Of a stretch of DNA of 64,000 bases, positions 1 to 64,000 are shown one piece after another. The stretch spans positions 558,001-622,000 of the forward strand of contig MU008151.1 of NCBI GenBank assembly GCA_010909165.1. Direction: 5' to 3'. Both the position numbers and the translations under genes were made by a program. Source of the DNA: Anthoceros angustus. Its lineage: Eukaryota > Plantae > Anthocerotophyta. Position 1 is the stretch's first letter, and each line of letters opens with the position of its first letter. The notes beneath the pieces were generated by a model. The model had not been told where the DNA came from. It ran no database searches and was given only the letters and a program-made list of their open reading frames with translations.

Positions 1-82
1 ATATGTCATCTCTGGAACTCTGCAGCTGTGGCTGCCATGGAGCTGCGACATTAACTCATTATTCCATTTCACTTTCTTGCAG

Positions 83-321
83 GAGCCAGAAGTGTTCTCT
101 TCTGTTGCACGGATGGCCAAGTGGAGGAGTATGTGCACACTCTGAGAAAACTTGATTTTCCCTACGCTCCTTATTACTCGTATTCTTGCCGGCCAGCAAC
201 TCCTGGCCGATATGCAAGGGATAAAGAAGCCTCTCTCGAAGTATGGGACCGGACTTTGGAGATGCTTAATCTCACAGAAAGTGATGTCCAGTTATTGTTG
301 ACAGGCAATGCCTGCTCGTAG
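83..321 (+). CDS. FEY: Last exon of a short-chain dehydrogenase/reductase, FOREVER YOUNG (FEY)-like; 5' part lies outside the window
   Basis: Splice acceptor ttgcag ends at 82. The exon reads GARSVLFCCTDGQVEEYVHTLRKLDFPYAPYYSYSCRPATPGRYARDKEASLEVWDRTLEML..., which resembles the C-terminus of plant FEY SDRs as recalled (GSRSALF.ATDPQ..EY...L...D.P.C.F.S..CRP.NPS....A..VW.KTLE). Stop TAG at 319-321. Confidence 0.7.
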
Positions 322-517
322 TGACGAACCAATGCATTCTTATTCTTTGCACAGATCCCTGGTTTCGGGTCTGTCGCACCAACGGTTTTCAGTTAACCAG
401 ATATATTAGGCTGAGTACTTTTACACGAGATGTAGATACAAAATTGCCAGGTCCAAGAAGTTGGTCAATCTTCGACATTGTTCAGAGGAACCATACGGAC
501 AACCAACTCTCGACTAC

Positions 518-1661
<1,144 letters not shown>

Positions 1662-1790
1662 TCAACAGCGGCAGCTGGGAACAGTGTCGGATGCCTCTGC
1701 CGCTACGCTCCGCGCAGAGACCGCAGCAAGGGCGGCTATGGCGGACGCCCAATGCTGTCCAAGCCGAAAGGAAAAGCGCGGGAGATGTCC

Positions 1791-1798
1791 TTTCCCGC
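1791..1798. promoter_or_regulatory. E2F-binding site (TTTCCCGC) upstream of PCNA
   Basis: Exact TTTSSCGC consensus ~140 bp upstream of the PCNA ATG. PCNA is a canonical E2F target. Confidence 0.6.
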
Positions 1799-2156
1799 CA
1801 GGTTTGCTAGAGAAGAGTTTAGGGCTATGTACCTCCATTAACTTCTTACGTAATTTATGTTCAGACTCGGGAAAAATTAGGGGAAAATTGGCGGTATCGT
1901 TGGGTGCCAAAGCTCCCTACTCTTGGAACGGGACCTAGATGGGGGGCCTAGCAGGATGCCTATGGTGCTGGTTCTAGTAGCCTGGAGATTCTATTGACCT
2001 ACATACCTAGTTGCCTAGGAATCAAAGTCCCATGACGATGTATCCGGTCTAAATGAATTTTAATTAAATTATTTGGTTTTTAATTTTTTATATCATTTTT
2101 ATATGGTATGGTACCATATCATCCCACGTAAGCCAAGGAAAAGCATAACTAGAAGT

Positions 2157-2382
2157 GACTTCCACTTGGAGAGTTAGTTTATTGACACGAATAATTTATT
2201 TCTGCCTCATAGTGATCTTGTCGACTGAACGTCGTAAATGAGCATAAATGAGCAGTGGAAGGGAATGTGCTACATGATTTAAAGACTTCCACTTGGAGAG
2301 TTAGTTAATTGACAGGAATAACTTTTTTGTGCCTCATTGTGATAACCATGAAACCTTGTGGAATGACATCGTAAATGAGCAG
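2157..2382. repeat. Imperfect ~127-bp tandem duplication
   Basis: gacttccacttggagagttagtt...tgcctcat..tgat...cgtaaatgagcagt occurs at 2157 and 2284. Confidence 0.75.
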
Positions 2383-3495
2383 TAGAGCAGTGTTATGATC
2401 ATATACATCTTTTTCATAGCCCAACATCTTGGCCGCTTAAAGCATGTATTCGTTGTTTCTCCACAATGCCTCAACTTTGATGGATTATCGGATGTTTAAA
2501 TGCTACAATACAATAGTTTGTTTCCATCTTCGTCATGTTTTGAATGTGTTGACAAATGTCCCATCATCTTGGTAAAACAGATGGAGCTATGTAGGTCTTA
2601 TGACAAAATGCAAGCTGTTCGTTCCATGATACAACATTGGGCATACTTAAATTGTGTGGACATGTCATGATACAACATTGGGCATACTTAAATTGTGTGG
2701 ACACATGTCCGATAAGTTGGTGAAGGCAAGGAAGCTCTACAAGTTTTGTGACAAATTCCTAGTATTGCATTTTATGATACAACATTGAGTTCCAACAACA
2801 TGAGAAGCTTATTTTCCAAGTTTGTTACATGGATCCTGGACTTAATTTTACTAGCTTCAGTAGCTTTTCCTCACATGTCATATGAATCGTGTAGTTAGAT
2901 TCACGAGTTTGGGATGTCACTGAGATCCCATGGTTAGTCTCATGAGCTTCCATGGCTTTTCCTTACATGATATTTCACGACAAAAATTAAATAGTACATG
3001 CACTTTTATTACCTTTTATTTTTATAATATTATTGATAACTATATAAAACTCATATTTCATAAAAAGATTCAGATCAATATGTGTAGGTAGGAATAACAT
3101 AAAGGATCGGATTGCTACACGCCTCATTGAAATTATTCTTAGTTGTGGAATGTGATTTTCGGCTGTAGTACAACCATATCTCAATAGACTTTATGCCATA
3201 GTACAACCATATTTCAACAAACTTTATGTTGTAGTACGATCATTTCTCAATACACTTTTTTATTGCTGTAATACGATAATATCTCAATCTTGCAACCTAG
3301 TCCATTTCTATTCAATATGATTGTATTATCTCAATCTTACATGCCGAGGATTTCTCTTCGATATAATTGTGTAGATATATCTCAATCTTGTAGCCCAGTC
3401 AATTTCTATTCAATATGATTTTTAATTATATTTCAATCTTGCTGATATGACTTCCATTCGGTACAATTGTACACGGTTACAACACAATGATGTTT

Positions 3496-4011
3496 TCATT
3501 CTCTATGTGACCAATCTTTGGAATCGGGTACCAAATCCTCACTAGAGTATCGCATAAAGCAATCATCAGCATATGCAGCGCCTGACATATAACCCAAGCA
3601 AAGATGTTGCACCAATTCTTTACCAAGTGACCCAATACATTCTTGACAGTTATCAGCTGATGAACATGTACTTGATAATCTACAACCAACTCTATAATGT
3701 ATAACATCAACACATACGTTTGGATTATCAATATCCGGGACAATGAAAATGCTTGTGTATTGAAGGTGACTAGATGTTACATTCACTGACTTGAGCCGCC
3801 ATTGATTCCATAGAGGTGTAATTTCAATTCTAATTCTTAATATAGTTGTTATAAGGTATAAGTAATGAGCTCCATTAATGTCGTATTCCTTAATAGAGTT
3901 ACCATTTCTACAATTCCAAAAGAAAGGATCGCTTTTTGGATATGGTCGTGTTGAATGAATGTGAAAAATAATGAAGAGAAAGAACAGTGTGATCTTCCCT
4001 TGGGAAATCAT
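3496..4011 (-). CDS. Putative secreted cysteine-rich protein with a single DUF26/Gnk2-like domain (171 aa)
   Basis: Hydrophobic N-terminus MISQGKITLFFLFIIFHIHS. C-terminal half GCRLSSTCSSADNCQECIGSL...LCLGYMSGAAYADDCFMRYS resembles the DUF26 pattern CR-x(n)-C-x2-C...C....G......C.xRY. Intronless and AT-rich. Confidence 0.6.
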   Translation of the reverse strand: MISQGKITLFFLFIIFHIHSTRPYPKSDPFFWNCRNGNSIKEYDINGAHYLYLITTILRIRIEITPLWNQWRLKSVNVTSSHLQYTSIFIVPDIDNPNVCVDVIHYRVGCRLSSTCSSADNCQECIGSLGKELVQHLCLGYMSGAAYADDCFMRYSSEDLVPDSKDWSHRE

Positions 4012-4331
4012 GGCAAGTAACGAGATGTATAGAAAAATGACTTATTTAACACCCATGATATTAAAAAAATGAAGGAATGTTTGAGACAATGCGCTAACAA
4101 TTTTTCATGTTTGCATAGCTCAACAAATTTCATTATAATATTAATTTATCAGTCAATTTTTTCATATTGTTGACCATAACTTGCTCTCATGAGAGAAAAA
4201 ATGTTTTTGGCAGGTGCCACGAACCTTGTTTGATATAATGTTGATTGACCGTTAGTTCCCTTGTGTTGGCCTTTCAAAGGTAGATGGCTCACCCCATCTT
4301 TTCTCCTTCAATAAAACCCACTTTTATTGTC

Positions 4332-4565
4332 ATTAGATATGAACATACAAGTACCTCGTTGTAGTAGTCGGTGGATAATATTTATTAATGATATGATAGA
4401 AAATATTAATAAATCATAAGATTCATAGAGTGAACAACACTCATATGAAATTAGATATGAACATACAAGTACCTCGTTGTAGTCGGTGGATAATATTTAT
4501 TAATGATATGATAGAAAATATTGATAAATCATAAGATTCATACAGTGAACAATGCTCATCTGAAA
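4332..4565. repeat. 118-bp tandem duplication
   Basis: attagatatgaacatacaagtacctcgttgtagt...gattcata.agtgaacaa..ctcat.tgaaa occurs at 4332 and 4450. Confidence 0.85.
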
Positions 4566-6971
4566 TCACAAATTGATCTTCTGACATAGAGTGTCAAAGC
4601 CATATACAACTAATCTACATCCGTAAACCGCAAGAAACGACTAACTTCTATTCAAGTCTAGTGCGGGTGAAAGAAAGAATTAACTTCTCTTCAAGTCTTG
4701 TGTGGTAGGAGTAGACAACCACCTTCAGACCTATGCACTTCATAACTGAAAAGAGAAAACAAGAAAATCTGTACTGAAATGAGAAAGCTTTACAATACGG
4801 GAAGTCCTTTGCATGTCTATGATAGTGGCTCTAAACAAATGGAGAATAGACTCACGAACGTCCTAAGACAAGCTGATGCCTAGATAGATGCACGTCACAT
4901 GTAAAGACAAAAGAAAAGAGTTTCAAAACAAGAATTGGAAGAACAAACACATATGGTAAAGGAAAACATAGCAAACTAGAAAACGATGGAATGCAGAATC
5001 CAAGTTTACGTTGAACAAAGCTTGCAAGGTTAATCGTAACAAGGTAAATTACTTTTTATGCCATGCAAAAATGTGTAAGATTGTGTGTCGAGTTGTTTTG
5101 TCCATGATCTCACAATCCACATCTTAAATTTCAAGTTTGCGAAGTAATGTCTTGCATATTCTTGAAAAACTACAACTAAAAGCACGATTGTTAGATTCTG
5201 GAGTGTCCGCCAAGGCTTGCATCACATGCTTACATAATATCATAGAAGTAGCTAGCATGAAATGCTTAACTTTTCAATTCGTGCTGAAATTGAGCATCCC
5301 TTCTCCACCTTTAGAGGCATCATCCCTCATCCACAATCCATAAAGTCCGTTCAATCAAAAAATATCGTCCACACAATACATTGATTGCAATAAGCAAATC
5401 ATCCAAAATAAAATTGCCTAGAATGAAAATAATATTATTAAACACATAGAGGGTAGACTGGTACTGGGATGGGAAGTCCTAGTTGTAAGAGTTGAGAAAG
5501 AGAAATGCTAACATTAGTTCATTAATATTCCTTCCCATAGGCAACTAGTTTCATGAAACAACTATCTTAGTGACTTGCTGGAGATTGCATCCTCAACTAG
5601 TTCAGTTATATGTAGGCCATTCAATCTCCCGGGGAACTGAAGACTTTATTATAAAAAAGACATGGGAAAAACCCATGCACCCCAAAAACAAAGGGGGAAA
5701 ACCCAACGAAGGGCACTATTTTAGGGGGACTAGCCCCCACGATCCAATCTCCCTAGTCATGACATTGTAGGGACTGTAGGTGACTTTAGACATGAAGCTT
5801 AGTTTCTCCTTCCTGGGTCTCGTTTTGATGTACGTTAGCAGATGGGTTCACCCATCTCCTAATTTCCTTTGATAAAAACTTCAGTTTCGTGGAAGGTTTT
5901 CGAAGGTTTGGGATGCGAACGGTGGATACTTGCAACGGGAAGAACGCTGTAAGGTAGAGAGCCTGACAGCATTCGGATTCGGTGTTTGGCCAGGTGTCGG
6001 TTTCCCGGGGCACGGCATTTGGGTCCACTTCACTTCACGGGGAAGCGGAAGCGGGAAGATTATGGCGTTTGAAAATCTTGGTATTGCCTTCAACAAACGC
6101 TTTGGCTCGCCTTCGCGTTTCCCTCGCTCTTCGCCTTCCGCTCCTGGGCCTCACGCGCCGTCCCAGTGCACGTGCTTCTCCGATTCGCGCGCTCTGTCTT
6201 CCTGCGCCATCCGCGCATGTGGATGCGGCCCGGCCCGGCCAGGGCAGGCCCAGCGCTGCGTGCGCTTCTCGGGATGTGGTAATTCTGTTGCTTCCAGAAG
6301 CCTCCCCGAGGCCGCGTCCGGGAATGAGCGGTCATTTCTGATGAGGAGCTCTCCCTGCGCATGCGTTTTGGTGTGCAGGAGAGGTCGCTGGATGCGCCGG
6401 GTTCAAGCCTGAGGGATTTCGTGGAAGCTAAAGGCGCCAATTTCGCGGTTGTGTGACAGTTTCTGTGAGTGAAGCATTTTTGTGTTGCGGTTTCTGCGTG
6501 TGTGTGCTTCCTCTCGCATTTGCGCATGTTGCTGTGTGATTGAATGCCGGCGTGGTTAGGCTGACCGAAGTACAGGCATGACAAAAATAATATGTAGCTG
6601 GAACCGGAGTGGGAGAGGGTGGTGCTGCAGTGGGGGAATAGTAGGACGAGAGTGAACGAATGTGTTTGGTGGAATGGAATTTTAATGAACCTTGTATTGA
6701 ATTGGACGTAAGGAAGATTGTGTAACCGAATTTGGTGAAGAGATGTCCATTTTCCTCCCTGTGTCCGAGCAAACGTACACAAAAGTTGTCCCAGACTGAG
6801 ACTTTTGCGGTAGTCAATCATGAGAGCGGGATGGCGTTGCGTCTGGAGGCCCTGTTGTGGAGCGCTGCACCTGTGACGAAGGAGTCATGGGTTGAGGGGC
6901 ATGCATGATGAGGTCTGCTCTTCCCAGAGGTGGAAGATTTTGGGGAGTCAGCGGTGGAAGTGCAGGTAGAA

Positions 6972-9900
6972 ATGGGGGGCTCCGACACCACAGAGTATGC
7001 GGGTCTGTGGGACCTGGGCCAGCAGACCTCTCCTTCTCCTTGCGAGGGCGGGGATGAGAGTAGCCTGCCGTGTCAGAGGCAGCATCGGTATGGGAATGAC
7101 TGTGATGACCACTTTGGGCAGCATGATCAAGGGTCTTCAGATTTGGAGGAGTTGGACCATGATGATGATGGGGCGGAGTGTGGTACCTATCTCAGTATGT
7201 GGAAGAAGAACCTCGGGAGTTATGATGGGTATTTCAGCGCCAGAACATGTGTAGGTTCTGATTCAAAAGCTCGTGCGGCGAATATTGATAGAGCAATCAT
7301 TTCGCACGAAGACACACCAATCAGGCCTGGGGTCGGGCCTGGGAGTTATGCCAGGACGTTTGAGGAGCTGCTGGAGCAGTCCTTGAAGGCTCAAGAAATT
7401 GCTAGTTCTGATGGAGGGTCAAACAAAAGTGAGGACTCGTTAGCTGCAGATATGAGCTTGTTGGACAGATCAATGGCATCTGTTGAGGAGGACCCTCCAG
7501 GGGCCGGAAAATTGTTGCAACTGCGAAATATATCAGAAGGGGACATTGCTCAGGGGAAAGGGCTGCTGGCGATGGATGAAGTGCAGGAAACATTGGAGAA
7601 GCTGCATAAAGAGGTCCTCACACTGTCACGGGCAGTGGCCACAGATGATAGGTCTTCGTCTTGCTCTGCTTCTTCTGTAGAGGAGTCACAAAGGCTCTTG
7701 ATGGCATCATCACCTGTGTACGGAGGTTTGCAAAGGACCAGACGAACTGGGGAGAAGATTCCAAATGATTGCAGAATTGGTTGTCGACGAGAAGCAGACA
7801 AGCTGGCGGAGAAAATCCATTCAGGTGCTCCTGCAGATCTAGGAGGAAATAGTGCACAAAGATGGAATTGTAGGGGAAAGCACCGACACATGGTTAATGC
7901 TTCAGGCCAGAACTTCCAGAAGCTTTCCATGCTTCCTACTGGTCGAAAGAATCTAGCAGTCAGCTGGGAGGATCCAGGTCAGGCGGGGGGCATCCAGCCA
8001 AGTTTGAGGTGTGCTAAAGAAGCCAAGCGGCCTAGGCCTGTACAACTAGCCCATCAGCAATCTGGTGAAGCTCATAAGCCATCCGGGGAAGGAATTTCGC
8101 AGATGGTGTCCGACCACCTCTTGCCTAGGTCCTCATCCATTGGAGGAGGTGACTCTGCTTCCACAAGATTGCATGCACATACTGGGGATCTCAGAAGGAA
8201 TCACCTTCCATTTGAAGAAAATGTTGATTCGACTATCGTGGTTAGACAAAGGGAGGTGGACTGGTGCCCTATGCTGTCTGCTACTGTGGTAGCTGGGGAT
8301 AAGGACAAGGATGATGGAGATGTTGATACTGAAATGGATCAGAGAACAGACGAAGATGGTGGAGGAAAGGTGCTCAGACGTGAGAAAACCAGCTACAGTG
8401 TTTTTGATGACGAGGCTAGTCTTCCAAATACTAGGGGGGAAGTTACCCAGGCTTGTGAGAATGGAAGGTTATTTGATACACATCATGCTTCTGCTCCACC
8501 TGGAGATGTCATGTCAATGAGTCAGCAAAATGGCACTGCTCATTCAGTCGGCAGTGGATCACCTATTTGTGTCTCCAACTCCAATTTTGGTTTGTATAAC
8601 AGCTGCCATGTCGCTCAGCCTCGAAGTATGACTGACCTGAATTCAAAGTTATCAAACCCCCTTTCTGAATCAAACTTACCGAAGTACTTGAACACTGCAT
8701 GTCTGACTGGAGTGGTTTCAAATATAAAAGGGTCACAAGATGACATGGTGTCTGATCCAGTGTCAAGCTGTGATGATGAAAGTCTGTCTGCAGCGGACAA
8801 AGAATCAATTGACAATGAATCTGCTCCTGTGCTCAGTCTTATTGACTTACAAAGTCCATGTTTAGAAGGCCGTTGTAATGTTGATGGACCTAAGCAAGAG
8901 GTTGGAAACAGCGAGTGTAATAATGGTGCTGTGAAGTTCGAGGACATCCTTGCATTGCTCAACTTGAGAATAAAGAAGGGAGATCCAGAAGATATCCCTT
9001 TGTCTGATGCAAAAGAGATAGCCGCTGTTGGTCATTTTGATGTGACGGGCTCACAGAAACTTAACTCTGGATGTGTGTCAAAGAGTTGTCTTCAGATGGA
9101 ACCTTGTGGCACACTTTCAACAAGACCTACTGTCGGTGGCTACGATGCCACAGAATCTGAGAATGGCTGTGTTTGTGAGGATGTGAGGAAACATCTTTCA
9201 GAATCTCCTAGTGCTGAACAGCTGCTGTGTAGTCGTGTTGTAGCAGATGACGACAAAGCACGTGAATGTGCTGGTGGTTCTCCACGCCCACCTGATGATC
9301 TCCATAGTTCTTTCCTAGAATTTGAAAGCTATCCAGTCTATCCAATGGCTGTGGTGGATCATGATGAATCAGGTCAATATGCTTTCCCAAACCCAGGGCA
9401 TTTCGAGAATTATCAACATCTCTGGCTGCATTATCCTGACCAGTGTGCTGCTGACACTGACCTCAAGTTTTACATGCGTGCCACTGAGAAAGAGATTACT
9501 AGAAAGGTTCCTCATGATTGCGCTGTGAGCTGTGCAGCAATTACAGGACGTCTGGATCATGGCTCTGTAAGTCAGAGGGATCAAGCAGAACAAGTTGCCT
9601 CGTCTGCAGAATTGGAGGAAGAACGGGAATTGAATCTTGAAGGTGGACTTCCCTTCAGGGCCTGTTTGGTGCCTTTAAGAGAGCTTGTAAATCGTCCTCG
9701 GGAGTGCAGTCAAGTTGGAATGGATAAGCACAAAGCAGTGCTTTTGTACAAAAATCCTCTTTGGACAGATTCATCTCAAGACCTTACCTACATGCTGGGA
9801 AATGGTCATATTCCTGGGGAATCGGATGCTGAGCTGAACGCAGATGGAAAAAATGTGGTCAACTATGGTTTGAGACCCCACAGGAGTGATAGAAGAAAAG

Positions 9901-12900
9901 GCTGGAACGTGGATGGCAGTATTTCCATGAATGCTCTTCGAATGGCTAGCCTTCTGCCACCTGATGAAGAGTCGCCAGAGTTTCAAGAATGTATTTCTGA
10001 GGGCCACAATGGTCGACAAATGAGGAAGAACTGTCATCTTAACGATACAAATTGTGGGTCTGGCGGGACTTGTAAGGAAAGAACCTGTGAGGACTCATAT
10101 CATGGTTCGGAGGAGTTGTGGCTAAGTCAAAGTAGCGTGTTGGAAGGATATGCCTCAGAGTCACTAACTGCAAATGATAGGGGATTGGTGAAAGGAATGG
10201 CTGATGTCTCAAGTGGGTCTAGCATTCCTGGAAGCCTCTCCTGTAATAACCCAAATGGTACAATGTCTAGCAGAGGTAGGGTCGATGCGCTAAATGGGCT
10301 TCCTGTTGTGACCAAGCAGGAGGAATACCGTGTTCACCAGTTATCCGATATATGTGATGCATCTGATCCAGTTGATGAGTTGATTTCTGTTGTGGATCAG
10401 GATAATCGAGGAGAGAAAGCGGTTGCAAGTGAAAAGAAAAGGAGCAGTGAGGGGTGGTTTTTGTCTCTTGATACTCCTGTTGGGCGAGATGATGGGTCAG
10501 CCAGAGACAGGGTAGAATCTGTCCGTCCTCTTTGGAGAGAGAGTGTGGGGAAGTCCAAAAATCTTGTCAAAGTTGCCTATGGTTGCAAAATACCGTCACA
10601 GCAAACTGGTTCCCCGCATGGGGAAAGAATCATAGAGGGAAGAGGTGTAGAAAGTGCTGCAGAAACAGAAACTTTGCGTGACACAGATTCTGGTGCCATG
10701 ACTATTCATCAGGTCTCCAGGAAGTATCAAGTAGATACCATGGCAGGTAAACAGTTCACTAGGTCTGGCATGAAGCATAATGGTGTGCGGGATGTACGTG
10801 GCTGTGATGGTTCTAGCACGTTCAGCCCAAAGTCCGTCATGCAAGCTGGCCATATCTTGGAAGTTGAGAATGAGTTTGGTGAGTGTGTGATAAAGGATAA
10901 CCATTTGACAAAAGGATATAACTCGTCAAAGAAACATGAGATGGCGAGCAAAGGTTCTCTGCCTGATCCCGAAAATCCGGATATGCTGTGCAATAAGGCA
11001 CATGTTCATTGCACCACATGTGGCACCAAATGTGGAGATTGTGACATCACAGTTGGATCACATATGAAGAACAGCTGTGTAGAATCAGGAGTTGTTTACC
11101 AGGAGGACCATGGCAGATTCTTGAGGCCGCCGACTAGCAGCGATGTCAAGCAAGGAGAAACCCATACAACTCTGGCTGCTGGCGAGCATGTTGGAGAAAC
11201 AGAAAAACTTCTGGCGGCCCTTGAGCTAGAAGGTTTTGCTTACTGATCCCAAAGAATGCTTCTTTATGGTTTCATGGACCCGATCGAGAAATAGTAGGAT
11301 GCGCAAATGTGCACCTGTTGCTGTGTTGGTGCATTGCCGACCAAAGTACTGATTTTACCAATTGCAGAATTTCGGTTCCTGGAGAGGAGAGTGAGGAAGG
11401 AGGTTGAAGGAACCAAGGCCAAGGAATCAAGTATGTGTGATCTGAACTCATTAAGACCTGCCACAAAGGCTGAGGTAGCAGATAGACACTACCCTCAAGC
11501 GTCAACTCTGGAAAGAAATGGCAAAACCTTCCCTGAAGCAAACACGACTGGCGAGCACTTTGAGGAACCCTTTCCTGGAGAACTGACAACTGGGTTCGAT
11601 GACAGGAGCACGTGGTGTGGGGAGGGTGAACAGGCGAGCATTTGACGTGTTATCTTGCCATGCTTGCTCTCTATTGTGGACTTGCTGCGCAGTTTTATGT
11701 TGTTGTGCTTACAGAAACGTATGTTCTGTGGCAGATGCAGGAAAAATCATGTAGTCAAGGTATAGATGAGTGCTGTGCCACAAGTGCAGCTGTTCCCCAA
11801 GAAAGTCAAGGTACCATGCCATGTGCACCAGAACAGACCACCACACAACGTACAGGAGACCCTATGTCGAAACTAGTGCGCTCATACTTCCTTCCTGGCA
11901 AGATTCACAAAGACAGCTCAAACAGGACTCCTCCAGACGGGATTAATGCAGAAAATGGTGATGGGTTCGCGCTCGTCCAGAAGAAAGTCCAGGTTCTAGA
12001 AGCTGAAATTTTGAAGTTCCAAGCTGAAACCAAAAAAGCTCAAAGACTTGCTAAGGTATTGTGTACTCACAGCCCATTTTACTCAGCTTTGTGGATGGTC
12101 CTTTCGATTTTCAGATTTTCATTATGTACTCCATACGTCCCTCAGGAGTATGACGAGAAGGCCTATCAGCTGGCCCAGGAAAAGGTCTCCTGGGAGCAGC
12201 AGAAGAGGAAAGACGTTCAAGCATTTGCAGAATTCAAAGAAGAGCAGGTATAATTTCTTTTTTCCAGGCGCGAATCACATACGTCCTATTGGAGTAGCTA
12301 CATTTCATGCATGCGCTGGTGCAGATGCGCAAGGTGAAGAAACATCATCAGATGCTTGAGAAGTTATCCCAAGATCTCCTGCAACTTCCTACAAAGAAGG
12401 AGCGAAATCAGATTGACGAGCTGAAGGCTGAGATGACACAGATGAAGGATGAAAACTTGAAGAAGGAGAGTCGCTGGCGTCTCACGGTAGGAGGTTCGAC
12501 GTTAAGGAGACCCGCTGAATCTTTATCCTACATGTTGCGTTAATCTAATTGTGTTATACGATGAGCTATGATTATTTCCGATAAGATGTGAATGCCTGGA
12601 ATCCGCAGAACAAACGGCTGCGCGGGATAATAGACGAACTCACTGGGCAAAGTCGCGAGCTCCAGGAGGAAGTAAAGCCAACTACCGCATTATCTTGCAG
12701 AGTTGCGTCGTGACTGGATTTGTTAGTTTAAGATAGTCAGTCTGTTAAGTCACAGGTTCTATTCTCTAGCTCTCTCATGAGATCAGTGAGGTATTGTTAT
12801 AAGCTGATCAGGTTGTTGGCATCGTCAGATCAAGAGGTACGAGGAACGATTGCACAAGGAGTGGCAGGCGAAGGATGCTAGTTCTGCATCGAAATCTGAA

Positions 12901-14538
12901 AAAGGGACGTCTGTTGACTATAATATCATGTCAATCTCTATGCGAGAGAGCTCTCAGTATGTTGCAATGGAGGACTACACCTCCTATCACCAAGTAATGG
13001 ACTCATCTACTAGTCTGCAAATGTCAAGTGAGCTCCTTGAAACTAGGCACAGAAGACAACCTTACCATCTCGAGACAAGAACAGGTTCAGGAGGTGGTGC
13101 AGGTTCCAGGACAATGATGGAGAAGGTCAAGCCACCTCAATCAAAGGATAGAGGAGGGATGGACATGGCCAAAGAAGCAAGAGTCAGTGGAGAGGAGAAT
13201 GGGACCGCGTTAACAAAGTCTAAATTCCTTAGAGCCAGCGACGGATCGGGCCTTACTAGCCGTGATCTTGAGATGTCAGGTATGGAAATGGAAGGTGGCA
13301 GATCCTCACAAATTAAGGACCCCATGAAGAGCATGTCTGGACAATCAGAGTCCGCTCTCAGATCAGCAGCCCTGCAGCAGGGACGAAGCCCGTTGCCTAA
13401 TGACACGAATCAAGGGCTTTACAATGGCCGATATATGGAAACGTTGGCGAGTAGAGTTACAACCTTGGAAGTGCCTCCCGCTGCTAATGGGCATCCTTCA
13501 TTAGAGCCAAAATTTCAAGGTACTCTGAGCCCCTTTTCCCTCCTACGCCGGGAATGTGCTGGTCACTGCTTATAAACTCATGTTCCAGGAGGCGGAGTAC
13601 TGCGAAGCTTGCAACACGCGGACGTCTGGCGACCAGATAACGGCAGTGACGATGGAAGGTCATCGCCCAGTATTCCAACTGCTGCGAGATCTGAGGTAGG
13701 CATTTTCTGATCCATTCCTTCGTTCTGTTCCATGTACTCTATTCAGTGCTGTGGGGCATCCATTAATCTGATCGCCAAGAGCTTGAACCAGACAAACTTT
13801 TTCGCAATGATGGTACTTTATAAATTCGAAGTAGCACATCTAAAGGTCTACTATAATTTGAAGCGATCCTTTGACCGTCTGCGGAGCATACTGGAGCTGT
13901 TATAAAGGCTTCGCAAAGCTAACAAGTGTTAGAAAAAGTCAAGAATTCTCCTTGTTTGCCAGGGAATGATGAATGACGAGCCCATACAATAGAGTGACAA
14001 GTATGCTGAAACCTATGTGTCATCTTGGTGCTAACTTTCGTTAAAGCTGAATTGGAGTGCTGAATTGTCGCACTCTCTGATCTGTACTTGCTCAGGAAAT
14101 TGTGTCAGCGGACGACTGTGTATACTTCGCCAACGGCGACATCAAGAACACACTTCCCGATGGTAGCATAGAGTATTATTACTCGGAAGTGGATACATGG
14201 CACACAACCAAGCCCAATGGTGTGGAGATTTTCTACTTCCCTGACTATCAGGTACTAGTTGAGTCAAGTGCGTTCTCATGCGGTCGTCTGCTCGTGTGTT
14301 TGTATCAAATACTTTGAACCGCTGTCCAGTCTGCAAGTGGCTAACTGAAGGTTATCTATTTGGTAATGCTTGATCGTGGATGTGGTCCTGAATGTGCTTT
14401 TCTATTGAATGACTACCACTGTCTAGGCCCTTAACCAGCCTGCATCACCTGGTCATACAGGTGGAAGAGCACTGGCCAAATGGACAAAAGAAGATTATCT
14501 CACCAGATGGAACTTTTTATGTCATCGGGGCTGAGTAG
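6972..14538 (+). CDS. SAS4/CENPJ: Centriole assembly protein SAS-4/CPAP/CENPJ homolog, ~10 coding exons, roughly 2,000 aa; true start may lie in an upstream exon (acceptor at 6927)
   Basis: PN2-3-like tubulin-binding motif DTPIRPGVGPGSYARTFEELLEQSL (~7310-7385). LELE|EFRFLE motif across intron 11233-11367. CENPJ-like coiled coil PTKKERNQIDELKAEMTQMKDENLKKESRWRLT|NKRLRGIIDEL. C-terminal TCP10/G-box YFANGDIKNTLPDGSIEYYYSEVDTWHTTKPNGVEIFYFPDYQ|VEEHWPNGQKKIISPDG. Stop TAG at 14536-14538. Confidence 0.88.
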
Positions 14539-14756
14539 CATTGTTGCGGACCTTGAACAACTGCATTACTTATCTAGGGAGAACTCGAATCATACAGTAG
14601 CAAGAGAACACTACCCATATCGCCAAATCCATGTTGCTATCCAATTGCAATACACGGCCGGGAACCACTTATTTGCCAAAAATTGCTTTCCAAAATCCTT
14701 GCCTCCGTTAAAGATGCTTGTCACAGGCATGGCCCAGAAAACAAGAATATTCAGAA

Positions 14757-17099
14757 TTATACTCGGTCAAGAGTGGCGCCCACTGATGGACCCCCTTTGC
14801 GGAAAACGTAGAGATGTTCAATAGCCACGCCTTCTAGTTTACGAGGAATAATACCGAGATCCTGAAAGCTTAAAGCTGGAATCACGCCCACAAAGAAAAT
14901 CACACGAAAATTAAAACGACTGAACTGGTGTTCTAAAGCGAGATGCATGTTACAGACAAGACTATATACCTTCTGGCGATACAATATAATTGTCTTCAAG
15001 CGACATAAGGTAATTACGATTGAACGTTGCCGGGTGCGGAATGGGAAAAGGAAGCCTCTTGAGCAGGACTTCCCGTGGAGTAGCAATTAACTACCATACA
15101 GCAAATCAAAGAACACAGCGGTTAGATCCTTGAAGAGAAACCAAGCAGATGCCACAGATGAAACCTGTAAACGTGCACCCGTTCCAAACTACAAGAGATG
15201 ACAGTTTCTTTACATGAGCAATAAATGCTGGGATATTGATGATCCGAGGTTTCTCACGAATTGTCTCGAACACAAGATCCACCTGTAGACAAGACACAAC
15301 TCAGCTGAGACAGCCTGCACACAGGAACTACACCACACCTGGAAACAACAGTCAAAGAAATCTTCAAAATCACATAGGGACGTTGATCCTACAAGCTCTC
15401 TCATCGTGAATACTTCTGGTCCTCCAAGCTCATACGTCCTCCCCATACTAATTCCTTCATCCTTAACAGTTGAAACCACTGCTGCCGCAACGTCTACCAC
15501 ATGCACTGGCTGTAACCTGGCACATGAGAAATGAAGTCAGTTCAACACGCTGCGAGTTATTCGCTCCTTGACGCAGCCCTAACCAACAACTTCTAGAATC
15601 CTCGCCTTCGGGAAGTACTTTGTATTGCCGCCTGATATTATTGGCACCGCCGGCAGATTCTTCGCTTGGATAGCAATACGATTTAGGAGACGGTCTTCAG
15701 TTCCAACCAGAGGGGCGGTCCTAAGTACTGTAGCCTGTGGACAGACACCTTTCAGAGTCGCTACACATTATAGAGGGTTCATTGACCAGGAGAAAGGAAT
15801 AAGCCTAGAACCTCAGGAAATTCCTTCAAAACTGCATTCTCCCCAGCGGCCTTCGTCCTGTGAAGCTGGGCCGCTGCTGATGGAGAGGCACCCAAACAAG
15901 AGACTTGGATGAATTTAGAAATGCCTCCATGTTCTTTGGATATCTGCACCCAAGTTCACCAAATCTAACATTATATTCTACAACCAAAAACCTTTAAGCA
16001 AAGCTTCAACCTGCCAGAAGCTATACCCGTGCCAAGCGTTGTGCTGCTGCAATGTTGATATCCTCAAAACTGAAATTTCGAGTTTCATACTCCTTGCCTG
16101 TCAACACAACAAGAATGAAGTCATTAGCTAAGCGCTGTCACGACCAGAGGAATGCCCAATGCCACGATAACAGGGAAGGGTAGAATAGCCAAAATCACAG
16201 ACCAATTACATTGATGACCACATTTGACTTAGCGATTGCTGCTTTGATGGACTCTTCATCTCTTATGTCACATCGCATTGGAACAATCTGGATTCCCAAA
16301 GCAGACAAAACTTTAGCACACAAAGGAACCGAAACAAAGCCATAACCCTTTCTTCCATCAGCTAACTCCTCACCTGCCCCAGATCTCCCATCACTTTCAG
16401 GTGCCGGAAGTCCTCATCCAACCCTCTGTAGGGAACCATAACCTGGGACCCAATACGGGCTGGCACCCAAACCCAAATAAGATAACACAGCATAAGGACC
16501 ATGATGTGAATCCTCCAACAACGTACACAAGCTCCGACGCATTGCAATGCCAAGTACATGCGGTGCCAAGGTCATACCAAGCTGCTGCACGACATAGCGT
16601 CCCAGAAACCCTGTCGCTCCAAACACTGTGGCAACAACGCCGCTGAAGCAATATAACTAGGTCAGGACGCGGAAAGGAGAGCGGAATTCTCCATCCATGT
16701 GACCTCAACCTCCTCAGCCATGCACCAAAAGGACCTCAGCAGCACTGTCAGAAGACAGACCTTACAGACGACCGTCCGCCGGTGCCTCTGTGACGAGGTC
16801 CCACAGCCAAGGAAGAAGAAAAGCGCACATCTGCGCCCACAAACGGTCCACAACCGAGCTAAGATCTCCAACTTTGCTGGATCACAAACAGCACACTCCC
16901 GCGGCGGGATCGCCAACCGGACACAGTAGCTGTGCAAACCAACAGAAACAAAAGCAGGTCAGGAATGCATGGCCGCATTGCTACCTGGAATGTCGAATTC
17001 CGCCGGCGCAGATGCATCCAGCAGCTGATGCAGAGGCGGACTGGCTGGGGCTCGGGACACGCGGCCGAGCTGCGCTGCCCGCCGCGCTGCCTGGTGCAT
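14757..17099 (-). CDS. NDUFA9: Mitochondrial complex I 39-kDa subunit (NDUFA9), multi-exon; 5' exon structure approximate
   Basis: Exons encode GTGGRSSVS|GVVATVFGATGFLGRYVVQQL, GSQVMVPYRG...HLKVMGDLGQ, SNVVINVIG|KEYETRNFSF, GTEDRLLN, QPVHVVDVAAAV...GRTYELGGPEVFT, and FRKGGPSVGATLDRV*. Candidate ATG at 17099 (MHQAARRAAQLGR, presequence-like). Confidence 0.93.
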
Positions 17100-17585
17100 G
17101 GCTGGCTCTCTTCCTCGGTCGCTTCAAGGCAATGCTGCCTGCCTGCTTCCTTGTGCACTTCCCTGCAAAGGAAGGCCCGGGATCATCCGCTAATTCGCAT
17201 AGTTCACTAATGCTCCGATTTTGTTTCACTTCACATTTTGCCACATATGGATCTCATACAAGATTAGCATGGACCATGTCCATACAGGTATGTACATGTA
17301 CCTACATGGACCCCAAATCGAGGAGAGATACATACCATGTTCAAACCATGTGGATGCACTCGGAGGTTCGAGTGAGACCATCCATGGCGGAGGAGGCGGC
17401 GGAGGCTGCAGCCTCTGCAATGCCGTGCCCATGCTCTTCACATTGGCCGTGAGGTGTGTTGTGCTGCTTCTTCATGTCCCTCTGCTGTGGGAATGCCGGG
17501 TCTGAAGGGTGTGGAAGAAGAATGCTGGTCACATTGTGTCACCATGGCGATTTGAAGACAGCTCTCCAGACAGTGGAGCTGCATT

Positions 17586-20399
17586 ATGTTGGCCCAGCTC
17601 CGGATGTTAGTCTACTTCATTAGAGTCTCCGGCTGCAGATGGAATGCAACGAATGTAGCTAGATCTGCTTCAAACGTTTTGTTGGGGGCTACTGGAGAGA
17701 GGAGTCTTTGTACATTGGGAGACAGGGATCGGCAGTTTGAGTCAGCAAGGGGCGTGGGAGCAGAGCAAAAAAGCAGGCGGCGCAGAGGAGGTGGCAAGGA
17801 TGGGGAGAAGGAGAAGAGGTTTTCTTGTCCGGGAAAGGCTACGCTTGTGAGCAGGACGTTGGAGATGTTGAGACTATGGCAGAGAGAGCGCAGGCCTGGT
17901 AGTCCGTTGAGGTCCTTGGGGTTTGCGCTTACACCGAATCAAGTCACTGAAGTGCTGAAGCGCCAAAGGGATGTGGGTTTAGCTGTGGCTTTCTTCACCT
18001 GGGCTGGGAATCAGGAGGGTTACAAGCACGACTCGTTCACGTACACCACTCTGGTTAAGCTGTTTGGGGAAGTGCAGGATTACGACAGCATGTGGGGAAC
18101 CTTACAGAGAATGCAGCTGGATAAATGTGAGATAACCGATGTTACGTGTAAGGTGGTGTTGCTGAGCTACTTTCGGGCAGACAGGTGGAAACTGTTGGAG
18201 CAGGTCTTTGCAGGATTGTTGAGTTTAGGGTATTGTCCGACAGCGGCGTCGTATGGGATCCTGGTTGAGCTGTTGCTGCAGTGTGGTGAGTGTGATGCGG
18301 CCCTCTCATGGTTGAGGAAAATGTTAGAGGTTGGGGTTGTGCCCCAAGAGAAAACCTACTCCAGCATTGTATGCACCTTTCTCAGGAAGGGAGACCTGCA
18401 GTTAGCACAATCGCTTCTCCGAGAATTGGAGGAGAATGTTGGAACACCGGCTATGGATGTGTACGAGATGTTGATTCAGGGTCTTGTAAAGGCAGCGAAG
18501 TATGAGGAGGCCAGCAAGTTGTTTGCAGCATTGAGGGAGAGGGAGTTGGTTCTGTCCGTATATACGTATAACACAATGCTGAATGCATTTGGTAAAATGG
18601 GGCAGGTGGATGATGCATGCAAGCTTTTTGTAGAGATGAAGGGAAATGGAGTTGACCCAAGTGCCATAACTTTCAGTACGCTTATTGACATGCTGGTGAA
18701 GGCTGAGAGGCTGGATGAAGCTTGTGAGCTTGCGGAAGAGATGGAAAGAAGAGGCTGCCTCTTGGACAATGTTACCACTACTGCTCTGATCAGTGGTTTG
18801 GGAAAGGCAGGCCAAGTGGATGAGGCTTGGGCTCTTTTTCAGAAGATGAAAGATCATGGCTGTGAGAAAAGCACAATCACATACAATGCCCTAATGTATG
18901 GTCTGTTGAAAGCTGGGAGGGTACCTCAAGCATGGACATGTTTCTGTGAAATGCGACAGAATGGATGCCTTCCAGATTTGATCACCTACAACACCCTGGT
19001 TGGCGGGCTTGCAAACCTGGGGCAAGCTGACGAGGCCGTAAAAGTTTTTGAAGCAGCAAAGGTGGATGGAATTGTTCTTGATCTCATTTCCTACAATAGT
19101 CTCCTGAATGGACTCTGTAAGACAGGTCATGTCGTCCGCGCCTTGCAGGTGTTTGAGGATATGAAGGAAAAAGCACTTCCTCCAAATCTTATAACCTTCA
19201 GGATCTTGATTGCTGGGCTATTAGATGCAGGTGCGTTGGACGATGCCTGCTCCCTTTTTGAAGAAATGAAAAGATCCGGTTGTTGTGCATCCACTTCTTT
19301 GTACAATAGTTTGATCGCAACCCTTGGCAAGGCAAACAGGATAGACAGCGCCTTCAACCTTTTTGAGGAGATGGCAGAGACAGGCTGTGTCCCGGATGTT
19401 GCTACTTGCAACTCACTCATAAGCGGACTTGGTAGATCAGGCAAGATAGACAAGGCAGTAGATATCCTGGGCTACATGAGGAGGAATGGTTTTGAACCAG
19501 ATGCTGTGACCTTCAACTGTCTCATTGACGGTCTGGGCATGGCAGGGAGGGTTGACCAAGCTCAACAGCTATATGCAGCTATGAAGCAGAGTAGCATCCA
19601 CCCTGATGGCTTCACGTTCACAACTATGGTGAACCAGCTGATGAGAGCAGGTCGAGCGGACGAAGCTTTTCAAGTTTTTGAAGAGGCAGCCCTTTCCAAT
19701 GTTTGCCTTCACAACTCCCTAATTGCTGGGCTCAGCAAGTCACAAGACGTGTCCAAAGCTTTCAGGCTGTTCGGTGAGATGAAAGATAGTGGCCCAGCAC
19801 CTGATGCCTTTACCTACGGTGCCCTCATCCAGGCCCTGGGCAAGGCTGGGCAACTGCTTGAGGCTTGCACGCTATTTGAGGAAATGAAAGAAAAGGGCAT
19901 CTCCCCGACTCTGGTGAACTATGCGATCGTCGTCAACATTCTGAGCAAATCTGGAGACATGGATGGTGCCTATGACATACTGAAGGAGATGAAGAGTGAC
20001 ATGTCACCGAATTTGGTGATCTTCAACACTCTAGTCGATGGGCTTGGCAGACTGGGCCGGGTATCCGAAGCCCTGCGGCTGCTGGATGCATTGCAAGACA
20101 GCCAGCATGCCCCTGACATTAGAACTTACACCTCGCTCATTGTTGGCTATGCTAGGATTGGAATGACTGACAGAGTCTGGCAGCTGTTTGGCAGGATGAA
20201 AGATGAGGGCTGTACGCCATCTGTGGTGACATACACCGCGCTAATTGATGCCTTTGGCAAGGCAGGCATGATGGAAAGAGCACAGCAACTGTGCCGAGAA
20301 ATGGAATACAGTGGTTGCACCCCGGATGTGTGGTTTCGGGACGTCATAGCCTCACACAACCTGGTGTACCCATGTCAATTGCAGCAGAAATCTGCCTGA
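17586..20399 (+). CDS. P-class pentatricopeptide repeat protein, 937 aa, intronless
   Basis: About 20 tandem 35-aa motifs (e.g. VYTYNTMLNAFGKMGQVDDACKLFVEMKGNGVDPS). FFTWAGNQEGYKHD N-terminal motif, Arg-rich presequence-like N-terminus, no E/DYW extension. Confidence 0.95.
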   Translation: MLAQLRMLVYFIRVSGCRWNATNVARSASNVLLGATGERSLCTLGDRDRQFESARGVGAEQKSRRRRGGGKDGEKEKRFSCPGKATLVSRTLEMLRLWQRERRPGSPLRSLGFALTPNQVTEVLKRQRDVGLAVAFFTWAGNQEGYKHDSFTYTTLVKLFGEVQDYDSMWGTLQRMQLDKCEITDVTCKVVLLSYFRADRWKLLEQVFAGLLSLGYCPTAASYGILVELLLQCGECDAALSWLRKMLEVGVVPQEKTYSSIVCTFLRKGDLQLAQSLLRELEENVGTPAMDVYEMLIQGLVKAAKYEEASKLFAALRERELVLSVYTYNTMLNAFGKMGQVDDACKLFVEMKGNGVDPSAITFSTLIDMLVKAERLDEACELAEEMERRGCLLDNVTTTALISGLGKAGQVDEAWALFQKMKDHGCEKSTITYNALMYGLLKAGRVPQAWTCFCEMRQNGCLPDLITYNTLVGGLANLGQADEAVKVFEAAKVDGIVLDLISYNSLLNGLCKTGHVVRALQVFEDMKEKALPPNLITFRILIAGLLDAGALDDACSLFEEMKRSGCCASTSLYNSLIATLGKANRIDSAFNLFEEMAETGCVPDVATCNSLISGLGRSGKIDKAVDILGYMRRNGFEPDAVTFNCLIDGLGMAGRVDQAQQLYAAMKQSSIHPDGFTFTTMVNQLMRAGRADEAFQVFEEAALSNVCLHNSLIAGLSKSQDVSKAFRLFGEMKDSGPAPDAFTYGALIQALGKAGQLLEACTLFEEMKEKGISPTLVNYAIVVNILSKSGDMDGAYDILKEMKSDMSPNLVIFNTLVDGLGRLGRVSEALRLLDALQDSQHAPDIRTYTSLIVGYARIGMTDRVWQLFGRMKDEGCTPSVVTYTALIDAFGKAGMMERAQQLCREMEYSGCTPDVWFRDVIASHNLVYPCQLQQKSA

Positions 20400-20639
20400 A
20401 ATTCTCACGTCTCGAAGCTTCTCCTTGCCCACCTTCATCATGCTTTCGGGAATCCCAACCTCAGGTTAAAGGGACGAATAGAACCCGTTTGAGGTCGGTA
20501 TGGGTACCTGACCTCTCCTCTACTACCTACACAGTTCCCTTGACATACAACACATCACTACCCGAAAAACCTTTGTTGTTAGCTTGAGCGACACGAAGGC
20601 CACATATTACTCGTAGGTGAAGGAGGGACGGACGGACGG

Positions 20640-20875
20640 AAAAGTGATAGGGAAAATCATCTACCTCGGACTGAGGGGGAACAATCCACACTTTATTAAA
20701 AAGAAGAGATGGGAAAATCATCTATCTTGAATTGAGGGAACAACTCACACTTTATTAAAAAGAAGAGATGGGAAAATCATCCCTCTCGAGGGAGACAACC
20801 CACATTTTATTAAAAAAAAGAGAAGGGAAAATCATCTACCTCGAATCCACTCGAATCGAGGGGGGACAATCCACT
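20640..20875 (-). repeat. 3-4 tandem copies of a dispersed repeat motif (gggaaaatcatctacctcg...cactttattaaaaagaagagat)
   Basis: Tandem ~55-60-bp units. Reverse-complement relatives at 42960-43050 and 45747-45830; same-orientation relative at 54047-54090. Confidence 0.7.
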
Positions 20876-21004
20876 AAAGGGCCAAGAGCCAGGGGCAAGG
20901 CCCACGAATGATGTGCATGTTACTCTAGGTGTGCCTTTTGGTGAAACTTAGGTTTCTAGAAAACTGAAAAGACTTGGTTGACATGGTTTTCCCATCTTTG
21001 TTCT

Positions 21005-21080
21005 GGTACTTAGATGAGGTGTTTGAAAGGGAGTGGATGCCCTTGGTGCTAGTAGCTTAGGCACACCATGTTACAAGTTA
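21005..21080 (+). repeat. Partial copy of a dispersed SINE/LINE-tail-like repeat
   Basis: ggtacttagatgaggtg...gggagtggatgcccttggtgc.agtagcttaggcacaccatg.tacaagtt matches 28828-28901 and the reverse complement of ~55477-55550. Confidence 0.75.
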
Positions 21081-21954
21081 GGGCGGCTGTTGGAAGTCCT
21101 CCGCTAGCTTGTGGCCGCCATGGTGGCCATACCCACATCCTTCCCGTGCCTCTGTTGTGCCAATTGTGTCATTTATTGTTGTAAAGTATTTCTAACATGG
21201 TAAAACTCTCTCTCTCTTCCATATGAGTAGGTAAGCACTTGTGAGCAATAAAAATACAATTGGAAGTACAATATCCTTTACTATGGGGTCCACTTTGAAA
21301 CTAACAATGGGAAGAGCTTCATGATCAAAAATGATATCTAACACTTCATAACAACAAGAATAATCACATTCATAATAGCGTCCCTAAAAACTAGAGTAAC
21401 AACAACTTTACAACACCGGATAAGACGAAAGAACGACATGATTATTAACAAAGAACGACATGTTTATTAACAGGTTACACTACCATCATAACACCCTATT
21501 TAACAACAAAAGAAGCAATGCAAACAAGGGGAAGAGCAAGGAATATTAGTGTGCGACTTACAATAGGGTCAATAATATGCTTAGTCACGGTAAGTTAACC
21601 TGAGTCAATTAATATGGCGTTTAATAACCACGGTTAACTAACTATGGTCAACAATCGGAAGGTTGGAGTTTATTGTGTTGAAAAGGATATAGTTACACTT
21701 ATTATAAAACTAGTTTAAAATACACCATAATTCTGTCTGGATTCTGTGCAGACTTAATGATAATAATTTTCCCTATAATATGTGTTTGTAAAATATATTT
21801 TATAAAATTTAGATTATTGATATATAATATTAATATAAAATAAAAATACCCTAATAATCTTTACTACGAGGTTTACTGGGCAGAATCGATGAGAATCGAC
21901 GCCTATGGATTGGATAAGAAAATAAGATAAAAAGACATTGTGGGGATAGTCTAC

Positions 21955-22125
21955 GTGTTTCCTCCAAAGTTGGCATGTTGGCATAGAAGGTTTAGCGAGC
22001 AGAACTTCTTGATCACTTTTTCCACAAATGCAACTGGTGTGTTCCTCCAAAGTTGGCATGTTGGCATAGAAGGTTTAGCGAGCAGAACTTCTTGATCACT
22101 TTTTCCACAAATGCAACTGGTGTGT
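21955..22125. repeat. 83-bp tandem duplication
   Basis: ctccaaagttggcatgttggcatagaaggtttagcgagcagaacttcttgatcacttttt occurs at 21962 and 22045. Confidence 0.9.
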
Positions 22126-24654
22126 CGTTCTCCAAAAGCAGTCATAGAACAAACTATGCACATACTCTAAACATGTGATCCAAATAATTCGTCCACAAAA
22201 AAATCTGGAACGAAATCTTCACCTCACATACTTCAAATTTAACTTGTTGCTTCTCAAAGATAGCTTCCCGCAAATCGAATCCATCCTTCTGCTCCCATCC
22301 TTGCATGTCAAGTTGTCAAAGTACATGCATGAAGTGCAACACACGATACGGATGAGGATATGGACGCAATTACGGAGTAAATATGCAAGCTTATATAAGA
22401 ACAAGTGGATACGCCTGAGAAGTATTAGTTATTATTTAGATATAAGGAAAATAGGATAATGAAGATATTAGTGTTTAACTCCATCTTACATGTCTCTTAA
22501 TGTCTAAATAACAAGAATAAAAGGTTTGAGCTGGAGGAGGCTCGGCATTCCGGAGTCCTACCAGTCTCGAGCAATTTAGATTGGTATCAGTTGTCAAGTC
22601 ATACACTCTTACAATTCATACAAATACATTAATACTATCACATAATATGACTTATCTAATCATATACTTATACATGTACATGTTCATATACACGTATAAC
22701 TTCTTAACATTGCATATCTCCTTGGCTTCTGTGTTTCCCCTTGTCAGTGTGGAGTTAGAGTCCGACTTGTTGCCTTAACTTCAGCTTCTAAGTATTGGTT
22801 TGTTCTACCGGGCACAATAGTGTGGACAACGAGGAAGCTTATAGCACTCCTCTCTATAATTTTCCCCTCTGAAATATGGAATTCGGCATAAATACACACT
22901 TTGTAGTACTTTGAGGTTGAGTAGTCTCCCCTTTATGGCAAAATGAGTTTAAGATTGTCAGTTAGTCTCCCCATATAGTTATAGCAAAATGAGAATAAGA
23001 AAACCAAGTAGTCTCCAATTTATGGGAAAATGAGAATTTGATGTCAGTAATCCGATATGTACACATTCTAACACATACATCCATATGCATAATTCAAGAG
23101 CAAAGACGAACTTCATGAAAGGGAGTGATTATAGACACATAAGACATTTGCGTGTGCATAGACATGGGAAAATAAGAACTGCATAGTTAAAGAAAATGAT
23201 GAGTTATGCTTCCCAAGCCATGCAAGAAACCACCCTTGAATTAGGGGTTATTAGATATCAAACATAGAGAAACACTTCATCATACGGTCCACCACCCAAA
23301 CCTAAACCACTCTTAAATGATCATATGATAAGTATGAGGTAACATATATAATTATATCATTCAGGATATTTGTATCCATAACTAACTTAGGTGTAGAAAA
23401 AATATCTACTAAACAAAATCTTTTTCAACCATATACAGATCTCCCTTTAACAATAATTATGATAAATATAACAGATAATATAACTATATAATTATAACAT
23501 ATAATTATACTTATACATATAAAATAAATTAACAATAGAAAAAAAAGTCATCAAGCAAAGTTACTCACCGATTGCCTTGTCTCCTTTATGGGCATGGCTT
23601 GGTAGCCATAACCAGAAGTTAACCATAAGGGTCTACAGGCCATGGGTGTCCAGGCTCTTTATGGCTATCATGGCTATCATGGTTTTTCGAGGCAGGGTGT
23701 GCTCGCATCTATGACCATGTACGCGCCATAGCGGCATGCAGCCATGGTTACCTTGGCTCTCAAAGCGGCCATAAGTGCCATCGCCCGTGCAGCCATGGCC
23801 GATATGGCAGCCTTAATAAGCTAATGAGCTTTGTATGACCCTGAATCCAACATGTGGTGGTGAGAAGGAGAGTCTACATTGTGCTCTGCAAACAAGCAAC
23901 AAGAATCGGTTAAGAAGCTTGGCAAATCCTGAAGTCTGTCACTCAGAATCCAAATCACAGCAGACGGCTAGAGTCAGCGAATTGCAGACATTGATAGCAC
24001 CTGGTTGTCAAAATGAATGCTCTGGCACTGGAGGAGTCGCCATAGCAAGCAGCTTTAGGAGCGCAGGCCGTACGCAAGCCCCGTGTAAAAATATGTCCAG
24101 CACTTCAAAACAAAGCAGCCCGAATCAGGCTCGCCACGCCCCCTCACCATCATGCCCGCGCCCTCGCAGTCCCACGTCCTGAACGCCCCGGAGCTTGTTG
24201 CCTCCGATTACCAATGTAAGCTCCTTCCTGCCTCGGTTTAATGGTGTCGTTGTTGAAGCCGGTGTGCCTGCTTGGAAATACAAGTTCGCGATGAATGGCA
24301 TCCTCGAGAGAAAAGAATTGTTAGGAGACGATGTATGTGTTCGTGACGAGCTATAGAAATGAAAGGAGATCAACACAGTCCGTCTGTATTATCGTAAGAC
24401 AGGGAGTAAACCGAGAATCGCAAGCCAGAATCAAGCGCTTGGAGAGGAGGAGATGGAGTACCGGAGTATGGTGCCGGGTGAAGAAGATCAGGAACGGGAG
24501 GAAGATTCGCGGAAAGATTGGCGGGGCCGTGACGGCGGCACAAAGTTGCACGAGAGCGAGAGGATAAAATGCACGCCCGGATTACTGACGTCTGATGCCA
24601 GACGCGGGCGGGTGAGCTGAAGAGGACGGCAGAGTGAGGGCGTGGATCGGAGCT

Positions 24655-26769
24655 ATGGCGCAGCTGGGAGCCGTGTCCTGCATTGCCGGCCCCGGCAGCT
24701 CGCCCAGAGTGTGCCGCCTCTCCTCCTGCCTGTGGGGCGTCAGACTCGCCTCCTCCTCCTGCCCGGCCAACCTAAGTATTGTTCCTTGCCTTGCCTTCCT
24801 TCCCTTCCCACGCCGCTTCCTCTGACATGCCTGGTGGGAGGCCGTCTGTGCGGGGGGTTCTCACCCGCTTTCTGCCTGCCCTTGTAGTAGGTGCGAGATG
24901 CCCTGCCAGGCACCACCTCCTGGTTGTGGCCCGGCGGAAGTCAGGATTCGCGGAGCTCTTTTCCAACAAGCGGTGTGTAATGTGTAGCCTGGTGTGGGAA
25001 TGCGGTCGTGGAGCTGGTGAGTGGGTGATGCTGAAGGAAGCAGGGATGGGGGATGGGTGTGCAGATTAGGTCAGGAGCAGCAGGAGGAGCAGGCTGGGAG
25101 GTTGAGGCGCGGGCAAGTGTCGCCTCGCATGCCTGTGCCCAAGCACATACTGAAGCCGCCGTATGTGAATTCCATCAGGCCGCCTGCCATGTCGCACAAA
25201 TTCCAGATTCAGGACGCTGTCGGGGTTGCGGGCATGAGGGCTGCAGGGAAGCTTGCTGCTCGCGTGCTTGAGCACGCCGGAACCCTTGTCAAGGTTTGTC
25301 CTCGTGGTTGTTGGATGGTTTGGTGACAGGCATTGGGTGGTTTGAGCTCTGCCTGACCGCTTGTTTTTGCTGCAGCCAGGAGTTACAACAGATGAAATTG
25401 ACAAAGCTGTGCATGCTATGATCATCGAGAATGACGCTTACCCGTCTCCTCTTGGATATGGTGGCTTTCCCAAGAGTGTTTGTACTTCTGTGAATGAGTG
25501 CATCTGCCATGGTATACCTGATTCTCGTCCCCTCCAGGTGCTTGCCTCAGCCTTTTAGACCTGTGCTGTGTCAGGCATTGTATCATCAAATCTTTAGACT
25601 TGTGCATTGTCATATCTACAGCAGAGCCTGATGGCATGTGTTCTGACTACTGACAGGATGGAGACATTGTCAACATCGACGTTACTGTTTACCTAAATGT
25701 GAGTTCTCTGTTCCTCCAGATTTTATTTACCTCGTCGTGTACTCATGTATTGACGTTAGTGGCGGTCCCCAGCGAGTCTTGCTTCCGCCTGTGCCGCCTC
25801 TCTTCTGTCCGTATGAAACTGAGATGTTGTCGAGTTATCCATGCCTGCATGAGTGGAAAGCAGGAGAGGTTCTGGAGCATGGACAGGGACGACCCTGCAA
25901 TCTAATGGAAACTTACAATCTTGGGGGCATCCTGCAGGGCTATCATGGTGATACTTCTAAGACTTTCTACTGTGGGAACGTGAGTGATGAAGCAAGACAA
26001 CTGGTGGAGGTGGGTATTTTGTGTCCTGTATTTTATTACACAGTCATCGGAGGCCATGCTTGGAGCTTCTCAACAATGTTGTTCTGATGACAGGTGACTC
26101 GGGAATGCCTGGAGAAGGCCATAGCTGTTTGCGGACCTGAAGTAGAGTTTAAGAAGATTGGGAACACCATTCAGTGAGTATCCATATGTACGTCATTGTA
26201 TGCCAGTACGTCTCGATCCGCCCGGGTCAGGAGTCTAACTGGAGGCCTGTACATCATCTTTGCCTACAGGGATATTGCTGACAAATATCGTTACGGAGTT
26301 GTCGAGCATTTTGTCGGCCATGGAGTTGGGCAGATTTTCCACTCAGCACCAGCAATCCTGCATCACCGTATGCCCCCTGACTCCAGTCAATTGTCCCTAG
26401 ATGCTGCCTGTTCCTCCTTTCTTTCCTTTTATGTGTCAATCTGACTTGCCCCCAAATTCCTGCAGGCAACAACGACCCTGGTCGGATGGTAGTTGGGCAG
26501 ACCTTTACGATAGGTGAGGAACGCGGTCATCTACTACCGGTCAGACCTTAATGCGCTCCACTTGCAATTCTCTAAGCCAGCTGTGCTCACCCTTGATTGG
26601 TCCTTTCTTGCCTCGAAATGCAGAGCCCATGTTGACAATCGGGAGCATAGCTGACCGCATATGGGAAGACAATTGGACTGTTGTGACTGTAGATGGAAGC
26701 CTTTCTGCACAGTTCGAGCACTCACTACTCATCACCGAAGATGGGGTCGAGACGCTCACCAAATGTTGA
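24655..26769 (+). CDS. MAP1D: Organellar methionine aminopeptidase 1D, multi-exon
   Basis: Transit-peptide-like MAQLGAVSC...; [22 protein letters not shown]; [32 protein letters not shown]; [14 protein letters not shown]|GYHGDTS; FVGHGVG; EPMLTIGS...[25 protein letters not shown]...LTKC*. Confidence 0.95.
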
Positions 26770-27215
26770 TTTCGCTTCTGTGCTTTGTACCTATATCATT
26801 CCTATGTACAGCCGATTGGAATTGGTTTAGAAGTCCTGCCATTGCCGCAACAGGATAGCTCTGACACCACCTTAGTATTACCCTGCACATCAAGTGCGGA
26901 AATTCTTGCTGTATTGATTTTGAGAGAAGCGTTTGCGCCTAGTAGCTACAATTATGTACCTCCGCTGACTTCGCTTGAACTCGGAAGTTCCTATTAACAG
27001 TGAGGTGTCTGAAATGAAGTGTCGGGACACCAGACGACAGTACAGAACTTCAACTGCCGTGGCCTATCGCTTTCGCTTTCATTAATACAGGAACTTGTAA
27101 AGCACGATACAATGAAAGAGGAAGGTAGAACCAGAGAAACTCAACAGCTAGCTTTTGGGCTGTCCGCCAGTCTATGCTAAAAGAAAAAGCAGGTTCCTGA
27201 TGAACCCCTGAAAAA

Positions 27216-28415
27216 TTACCGACGCTTTTTGCCAGCATACTTCTTCGACTTTGATGGAGTTATCAAAAGATAAGCGAAGAGACCAATAATGCCCAGAACC
27301 GTTACCAGAGGTCCGTATCCGATGACCGCTCTCTGCACAAGCATGCCAAGTTGTGAGCCACTGAGGTATTGGAACGCGTGCAGCAAGATACTGATGCTAA
27401 GCAGAAAACCACGGGATCCCACCTTCAACTGATGTTCAGACCAGACGGCATTGGGGAAGGACACCACCACGCAGACATGAGTTAGAACTGCAGCAAGCAG
27501 AAAAACGCATCGAAAAAGCTGCAGCATGTATACAAGTCCTACCAGTTCAAGCTTGTTCTGGCCAGACTTGTCAGACAACACGTCCAGCTCAAAGATCGGA
27601 GTAGACCATGCCTCCTGAAATTATTGAGCAGCAAGATCTTAGATAAGACACGGAGAAGTCAAGCACAAAAACCTTCCAAACTGTCAGCGAGCGGACAGCC
27701 AACCTGCAGTTGGGACTTGGCTGCGACTCGGTACTTGATAACAGCTGGAGAACCTCTGAACGGCCCCTTAACCTTGGGCTCTAGGAGGAATTCATGAGAC
27801 AAAAGACCCCCACTGCAAAAAACAACCAACACGTATGAACAAAATCCCCAAACGCGCCAGAGACACCAGCACAGCAACACTACTCACGCATCCAGCTTCT
27901 CCCACGATTGCGAGAAGTTGCCACTGACGAGGCTGAAGGCCTCCGCTGGCCAGCTATCATCGTTCAAGACCACATCATACGCCGTGCTGCAACCCCATCA
28001 CTCCCACCAGCCAACCGTCAGCCATCAGAATTATTCGCAACCCGCCGGAGAGAACTTCAACCCCAAAACAGGGCATTCAAGCGGATCAGCAGATCTAGAC
28101 TGCAATCCTACTAGACATGCAACCGGCGGCAAAACGCGAGCTGATACACAGCGCCGCCAGCCATCGGCATGCGGAAATCAAGCTGAGATACGAGATCTCC
28201 AAGAACGGCAGATGCAGCAGAGCTCACCTAGCGCCGGCGTTGAAGACGGTGATGCCAACAGAGACACGCTCGGACTTAGCCTTGCCTTTGCTGATGCGCG
28301 CATATTTTTGCACCACCAGAAAGGCGTTTTCTGAAGCACCGGCAACGGCCAGCTCCAGCAGCAGCAAAAGCGCCAACACCGAGGCAGCAGCCACCATCGC
28401 CGCAGCTCGCCCCAT
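27216..28415 (-). CDS. SSR2: Translocon-associated protein subunit beta (TRAP-beta/SSR2), multi-exon
   Basis: Signal peptide, then AFLVVQK...KSERVSVGITVFNAG|TAYDVVLNDDSW...SWEKLDA|GGLLSHEF...PAVIKYR...LQ|EAWSTPI. C-terminal transmembrane helix and basic tail TPSKSKKYAGKKRR*. Confidence 0.9.
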
Positions 28416-28827
28416 CACGCTTGCAAAGCAAAGGCCCGGTCTTTGGATTCTGCCTGGAAATGGCAGGACATAAATTCCCCCAAGGAAAATCTTTGGTTTA
28501 ACGGAATTCTCTGCTTAGCTCTGCGGTGCCTGTAGTCTGTTAAGTCTGCTCTGAGTTAATGGGATAACACACATCTACACACTCACATACATATGTGCTG
28601 AGTTCCATGCTGATGGTTGTCTTATTAAGAAGGTTTCTACTTAAGATATTATTACTTAGGGAGAACGGTTTAGACGGCTTTATAAGTTGACTTATACAAG
28701 AGTTAGAGAACATAGGCTGGTTATTAAAATGTTCACTTTCTTATAAATGTGTGTCCAAATGGCTTAGAACGTCGTAAATGGCTTATAAATGTTTAAGCAT
28801 GATTATTAAACATCCTGCGTTTGGATC

Positions 28828-29034
28828 GGTACTTAGATGGGGTGCCTAAAGGGAATGGATGCCCTTGGTGCAAGTAGCTTAGGTATACCATGGTACAAGT
28901 TGTTGAGTACCAAGTCCCATGACTGAAATCCGTCCTTAGTGGACTTCAATAAAATTCTTCAAGTTGTTGAGTACCAAGTCCCATGACGGAAATCCGTCCT
29001 TAGTGGACTTCAATAAAATTCTTCTTCTTCTTCT
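28828..29034 (+). mobile_element. Dispersed short retroposon-like element with an internally duplicated 3' end and (TTC)n tail
   Basis: Related copies at 21005 (+) and 55405-55556 (-). The 3' end has a gacggaaatccgtc hairpin, then AATAAA, then ttcttcttcttc. A ~64-bp block is duplicated at 28897 and 28961. Confidence 0.55.
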
Positions 29035-29189
29035 ATTATTCAGAGGTTTATTTGTAACAATTATGGCACTTCCGTTTGGGTCATGTGCATCCATGGAAGG
29101 TACTTCAAACGGCTCGATATTATGGTTTTCATGTACCTCCATCAATTGTTGGTTCTATGTGTTCTTATTGTATGTTATTTCATATGAGT

Positions 29190-29561
29190 TTGGCTTCAGT
29201 TTTCTGGTTTGACGCATTTCAAACAGCTGCCTACATCTTGAACAAGGTTGTTTCTGATGTTCTTATGGGTCAAAATCCAGAGGCATTGCAGACTGGTGTG
29301 GTTCCTTCTTCTACAAATTTGAGTGTGTTTGGATCAGTAGCGTTTGCCCATGTTCCAAGAGAAAAGAGATCAAAACTGGATAAGCGAAGTGTTGCGTGCA
29401 TTTGTGTTGGATATTGCAAAAATTCCCTGGGTTATCATTGGTTTGATCCCAATACTCGACGAATTATTTCAAGTCAAGATGTTACTTTTTGTGAAGATTT
29501 GTCTTGGAAGGATTCAAATCATTCTTCGCAGTCATGCGATCATGATCTTATTTTTGAATAG
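29190..29561 (+). mobile_element. Ty1/Copia retrotransposon fragment (integrase C-terminus/SH3-like region)
   Basis: FWFDAFQTAAYILNKV...VFGSVAFAHVPREKRSKLDKRSVACICVGY...GYHWFDPNTRRIISSQDVTFCE. Confidence 0.88.
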
Positions 29562-30897
29562 TTCCCTTCTTTGTTACCCTTGGATCATGATGATCACTAC
29601 TTTTTTTATGAAGCTTTAGATTCCAATTCTGGGAATGATGCTCAACATGATGTACATAATGATCATGGTGTGGATCCACTTGAAAGTTAGTCCCCCCTTA
29701 TCTGCTACTTGTTTTGACACCTCTTCCCTTTGGCCGTTCATTCGATAGCTGTAGCTACCTTCGATGCTCATTGTCCCTGGCTTTTGTTCTCGTGCGGGGT
29801 CTTGATATAACGTTTTTATCCTTATAAGCTCTTGATTAAGCGTGAAAAAAGCATAATATTTTAGTATGTAAAATGTGGTAAACTTATGAATGCACACCAA
29901 GTTCTTTACAACATGAACACAAAGATGTGTGTGTATTTGTGTTTGCCAAGCTTTTGAAAACATGAACACAAAAACATATGTATCCATTTGTGTTCATGCT
30001 ATCTAAAAACACTTCAACCAAAATAAAGTGCACTTTCAGAACGTTTGCCACAAATACATACTTTTGGGTGTCACTGAGACGTACTTTAGATAATATATCT
30101 CGTCCGCTATAAAAATAGCACAAGTTGTTGTCCTTAAAGATTGCTTTTACGGTTGTTAATGATTATTCTATGTTGAGTAGTACGTGATTTACCTACCTAT
30201 TTTTACCTAAATTACATAAATATTCTGAATTGTCTAAAGGTACACATTATGTAAGTATTGTAATATTTAATGTATTGATATTTTAATTTATTAATATTAT
30301 TCTATCATTTTGATCTAAAGTGTGTCAGTAGGCCAGTACATTGTACCTAATGTGCTGGCCTATCCTTTTGATAAAATAATTATATAGATAGTAAAAAAGA
30401 TTAAACCAATTGAATTATAAAGATACAAAACAGAGTTCTGAACTGAGTAAATTGAGTGTAGAACTACGGAGCTAAACTTTCATGCGAAAATTCGCCAAAG
30501 AAATAAACTCTCATATGACTTGGATGCCAATATAAATTACAATAATAATAAAAACAACCTTAAACAATAGGCACCTATATAAAACCACTACAGGGTGTTG
30601 TGGCAAAAGAAACTCCTATCCTAATAGGTCACAATGGTTAATAGCTACATATGTACATACATATATGAACAACGGATTTACGACCTGGAGGAAGTGGAAC
30701 AAGCTCCCACATTCCATTTTGCAAGAGTGAGCTCCACTCATCTTGCAAAGCCTGCTCCCACAAATGCCACTGTGAGAAAGCATAGGCCTCGACAATTAAT
30801 TGAGGCTCCTGATGAGCAGAAATAAGACCAACAACATCCTCAGTTTCATAATATTCTAGTTGTCGATGAGAAGGAGTACGTAATCTTTCAAAACGAC

Positions 30898-31135
30898 GAA
30901 CTACATTGGTGGCACAAGATCATTAGAAAGAACATGATTATGTTGAGGAACCCAGTAGAATTTTGTGAAAAACCTCGAGATTCAGGAGGAATATTATGTG
31001 GAAACGCATCACCAAAAGGATGAACTACATTGGTGGCACAAGATCATTAGGAAGAACATGATTATGTTGAGGAACCCAGCAGAATTTGGTGAAAAACCTG
31101 GAGATTTAGGAGGAGTATTATGTGGAAACCCATCA
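30898..31135. repeat. ~124-bp tandem duplication
   Basis: gaactacattggtggcacaagatcattag.aagaacatgattatgttgaggaaccca occurs at 30898 and 31022. Confidence 0.8.
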
Positions 31136-31966
31136 CGAGAACTCGCAAGATCCGGACTAACTTCACCAATAACATGTCTAACCCAACATTTCTCTAACCA
31201 TTCCTTAAGGAAGTGCAGCGTCGAGGATAGTGGCACCTCGCCCATTCCTCTTGCTTTGAAGTGCTTATGTGAAGATCTCTAGCTGAACTATCGCACACCC
31301 CGAGATTCACCTAGCTTGTATAGGTTCTGCACCCACACCCAAGATTGAGGTTGTAACGCAACAACTTGTCAAAGTCTAGATATTGTGACCATATTTGTGG
31401 GTTGCCATTTTTTCATCACCATTCTTCTAGGAATGAGATACTACGTTGGGACTTGTATTTTCATTGGATAGTGGAAACTTGCAGCTCAGGTTATTATCCC
31501 TTAAGAGTTGCATTGTTAAGAAGGTACTTTAATAGAGTTTTCTCAAATATGTGTGTTTATGTTGCGGTCAGAATTCGCTGTGCTTACGAATATCATATAA
31601 GGCTCTCTGGATTTATTGTGGCCGTATTCACAACAAATCACAGCAAGTGAAAGTCATTACCGCGGACTGAAAATGGTCCCTCCCAGGGTAGCCTGCCCAT
31701 CGCCGCTCATGCCACTTCCACCACAGTGGTTATCTAATCCTTTGCGGCCATGGTGTCAAAAATCGGGTGTGACATTTTCACCCAAACATTAAGGACGACA
31801 ACAGAAACTTGGAGTTGGATCTTGTAGTTTGTTCTCAACAAAATGAGGTGTCAGGGACTAGACCTTGGAACTTTTTCTCCACACAAAAGGATGGCTTCAT
31901 GGGTAGGATATTCTACGTACCTCGTAACTGTGTCTGGCGCACACACTGCTAGTTCATAACGCATTC

Positions 31967-34653
31967 TCACGGACGACCCTTGCAACTGCAACAACCATGC
32001 GCGAATCGATGCACACGGTACCCATCCCTTACAACAATGTCTCTCTGTTCGAGCCTTGACATGATCTCCGTGGAACTGTGGCAGTCACTGCACATGCGTA
32101 GATTCTTTGTTACGACAAGAGGTGTTCCATTCGGAGTGTTCAAGAGACCAAACGCCAGGGCTAGTTTCTCAGCATGCCCACAAAGCACATCTTCCTTTTC
32201 CATCTCACTCATTGGCTTCAACACCAATTTTGTGTGAGGTATGTGGCCTCCTTCCTGCTTCAGACGTGCACTCATGCTCTCTGCCTTTAGCGCAATATCA
32301 TCTTTTCTTTCCCCCACCACAAATGTATGTACCTGCTTCTTCACCTCAATGGTCGCCACTGCAGGTTTCTTGTTGGCTCCTGCTGCCAGCCTCTGTGTTT
32401 CAATCCTGTCTACATCCGTCCACCTACCTGCATCTGCATAGGCATTGGCCATAAGCACATACGCAGACGCCCGCTGAGGGTCTAGCCTAACGATGCTTTC
32501 AAAACACCACATCGCCCTCTTGATATCCCCGTGACTTTTGCAGGCATTCAACAAAGATGTCAAGCCCACAACATTATTTTGGCTCTCACATGATAACAGC
32601 ATGTTCTCAGCCTCATCTAAATTGCCTGCACGCCCAAGAAGATCAATCATGCAATTGTAATGGTCAGCAGTAGGTTTTATGCCATGCTGCTCAGCCATGG
32701 CATCAAAGTGCTTGCGACCCTCATCCACCAGTCCCTCATGACTGCATGCTACTAGAACGCAAGTAAAAGTTGCACCATTAGGCTGAACACCGGCAACTAA
32801 CATCTCCTCAAAACAAGCTAGTGCCTTGTGACCTTCATCACAGGCACCATACCCAGATATCAGGGCGGTCCACGTCACCACATCCTTTGTGGTCAAGCTG
32901 TCAAAAACCCGGCGTGCATCCTCCAGTTTGCCACATTTTGCATACATGTCCACCAGGCAAGTGCCCAACACTATGTTATCCAGCAGTCCACTTTTCACAA
33001 TCTGTGAGTGCAGCTGCCTGCCTTTCTGTAAGGCACCAGTGCTTCCACAGGCCTTCAGAAGGCAAGCAAATACAAAATCGTCAGCCAAAATGAGGCCCTC
33101 CTCCTCCATTTGTCCATACACAACAAGTGCCTCATGTCCGAGCCCTTGCTGGGCATACCCAGCAATCAGCGCTGTCCATGTCACCACATTCTTTGTGGCC
33201 ATGCTGTCAAAAACCTGGCGTGCATCTTCCAGTTCACCACATTTTGCATACATGTCCACCAGGCAGGTGCCCACCAGTACGTCATCCAGCAGTCCTCTTT
33301 CAACAATCTGTGAGTGCAGCTGCCTGCCCTTCTGTAAGGCACCAGTGCTTGCACACGCCTTCAGAAGGCAAGCAAACGTAACATGGTTAGCCAGAATGAG
33401 GCCCTCCTGCTCCATTCGTCCATACAGAATAAGCGCCTCATGTCCAAGGCCTTGCTGGGCATACCCAGCTATCAGGGCATTCCATGTCACCACATCCTTT
33501 GTGTGCATGCTGTCAAAAACCTGGCGTGCATCTTTCAGTTCACCACATTTTGCATACCCAGATATCAGGGCATTCCATGTCACAACATCCTTGTAGGCAT
33601 GCTGTCAAAAACCTGGCGTGCATCTTTCAGTTCGCCACATTTTGCATACATGTCCACCAGGCAGTTGCCAACAAACAGGTTAGCAGGAATCCCACTGTGC
33701 AACACATCACAGTGCACTTTTCTGCCAGATTCCAAGTCGGCGGCAAATGCACAAGCTTGAAGGGCAGCTACAAAGACGTGACCATTCGCCTTCACTCCTG
33801 ACCTACGCATCTCATGGTACAGTTGTATGGCCTCCTTAGGTTTCCCATGTTTAGCATGTGCAGAGATGATGGAACCACATGAAGACATCTGGTTTGCCTA
33901 CCCTGGTGAACACATCCATGGCCTCCTCTAGCCTACCTCCACATGCATACATGCGCAAGATATGGTTTCCCAAGTATGCATTCGACTCGTACCCAAATTT
34001 GACACACAGATCATGAACGCGTCGTCCCACAACCAAATCCTTCTTAGCTGTACACAGTTTCAGCACAGTGCAAAAAAGAGAGTCGGAAATAGCACAGCCT
34101 GTCTGCGCCAGAGATTCCAGGGCTCCAACGGCCTCAGAAAGCTTTCCCTCCTGACAGAACGTGCTCACGGTTACAGCCGTAACCACGTCCATTTCCGATG
34201 TTGCACGCCTCCCAGATTCAGGCTTATTCGGAGGGCTCGACTTGGAAGGAGAGACACCATGACCCATCCGAACATCGAATGAAACGAGCTGCTCATCAAC
34301 CCAAGCTGGCTTGTGCATGCTGCTCAACCACAGCACCTCGCCGGACACCTTACGCCGGAAGTCAGGCGAACGGGAGCTCTTCTTATCTCGTCTGTTGTCC
34401 CACCACAGGGTAGGGTCCAGGAAAAATTGTTGCCACAAGTGCTCCTGCTCCTGGCGACGACCATCGTTGGAAACCCGTCCCACCCAGACATTCTCGGAAG
34501 TGGCTGGCTTACACTGCTGCACCTGGAGGCTTTGTTTGCCAGGGGTTGAGTCCCTGAGATGACGTGAGCGGGAGCTCCTGGTAGAATCCCTGTACACACA
34601 CCGTTTGCAATTTGTTGGGTCCACAACGGGTCCTGTTGCCATACTGTGGCCAT
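31967..34653 (-). CDS. PLS-PPR-E1-E2-DYW:KP (GRP-type) protein with N-terminal PDF-like motif, copy A; full length, ~3 frameshifts (~34500, ~33875, ~33590) that may be real or assembly errors
   Basis: The 538-aa C-terminal ORF has P-L-S triplets at 306-bp spacing, P2-L2-S2, E1/E2, and KKPAVATIEV...LCGHAEKLALAFGL...KNLRMCSDCH...RDGYRVHRFAHGCCSCKGRP*. Upstream frames give WWDNRRDKKSSRSPDFRRK and ATG 34653 (MATVWQQ). Confidence 0.85.
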
Positions 34654-35082
34654 CGTTCTAGGCCAGCTGTCGGAAGATGAGTCTTACAACAGACTCAAAA
34701 GCAGGATGCCCAGGAGAGAGCAGAAGGCATTGGTACCTCAAACAAACACCTTATGGTTTCAAAGATCTGGCTACAAATTGACATGTACACCCACCGCGCA
34801 AGTATCCAACTCAGTCTGGAAGAGATTCATTCGATTCTGACATCTCCGTTATGATAGAGGTAGATCAGTCGAGATGTATACAGTATATTGTGCTAAGGTG
34901 AGAAGTATGAAAGCACACCAGCATGCCCTCCACGCACTCCATACGCAACTAGGTGAAAATATGCGATCAAAGACAACCAAATACCCTTGCAATGCCCAAG
35001 CTTGCTTCCCCACGATCCACTCCAAACCAGGCTCGAGACCTGCAAAAGGTGAGCATAGCCTACCTCCCATCACCAAGAGGGG

Positions 35083-35893
35083 CGAGCTGCTCATCAACCC
35101 AAGCTGGCATGTGTTGTTTAACCACAGCACCTCGCCGGACACCTTACGCCGGAAGTCAGGCGAACGGGAGCTCTTCTTATCTCGTCTGTTGTCCCACCAC
35201 AGGGTAGGGTCCAGGAAAAATTGTTGCCACAAGTGCTCCTGCTCCTGGCGACGACCATCGTTGGAAATCCCGTGCCCACCCAGACATTCTTGCGGCTGTG
35301 GAAGTGCTGGGCTCCTCAGACTGCTGCACCTGGAGGCTTTGTTTGCCAGGGGTTGAGTCCCTGAGATGACGTGAGCGGGAGCTCCTGGTAGAATCCCTGT
35401 ACACACACCGTTTGCAATTTGTTGGGTCCACAACGGGTCCTGTTGCCATACTGTGGCCATCGTTCTAGGCCAGCTGTCGGAAGATGAGTCTTACAACAGA
35501 CTCAAAAGCAGGATGCCCAGGAGAGAGCAGAAGGCATTGGTACCTCAAACAAACACCTTATGGTTTCAAAGATCTGGCTACAAATTGACATGTACACCCA
35601 CCGCGCAAGTATCCAACTCAGTCTGGAAGAGATTCATTCGATTCTGACATCTCGTTATGATAGGTGATCAGTCGAGATGTATACAGTATATTGTGCAAGG
35701 TGAGAAGTATGAAAGCACACCAGCATGCCCTCCACGCACTCCATACGCAACTAGGTGAAAATATGCGATCAAAGACAACCAAATACCCTTGCAATGCCCA
35801 AGCTTGCTTCCCCACGATCCACTCCAAACCAGGCTCGAGACCTGCAAAAGGTGAGCATAGCCTACCTCCCATCACCAAGAGGGGCGAGCTGCT
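35083..35893 (-). pseudogene. Copy B: ~800-bp tandem duplication of the copy A promoter and N-terminus, truncated after the PDF-like motif
   Basis: 34285-35082 is repeated at 35083-35884. The breakpoints share cgagctgct (34285, 35083, 35885). Confidence 0.85.
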
Positions 35894-36079
35894 GCGCGGA
35901 GCGAGCTCCTCATGTGCAGCTTGTTTCCCGCCATAAGTCGCCAAAGCAAACCAGAATCGATTCCCCTAATGCCTGGTAGAGCACACGGAAGTAGGTGATG
36001 TACGTACAACGGGCGAGATGTACGGTAATGCATGTATGCATGTCCAGCCTAGGCCTTCTCTATATCCCCGTGATCTATG

Positions 36080-36900
36080 CAGGCATTCGACAAAGCCGTC
36101 AAGCCCACAACATTACTTTGGCCCTCACACATGATACGAGCATGTTCTCGGCCTCATCTGAAATCGCGTGCACGCCCAGGAAGATGAATTATGCAATTGT
36201 AATAGTCAGTAGTAGGTTTGATGCCATGCTGTTCAGGTGTCGAATCAAAGTGCTTGCGACCCTCATCCACCAGCCCCTCATGCTACTAGAAGGCAAGGAA
36301 AAGTTGCATCATAAGGGTCCATACTGGCAACTAACACCTCCTCAAAACAAGCTAGTGGCCTTCATCACGAGCACCATACTCATATACCAGGGCATTCCAT
36401 GTCCCCACATCCTTTGTGGCCAAGCAGTCAAAAACCCGGCGTGCAGACTCCAGTCTGCCACATTTTGCGAATGTCCCCCAGGAAGTTGCCCAACACTACA
36501 TCATCCACCAGTCCTCTTTCGACAATCAGTGAGAGCAGCTGCTTGCCTTTCTGTTAGGCACCAGTACTTGCACAGGCCTTCAGAAGGCAAGCAAATATAA
36601 CGTAAATGAGGCCCTCTTCCCCATTTGTCCATATACAACCAGCGCTTCATGTCCGAGCCCATGCTGGATGACATTCTTTGTGGCCATGCTGTTGAAAACC
36701 CAACGTGCACCTTTCGGTATCCACCAGGCAGTTGCACTACATCATCCAGCAGTCCTCATTCGACAATCAGTGAGTACAGCTGACTGACCTTGACAACTTG
36801 CACAGGCCTTCAGAAGGCAAACAGAAGTAACATGGATAGCCAAAGGCAGGCATTCGTCCATACACGACAACCGCCTCATGTCCGAGCCCTTGCTGAGCAC
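36080..36900 (-). pseudogene. Copy C: heavily decayed PLS-PPR/E fragment
   Basis: Fragmentary matches to copy A sequence (aagcccacaacatta, tcaaagtgcttgcgaccctcatccacca, cacaggccttcagaaggcaagcaaa) with many deletions and substitutions. Confidence 0.75.
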
Positions 36901-36920
36901 TGGCTATGTCTTGCTTTTTC

Positions 36921-37555
36921 TCACGGTCGGCCCTTACAACTGCAACAACCATCAGCGAATCGATTCACACGGTACCCATCTCTTGAAACAATGTCTCTCT
37001 GTTCGAGCTCCGTCGAACTGTGGCCTTCATGCTGTCGAAAACCTGGCGTGCATCTCTCAGTTCACCACATTTTGCATACCCAGATATCAGGGCATTCCAT
37101 GTCACAACATCCTTTGTAGGAATGCTGTCAAAAACCTGGCGTGCATCTTTCAGTTCGCCACAATTTGCATACATGTCCACCAGGCAGTTGCCAACAAACA
37201 GGTTAATAGGAATGCCAGTGTGCAACACATCACCGTGCACTTTTCTGCCAAATTCCAAGTCGGCCGCCAATGCACAAGCTTGAAGGCAGCTACACAGACG
37301 TGACTACTCGCTTTCACTCCTGACCTACGCATCTCATGGTACAATCGTATGGCCTCATTCGCTTTCCCCCGTTTAGCATGTGCAGAGACGATGGAAGACC
37401 ACGTGAAAACATCTGGTCTGTTTATCGTGGTGCACACATCCATGGCCTCCTCTAACCTCCCTCCCCACTGCTGCACTTGGAAGCTTGGTAGTTTACCGGG
37501 GACTGAAGCCCTGAAGTGAGGTAAGCGGGAGGTCCGGTTGCCATATAGCGGACAT
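36921..37555 (-). pseudogene. Copy D1: internally deleted PPR-DYW:KP derivative (few PPR motifs joined out of frame to the DYW tail)
   Basis: GGRLEEAMDV...[26 protein letters not shown], then a jump into STELEQRDIVSRDGYRV...CSCKGRP-coding sequence. No PDF-like motif. Confidence 0.8.
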
Positions 37556-37811
37556 CGTTCAGGGACCGCTGTCGACAAATGAGGTGAACACCAGACTCTG
37601 GAAGGCTGCCCAGGTACCGTGCATGAGCACACCAACCTGAAGGATCGTGCAAACGTTGTCTTTCCGGCATCCCAGAAGACATAAGTGATAGGATTCGCAG
37701 TGTGCAATGGCACGTATGCTTCGATCACGATGTGTAAGGCCTCCGTGCCAGAAAGAGACATCCATACTTGTCTAACTATCTCTGTTACTACTGCCTAGTT
37801 CTTCATTATTC

Positions 37812-38434
37812 TCAAGGTCGGCCCTTACAACTGCAACAACCATTTGCGAATCGATGCACACGGTACCCATCCCTTGAAACAATGTCTCTCTGTTCGAGCT
37901 CCGTCGAACTGTGGCCTTCATGCTGTCGAAAACCTGGCGTGCATCTCTCAGTTCACCATTTTGCATACCCAGATATCAGGCATTCCATGTCACAACATCC
38001 TTTGTAGGAATGCTGTCAAAAACCTGGCGTGCATCTTTCAGTTCGCCACAATTTGCATACATGTCCACCAGGCAGTTGCCAACAAACAGGTTAATAGGAA
38101 TGCCACTGTGCAACACATCACCGTGCACTTTTCTGCCAAATTCCAAGTCGGCCGCCAATGCACAAGCTTGAAGCAGCTCACAGAGTGACTACTCGCTTTC
38201 ACTCCTGACCTACGCATCTCATGGTACAATCATGGCCTCATTCGCTTTCCCCCGTTTAGCATGTGCAGAGACGATGGAAGACCACGTGAAAACATCTGGT
38301 CTGTTTATCGTGGTGCACATCCATGGCCTCCTCTAACCTCCTCTAACCTCCCTCCCACTGCTGCACTTGGAAGCTTGGTAGTTTACCGGGACTGAAGCCT
38401 GAAGTGAGGTAAGCTCAGTTCCATATGCGGACAT
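37812..38434 (-). pseudogene. Copy D2: tandem duplicate of D1 (~880-bp unit including the upstream flank)
   Basis: Nearly identical to 36921-37811 apart from small deletions. Confidence 0.8.
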
Positions 38435-38684
38435 CGTTCAGGGACCGCTGTCGACAAATGAGGTGAACACCAGACTCAGGCTGCCCAGGTACCGTGCATG
38501 AGCACCAACCTGAAGGATCGTGCAAACGTTGTCTTTCCGGCATCCCAGAAGACATAAGTGATAGGATTCGCAGTGTGCAATGGCACGTATGCTTCGATCA
38601 CGATGTGTAAGGCCTCCGTGCCAGAAAGAGACATCCATACTTGTCTAACTATCTCTGTTACTACTGCCTAGTTCTTCATTATTC

Positions 38685-41583
38685 TCAAGGTCGGCCCTTA
38701 CAACTGCAACAACCATTTGCGAATCGATGCACACGGTACGCATCCCTTACAACAATGTCTCTCTGTTCAAGCCTTGACATGATCTCCGTGGAACTGTGGC
38801 AGTCACTGCACATGCGTAGATTCTTCGTTACCACCAGAGGTGTCCCACTCGGAGTGTTCAAAAGCCCAAACGCTAGAGCAAGTTTCTCAGCATGCCCACA
38901 AAGCATATCTTCCTTTTCCTTCTCACTTAGTGGCTTCAGCACCAATTTTGTGTGAGGTACGTGGCCTCCTTCCTGCTTCAGACGTGCATTCGTGCTCTCT
39001 ACCTTTGAGGCAATATCATCTCTCCTTTCTCCTACAGCAAATGTATGTACCTGCTCCTTCACCTCAATGCTCGCCATTGCAGGCTTCTTGTTAGCTCCTG
39101 CTACCAGTCTCTGCGTCTCAATCCTGTTTACATCGGTCCATCTACCTGCATCTGCATAGGCATTAGCCATGAGAACATAGGCAGAAGCCCGCTGAGGGTC
39201 CAGCCTAACAATGCTTTCAAAACACCACATCGCCCTCTTGATATCCCCGTGACTTTTGCAGGCAGTCAACAAAGACGTCAAGCCCACAAGATTACATTGG
39301 CCTTCGCATGATAACAGCATATTCTCAGCCTCATCTAAATGGCCTGCACGCCCAAGAAGATCGATCATGCAATTGTAATGCTCAGTAGTAGGATTGATGC
39401 CATGCTGTTCAGCCATGGAATCAAAGAACATGCGACCCTCATCCACCAGTCCCTCATGACTGCATGCTACGAGAAGGCAAGAAAACGTTGCGTCATTAGG
39501 CTGAATTTCGGCAACTAACATCTGCTCAAAACAAGCTAGTGCCTTGGGACCTTCATCACAAGCGCCATACCCAGATATCAGGGCATTCCATGTCACCACA
39601 TCCTTTGTGGCCAAGCTGTCAAAAACCCGACGTGCAACATCGAGTTTGCCACATTTTGCGTACATGTCCACCAGGCAATTGCCCAACACTATGTTATCCA
39701 GGAGTCCTCTTTCGACAATCAGTGAGTGCAGTTGCCTGCCCTTCTGTAAGGCACCAGTGCTTGCACAGGCTTTCAGAAGGCAAGCAAAAATAACATCGTC
39801 AGCCAAAATCAGGCCCTCCTGCTCCATTTGTCCATACACAAGCGCCTCTGGCCGAGTCCTTGCTGTGCATACCCAGCAATCAGGGCATTCCATGTCACCA
39901 CATCCTTTGTGGCCAAGCTGTCAAAAACCTGGCGTGCATCTTCCAGTTCACCACATTTTGCATACATGTCCACCAGGCAGTGCCCACGTCATCCAGGAGT
40001 CCTCTTTCGACAATCAGTGAGTGCAGTTGCCTGCCCTTCTGTAAGGCACCAGTGCTTGCACAGGCTTTCAGAAGGCAAGCAAAAGTAACATCGTTAGCAA
40101 AAATCAGGCCCTCCTGCTCCATTTGGTCATACACCACAAGCGCCTCATGTCCGAGCCCTTGCTGTGCATACCCAGCTATCAGGGCATTCCATGACACCAC
40201 ATCCTTTGAGGCCAAGCTTTCAAACACCTGGCGTGCAACTTCCAGTTCACCACATTTCGCATACATGTCCACCAGGCAGTTGCCCAACACTACGTCATCC
40301 ATCAGTCCTCTTTCGACAATCTGTGAGTGCAGCTGCCTGCCCTGCTGTAAGGCACCAGTGCTCGCACAGGCATTCAGAAGGCAAGCAAATGTAACATCGT
40401 TAGCCAAAAGCAGGCCCTCCTGCTCCATTTGTTCATACACAAGAAGCGCCTCATGTCCAAGCCCTTGCTGGGCATACCCAGCAATCAGGGTCGTCCATGT
40501 CACCACATTCTTTGAGGCCAAGCTATCAAAAACCTGGCGTGCATCTCTCAATTCGCCACATTTTGCATACATGTCCACCAGGCATGTGCCAACAAACAAG
40601 TTAGTAGGAATGCCACTGTGCAACACATCACAGTGCACTTTCCTGCCAGATTCCAAGTCTGCCGCCAATGCACAAGCTTGAAGTGCAGCTACAAAGACGT
40701 GAGCATCCCCCTTCACTCCTGACCTACGCATCTCATGGTACAATTGTATGGCCTCATTCGGTTTCCCCTGTTTAGCATGTGCAGAGATGATGGAAGACCA
40801 CGTGAAAACATCTGGTCTGCCTATCCTGGTGAACACATCCATGGCCTCCTCTAACCTACCTCCACATGCATACATGCGCAAGATATGGTTCCGCACGTAT
40901 GCATTCGACTCGTACCCAAGTTTGACACTGAGATTGTGAACTCGCCCCCCCACAACCAGGTCCTTCTTAGCTGTACACAGTTTTAGCACAGTGCAAAACA
41001 GAGACTGAGGAACAGCATAGTCTGTCTGCGCCAGAGATTCCAGGGCTCCAACGGCCTCACCAAGCTTCCCCTGTTGACATAACATGCTCACGGTTCCAGC
41101 CGTTACGAAGCACATTTCCGATCTTGCACGCCCGCCAGGTTCAGGGTTACTCGGAGAGCTCGAGTTGGAAGGAGAGGCACCATGACCCATCTGCATATCC
41201 AAGGAAACGAGCTGCCCATCAACCCAAGCTGGTTTGAACGTGTTGTTTAACCACAGCACCTCGCCGGACCCCTTACGTCGGAAATCAGGCGAACGGGAGC
41301 TCTTCTTATCTCGTCTGTTGTCCCACCACAGGGTAGGTTCCAGAAAAAATTGTTCCCACAGGTGCTCCTGCTCCTGGCCGCGACCATCACTGCAAAACTC
41401 GTCCCCACCCACAGATCGTGTCGTAAGTGGAAGTGCTGGGCTCCTTACACAGCTGCACCTGGAGGCTTTGTTTGCCAGGGGTTGACTCCACAAGATGAGG
41501 TGAGTGGGAGCCCCTCGTAGATTCCCTATACACACACCAAATTGTTGGGTCCACAACGGGTGTGGTTCCCGAATTGTGGCCAT
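38685..41583 (-). CDS. PDF-like + PLS-PPR-E-DYW:KP (GRP) copy E; best-preserved member (~960 aa), broken only by small deletions around 39850-39985
   Basis: 562-aa ORF (transit-like peptide, HLWEQFFLEPTLWWDNRRDKKSSRSPDFRRKGSGEVLWL, PLS triplets) plus a 402-aa ORF ending KKPAMASIEV...HAEKLA...CSDCH...CCSCKGRP*. Confidence 0.88.
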
Positions 41584-41851
41584 CGTTCAGGCATCGCTGT
41601 TGGAAGTTGAGGCTAAAAACTGGCTTCTGGCAAGATGGCCGGTTACTTCGCATGACCACACCACCCCGAAGGATGGTGTAGACTAAAAACCTTGAAAAGG
41701 GGTAGGTACGCTAGTTTCGAAGTTTCGAACAGCAGATATGCTAAGCACATCTGCGAGAAAGAGAGATTCATTCGATTCGGACCATCTCCCTTATGACGGA
41801 GAGGTGGATCAGTGTTCATAACCATCCTGGTCCCTGTCCCAGTTTGGACAG

Positions 41852-43058
41852 TTTCTTCGAATGTGCGGCGGGACCTGGCGCGTCGCTAGAGTTCGCCTTC
41901 CCTCTTGCTGAGGGAAGGGAGTAGGTTCCGCCTTCCCTTAGCAAGAGGGAAGAGTGTAGGTTCCTGGCTTCTGCCCTACAAGGATAGTAACAGCTTCTTT
42001 TTCTACCATGATGAGGTTTTGCATGGGTCTGGTCCAATCACTAACATATTCTCTTTTGGCTTGCTTGCTGTTGTGGGGCCTCCATCAACGACCCTATGGC
42101 CCACGGAGCACGTTGTCCAATGGGTGGGCAGCGTATTGCTATAGGCGACTGAGACGTCATATTCTCGATGCCTTCATGAACGATCCTATGGCCCACAGAG
42201 CACGTTGTCCAATGGGTGGGCAGCGTATTGCTACACGCGACTGAGACGTCATGTTCTCGATGCCCAATAAGACCGGTTTCTTCTCTTTCAAGGAGCGGCA
42301 ATGTACTATGCTCTATGGCGCCTCTAACAGAGCTGGCCTTTTGTTGACGCATGGGACTCGGTTGACATAGGGGACTCGGACGTCTTGGTTGCGGACGTGG
42401 TTATCACTAACCCAACCAGAGATTTTGTTAGCGATAGGTTGGGCAGCGGAAGGGAGTGCAACTAAGAAAAATTACAAGTACAGGCCCATGCACTAAGGTC
42501 ACATTTTCATCCCCTTGCCATTGAAACCCATTCCGGGATTTCTAGAAGATTGGGGGAACAAACATAAGTCAAGGTGTAGTTGTAGCGCAATATGGAAGCG
42601 CATCTGTTTTGGGTAGAGAGGGTCAAGTAAGATTTTTTTTCTCATTTCATCAAGGAGTGCACAAGGGACTACCACAACGACAGGGATGGGGTTGGTGTTT
42701 CCATCACCATCTTTAGAACAATCACGAGTACTAGAGACATCAGCGGGCACTAGTGGTAAGTAGACCTTCTTGGGGCGGTTGGGGTTTATAGGGTAGATTG
42801 GTGGGGGGCACGCCCCCGGCCTGGTGCCCCGTCGTGGGTCGTGGGGTCATCGTTTTTTCACCTCAGAGCAGATGGCCCAATTCATCGAATAAATGACCAC
42901 TTTCACCTCAGGGTAGATGATCCCTTTCACTTCAAGGTAGATGACCCCTTTCACCTCGAGGTAGATAGGATTTTCCATCTCATTCTTTTTATTAAGTCTC
43001 CACAAGGTAGATAGGATTTTCCATCTCATTCTTTTTACGAAGTCTCCACATTACTCGT
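41852..43058. mobile_element. Unclassified ~1.2-kb insertion flanked by a 10-bp target-site duplication
   Basis: gtttggacag at 41842-41851 and 43059-43068. The paralogous empty site at 48633-48642 has a single gtttggacac. Confidence 0.75.
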
Positions 43059-43276
43059 GTTTGGACAGCGATGGAGTTAAGCAAGCACATTCACACCCAA
43101 GACAAAAGCTGTTCACTGGTTGACCACAGAGATTCATTCGTCTCTGACCATCTCTTATGATGAGAGGTGGATCAGTGTTAACCATCCATGTCCATGTCCC
43201 AGCGATGGAGTACAATCACCCAGAAGACATAAACAATGTTCTCTGGCCTATACGCTTGAGCAGTTCTTCATTATTC

Positions 43277-44251
43277 TCACGGTCGCCCTTACAACTGCAA
43301 CAACCAGCTGCGAATCGATGCACACGGTACCCATCCCTTACAACAATGTCTCTGTTCAAGCCTTGACATGATCTCCGTGGAACTGTGGCAGTCACTGCAC
43401 ATGCGTAGATTCTTCGTTACCACCAGAGGTGTCCCACTCAGTGTTCAAGAGACCAAACGCCAGAGCTAGCTTCTCAGCATGCCCACAAAGCACATCTTCC
43501 TTTTCCTTCTCACACAGTGGCTTCAACACCAACTTTGTGTGAGGTACGTGGCCTCCTCTAGCCTACCTCCACATGCATACATGCGCAAGATATGGTTCCC
43601 AAGTATGCATTCGACTCGTACCCAAGTTTGACAGTGAGATCATGAACTCGCCCCACAACCAAATCCTTCTTAGCTGTACACAGTTTTAGCACAGTAAAAC
43701 AGAGACTGAGAATAGCAGAGTCTGTCTGCGCCAGAGATTCCAGGGCTCCAACGGCCTCAGAAGCTTCCTGCTGACATAACATGCTCACGGTTCCAGCCGT
43801 TACGACGCCCATTTCCGATCCTGCACGCCTGCCAGGTTCAGGCTTATCCAGAGCTCGACTTGGAAGGAGAGGCACCATGACCATCTGCATATCCAAGGAA
43901 ACGAGCTGCTCATCAACCCAAGCTGGCTTGAACATGTTGTTTAACCACAGCACCTCGCCGGACCCCTTACGCCGGAAGTCAGGCGAACGGGAGCTCTTCT
44001 TATCTCGTCTGTTGTCCACCACATGGTAGGTCCAGAAAAATTGTTGCCACAAGTGCTCCTGCTCCTGGCGACCATCACTGAAAATCGTCCCCACCCACAG
44101 ATTCTCGGGTGGAAGTGCTGGGCTCCTTACACTGCTGCACCTGGAGGCTTTGTTGCCAGGGTTGACTCCACAAGATGAGGGAGCCCTCGTAGAATCCCTA
44201 TACACACACCAAATTGTTGGGTCCACAACGGTGTGGTTCCCATGTGGCCAT
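43277..44251 (-). pseudogene. Copy F: PDF-like N-terminus fused out of frame to the distal DYW after loss of nearly all PPR motifs
   Basis: The junction tggcctcct (43549-43557) joins first-S-motif sequence to DYW 'EGGH' sequence. Many 1-3-bp deletions. Confidence 0.8.
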
Positions 44252-44573
44252 CGTTCAGGCATCGCTGTTGGAAGTTGAGGCTAAAACTGGCTTCTGGCAA
44301 GATGGCCGGTTACTTCGCATCACCACACCACCCCGAAGGATGGTGTAGACTAAAAACCTTGAAAAGGGGTAGGTACGCTAGTTTCGAAGTTTCGAACAGC
44401 AGATATGCTAAGCACATCTGCGAGAAGAGATTCATTCGTCTCTGACCATCTCCCATGACGGAGAGGTGGATCAGTGTTAACCATCCATGTCCATGTCCCA
44501 GCGATGGAGTACATCACCCAGAAGACATAAAACAATGTTCTCTGGCCTATACATGAGCAGTTCTTCATTATTC

Positions 44574-44746
44574 TCACGGTCGCCCTTACAACTGCAACAA
44601 CCATTTGCGAATCGATGCACACGGTACCCATCCCTTACAACAATGTCTCTCTGTTCAAGCCTTGACATGATCTCCGTGGAACTGTGGCAGTCACTGCACA
44701 TGCGTAGATTCTTCGTTACCACCAGAGGTGTCCCACTCAGTGTTCA
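44574..44746 (-). pseudogene. Copy G: isolated DYW C-terminal remnant
   Basis: Encodes VVTKNLRMCSDCHSSTEIMSRLEQRDIVVRDGYRVHRFANGCCSCKG. Fused to spacer sequence at tcagtgttca. Confidence 0.8.
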
Positions 44747-44779
44747 TAACCATCCTGGTCCCTGTCCCAGTTTGGACAG

Positions 44780-45840
44780 TTCTTCGAATGTGCGGCGGGA
44801 CCTGGCGCGTCGCTGAGTTACCTTCCCTCTTGCTGAGGGAAGGTAAATTCCGCCTTCCCAGCAAGAGGGAAGAGTGTAGGTTCCTGGCTTCTGCCCTACA
44901 AGGATAGTAACAGCTTCTTTTCTACCATGATGAGGTTTTGCATGGGTCTGGTCCAATCACTAACATATTCTCTTTTGGCTTGCTGTTGTGGGGCCTCCAT
45001 CAACGACCCTATGGCCCACAGACACGTTGTCCAATGGGTCACACCATCAACAGACGCCATATTCGATGCCTTCATGAGCGATCCTATGGCCCACAGACAC
45101 GTTGTCCAATGGGTGGGCAGATTTCTACCACTGCCAGGGGCGTCATGTTCTCGATGCCCAATAAGACCGGTTTCTTCTCTTTCAAGGAGCGGCAATGTAC
45201 TATGCTCTGTGCGCCTCTAGAGGAGGCTGGCCTTTTGTTGGCCTGGGACTCGGTTGACATAGGGACTGGGACGTCTTGGTTGACGTGGTTATCACTAACC
45301 CAACCGAGATTTTGTTAGCGATAGGTTGGGCGGAAGGAGTGCAACTGTTTGTCAGCCCATGCACAAGCACATTTCCTCTTGCCCATCCATTTGAAGATTT
45401 CTCCAAGGTGTATGAATGCATGAACACTGCTTTTAGAATCAGTGATCTCATTTCATCAAGGAGTGCACAAGGGACTACCACAACGACAGGGATGGGGTTG
45501 GTGTTTCCATCACCATCTTTAGAACAATCACGAGTACTAGAGACATCAGCGGGCACTAGTGGTAAGTAGACCTTCTTGGGGCGGTTGGGGTTTATAGGGT
45601 AGATTGGTGGGCACGCCCCGGCCTGGTGCCCGTCTCTCATCGTTTTTCACCTCAGAGCAGATGGCCCAATTCATCAGATAAATGACCACTTTCACCTCAG
45701 GGTAGATGATCCTTTCACTTCAAGGTAGATGACCCTTTCACCTCAGGTAGGATTTTCCATCTCATTCTTTTTATTAAGTCTCCACAAGGTAGATAGGATT
45801 TTCCATCTCATTCTTTTTACGAAGTCTCCACATTACTCGT
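44780..45840. mobile_element. Second copy of the TSD-flanked insertion (~1.06 kb)
   Basis: gtttggacag at 44770-44779 and 45841-45850. The body is homologous to 41852-43058, with a different internal block near 45345-45445. Confidence 0.72.
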
Positions 45841-46073
45841 GTTTGGACAGCGATGGAGTTAAGCAAGCACATTCACACCCAAGACAAAAAGCTATGTTCA
45901 CTGGCGTACACACTTGACCACAGAGATTCATTCGTCTCTGACCATCTCTCTTATGATGAGAGGTGGATCAGTGTTAGCCATCCATGTCCATGTCCCAGCG
46001 ATGGAGTACAATCACCCAGAAGACATAAAACAATGTTCTCTGGCCTATACGCTTGAGCAGTTCTTCATTATTC

Positions 46074-48359
46074 TCACGGTCGCCCATTACAACTGCAACA
46101 ACCATTTGCGAATCGATGCACACGGTATCCATCCCTTACAACAATGTCTCTCCGTTCAACCCTTGACATTATCTCCGTGGAACTGTGGCAGTCACTGCAC
46201 ATCCGTAGATTCTTCGTTACCACCAGAGGTGTGCCACTGGGAGTGTTCAAAAGACCAAACGCCAGAGCTAGTTTCTCAGCATGCCCACAAAGCTGATCCT
46301 CCTTTTCCATTTCAGACAGAGGCTTCAACACCAAATTTGTGTGAGGTACGTGGCCTCCTTCCTGCTTCAGACGTGCATTCGTGCTCTCTACCAGCGCAAT
46401 ATCCTCTCTCCTTTCTCCCACCAGAAATCTATGTACCTGCTTATTCACCTCAATGGTCGCCACTGCAGGTTTCTTGTTAGCTCCTGCTATTCTCTCTTCA
46501 ATCCTGTCTACATCCCACCTACCTGCATCTGCATAGGCATTGGCCATGAGCACATCAGACGCCCTGGGGTCCAGCCTAACAATGCTTTCAAAACACCACA
46601 TCGCCCTCTCTATTCCCCATGACTTTTGCAGGCATTCAACAAGACATCAAGCCCACAACACTTTGGCCCTCACATGACAATAGCATCTTCTCAGCCTCAT
46701 CTAAATGGCCCGCACGCCCAAGAAGATCAATCATGCAATTGTAATGCTCAGTAGTAGGCTTGATGCCATGGTGTTCAGCCATGGAATCAAAGTGCTTGCG
46801 ACCCTCGTGACCAGTCCTCATGACTGCATGCTACTAGAAGGCAAGTAAAAGTAGCATCATCAGGCTGAATACCGGCAACTAACATCTCCTCAAAACAAGC
46901 TAGTGCTGCGAGACCTTCATCACAAGTACCAGATCAGGGCGGTCCATGTCACCACATCTTTGTGTTCATGCTGTCAAAAACCTGGCGTGCATCTTCCAGT
47001 TCACCACATTTTGCATACATGTCCACAGGCAGGTGCCCACCAGTACGTCATCCAGCAGTCCTCTTTCGACAATCTGTGAGTGCAGCTGCCTGCCCTTCTG
47101 TAAGGCACCAGTGCTTGCACAGGCCTTCAGAAGGCAAGCAAAAGTACATGGTAGCCAAAATGAGGCCCTCTGCTCCATTTGTCCATACAGAACAAGCGCC
47201 TCATGTCCGAGCCCTTGCTGGCATACCCAGCTATCAGGGCATTCCATGTCACCACATCCTTGGTCATGCTGTCAAAAACCTGGCGTGCATCTTCAGTTCA
47301 CCACATTTTGCATACCCAGCTATCAGGTGTCCATGTCAACTTTGTGGCATGCTGTCAAAAACCTGGCGTGCATCTCAATTCTTGCATACATGTCCACCAG
47401 GCAGTTGCCAACAAACAAGTTAGCGGAATGCACTGTCACACATCACAGTGCACTTTTCTGCCAGATTCCAAGTCAGCAAATGCACAAGCTTGAAGGGCAG
47501 CTAAAGACGTGACCATTCGCCTTGACTCCTGACCTACGCATCTCATGGTACAGTTGTATGGCCTCCTTAGGTTTCCCATGCTTTGCATATACAGAGATTA
47601 TGGAACCACATGAAGGCATCTGGTTTGCCACCCTGGTGAACACATCCATGGCCTCCTCTAGCCTACCTCCCACATCCAGCAAGAGATATGGTTCCCCAGT
47701 ATGCATTCGACTCGTACCCAAATTTGACACACAGATCATGAACCCGTCGTCCCACAACCAAATCCTTCTTAATGTACACAGTTTCATGTGCAAACAGAGA
47801 GTCGAAATAGCAGAGTCTGCGCCAGAGATTCCAGGGCTCCAACGGCCTCAGAAAGCTTCCCTGCTGACATAACATGCTCACGGTTCCAGCCGTTCGACGT
47901 CCATTTCCGATCCACGCCAGGTTCAGGCTTATCCAAAATCGACTTGGAAGGAGGCACCATGACCATCTGCATATCCAAGGAAACGAGCTGCTCATCAACC
48001 CAAGCTGGCTTAAACATGTTGTTTAACCACAGCACGTCGCTGGACCCCTTGCGCCGGAAGTCAGGCGAACGGGAGCTCTTCTTATCTCGTCTGTTGTCCC
48101 ACCACATGGCAGGGTCCAGAAAAAATTGTTGCCACAAGTGCTCCTGCTCCTGGCGACGACCATCGTTGGAAATCTCGTCCCCACCCAGACATTTTCTCTG
48201 AAGTGGAAGTGCTGGGCTCCTTACACTGCTGCACCTGGAGGCTTTGTTTGCCAGGGGTTGACTCCATAAGATGAAGTGAGCGGGAGGCCCTCGTAGAATC
48301 CCTGTGCACGCGCCAAATTGTTGGGTCCACAACGACTCTGGTTCCCGAATTGTGGCCAT
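46074..48359 (-). pseudogene. Copy H: full-length PDF-like + PLS-PPR-E-DYW:KP with many small deletions
   Basis: ATG 48359 (MATIREPESLWTQQ...WWDNRRDKKSSRSPDFRRK). Tail reads KKPAVATIEV...DQLCGHAEKLA...CCSCNGRP*. Fragmented across frames. Confidence 0.78.
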
Positions 48360-48832
48360 TGTTCAGGCATCCCTGTTGGCGGTTGAGGCTGACGATGGCT
48401 TCTGGCAGGATGCGCAGTTACTTTGCATGACCACACCACCCCGGAGGATGGTGCAGACAGTTTCACCTAGAAAAAGAGTACGCTAGTTCCGAAGAACCGA
48501 ACAGCAGATATGCTAAGCACATATGCGTTGTTCAAAATTACTTCATTCAAGAGAAAGAGAGACTCGTTCGATTCTGACCATCTCCCTTACGACGAGAGGT
48601 GGATCTGTGTTATCATCCTTGTCCATGTCCCAGTTTGGACACCGATGGAGTTAAGAACACATTACAGACAAAAAGATGTTCCCTTTATACGTACACTGAC
48701 CACAGAGATTCATTCGTCTATGTCTTGAGAGGTGGATCAGTGTTAGCCATCCATTCCATGTCTCAGCGATGGAGTTAAGCAAGCACATTTACCCCAAAAG
48801 CAATGTTCTGACACTGGCTAGTTCTTCCTTTC

Positions 48833-49792
48833 TCACGGTCGACCTCAACAACTGCAAACCATTTGCGAATCGATGCACACGGTACCCATCCCTTACAACA
48901 ATGTCTCTGTTCAAGCCTTGACATGATCTCCGTGGAACTGTGGCAGTCACTGCACATAGATTCTTCGTTACCACCAGAGGTGTCCACTCGGTGTTCAAGA
49001 GACCAAACGCCAGAGCTAGCTTCTCAGCATGCCCACAAAGCGCATCTTCCTTTTCCTTCTCAGACAGTGGCTTCAACACCAATTGTGTGAGGGTATGGCC
49101 TCCTCTAGCCTACCTCCACATGCATACATGCGCAAGATATGGTTCCCCAAGTATGCATTCGACTCGTACCCAAGTTTGACAAGATCATGAACTCGTCCCC
49201 ACAACCAAATCCTTCTTAGCTGTACACAGTTTCAGCACAGTGCAAACAGAGACTGAGAAATGGCAGAGTCTGCGCCAGAGATTCCAGGGCTCCAACGGCC
49301 TCAGAAAGCTTCCCTGCTGCTGACATAACGGTTCCAGCCGTACGACGCCCATTTCCGATCCTGCACGCCTGCCAGGTTCAGGCTTATCCCGAGCTCGACT
49401 TGGAAGGAGAGGCACCATGACCCATCTGCATATCCAAGGAAACGAGCTGCTCATCAACCCAAGCTGGCTTAAACTGTTGTTTAACCACAGCACCTCGCCG
49501 GACCCTTACGCCGGAAGTCAGGCGAACGGGAGCTCTTCTTATCTCGTCTGTTGTCCACCACATGGTAGGGTCCAGAAAAAATTGTTGCCACAAGTGCTCC
49601 TGCTCCTGGCGACGACCATCGCTGGAAATCCGTCCCCACACATTTCTCGGAAGTGGAAGTGCTGGGCTCCTTACACTGCTGCACCTGGAGGCTTTGTTTG
49701 CCAGGGGTTGACTCCTAGTGAGGTGAGCGGAGCTCCTCGTAGAATCCCTGTGCACACAATTTGTTGGGTCCACAACGGGTTCCCTTGGCCAT
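48833..49792 (-). pseudogene. Copy I: internally deleted derivative with the same junction as copy F
   Basis: tggcctcct junction at 49096-49104. PDF-like region and DYW tail (DALCGHAEKLALAFGLLN) are both present. Confidence 0.78.
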
Positions 49793-50138
49793 CGTTCAGG
49801 ACCCTGTTGGATGACTACATGGCTTCTGCAGGATGCCAGTACTGCATGACCACACCAGAGGATGGTGCAGACAGTTCACCTAGGTGTGGTGAAGCCAAAC
49901 AGAATCCAGCTTGTTCAGTCAGGAAGAGACTGTTGATTTGACCATTCAGAGAGGACACATCCTGTCATGTCAGTTTCACAGGATTTGCATTAGAAAAAGA
50001 TGTTCTCTATTCCAAGAGATTCATTGTCTGAGTTGAGAGGTGGATCAGTGTTAACCATCCATGTCCATGTCCAGGATGGAGTTAAGCAAACCCAAGAAAA
50101 GCAATGTTCTCTGGCGTACACTGAGTTCTTCATTCTTC

Positions 50139-53066
50139 TCACGGTCGACCCTTACAACTGCAACAACCATTTGCGAATCGATGCACACGGTACCCATCCC
50201 TTACAACAATGTCTCTCTGTTCAAGCCTTGACATGATCTCCGTGGAACTGTGGCAGTCACTGCACATGCGTAGATTCTTCGTTACCACCAGAGGTGTCCC
50301 ACTCGGAGTGTTCAACAGACCAAACGCCAGAGCTAGCTTCTCAGCATGCCCACAAAGCATCTTCCTTTTCCTTCTCAGACAGTGGCTTCAACACCAACTT
50401 TGTGTGAGGTGGCCTCCTTCCTGCTTCAGACGTGCATTCGTGCTCTACCTTTAAGCAATATCCTCTCCTTTCTCCCACCAAAATCTATGTACCTGCTTCA
50501 CCTCAACGTCGCCACTGCAGGTTTCTTGTTAGCTCCTGCTACCATTCTCTGTGTTTCAATCCTGTCTACATCGGTCCACCTACCTGCATCTGCATAGGCA
50601 TTGGCCATGAGCACATGCAGACGCCTCCTGAGGGTCCAGCCTAACAATGCTTTCAAAACACACCACATCGCCCTCTCTATCCCCGTGACTTTTGCAGGCA
50701 TTCAACAAAGACGTCAAGCCCACAACATTACTTTGGCCCTCACATGATAGCATCTTCTCAGCCTCATCTAAATGGCCCGCACGCCCAAGAAGATCAATCA
50801 TGCAATTGTAATGCTCAGTAGTAGGCTTGATGCCATGCTGTTCAGCCATGGAATCAAAGTGCTTACGACCCTCATCAGTCCTCATGACTGCATGCATGCT
50901 AGGCAAGTAAAAGTAGCATCATTAGGCTGAATACCGGCACTAACATCTCCTCAAAACAAGCTAGTGCCTTGTGACCATCACAAGTACCATACCCAGATAT
51001 CAGGGCATTCCATGTCACCACATCCTTTGTGTTCATGCTGTCAAAAACCTGGCGTGCATCTTCCAGTTCACCACATTTTGCATACATGTCCACCAGGCAG
51101 GTGCCCAACTACACATCCGTCCTCTTTTGACAATCTGTGAGTGCAGCTGCCTGCCCTTCTGTAAGGCACCAGTGCTTCCAGGCCTTCAGAAGGCAAGCAA
51201 AACATCGTTCAGCCAAACAGGCCCTCCTCCATTTGTCCATATACAACAAGCGCCTCTTGGCCAAGTCCTTGCTGTGCATACCCAGATATCAGGGCCGTCC
51301 ATGTAACCACATCCTTCGTGTTCATGCTGTCAAAAACCTGGCATGCATCTTCCAGTTCACCACATTTTGCATACATGTCCACCAGGCAGGTGCCCAACAC
51401 CACGTTATCCAGGAGTCCTCTTTTGACAATCTGTGAGTGCAGCTCCCTGCCCTTGTGTAAGGCACTAGTACTTCCACAAGCCTTCAGAAGGCACGAAAAA
51501 GTAACATCGTCAGCCAAAATGACGCCCGCCTCCTCCATCTGTCCATACACAACAAGTGCCTCTTGGCCGAGCCCTTGATGTGAATACCCAGCAATTAGGG
51601 CATTCCATGTCACCACATCCTTTGAAGCTAAGCTGTCAAAAACGTGGCGTGCATCTTCGAGTTCACCACACTTGGCATACATGTCCACCACGCAGTTGCC
51701 CAACACTACGTTATCTAGCAGTCCTCTTTCAACAATCAGTGAGTGCAGCTGCCTGCCCTTCTGCAAGGCACCAGTGCTTGCACAGGCCTTCAGAAGGCAA
51801 GCAAAAGTAATATGGTTAGCCAAAATCAACCCTTCCTGCTCCATTTGTGCATACAGAACAAGCGCCTCATGTAGCCCGCATATCCAGCTCATTCCATGTC
51901 ACCACATTCTTTGTGTCCATGCTGTCAAAAACCTGGCGGGCATCTTTCAGTTTACCACATTTTGCATATCCAGAGATCAGGGCATTCCATGTCACCACAT
52001 CCTTTGTGGCCATGCTGTCGAAAACCAGGCGTGCATCTTTCAGTTCACATTTTGCATACATGTCCACCAGGCAGTGCCAACAAACAAGTCAGGAGGAATG
52101 CCACTGTACCACATCACAGTGCACTTTTCAGATTCCAAGTCGGCGGCAAATGCACAAGCTTGAAGGGCAGCTACAAAGACGTGAGCATCCTTCACTCTGA
52201 CCTACGCATCTCATGGTACAGTTGTATGGCCTCATTAGGTTTCCCATGCTTAGCATATGCAGAGATTATGGAAAACCACATGAAGGTATTTGGTTTGCCC
52301 ACCCTGGTGAACACATCCATGGCCTCCTGCAGACTCCCTCCACATGCATACATGCGCAAGATATGGTTCCCCAAGAATGCATCGGACTCGTACCCGAGTT
52401 TAACAATGAGATCATGAACTCTTCGCCCCACAACCAAGTCCTTCTTGGCTGCACACAGTTTTAGCACAGTGTAAACCAGAGACTGAGAAATAGCAGAGCC
52501 TGTCTCCGCCAGAAATCCCAGGGCTCCAACCGCTTCAGAAAGCTTCCTCTGCTCACATAACGTGCGCACGGTTACAGCCGTTACGGCGCCCATTTCCGAT
52601 CCTCCGCGCCTGCCAGGTGCAGGCTTCTCCGGGGGGCTCGACTTGGAAGGAGAGGCACCATGACCCATCTGCATATCCAAGGAAACGAGCTGGTCATCAA
52701 CCCAAGCTGGCTTGAACGCATAGTGTCTATCCACAGGACCTCGCCGGAGCCCTTACGTCGGAAGTCAGGCGAACGGGAGCTCTTCTTATCTCGTCTGTTG
52801 TCCCACCACATGGTAGGATCCAGAAAAAATTGTTGCCACAAGTGCTCCTGCTCCTGGCGACCACCATCGGTGGCAAAACCGACCCCACCCACACATTTTC
52901 TCGGAAGCGGAAGCCCTGGGCTCCTCACACTGCAGCACCTGGAGGCTTGGCTGTTTGCCGGGGATTGACTCCTGGAATTGAGGTGGGCGGGAGCTTCTCG
53001 TAGAATTCCTGTACACACATCAGTTTGTTGGGTCCACAACGGCTCCGGTTGCCATACTGTGGCCAT
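50139..53066 (-). pseudogene. Copy J: full-length PDF-like + PLS-PPR-E-DYW:KP, frameshifted in this sequence (possibly intact in vivo)
   Basis: ATG 53066 (MATVWQPEPLWTQQ...PTMWWDNRRDKKSSRSPDFRRKGSGEVLWI). PLS ORFs at 52192-52734 and 51209-51892. Tail MLCGHAEKLA...CCSCKGRP*. Confidence 0.8.
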
Positions 53067-54336
53067 CGTTCAGGGACCGTTGCTCTAATATGAGGCGGGA
53101 CGCCCAAGTACTTACATACTGTGTATGACCACACCACCCTGAAGGACGGTGCAGACGGTTAGTGTCGAGGAAAAAGGAGACATGAGGCTAACAAAGCTGA
53201 CAATTTGCGAGGCTAGCTCTCGAGTTTGGACGGCTGACCTGCTCAGCCTGGGATCTTTCTGAAGGCTGGGCACCTCGGGTTTGGTACAGCCGCCAGTATT
53301 GATGGTCTGGTAACCTTTTTGTGATGGCCTATGCTACAAGAGCCAGCAAGAAATTGAAAAGATTGGACATGGCCCCTTGGTTCTCAATGCGTCTCCTCTG
53401 CGTATTGTTGAGCCCCTCCTGCTCCCGGCTGTGAAGGTCCTTAGGAGCAGTATGGCTGTAGATAGGTGTGTGTGTGCTTCAAGACCTCTAACTGCTTGAT
53501 TGGATGCATGAGACTGTGAATGCTCGGGAACTGCACATCCTCAGTCGTGCTTGACTAGTTCCAATGCTGTGTTGTGACTTGAGGAAATAACCCCAGAATA
53601 GTTAGGGTAATCAATCACGTTACTCTTATATTACACCTCTCTTGCATTCTATTTTTCTTATCACCTATCTATTTTATATTTTATATTTTATATTAGTTTT
53701 TATTTAAATATATTCAAAGCTGTTTCTATCATTTATATTTACTTCCTATCTTTATATGTGGTTTTTCCTTGGTTCTTCCTTGGGTCTTGGTTTTCTTGTG
53801 CAGCTTTCATCATTGGCAAGCCTTGTGAGAGCTTCTTGATCATTGGTAAGCTTTGTTGAACTCCTTATAGATTTTGCCTCTTTTCCCTCTCTCATAACTT
53901 TTGCCTATTTTTTCTCTCATCCCAAACATTAATTTTCTCTCTAGTTCAGACACATCTATGTATAATCGGCTTTTTACCTCTTTTATGTTATATAATCTCT
54001 GTCCCATGATGGTCGTTCTATCCTTAGTGCTTAGTGAACATGAAGACTTTATTGAAGAAAAAGAGATGAGAAATTCCATCTACCCCGAGACAAAGGGGAA
54101 CAACCCTTAGTGCCCAAGGGTTGTTCCCCGGAAATCGATGTATTGTGGAAAGCCTTAATTAACCCTTCACATGCTTCTGCCGCTCATGAAAACAATCCAA
54201 CCAATGGTATGACACCATGATTTTGTGATAAATTTTCAGAGCATGCCACGACATGCTAGTTTTAGACCCATCGGAAACCCTCTTCGAAGAATAAAAGCCA
54301 TAAACCCCCATCGGGTATATTCCCCCTCTTGAAAAA

Positions 54337-54990
54337 TTATGGTGTTCCTAGACCCAGAGGGACTAGCCCCTGCTTAAAACTAGCTACTGCTCCAAGAATG
54401 TCGTGGTCCGGGAAATGAAAGGGCCTACCTACCATTGGTGCCGAAGATGCCACATCTCTTCCGCTTGCCGCCGTCCTATATAGTATGCTGGCCAATGCCC
54501 TCTGCAAGGCGATGGACACGCATTGCCTGAAGAAAGCTACAATGCAAGAAAGGGGGAGACCAATCTCATTGTTGTGGCTATGGTAAGCCTTAGCTCAAGC
54601 TTTAATAAACCTGGCAAAATTCTTGCCCATGGCTCTGTGAGTCTCGATCGCAAGGAGGACGAAGGCGTGCGATTTGGAAAGCCTAGATGCAGGGGCGGGC
54701 CGGAAGGTAAGAACTTGCTCCCTTCCCCGAGCAAGAATGGAGGCGAGCTCGAGTGGGCTGGGAAATGGAGGAATCCGCGGAGAAAGGCCAGCTACGCCTG
54801 CCCATATTGCTTTTCAAGGAGGGATGCCTGAAGCGCACACGGCCCAACCTCGGGGAAGGAGGAAAAATAAGGTAGGGCTGCCTTAGCCTCGGAGGGTAAA
54901 GATCCCCTAGTCAATCTTAAGGACATTTGCAGGAGCAAAGCTCCCTCCTTAACGCCTATGACAAAGGCCTCCAAGATGCGGGAATCCCCG
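54337..54990 (-). mobile_element. Possible degenerate non-LTR retrotransposon 3' fragment (RLE/CRE-like)
   Basis: RVSIALQRALASIL resembles the 'SxALQRGNA'-type C-terminus of RLE-clade elements. Broken frames; lies next to a dispersed repeat motif at 54047-54129. Confidence 0.35.
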
Positions 54991-55129
54991 ATTAAGAAAC
55001 GGACTAGGCAAGGTGACTCTGTCCCTGTATAGAATCAACCACATGGACTGTGGACTCTTGACAAATGCCTGAAATTGTACTTGGTGCATAGTTTTGATGG
55101 ATGCCTTTGACGAAACGGCTTGGGAGAGG

Positions 55130-55285
55130 ACTTTTCTAGAAGGTTTGAATTACAAACAAGCCTCGTCAATTTTGATCTTGTGTGATAACAAGTCTACCAT
55201 TACTATGACCAGTAATCCTCGTTGTCATTACTGGATGAAGCATATTCAAATTAGACAGAACTACATATGTGAGGCAATATGTTGA
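55130..55285 (+). mobile_element. Ty1/Copia RNase H fragment
   Basis: ILILCDNKSTITMTSNPRCHYWMKHIQIRQNYICE matches the Copia CDNxSAI..A.NP..H.RTKHI.IR pattern. Confidence 0.8.
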
Positions 55286-55404
55286 TTCATGGGTTGTGAA
55301 GATTTTCTGTGTTTCCACATATTTGAATTCTAGTTATCTTCTAGTGAAGAATTTACCAAAATACAAGCATTTCATATATATACATATGGAGGCAATGGGC
55401 CTTA

Positions 55405-55624
55405 GAGAAGAGAAAAGGAAGAATTTTATTGAAGTCTACTAAGGACGGATTTCCATCATGGGACTTGGTATTTAACAACTTGTACCATGGTGTGCCTAAG
55501 CTACTTGCACCAAGGGCATCCACTCCCTTTAGGCACCCCATCTAAGTACCGATCTACTCCCTTTAAGCACCCCATCTAAGTACCGATCTACTCCCTTTAG
55601 GCACCCCATCTAAGTACCGATCTA
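55405..55624 (-). mobile_element. Reverse-orientation copy of the 28828 retroposon-like element, with a 34-bp segment triplicated
   Basis: Reverse complement of 28825-28960. ctccctttaggcaccccatctaagtaccgatcta occurs 3 times, at 55523, 55557 and 55591. Confidence 0.7.
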
Positions 55625-55637
55625 AAGGATGCTTGAT

Positions 55638-55878
55638 CACGAAGTGGCCGGCTCACACAAACACGAAGTGGCCTGCTCACACAACAACGAAGTGGCCGGC
55701 TCACACAAACACGAAGTGGCCGGCTCTCACAACAACGAAGTGGCCGGCACACACAACACGAAGTGGCCGGCTCACACAAACACGAAGTGGCCGGCACACA
55801 CAACACGAAGTGGCCGGCTCACACAAACACGAAGTGGCCGGCTCACGCAAACACGAAGTGGCCGGCTCACACAAATAC
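55638..55878. repeat. Minisatellite, ~10 units of 23-25 bp (acgaagtggccggctcacacaaac)
   Basis: Ten contiguous near-identical units with no unique spacers, ending ~190 bp before the lectin ATG. Confidence 0.95.
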
Positions 55879-56069
55879 TAGGTGTTTCTCTTCTTCTACT
55901 ACTCTCATTGCTGCAACCCCGCCTACACCTGACAATTCTTCCTCAGCTCGACCGACCACTAACATATCTTCCTTAGCTCGATCGATCCCGGAGTTTTTTC
56001 CTCAGCTAGATCGATCAGGCCCCCGACGCATAGACTGCAAAATTTGTGCAAGCTTCGCTACATATCGAC

Positions 56070-56522
56070 ATGGAGGCGTCCTGCAATCGCAGGCTGGCAG
56101 TTGTGCTGATGCTGTGCGTGTACATCTTGAGCGCGGGTTCGATCCAGAGGGCATCTGCGCTATGGCACCTGCGGCAGCGCGTGGGACTTTCCACCGGCTA
56201 CCAGCTGGTGCATGGGGTGTACCAGCTGAACATGCAGGAGGATTGCAACCTGGTGCTGTACCAGGACGGCGTGGGCGCTCTGTGGTCGACCGACACCTCG
56301 GGCGCCGGCACCAACTGCTACTTCGTGATGCAGGACGACGGCAACGCCGTGCTCTATACCGGCGCCAAGAGCTTCAACCAAGGCCCTGTTGCTATCTGGG
56401 CCACCAACACTTTCGGGCTCAACGACGGTGATCACGAAATCATCCTCCAGGACGACGGTAACGTGGTCATGTATAATGCCCATGGCTCCGCTATCTGGGC
56501 TACCAACACCGCCGGCCGGTAG
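56070..56522 (+). CDS. Secreted GNA-type (bulb/B-type) mannose-binding lectin, 150 aa
   Basis: Signal peptide MEASCNRRLAVVLMLCVYILSAGSIQRASA. Three intact QxDxNxVxY sites (QEDCNLVLY, QDDGNAVLY, QDDGNVVMY) with WSTDT/WATNT turns. Intronless, GC-rich. Confidence 0.92.
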   Translation: MEASCNRRLAVVLMLCVYILSAGSIQRASALWHLRQRVGLSTGYQLVHGVYQLNMQEDCNLVLYQDGVGALWSTDTSGAGTNCYFVMQDDGNAVLYTGAKSFNQGPVAIWATNTFGLNDGDHEIILQDDGNVVMYNAHGSAIWATNTAGR

Positions 56523-59244
56523 GCTTCTGGATCCATCTGCAGGCCAACAGCAACAAGGACCCCGGCTGGAGCTCCTGGACTAAGGGCCTTACAACTGTTA
56601 GCATTCCTGCGGCAATGTGGTGAGACTGGCAAGTATTTCCTAAGCATTTCTTCCTTAGGCCTGTGGACATGTTTAGCACAGATTTCGGGAGCTTGGAGGA
56701 AATTGCCCAAGATTCGTTACAAGTTCTATACGAGATTCTCGATGACGAACTCGTCCAACTGTGCTAGCTAGGCTAGCTAGCTCATTGCACTGTGCAGGAT
56801 GCATTCTTTTGTTGTGCAGGATGCATTTTTTTGTCGTGCAGATGCAGTGGTTGAATTGTAGATGTAGCCATCAGATTCTGCTTCCAACCTCCAGATAGAT
56901 GGATCGTGAAGGCATCCATCCATGGTTAAAAACCTCAACAGATTGTCAGACTTGGAGGGCTACCTTGGTAGACTTGTGCATGGTTGATAACAATTTACAA
57001 ACCGCCTCAAAGGTTCACTTAGCCTGTGGTGAAACTACAGATGTTGGCTCCCTCCAGGAGGCACGCGTGCTTTGCAGGTGTATTATTTACTATTATGCTG
57101 CTGCTGCAGGCATGGTTGGTCCCCAATCCCCCACGGAGGCGCCGTTGATGAGCGTCTGGCCAAGGGAGACGTACATGTTCTTGGACTTGTCAGCATGGGA
57201 GTCGAAATCGATGAAGATGGGTTTCTTGGTCCTCTCTCTCCTTGATGGCCAGGGAGGAGTTGCTAAGGACTCGTCTACTGAGGTAGCGAGCGGGATGGAG
57301 CGAGTCGATAAGCTCCTCGACAGGCCCGATGCCTGAAAACGATTATGTATCGGAGAAAACAATAATTTATTGGTACAGGGAAAAGGGTTTATATACACAT
57401 GTTTTGATGGTTATAACTGCCTAACTGCGGTTAGCGATAAAAACTGATTCGCTAAACTAGGCCTGAGTATGAGAAAATCAAACTTAAGTTCTGGGGAAAC
57501 GTGCCCTAATGCATCACGAGCTGATTCGCGTGCGCTGAACCTAAATGGCTATGCCACAACACTCCCCTTCGCTGCGAATGTGCTGTTCGTCAATCTGCTG
57601 GTCGTCAATCTACTGCTGATTATCTGGTGCCTTCATCAGCTCGTGAGTCACGTGATCACAACTGTGATTCAAGGGATCGGAAGTCTTAAGCGGCTGAAGT
57701 CCCCAAGCACAGATCTCGCAGAGCCAAAATTGGGAAGCAGTCATGGAGAACCATTCCTCATTCTACTGTACAGCAGACTTGCCAATGTGTCAGCATGAAG
57801 GAGCTCTGGATTCGCAGAAATCCAACTCGACCAGATGACGCTGAAGTGAGTAGCAGATGTGAAAATGCTGGTGAAAGCAGTCATTGTGGTCAGAAGGCAG
57901 CTCCCCCCTAAGTTGAACTCCTTAGGCCCTGAAGACTAGGCAGTTGTCCCAGACGGGACTCTAGCGAACCGTCCTAGATGATCTCTCACACGACCTCGAG
58001 ATTGCTGAGGCTCAGGAGAAGACATGGCAGAAATCCTGTTCAGAACCCACTCACGCGTAATGGAAGACAGGAAGAACAAGAAGAGTAGAAGTGTGGCACA
58101 CCTCGTCGCAGGTGACCTCTCTCCGACACGATCCATAAAGTATCGGACGAGCGACCAACGGGGCGTAACCCGACACCTGCAGTCTACGCAGCCTACGCTC
58201 CAAACTTTCATCACAGCTGAAGATATAGAGAAGAATCGCGCTGCAAACACGTACTACCATTTCAACACCGAGATATGTGAAGAATACCATAGATGTGCGT
58301 TCAACACCGAGTGAGATATGATCAATAAGTGAAGAATACCATAGATGTGTGCTGACGCATATTTAGGGTTTAGAGTTTTAGATAAAGTATTTATATATTG
58401 ATTATTAATAATAGATATTAATCGAGGGTCACATCTTTTCATTAGGGTCACACCCGTAAATGCATAGGTAGTCATGTGTAGGTAAATGTATCTATTCATC
58501 CTAGTTTTAAGTTGCTTTTACTTAGTGTTATATAGATATTCTTTTCTTGATGATTTAATGTGTAATTACTTAAATTATATGAAGTAATTGGTGTACATCG
58601 ACCTATAAAATTAACATTAAAGCCTACCACAGCCGTAGGAATGTGGTTGGTCTGCCCCTTTCTTGTGTGATGGCTTTTTTCAGGCAACGGATGTTCATGG
58701 CCCTGTAGACTAGGAGTTCTCCCCTATGGACAGTGCTGCAAAGTGGGTCTTCAACAATAGCCATTTTTCCTTCTCGTACGCCGCCATCTTCATGCTCCGC
58801 CTCTCACCACGTTCAGCCTTGCTCGGTTCATGATTCAAAACATTCGCACACCCTTGGTATGGTCGTCCCACAAGCATTTTGAGCAGCCCACTTTCAGCCA
58901 GCAGAAATGAGGGTTTGCAAACCCTCATGAAATGCAATTTAGTAACTATAATCTGCCTAACTATATAATAAGAAATTGTCACGATGCTATGATATGACAA
59001 TGACCAAATAAGCACTCACTAGCTAAACACGTAGTCATATACTCTAATCTCAGCTTCACTATATCATTTTCATGATTGCCGCTTGCGTGGCATGAAGATT
59101 TTTTCACAAGAAAGAGTCATTGAAATGTGGTTTAATGAAATTACGAATAAATTTAAAATCAAAATTATTATATTAAAAATATAATACAAATAAAATATTC
59201 TTCTATAATAAAATTACTATCTTTTATATATAAGATAGGGAACA

Positions 59245-59660
59245 AAACCGAGAATGGTCTACACTCTTGTTCTGAATGTAACATTGAGTGTAGTAGATCT
59301 TTCACTTCGTGTGAGATGTTGGGCCATTCATCTAGGTCCAATTGACTTATCCATTCTCCTTTTTCGGTGTCAAACTCATATCCTATGTAAGGACAATTTA
59401 CGGTTAAAACTTCATACAAAATGACTCCCGTGCTCCAATTATTAGCTTTTGAAGTATAGCTTGTGTTTACGTCATCTTCCGAGTCCAATACCTCCGGAGC
59501 CATGTAACATGGGGTTCCTGCAGCTCCCCTGTACAATAATTCCATTTTGGAGACATGGAACAGACAAACCAAAGTCTGCTAGTATGACTTTGAGATGGCT
59601 AAGTAATAATAGATTAGCCGGTTTCAAATCACGATGCATAACATTATGCCACATGGCAAA
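59245..59660 (-). pseudogene. Ser/Thr protein kinase pseudogene (C-lobe only, frameshifted, intronless)
   Basis: VMHRDLKPANLLL...ILADFGLS, then a frame change to AGTPCYMAPEVL...KANNWSTGVILYEVL...WPNISHEVKDLLHSML...RP. The subdomain-IX Asp is replaced by Asn, and no N-lobe motifs are visible. Confidence 0.82.
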
Positions 59661-59840
59661 AATTGATTCCCTTTCCTGTATATTTGTCATCCCTTTCATA
59701 GACTTTGGAAAAACCTTTGTCACCAATACATTTTCCACAAATGTATCTTTCTTGAAACATTCTCACTTCAATTTTCATAGTGGACTGCATAATTTTAAAG
59801 ATAGATAAATAGGAGTATTTATTTCCGTTTATACAACAAT

Positions 59841-59933
59841 AGAAATAATAGAGTAATTAGATATTAGGATTAGAAATAATATAGTAATTAGATATTAGGA
59901 TTAGAAATAACATAGTAATTAGATATTAGAATA
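59841..59933. repeat. 31-bp AT-rich tandem repeat x3
   Basis: agaaataat/ca.agtaattagatattagga occurs at 59841, 59872 and 59903. Confidence 0.85.
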
Positions 59934-61039
59934 ATCACGACATAGGATAAGGTGGCCATGAACGCGACTTGGACGCGGAGCAGAAACGTGGTTTACTAAC
60001 CTGGTAAATGTGAGTACCGACATAACACTAAAGCTAACAGCCACTTACCTAATACATGGTGCTCACAGAAGATATAAATTGGGAAGGAGGACCATAGAGA
60101 GGCAGTGTGTATTCAGAGAGTAAAGCTACCTATTTATCGGGTATCAGAGCCACCATACCGCGTGGGTATGAATGGCTAGGATCCACTGTAGCTTGCAGTG
60201 TCGCACTCATTAGAAAAGATAGCCCATGTGAAGTGTCACGAACTGCCTGACTACTCTGAAGATATGCTGTGTGAAAGTGTGCATATTGTCCTAGTATAGG
60301 ATACTACTAGTTGATGAGCTTAGGAAGGTGTTGTCCTAGCTGATCCGACTAGCCTGTGAGTACGTAGCTTACAAGATCGGAAAGGTTTGTGGAATTTTCA
60401 TGGTGATCAAGGCTGTGAACTGGCACGGCTTCATAATTTGCATCACTTCCGAAAGAAGGAAACGGCTGTGGTTCCTGACAGTGAAAGGGGTGTTAGAGGA
60501 ATGTCTAGCCAGAGAAGAAGTTGTGCCATGGACGGATGAACAGCTCCAAGCCTATGATTTCCTCTGCAAAGAGCTAGAATTCACATTGAATTTATGGCCG
60601 GACGAGCGCCAAGCCTGAGCGACACAAGCCAATCAGGTGCAAGACTTGGAAGCATGCTTTACGCCTCGAAGGCTGGGGAGCGACATGGGAGGGCCTTCTA
60701 GGCCTCCGCCAACAGCACCACCACAAATCACTGTTTCCTCTGTTGATAGGCTCTACGCCTATCCCTGTCCGGGTCCTAAAGCCGTCTATAGGGGTGGCAG
60801 GGAAGTCCCTAAACCTCCTTCTTCGTTTCCAGAGAGTGGCTTTGGCAGAGATACTAAAATTGTGATGTTAGGAACATGTGATGATCCTTGCTCACCTGAG
60901 TGGTATCGCTGCAGTCCCAACAGTGTAATTATGCAAAGGTTCAAGGTCATACTGGAGAGCGCAATAGTGGGTTGTTTCCTACTAGATCAGCAGAAAGGCT
61001 TGCCTACTATACATACGACATAACCGGACACAGATTTCC

Positions 61040-61845
61040 TGCGTAATCTGAGTCTAAGTAAACCTCAAGGTAAAGGGGAGTGCCATTCTGGTAAGCATAC
61101 TTGATTCCCCTATTTGGTGTTCCTTTGAGATAACGAAAAACTCGTTTCACGCAAGTCCAATGCTCTTATCCTGGATTTTCTAGGAGATAAAACCCTTGTT
61201 GAGAATGCCACTTCTGGTCTCGTCGTATTCGCTGCATATATTAGCTTGTCGACGCCCTATCTATAGGGAATAGTAGACATCTGATCTTTGTCTGTTTGCG
61301 TGACAGGTGACATACTCTTACTAAGTTTAAGGCCATTGGGAAGTGGAGTGGCAGTAGGCTTGGCGTCCTTGAGCCCAAGCTGCTCAGCACTCTCCAGAAG
61401 ATATCTCGGCTGAGACAAGGTTATAAATTTCTTCTCTTTGTTTCTTTGAATGTGAATTCCCAAGCAACTTTGAAGTGGCCCTAAATTTGACATCTCAAAT
61501 TTCTTTGCCAGCTGGTCTGTGATTTGCTTGATATAATCTTGGCTGTTACTTGACAGTATCAAGTCATCAACATAGACTGTGAGATAGCAAACTACATCAC
61601 CCTTGATGTATATATATGTAGAGGCGCTTCACGCCGCACAGTTTTGATCAGCTTACAAGCTAAGTGCTCTTTCCCTTTTGCTTCGTAGCCCGGAGGCTGT
61701 TGCATATAAATTTCAGTGTCAAGCTTCCCATGTAGGAAGGCTGTCTTAACATCAAACATTTGTAGTTCTAGTCCTTGTAGGCTGAGATGGCACATAGAGT
61801 GCGTAGGGTTGCAAACTTGATTATTGGTGCAAATGTTTCTACCCT
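61040..61845 (-). mobile_element. Ty1/Copia reverse transcriptase fragments, disrupted
   Basis: LELQMFDVKTAFLHGKLDTEIYMQQPPGYE; VYVDDLILSS...KFEMSNLG..LGI...LSQPRY...ATPL...IPYR. Confidence 0.9.
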
Positions 61846-62424
61846 ACTAGAAAGGGGAGCCTATGTTACAGTCGTTGTTGCAATTTTATGTTACACTTCT
61901 AACTTGCAACATCATTTGGAGGCTTGGTATTGAGTTTGTCATTTATTTCCCCAAGTGGGCCTACAATCTTAACACGAACCTGGCTCTCTCTCCTACCACT
62001 TCACCCTCTTAACTTCACCTCTCTCATTGCATTGTTTATAGATTCCCTCATGCAATTGCAACATGGTACTTAAGGACCCTCTCTCTCTTCTCCGAGTCCC
62101 ATCTTTATTACACCCCATTGGGAGTACAATTAGTTAATGTTTTTCCTAAACTCTTCTTTTGCGCTCTCTCTTAACAACTATTTGTTAATGGTTGCCAGAC
62201 ACGAATATCACACTTAAGGCATGCACCTTTAAAGGTGACCTAAACATAATATTATTTACCTATGTCTAAGTTAAGTGGGTCCGAGGCTCACTCTGTGTTC
62301 GGAGGCAAGGAGAAGGAGGGGGAGAGGAGCAGAAGGGGGAGAGGAGGGGGAAGAAGAGGAGGAGAGGAGGAAGGGGAGAGGCAAGGAGGAAAGGGGGGAG
62401 ATGGATCTGAGGTAGAGGAGGAGG

Positions 62425-63870
62425 AGGAGTAGGAGGAGGAGGAGGAGAGAATTTTTCAGCCCGCTGTGACATGATGTTGGTGAAGGGATGGTGGTGGGGC
62501 GCGGGATCACGTGTCTGACCGCAGCATCTTGAGCATTGCAAGGTCGGCCAGACTGTTCCAATACGTGATTTCCTCTCAAATTTTTCAGCATTGCTATGTA
62601 ACTAGCTAGTGCTTGATTTGATGTTAGAGAAGGCGATAGTAGCATGGCGAGGTGTCTCGTGTGCATGTACAAGCGCAAGTAGTTGCAAGGTCGCCAAGAC
62701 CCATTCCATCGTTATTTCTTATCTCAAATTTTGTGATGCGTAACTGACTATGATGTGAAGTTAGGGAAGGCGATGGAAGAATGGAGGGTTTCATGTACAT
62801 GTATAGTGCAAGGTGAGGCCAAGACCCATTCAATGCTTTGTGATTTTCTACCTCAAAATTTTATTTGATACGTGATCACCTTTGTGATGTGACATTAGAA
62901 GCGATGCTAGTAGGAGGAGGAGGAGGAGAATTTTTCAGCCCTGTGACATGATGTTGGTGAAGGGATGGTGGTGGGGCGGGATCACGTGTCTGACCCATAG
63001 CGAGATCTTGCGAGCATTGCAAGGTCGAGGCCAAGACACTGTTCCAATCTTGTGATTTCCTCTCAAATTTTTCATTTGTTGCGTAACTAGCTAGCGATTT
63101 GATGTTAGAAGGCGATAGTAGCATGGCGGTGTCTCGTGTGCATGTACAAGCGCAAGTAGTTGCAAGGTCGAGCCAAGACCCATTCCATCTTTGTTATTTC
63201 TTATCTCAAATTTTTGTGATGCGTAACGGACTATGATGTGAAGTTAGGAAGGCGATGGAAGAATGGAGGGTTTCATGTACATGTATAGGCTGCAAGGTGA
63301 GGCCAAGACCCATTCAATGCTTTGTGATTTTCTACCTCAAAATTTTATTTGATACGTGATCACCTTTGTGATGTGACATTAGAAGCGATGCTAGTAGGAG
63401 GAGGAGGAGGAGAATTTTTCAGCCCTGTGACATGATGTTGGTGAAGGGATGGTGGTGGGGCGGGATCACGTGTCTGACCCATAGCGAGATCTTGCGAGCA
63501 TTGCAAGGTCGAGGCCAAGACACTGTTCCAATCTTGTGATTTCCTCTCAAATTTTTCATTTGTTGCGTAACTAGCTAGCGATTTGATGTTAGAAGGCGAT
63601 AGTAGCATGGCGGTGTCTCGTGTGCATGTACAAGCGCAAGTAGTTGCAAGGTCGAGCCAAGACCCATTCCATCTTTGTTATTTCTTATCTCAAATTTTGT
63701 GATGCGTAACGGACTATGATGTGAAGTTAGGAAGGCGATGGAAGAATGGAGGGTTTCATGTACATGTATAGGCTGCAAGGTGAGGCCAAGACCCATTCAA
63801 TGCTTTGTGATTTTCTACCTCAAAATTTTATTTGATACGTGATCACCTTTGTGATGTGACATTAGAAGCG
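62425..63870. repeat. ~484-bp tandem repeat x3, preceded by a purine-rich (GGA)n tract (~62305-62450)
   Basis: Identical 82-aa ORFs at 62876 and 63360 (offset 484). Units start at tagtaggaggaggaggaggagaatttttcagc. Confidence 0.92.
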
Positions 63871-64000
63871 TAGGCGGTCTTGGGTGAATAGGGGTGACAA
63901 GGCCGTGAAGCGGTAGGAGGGATGTGTTTAGAGGGCCAAATCTAGGTCTTTAGCACAAAGAAGGCGAGTGTCTTGTCACCGGCCAAATGTGAGACATGTG

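Follow-up and report, generated by a model that had tools for sequence, protein, structure and literature searches.

An OSB-type PDF module at the N-terminus of PPR-E-DYW:KP genes in a decayed tandem array of Anthoceros angustus

Introduction

Current engineering work aims to turn PPR-DYW editing factors into programmable RNA editors, both C-to-U and U-to-C, and the accepted architecture of such an editor consists of a PPR tract with E and DYW domains. In the 64,000-nt stretch of Anthoceros angustus DNA analyzed here (the window), genes of this type carry a short conserved segment in front of the PPR tract. The question is what this segment is, whether the genes that bear it can still yield proteins and what it might contribute to an editing factor. 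The finding adds a conserved, folded and putatively nucleic-acid-binding module before the PPR tract, shared with the organellar DNA-maintenance proteins OSB1-4. Overall, with moderate confidence, the best reading is that a true and old PDF module was fused in frame to PPR-E-DYW:KP genes, that these genes have decayed here and that the module would serve as a clamp in intact relatives. If so, the PDF would be an unrecognized part of natural editing factors and would offer a concrete experimental handle. The window itself adds little beyond the spread of the module, as it holds decayed copies only.

Identity of the module

The segment at 41209-41376 is a genuine copy of the PDF module, a motif of ~50-60 aa by which plant OSB proteins are defined. 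Its minus-strand translation reads QEQEHLWEQFFLEPTLWWDNRRDKKSSRSPDFRRKGSGEVLWLNNTFKPAWVDGQL and sits within a 562-aa open reading frame starting with ATG (41583..39895, minus strand). The PDF signature (Pro-Asp-Phe together with W, WWDNR, LW and P.WV) is readable directly in the window translation. The complete module of this gene, copy A, occupies 41179..41406 on the minus strand, where the core QEQEH...QLVSL corresponds to residues 70-128 (41200-41376). By tblastn over the 64,000 nt, seven copies of the motif (~60 aa) were recovered, all on the minus strand and each forming the front end of a PLS-type PPR-E-DYW gene. This agrees with the initial annotation, which had reported seven array members with a conserved module and had placed it behind a transit-like N-terminal presequence, ahead of the PPR tract. 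The tblastn copies are given here with their scores against a profile of OSB motifs (OSB_PDF HMM):

41406-41179, minus strand: PDF of copy A, complete and in frame; 76.8 bits, E 5.7e-23
48182-47964, minus strand: PDF of copy B, complete and in frame; 77.6 bits
34468-34256, minus strand: PDF of copy C, complete and in frame; 78.3 bits
35277-35104, minus strand: PDF of copy D, divergent past ~58 residues; 65.8 bits
52886-52722 and 52716-52657, minus strand: PDF of copy E, frameshift past residue ~55; 66.7 bits
44079-43882, minus strand: PDF of copy F, ~5 residues scrambled between paired small indels; 59.4 bits
49629-49414, minus strand: PDF of copy G, mid-motif frameshift; 24.0 and 15.9 bits in two frames

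The motif is complete and in frame in only three of the seven copies (A at 41k, B at 48k and C at 34k). Copies F and G have a 1-nt deletion in the WW codons in common, which indicates that the similarity was partly inherited by duplication.

The OSB_PDF HMM was built from 153 PDFs of 68 SSB-bearing proteins and contains no window sequence. When it was run against the six-frame translation of the window, the matches were exactly the seven PDF loci (E 1.2e-23 to 4.7e-6); the copies score 59-78 bits (E 1e-17 to 1e-23), with copy G lower. In the opposite direction, a profile made from the window (A1) matched 663 proteins at E<=1e-3, of which 204 reached E<=1e-10. Of the best 150 matches, 68 have an SSB-like domain followed by 1-4 PDFs; one of them is P0023, 'protein OSB1, mitochondrial-like [Populus nigra]' (E 1.3e-28). 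The initial assignment to the OSB PDF motif is thus confirmed both ways, including by the HMM of OSB motifs that had been proposed as a check. Across 126 aligned PDFs, the window copies included, D29, R31, K34, D41 and F42 are invariant, while W17, P24, W27, P40, L51, W52, P59 and W61 are conserved in at least 90%.

The suggested comparison of structures leads to the same answer. The AF2 model of the copy A module (pLDDT 82.9) superposes with a TM of 0.83 on an OSB (SSB-bearing) cluster of the ESM Atlas, and with the same TM of 0.83 on three Streptophyta PPR/DYW clusters of 57-127 proteins. A chance or low-complexity resemblance without common ancestry is therefore rejected as wholly implausible: profile A1 with its named OSB1 match, the reciprocal HMM (E 1e-23) and the fit to the SSB-bearing cluster all speak against it.

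Other searches returned little. A Pfam scan of the 76-aa segment gave no family match, i.e. Pfam offers no ready-made PDF model, and a search of the ESM Atlas by features gave no usable match for the module. Word-index searches (300-aa query, region 60-135; 562-aa query, region 1-200) were blank, which is uninformative given the word and length limits of the tool. Against solved structures, Foldseek found nothing below E 2.9 for the PDF model and VIA-align reached a best Z of 4.2, with no mechanistic analogue. As the fold has no solved relative, no mechanism can be read from the structure.

The likeness to OSB proteins extends to the ~50-60-aa length, the signature (W, P, WWDNR, K, PDF.HK, LW, P.WV), the two-way profile matches and the predicted fold. 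OSB proteins are also plant proteins with an N-terminal presequence, like the products encoded by the window genes. However, they carry 1-4 PDFs C-terminal to an OB-like domain, whereas the window genes have a single PDF at the N-terminus, with PPR repeats and a deaminase-like domain behind it. In both open reading frame pieces of copy A, Pfam detected PPR, E and DYW families only and no SSB/OB-like domain (PF00436). The window genes are thus not members of the OSB family; the module alone is common to both.

The host genes

The seven genes are arranged head to tail in a tandem array:

38685..41583, minus strand: gene copy A; presequence, PDF, Ser/Pro-rich linker, PLS PPR tract, E motif and DYW:KP domain, with two frame breaks
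38685..39086, minus strand: DYW:KP deaminase-like domain of copy A, 133 aa
46077..48359, minus strand: gene copy B; PDF (47964-48182) intact, body needs at least four frame changes
31967..34653, minus strand: gene copy C; PDF (34256-34468) intact, frame changes near 33873 and 33589, DYW:KP with GRP end at 31967-32371
34852..35490, minus strand: copy D; N-terminal fragment only, PDF at 35104-35277, no PPR tract after it
50142..53066, minus strand: gene copy E; PDF at 52657-52886, frameshifted between 52722 and 52716, several further frame changes in the body
43285..44280, minus strand: copy F; PDF at 43882-44079, internal deletion joining the first PPR to DYW residues 309-400
48858..49875, minus strand: copy G; PDF (49414-49629) frameshifted, internal deletion, DYW remnant kept
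36052..38323, minus strand: decayed pieces of PPR and DYW sequence lying between copies D and A, seen as tblastn fragments

In copy A, the PDF forms the N-terminal part of a PLS-class PPR-E-DYW:KP gene and shares its reading frame. The frame is broken further downstream, at ~39984-39980 (~11 nt lost, residues VLGN) and at ~39850 (1 nt). The two pieces (39895-41583 and 38685-39893) were searched apart, unjoined across the frame breaks. Pfam found PF01535 and PF13041 (both at E<=1e-48), the E motif (PF20431) at E 3e-10 and the DYW deaminase (PF14432, DYW_deaminase) at E 3.8e-35. Copy A accordingly has the tandem PPRs followed by E and DYW that mark a PLS-class editing factor, in a tract interrupted by the two frame breaks.

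DYW:KP domains are defined by a Lys-Pro pair where other DYW domains begin with Pro-Gly, together with a conserved Lys88 and an HxE...CxxC zinc site (PMC11845758). That article, citing Gutmann 2020 and Gerke 2020, treats their carriers as candidate factors for U-to-C editing in hornworts, lycophytes and ferns. The KP start is present in copy A (NKKPAMASIEV) and in copy C (NKKPAVATIEV). Counting the 133 aa of the copy A domain from KP identifies Lys88 (TKNLRMCSDCH); the zinc site (HAE...CSDCH) is present, and the domain ends in GRP followed by a stop codon. The C-terminal domain had been annotated as DYW:KP with a GRP end, and the translation bears this out. The window genes hence resemble PLS-class PPR-E-DYW:KP proteins in the PPR tract, the E motif, the 133-aa KP-start domain, Lys88, the HxE...CxxC residues and the GRP (non-DYW) end. 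They differ in the extra folded N-terminal PDF, which does not figure in the published domain description consulted, and, as far as the window copies are concerned, in their broken frames.

Working tripartite proteins, as had been envisaged for these genes, are unlikely here. An uninterrupted frame from the presequence to the end of the DYW domain is found in none of the seven copies, each of which is affected by a frameshift, a truncation or an internal deletion. The presequence of copy C lies in a frame other than that of its PDF, and DYW residues 309-400 of copy F are split across three frames. The OSB_PDF HMM detected no PDF in the remnants at 36052..38323. Judged from sequence, the seven window copies are most likely pseudogenes. 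Long intact open reading frames elsewhere in the window (a 937-aa PPR and one of 1438 aa) argue against a general assembly error. The four best read runs for the array family gave short, hugely multicopy unitigs only, none of which spans a frame break, and none of the runs is recorded as RNA. An origin of the array by retrocopying was ruled out from the 150-200 nt of 5' flank common to the copies, the head-to-tail order and the absence of poly(A) tracts.

The same fusion in other plants

PPR proteins with an N-terminal PDF account for 10 of the best 150 matches of profile A1. The named carriers are Diphasiastrum complanatum (KAJ7570437.1), Adiantum capillus-veneris (KAI5076972.1), Ceratopteris richardii (KAH7429238.1) and a Pteridium aquilinum transcriptome open reading frame; the three accessioned entries are all annotated 'hypothetical'. 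Like the window genes, these three fern and lycophyte proteins have 1-2 N-terminal PDFs followed by PLS PPR repeats. Unlike them, they have E motifs at the C-terminus and no DYW domain, so that the module can pair with PPR tracts independently of the KP deaminase. The idea that the PDF accompanies the KP clade is contradicted by these proteins.

A relative carries an intact, full PDF-PPR-E-DYW with a GRP end (P0095). Its PDF signature is degenerate (RDF, CWDIR), showing that a gene may stay intact while its PDF drifts. With intact or transcribed versions in ferns, in the lycophyte Diphasiastrum and in P0095, the PDF-PPR architecture is old. The signature W..F..P..WWDNR..K....PDF..K....LW....P.WV is kept in the PPR-borne PDFs.

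In the tree, 7 of the 10 PPR-borne PDFs form one clade with the window copies and two short unassigned proteins (P0074 and P0119; SH-aLRT 88). The Adiantum and Ceratopteris PDFs group with those of the window and the Diphasiastrum PDFs fall outside the clade. A topology that holds all 13 PPR-borne PDFs together was not rejected (p-AU 0.63), and the sequences are compatible with one origin of all of them. PDFs were also found on a kinesin and in proteins that consist of PDFs alone, with up to 12 copies in a row. Taken together with the PPR proteins, this shows the PDF to be a mobile module and not an OSB-only feature. The initial annotation had left open whether the fusion was already known; it is apparently undescribed, as no paper on it was found, save for a possible mention in Gutmann et al. 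2020 or Gerke et al. 2020.

Possible roles of the module

In intact members, the PDF probably has an accessory role, clamping single-stranded RNA on the 5' side of the PPR footprint. An intact PDF-PPR protein would be imported into the organelle, where its PPR tract would lie parallel to the RNA that it reads and the DYW:KP domain at its C-terminus would act on a target nucleotide 3' of the footprint. Such an arrangement would put the N-terminal PDF over the 5' flank of that footprint. The retained signature, rich in aromatic and basic residues, suggests a clamp that is probably not sequence-specific. It could raise affinity or residence time, or hold the cis-element unfolded.

Binding of ssDNA by a PDF is reported for AtOSB1 only, whose PDF is said to suffice for it (reviewed in PMC6963530 and PMC4166229), and both OSB1 and OSB2 reportedly favor ssDNA over dsDNA or RNA (PMC4166229). 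On these grounds a role on DNA suits the module no worse than one as an RNA clamp. The module might instead act as a nucleoid tether, with an OSB-like ssDNA preference anchoring the editor at transcription bubbles, R-loops or replication intermediates for co-transcriptional editing. The full OSB signature of the PPR-borne PDFs would suit such a tether. However, with only one PDF, a PPR protein acting as a monomer may bind far more weakly than the multi-PDF or tetrameric OSBs, and the PPR tract already puts the protein on RNA, with its N-terminus next to the 5' RNA. We regard the tether as rather unlikely.

Less probable again, and doubtful as a whole, is a wider proposal. Here the PDF would be an ancient functional accessory of seedless-plant editing that couples PPR factors to single-stranded organellar nucleic acid. 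As a built-in helper it may replace trans-acting editing helpers, or as a nucleoid tether it may make editing co-transcriptional. This layer may have been lost in seed plants, and it may have been missed since models and synthetic designs omit the N-terminus.

The PDF could also contact protein instead of nucleic acid, by oligomerizing or by recruiting a partner (an OSB, a nucleoid protein or a trans-acting DYW). Its occurrence in PDF-only arrays and on a kinesin is what would be expected of a versatile adaptor, and most of the named PDF-PPR proteins belong to the E class, so that, lacking a deaminase of their own, they would depend on a partner. Still, ssDNA binding is the sole published activity of a PDF (PMC6963530, PMC4166229), and the conserved residues are of the aromatic and basic kind typical of nucleic-acid contacts. 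An interaction module thus appears quite improbable, and the single-strand clamp is retained as the preferred role.

Selection on the module

The module might, on the contrary, be a passenger that was captured once and has no current role, so that its conservation in the array would reflect the recent tandem duplication of dead genes. The seven broken window copies, the deletion common to F and G and the partial loss of signature residues in P0095 are in line with this. The signature is nevertheless kept in ferns, in a lycophyte and in the Anthoceros angustus genome, the fold is carried by three ESM Atlas clusters of 57-127 PPR/DYW proteins, and the pN of the PDF core lies below that of its flanks at the same pS. 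A mere relic is therefore considered very unlikely.

That the motif is better conserved than the linker, as initially annotated, holds true: nucleotide identity among the window copies is 92-97% in the PDF versus 70-80% in the linker. The selection deduced from it is supported across species and weakly so within the array. Among the window copies, the PDF core has a pN/pS of 0.33-0.37, compared with 0.62 for the linker and first PPR and 1.0 for the presequence, with equal pS. The in-window signal is small, with 8-10 non-synonymous versus 6-7 synonymous changes (<20 substitutions, in pairs that are not independent). A constraint at the nucleotide level behind the near-invariant core was ruled out, since the pS of the core (0.17-0.19) equals that of the flanks.

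Domain organization of the PDF-bearing PPR genes

The minus-strand translation at 41209-41376 reads QEQEHLWEQFFLEPTLWWDNRRDKKSSRSPDFRRKGSGEVLWLNNTFKPAWVDGQL and lies within a 562-aa ORF with an ATG start (41583..39895, minus strand). A tblastn search of the window with this segment returned seven PDF copies, all on the minus strand, the same number of PDF-bearing array members as had been counted in the initial annotation.

PDF copies in the window (tblastn)
Copy A: 41406-41179, minus strand
Copy B: 48182-47964, minus strand
Copy C: 34468-34256, minus strand
Copy D: 35277-35104, minus strand
Copy E: 52886-52722 and 52716-52657, minus strand
Copy F: 44079-43882, minus strand
Copy G: 49629-49414, minus strand

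Four of the seven motifs are scrambled, frameshifted or cut short, which leaves only three that are complete and in frame. In a Pfam scan of the host gene and the segment, the gene proved to be of the PLS-type PPR kind, its E motif matching PF20431 and its DYW deaminase domain PF14432, and no model matched the PDF motif itself. The deaminase region of copies A and C shows NKKPA..., HAEKLA, CSDCH and a terminal GRP, with a Lys at position 88 of the 133 residues counted from KP. The KP start, Lys88 and the associated features correspond to DYW:KP as given in PMC11845758, in agreement with the class assigned initially. By their predicted domains, the window genes are a PPR editing factor type with an added OSB-type PDF module.

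Identity with the OSB PDF motif

At the level of sequence, both the observation and the PDF homology are confirmed. Four lines of evidence identify the window motif as the OSB PDF motif, as had been proposed: a profile search, the domain order of its matches, a named OSB1 and a reciprocal HMM. Profile A1, built from six window copies and searched against 1.84 billion representatives, matched 663 proteins at E<=1e-3 and 204 at E<=1e-10. Among the best 150 of the 663 matches, 68 carry one to four PDFs downstream of an SSB/OB-like domain, and this domain order is the published OSB architecture (PMC6963530, PMC4166229). One match, P0023, is annotated as 'protein OSB1, mitochondrial-like [Populus nigra]' (E 1.3e-28; Pfam SSB at residues 74-167).

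The reciprocal OSB PDF HMM, a test proposed at the outset, was built from 153 PDF segments of the 68 SSB-bearing proteins and contained no window sequence; as the segments were recruited via the window-derived profile, their boundaries, not their content, depend on it. In a six-frame translation of the window, this HMM matched exactly the seven loci and nothing else. Six loci scored 59-78 bits (E 1e-17 to 1e-23) and the frameshifted seventh had E 1e-6.

A confident AlphaFold2 model of the 76-aa segment (alignment of 126 sequences; pLDDT 82.9) predicts the order helix, three short strands, helix. No solved-structure relatives were found (Foldseek E>=2.9; VIA-align Z<=4.2). In the ESM Atlas, the model superposes at TM 0.83 and an rmsd of about 2 Å on an SSB-carrying Streptophyta cluster, the OSB comparison suggested at the outset, and likewise at TM 0.83 on three PPR or DYW clusters of 57-127 members each. 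Two Uroviricota (tailed phage) clusters of hypothetical proteins (187-199 aa) reach TM 0.61-0.63 over 59-64 residues; these matches may reflect a remote structural relationship to the PDF fold or the chance similarity of a small domain.

PDF-PPR proteins in other plants

Of the best 150 of the 663 A1 matches, 10 are PPR proteins that carry one to three PDFs at the N-terminus.

Named PDF-PPR proteins
Diphasiastrum complanatum: two loci
Adiantum capillus-veneris: two proteins
Ceratopteris richardii
Pteridium aquilinum: transcriptome ORF with PDF and PPRs in a single reading frame

The Pteridium ORF is evidence for the PDF module in the mature mRNA of a fern. An intact 753-aa PDF-PPR-E-DYW protein with a GRP end (P0095, encoded at locus L001) shares 50-64% identity with the window pieces. 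The named proteins from ferns and the lycophyte terminate in E motifs and lack the DYW domain, so the module is not confined to KP editors.

The 126-PDF tree (73 columns) contains one 12-row clade (SH-aLRT 88) made up of the window copies, seven of the ten PPR-borne PDFs and two short unassigned proteins, P0074 and P0119; P0095 is the nearest neighbor of the window PDFs. When all 13 PPR-borne PDFs were constrained together, the likelihood was better than in the quick free search and the grouping was not rejected (p-AU 0.63). The data, of only 73 columns, are compatible with a single ancient PDF-PPR fusion but do not prove it. In the literature searched, no PPR fusion of the PDF motif was found, only OSB reviews, and a prior mention is possible (Gutmann 2020, Gerke 2020). 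The single paper that contains the terms 'PDF motif' and 'pentatricopeptide' together brings up PPRs solely in connection with RNA polymerase.

The PDF is a mobile module: it also occurs on a Coptis chinensis kinesin and in arrays made up of PDFs alone, with as many as 12 copies. The plant proteins P0001, P0002, P0003, P0005 and P0011 consist almost entirely of PDF repeats (8-12 copies), P0002 (Kingdonia uniflora) having an SSB-like domain near its C-terminus as well. Such PDF-only arrays are absent from the published OSB description (PMC6963530, PMC4166229). In P0048 (KAF9616283.1, C. chinensis), three PDFs (189-388) precede the kinesin motor domain (458-765), which could reflect a genuine fusion or two gene models merged into one.

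Decay and origin of the array

The window holds only decayed PDF-PPR copies. They are unlikely to yield the tripartite proteins initially proposed: none of the seven copies has an open frame from the start through DYW. In copy A, whose pieces were searched separately and left unjoined, two frame changes fall within a single PPR motif: about 11 nt are gone at ~39984-39980, with loss of VLGN, and 1 nt at ~39850. In copy C there are two frame changes, and the presequence is shifted; copies B and E have several frame changes apiece, copies F and G carry internal deletions, and copy D is an N-terminal stump. An identical 1-nt deletion in the WW codons of copies F and G points to lesions that are real and inherited, and the presence in this window of intact 937-aa and 1438-aa ORFs speaks against a general excess of assembly errors.

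The copies are tandem duplicates. Their head-to-tail order, 150-200 nt of common 5' flank and absent poly(A) rule out a retrocopy origin. Between copies D and A, 36052-38323 (minus strand) contains PPR and DYW remnants without PDF, among them two short pieces of the DYW C-terminus at 37022-36924 and 37913-37815; these too are decay products of the same array.

Positions 38600-41700 were compared with four public runs (X1-X4), labeled as four different organisms and none recorded as RNA. Thousands of short unitigs of 94-99% identity were recovered, none of them across the frame breaks of copy A. Such numbers are characteristic of a very large family, and the PDF-PPR-DYW:KP family appears extremely multicopy in that group of organisms.

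Selection on the module

The motif had been described as better conserved than its linker, which stands: nucleotide identity among the seven copies is 92-97% in the PDF core vs 70-80% across the linker and the first PPRs.

Divergence between window copies
A vs C, PDF core: pS 0.19, pN 0.07, pN/pS 0.37
A vs C, linker and first PPR: pS 0.19, pN 0.12, pN/pS 0.62
A vs B, PDF core: pS 0.17, pN 0.06, pN/pS 0.33
A vs B, presequence: pS 0.13, pN 0.13, pN/pS 1.0

Synonymous divergence is equal in core and flanks, and the extra conservation falls at replacement sites. This pattern, based on fewer than 20 changes, fits past purifying selection on the PDF protein module. The full PDF signature is kept across ferns, a lycophyte and the window genome, and this retention argues more strongly for selection than the in-window pN/pS. 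Within the core, the 46-nt run 41330-41285 (minus strand; codons WWDNRRDKKSSRSPD) has zero substitutions across all seven copies, its sole change being the 1-nt deletion common to F and G. Despite this invariant run, overall core pS equals flank pS.

Possible role of the PDF module

PPR repeats run parallel to the RNA they recognize, with the DYW domain acting immediately 3' of their footprint. The N-terminal PDF would thereby be placed over the RNA 5' of the cis-element. Here it could serve as a non-specific clamp on single strands that would strengthen binding or prevent the site from folding. Such a clamp is probably the most economical reading, given that the sole published PDF activity is single-strand DNA binding (PMC6963530, PMC4166229) and that the aromatic/basic signature is kept. 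OSB1 and OSB2 are reported to prefer ssDNA over RNA, which would favor a tether to the nucleoid or ssDNA, an unlikely alternative to the clamp. An adaptor for protein interaction is distinctly improbable, and a passenger relic is the most doubtful reading.

Other features of the window

At 17586-20399 (plus strand) lies an intact P-class PPR ORF of 937 aa, which contains about 20 PPR motifs. Among database proteins, its best relatives reach just 28-31% identity, and no exact match was present in the protein collection searched. The 1438-aa ORF at 6930-11246 (plus strand) has only a sub-threshold Pfam match, to the CPAP tubulin-binding region (E 4e-4). Finally, an ORF piece at 59168-59572 (minus strand) matches the C-terminal half of the protein kinase domain (PF00069, E 1e-14) and is probably a single exon of a kinase gene.
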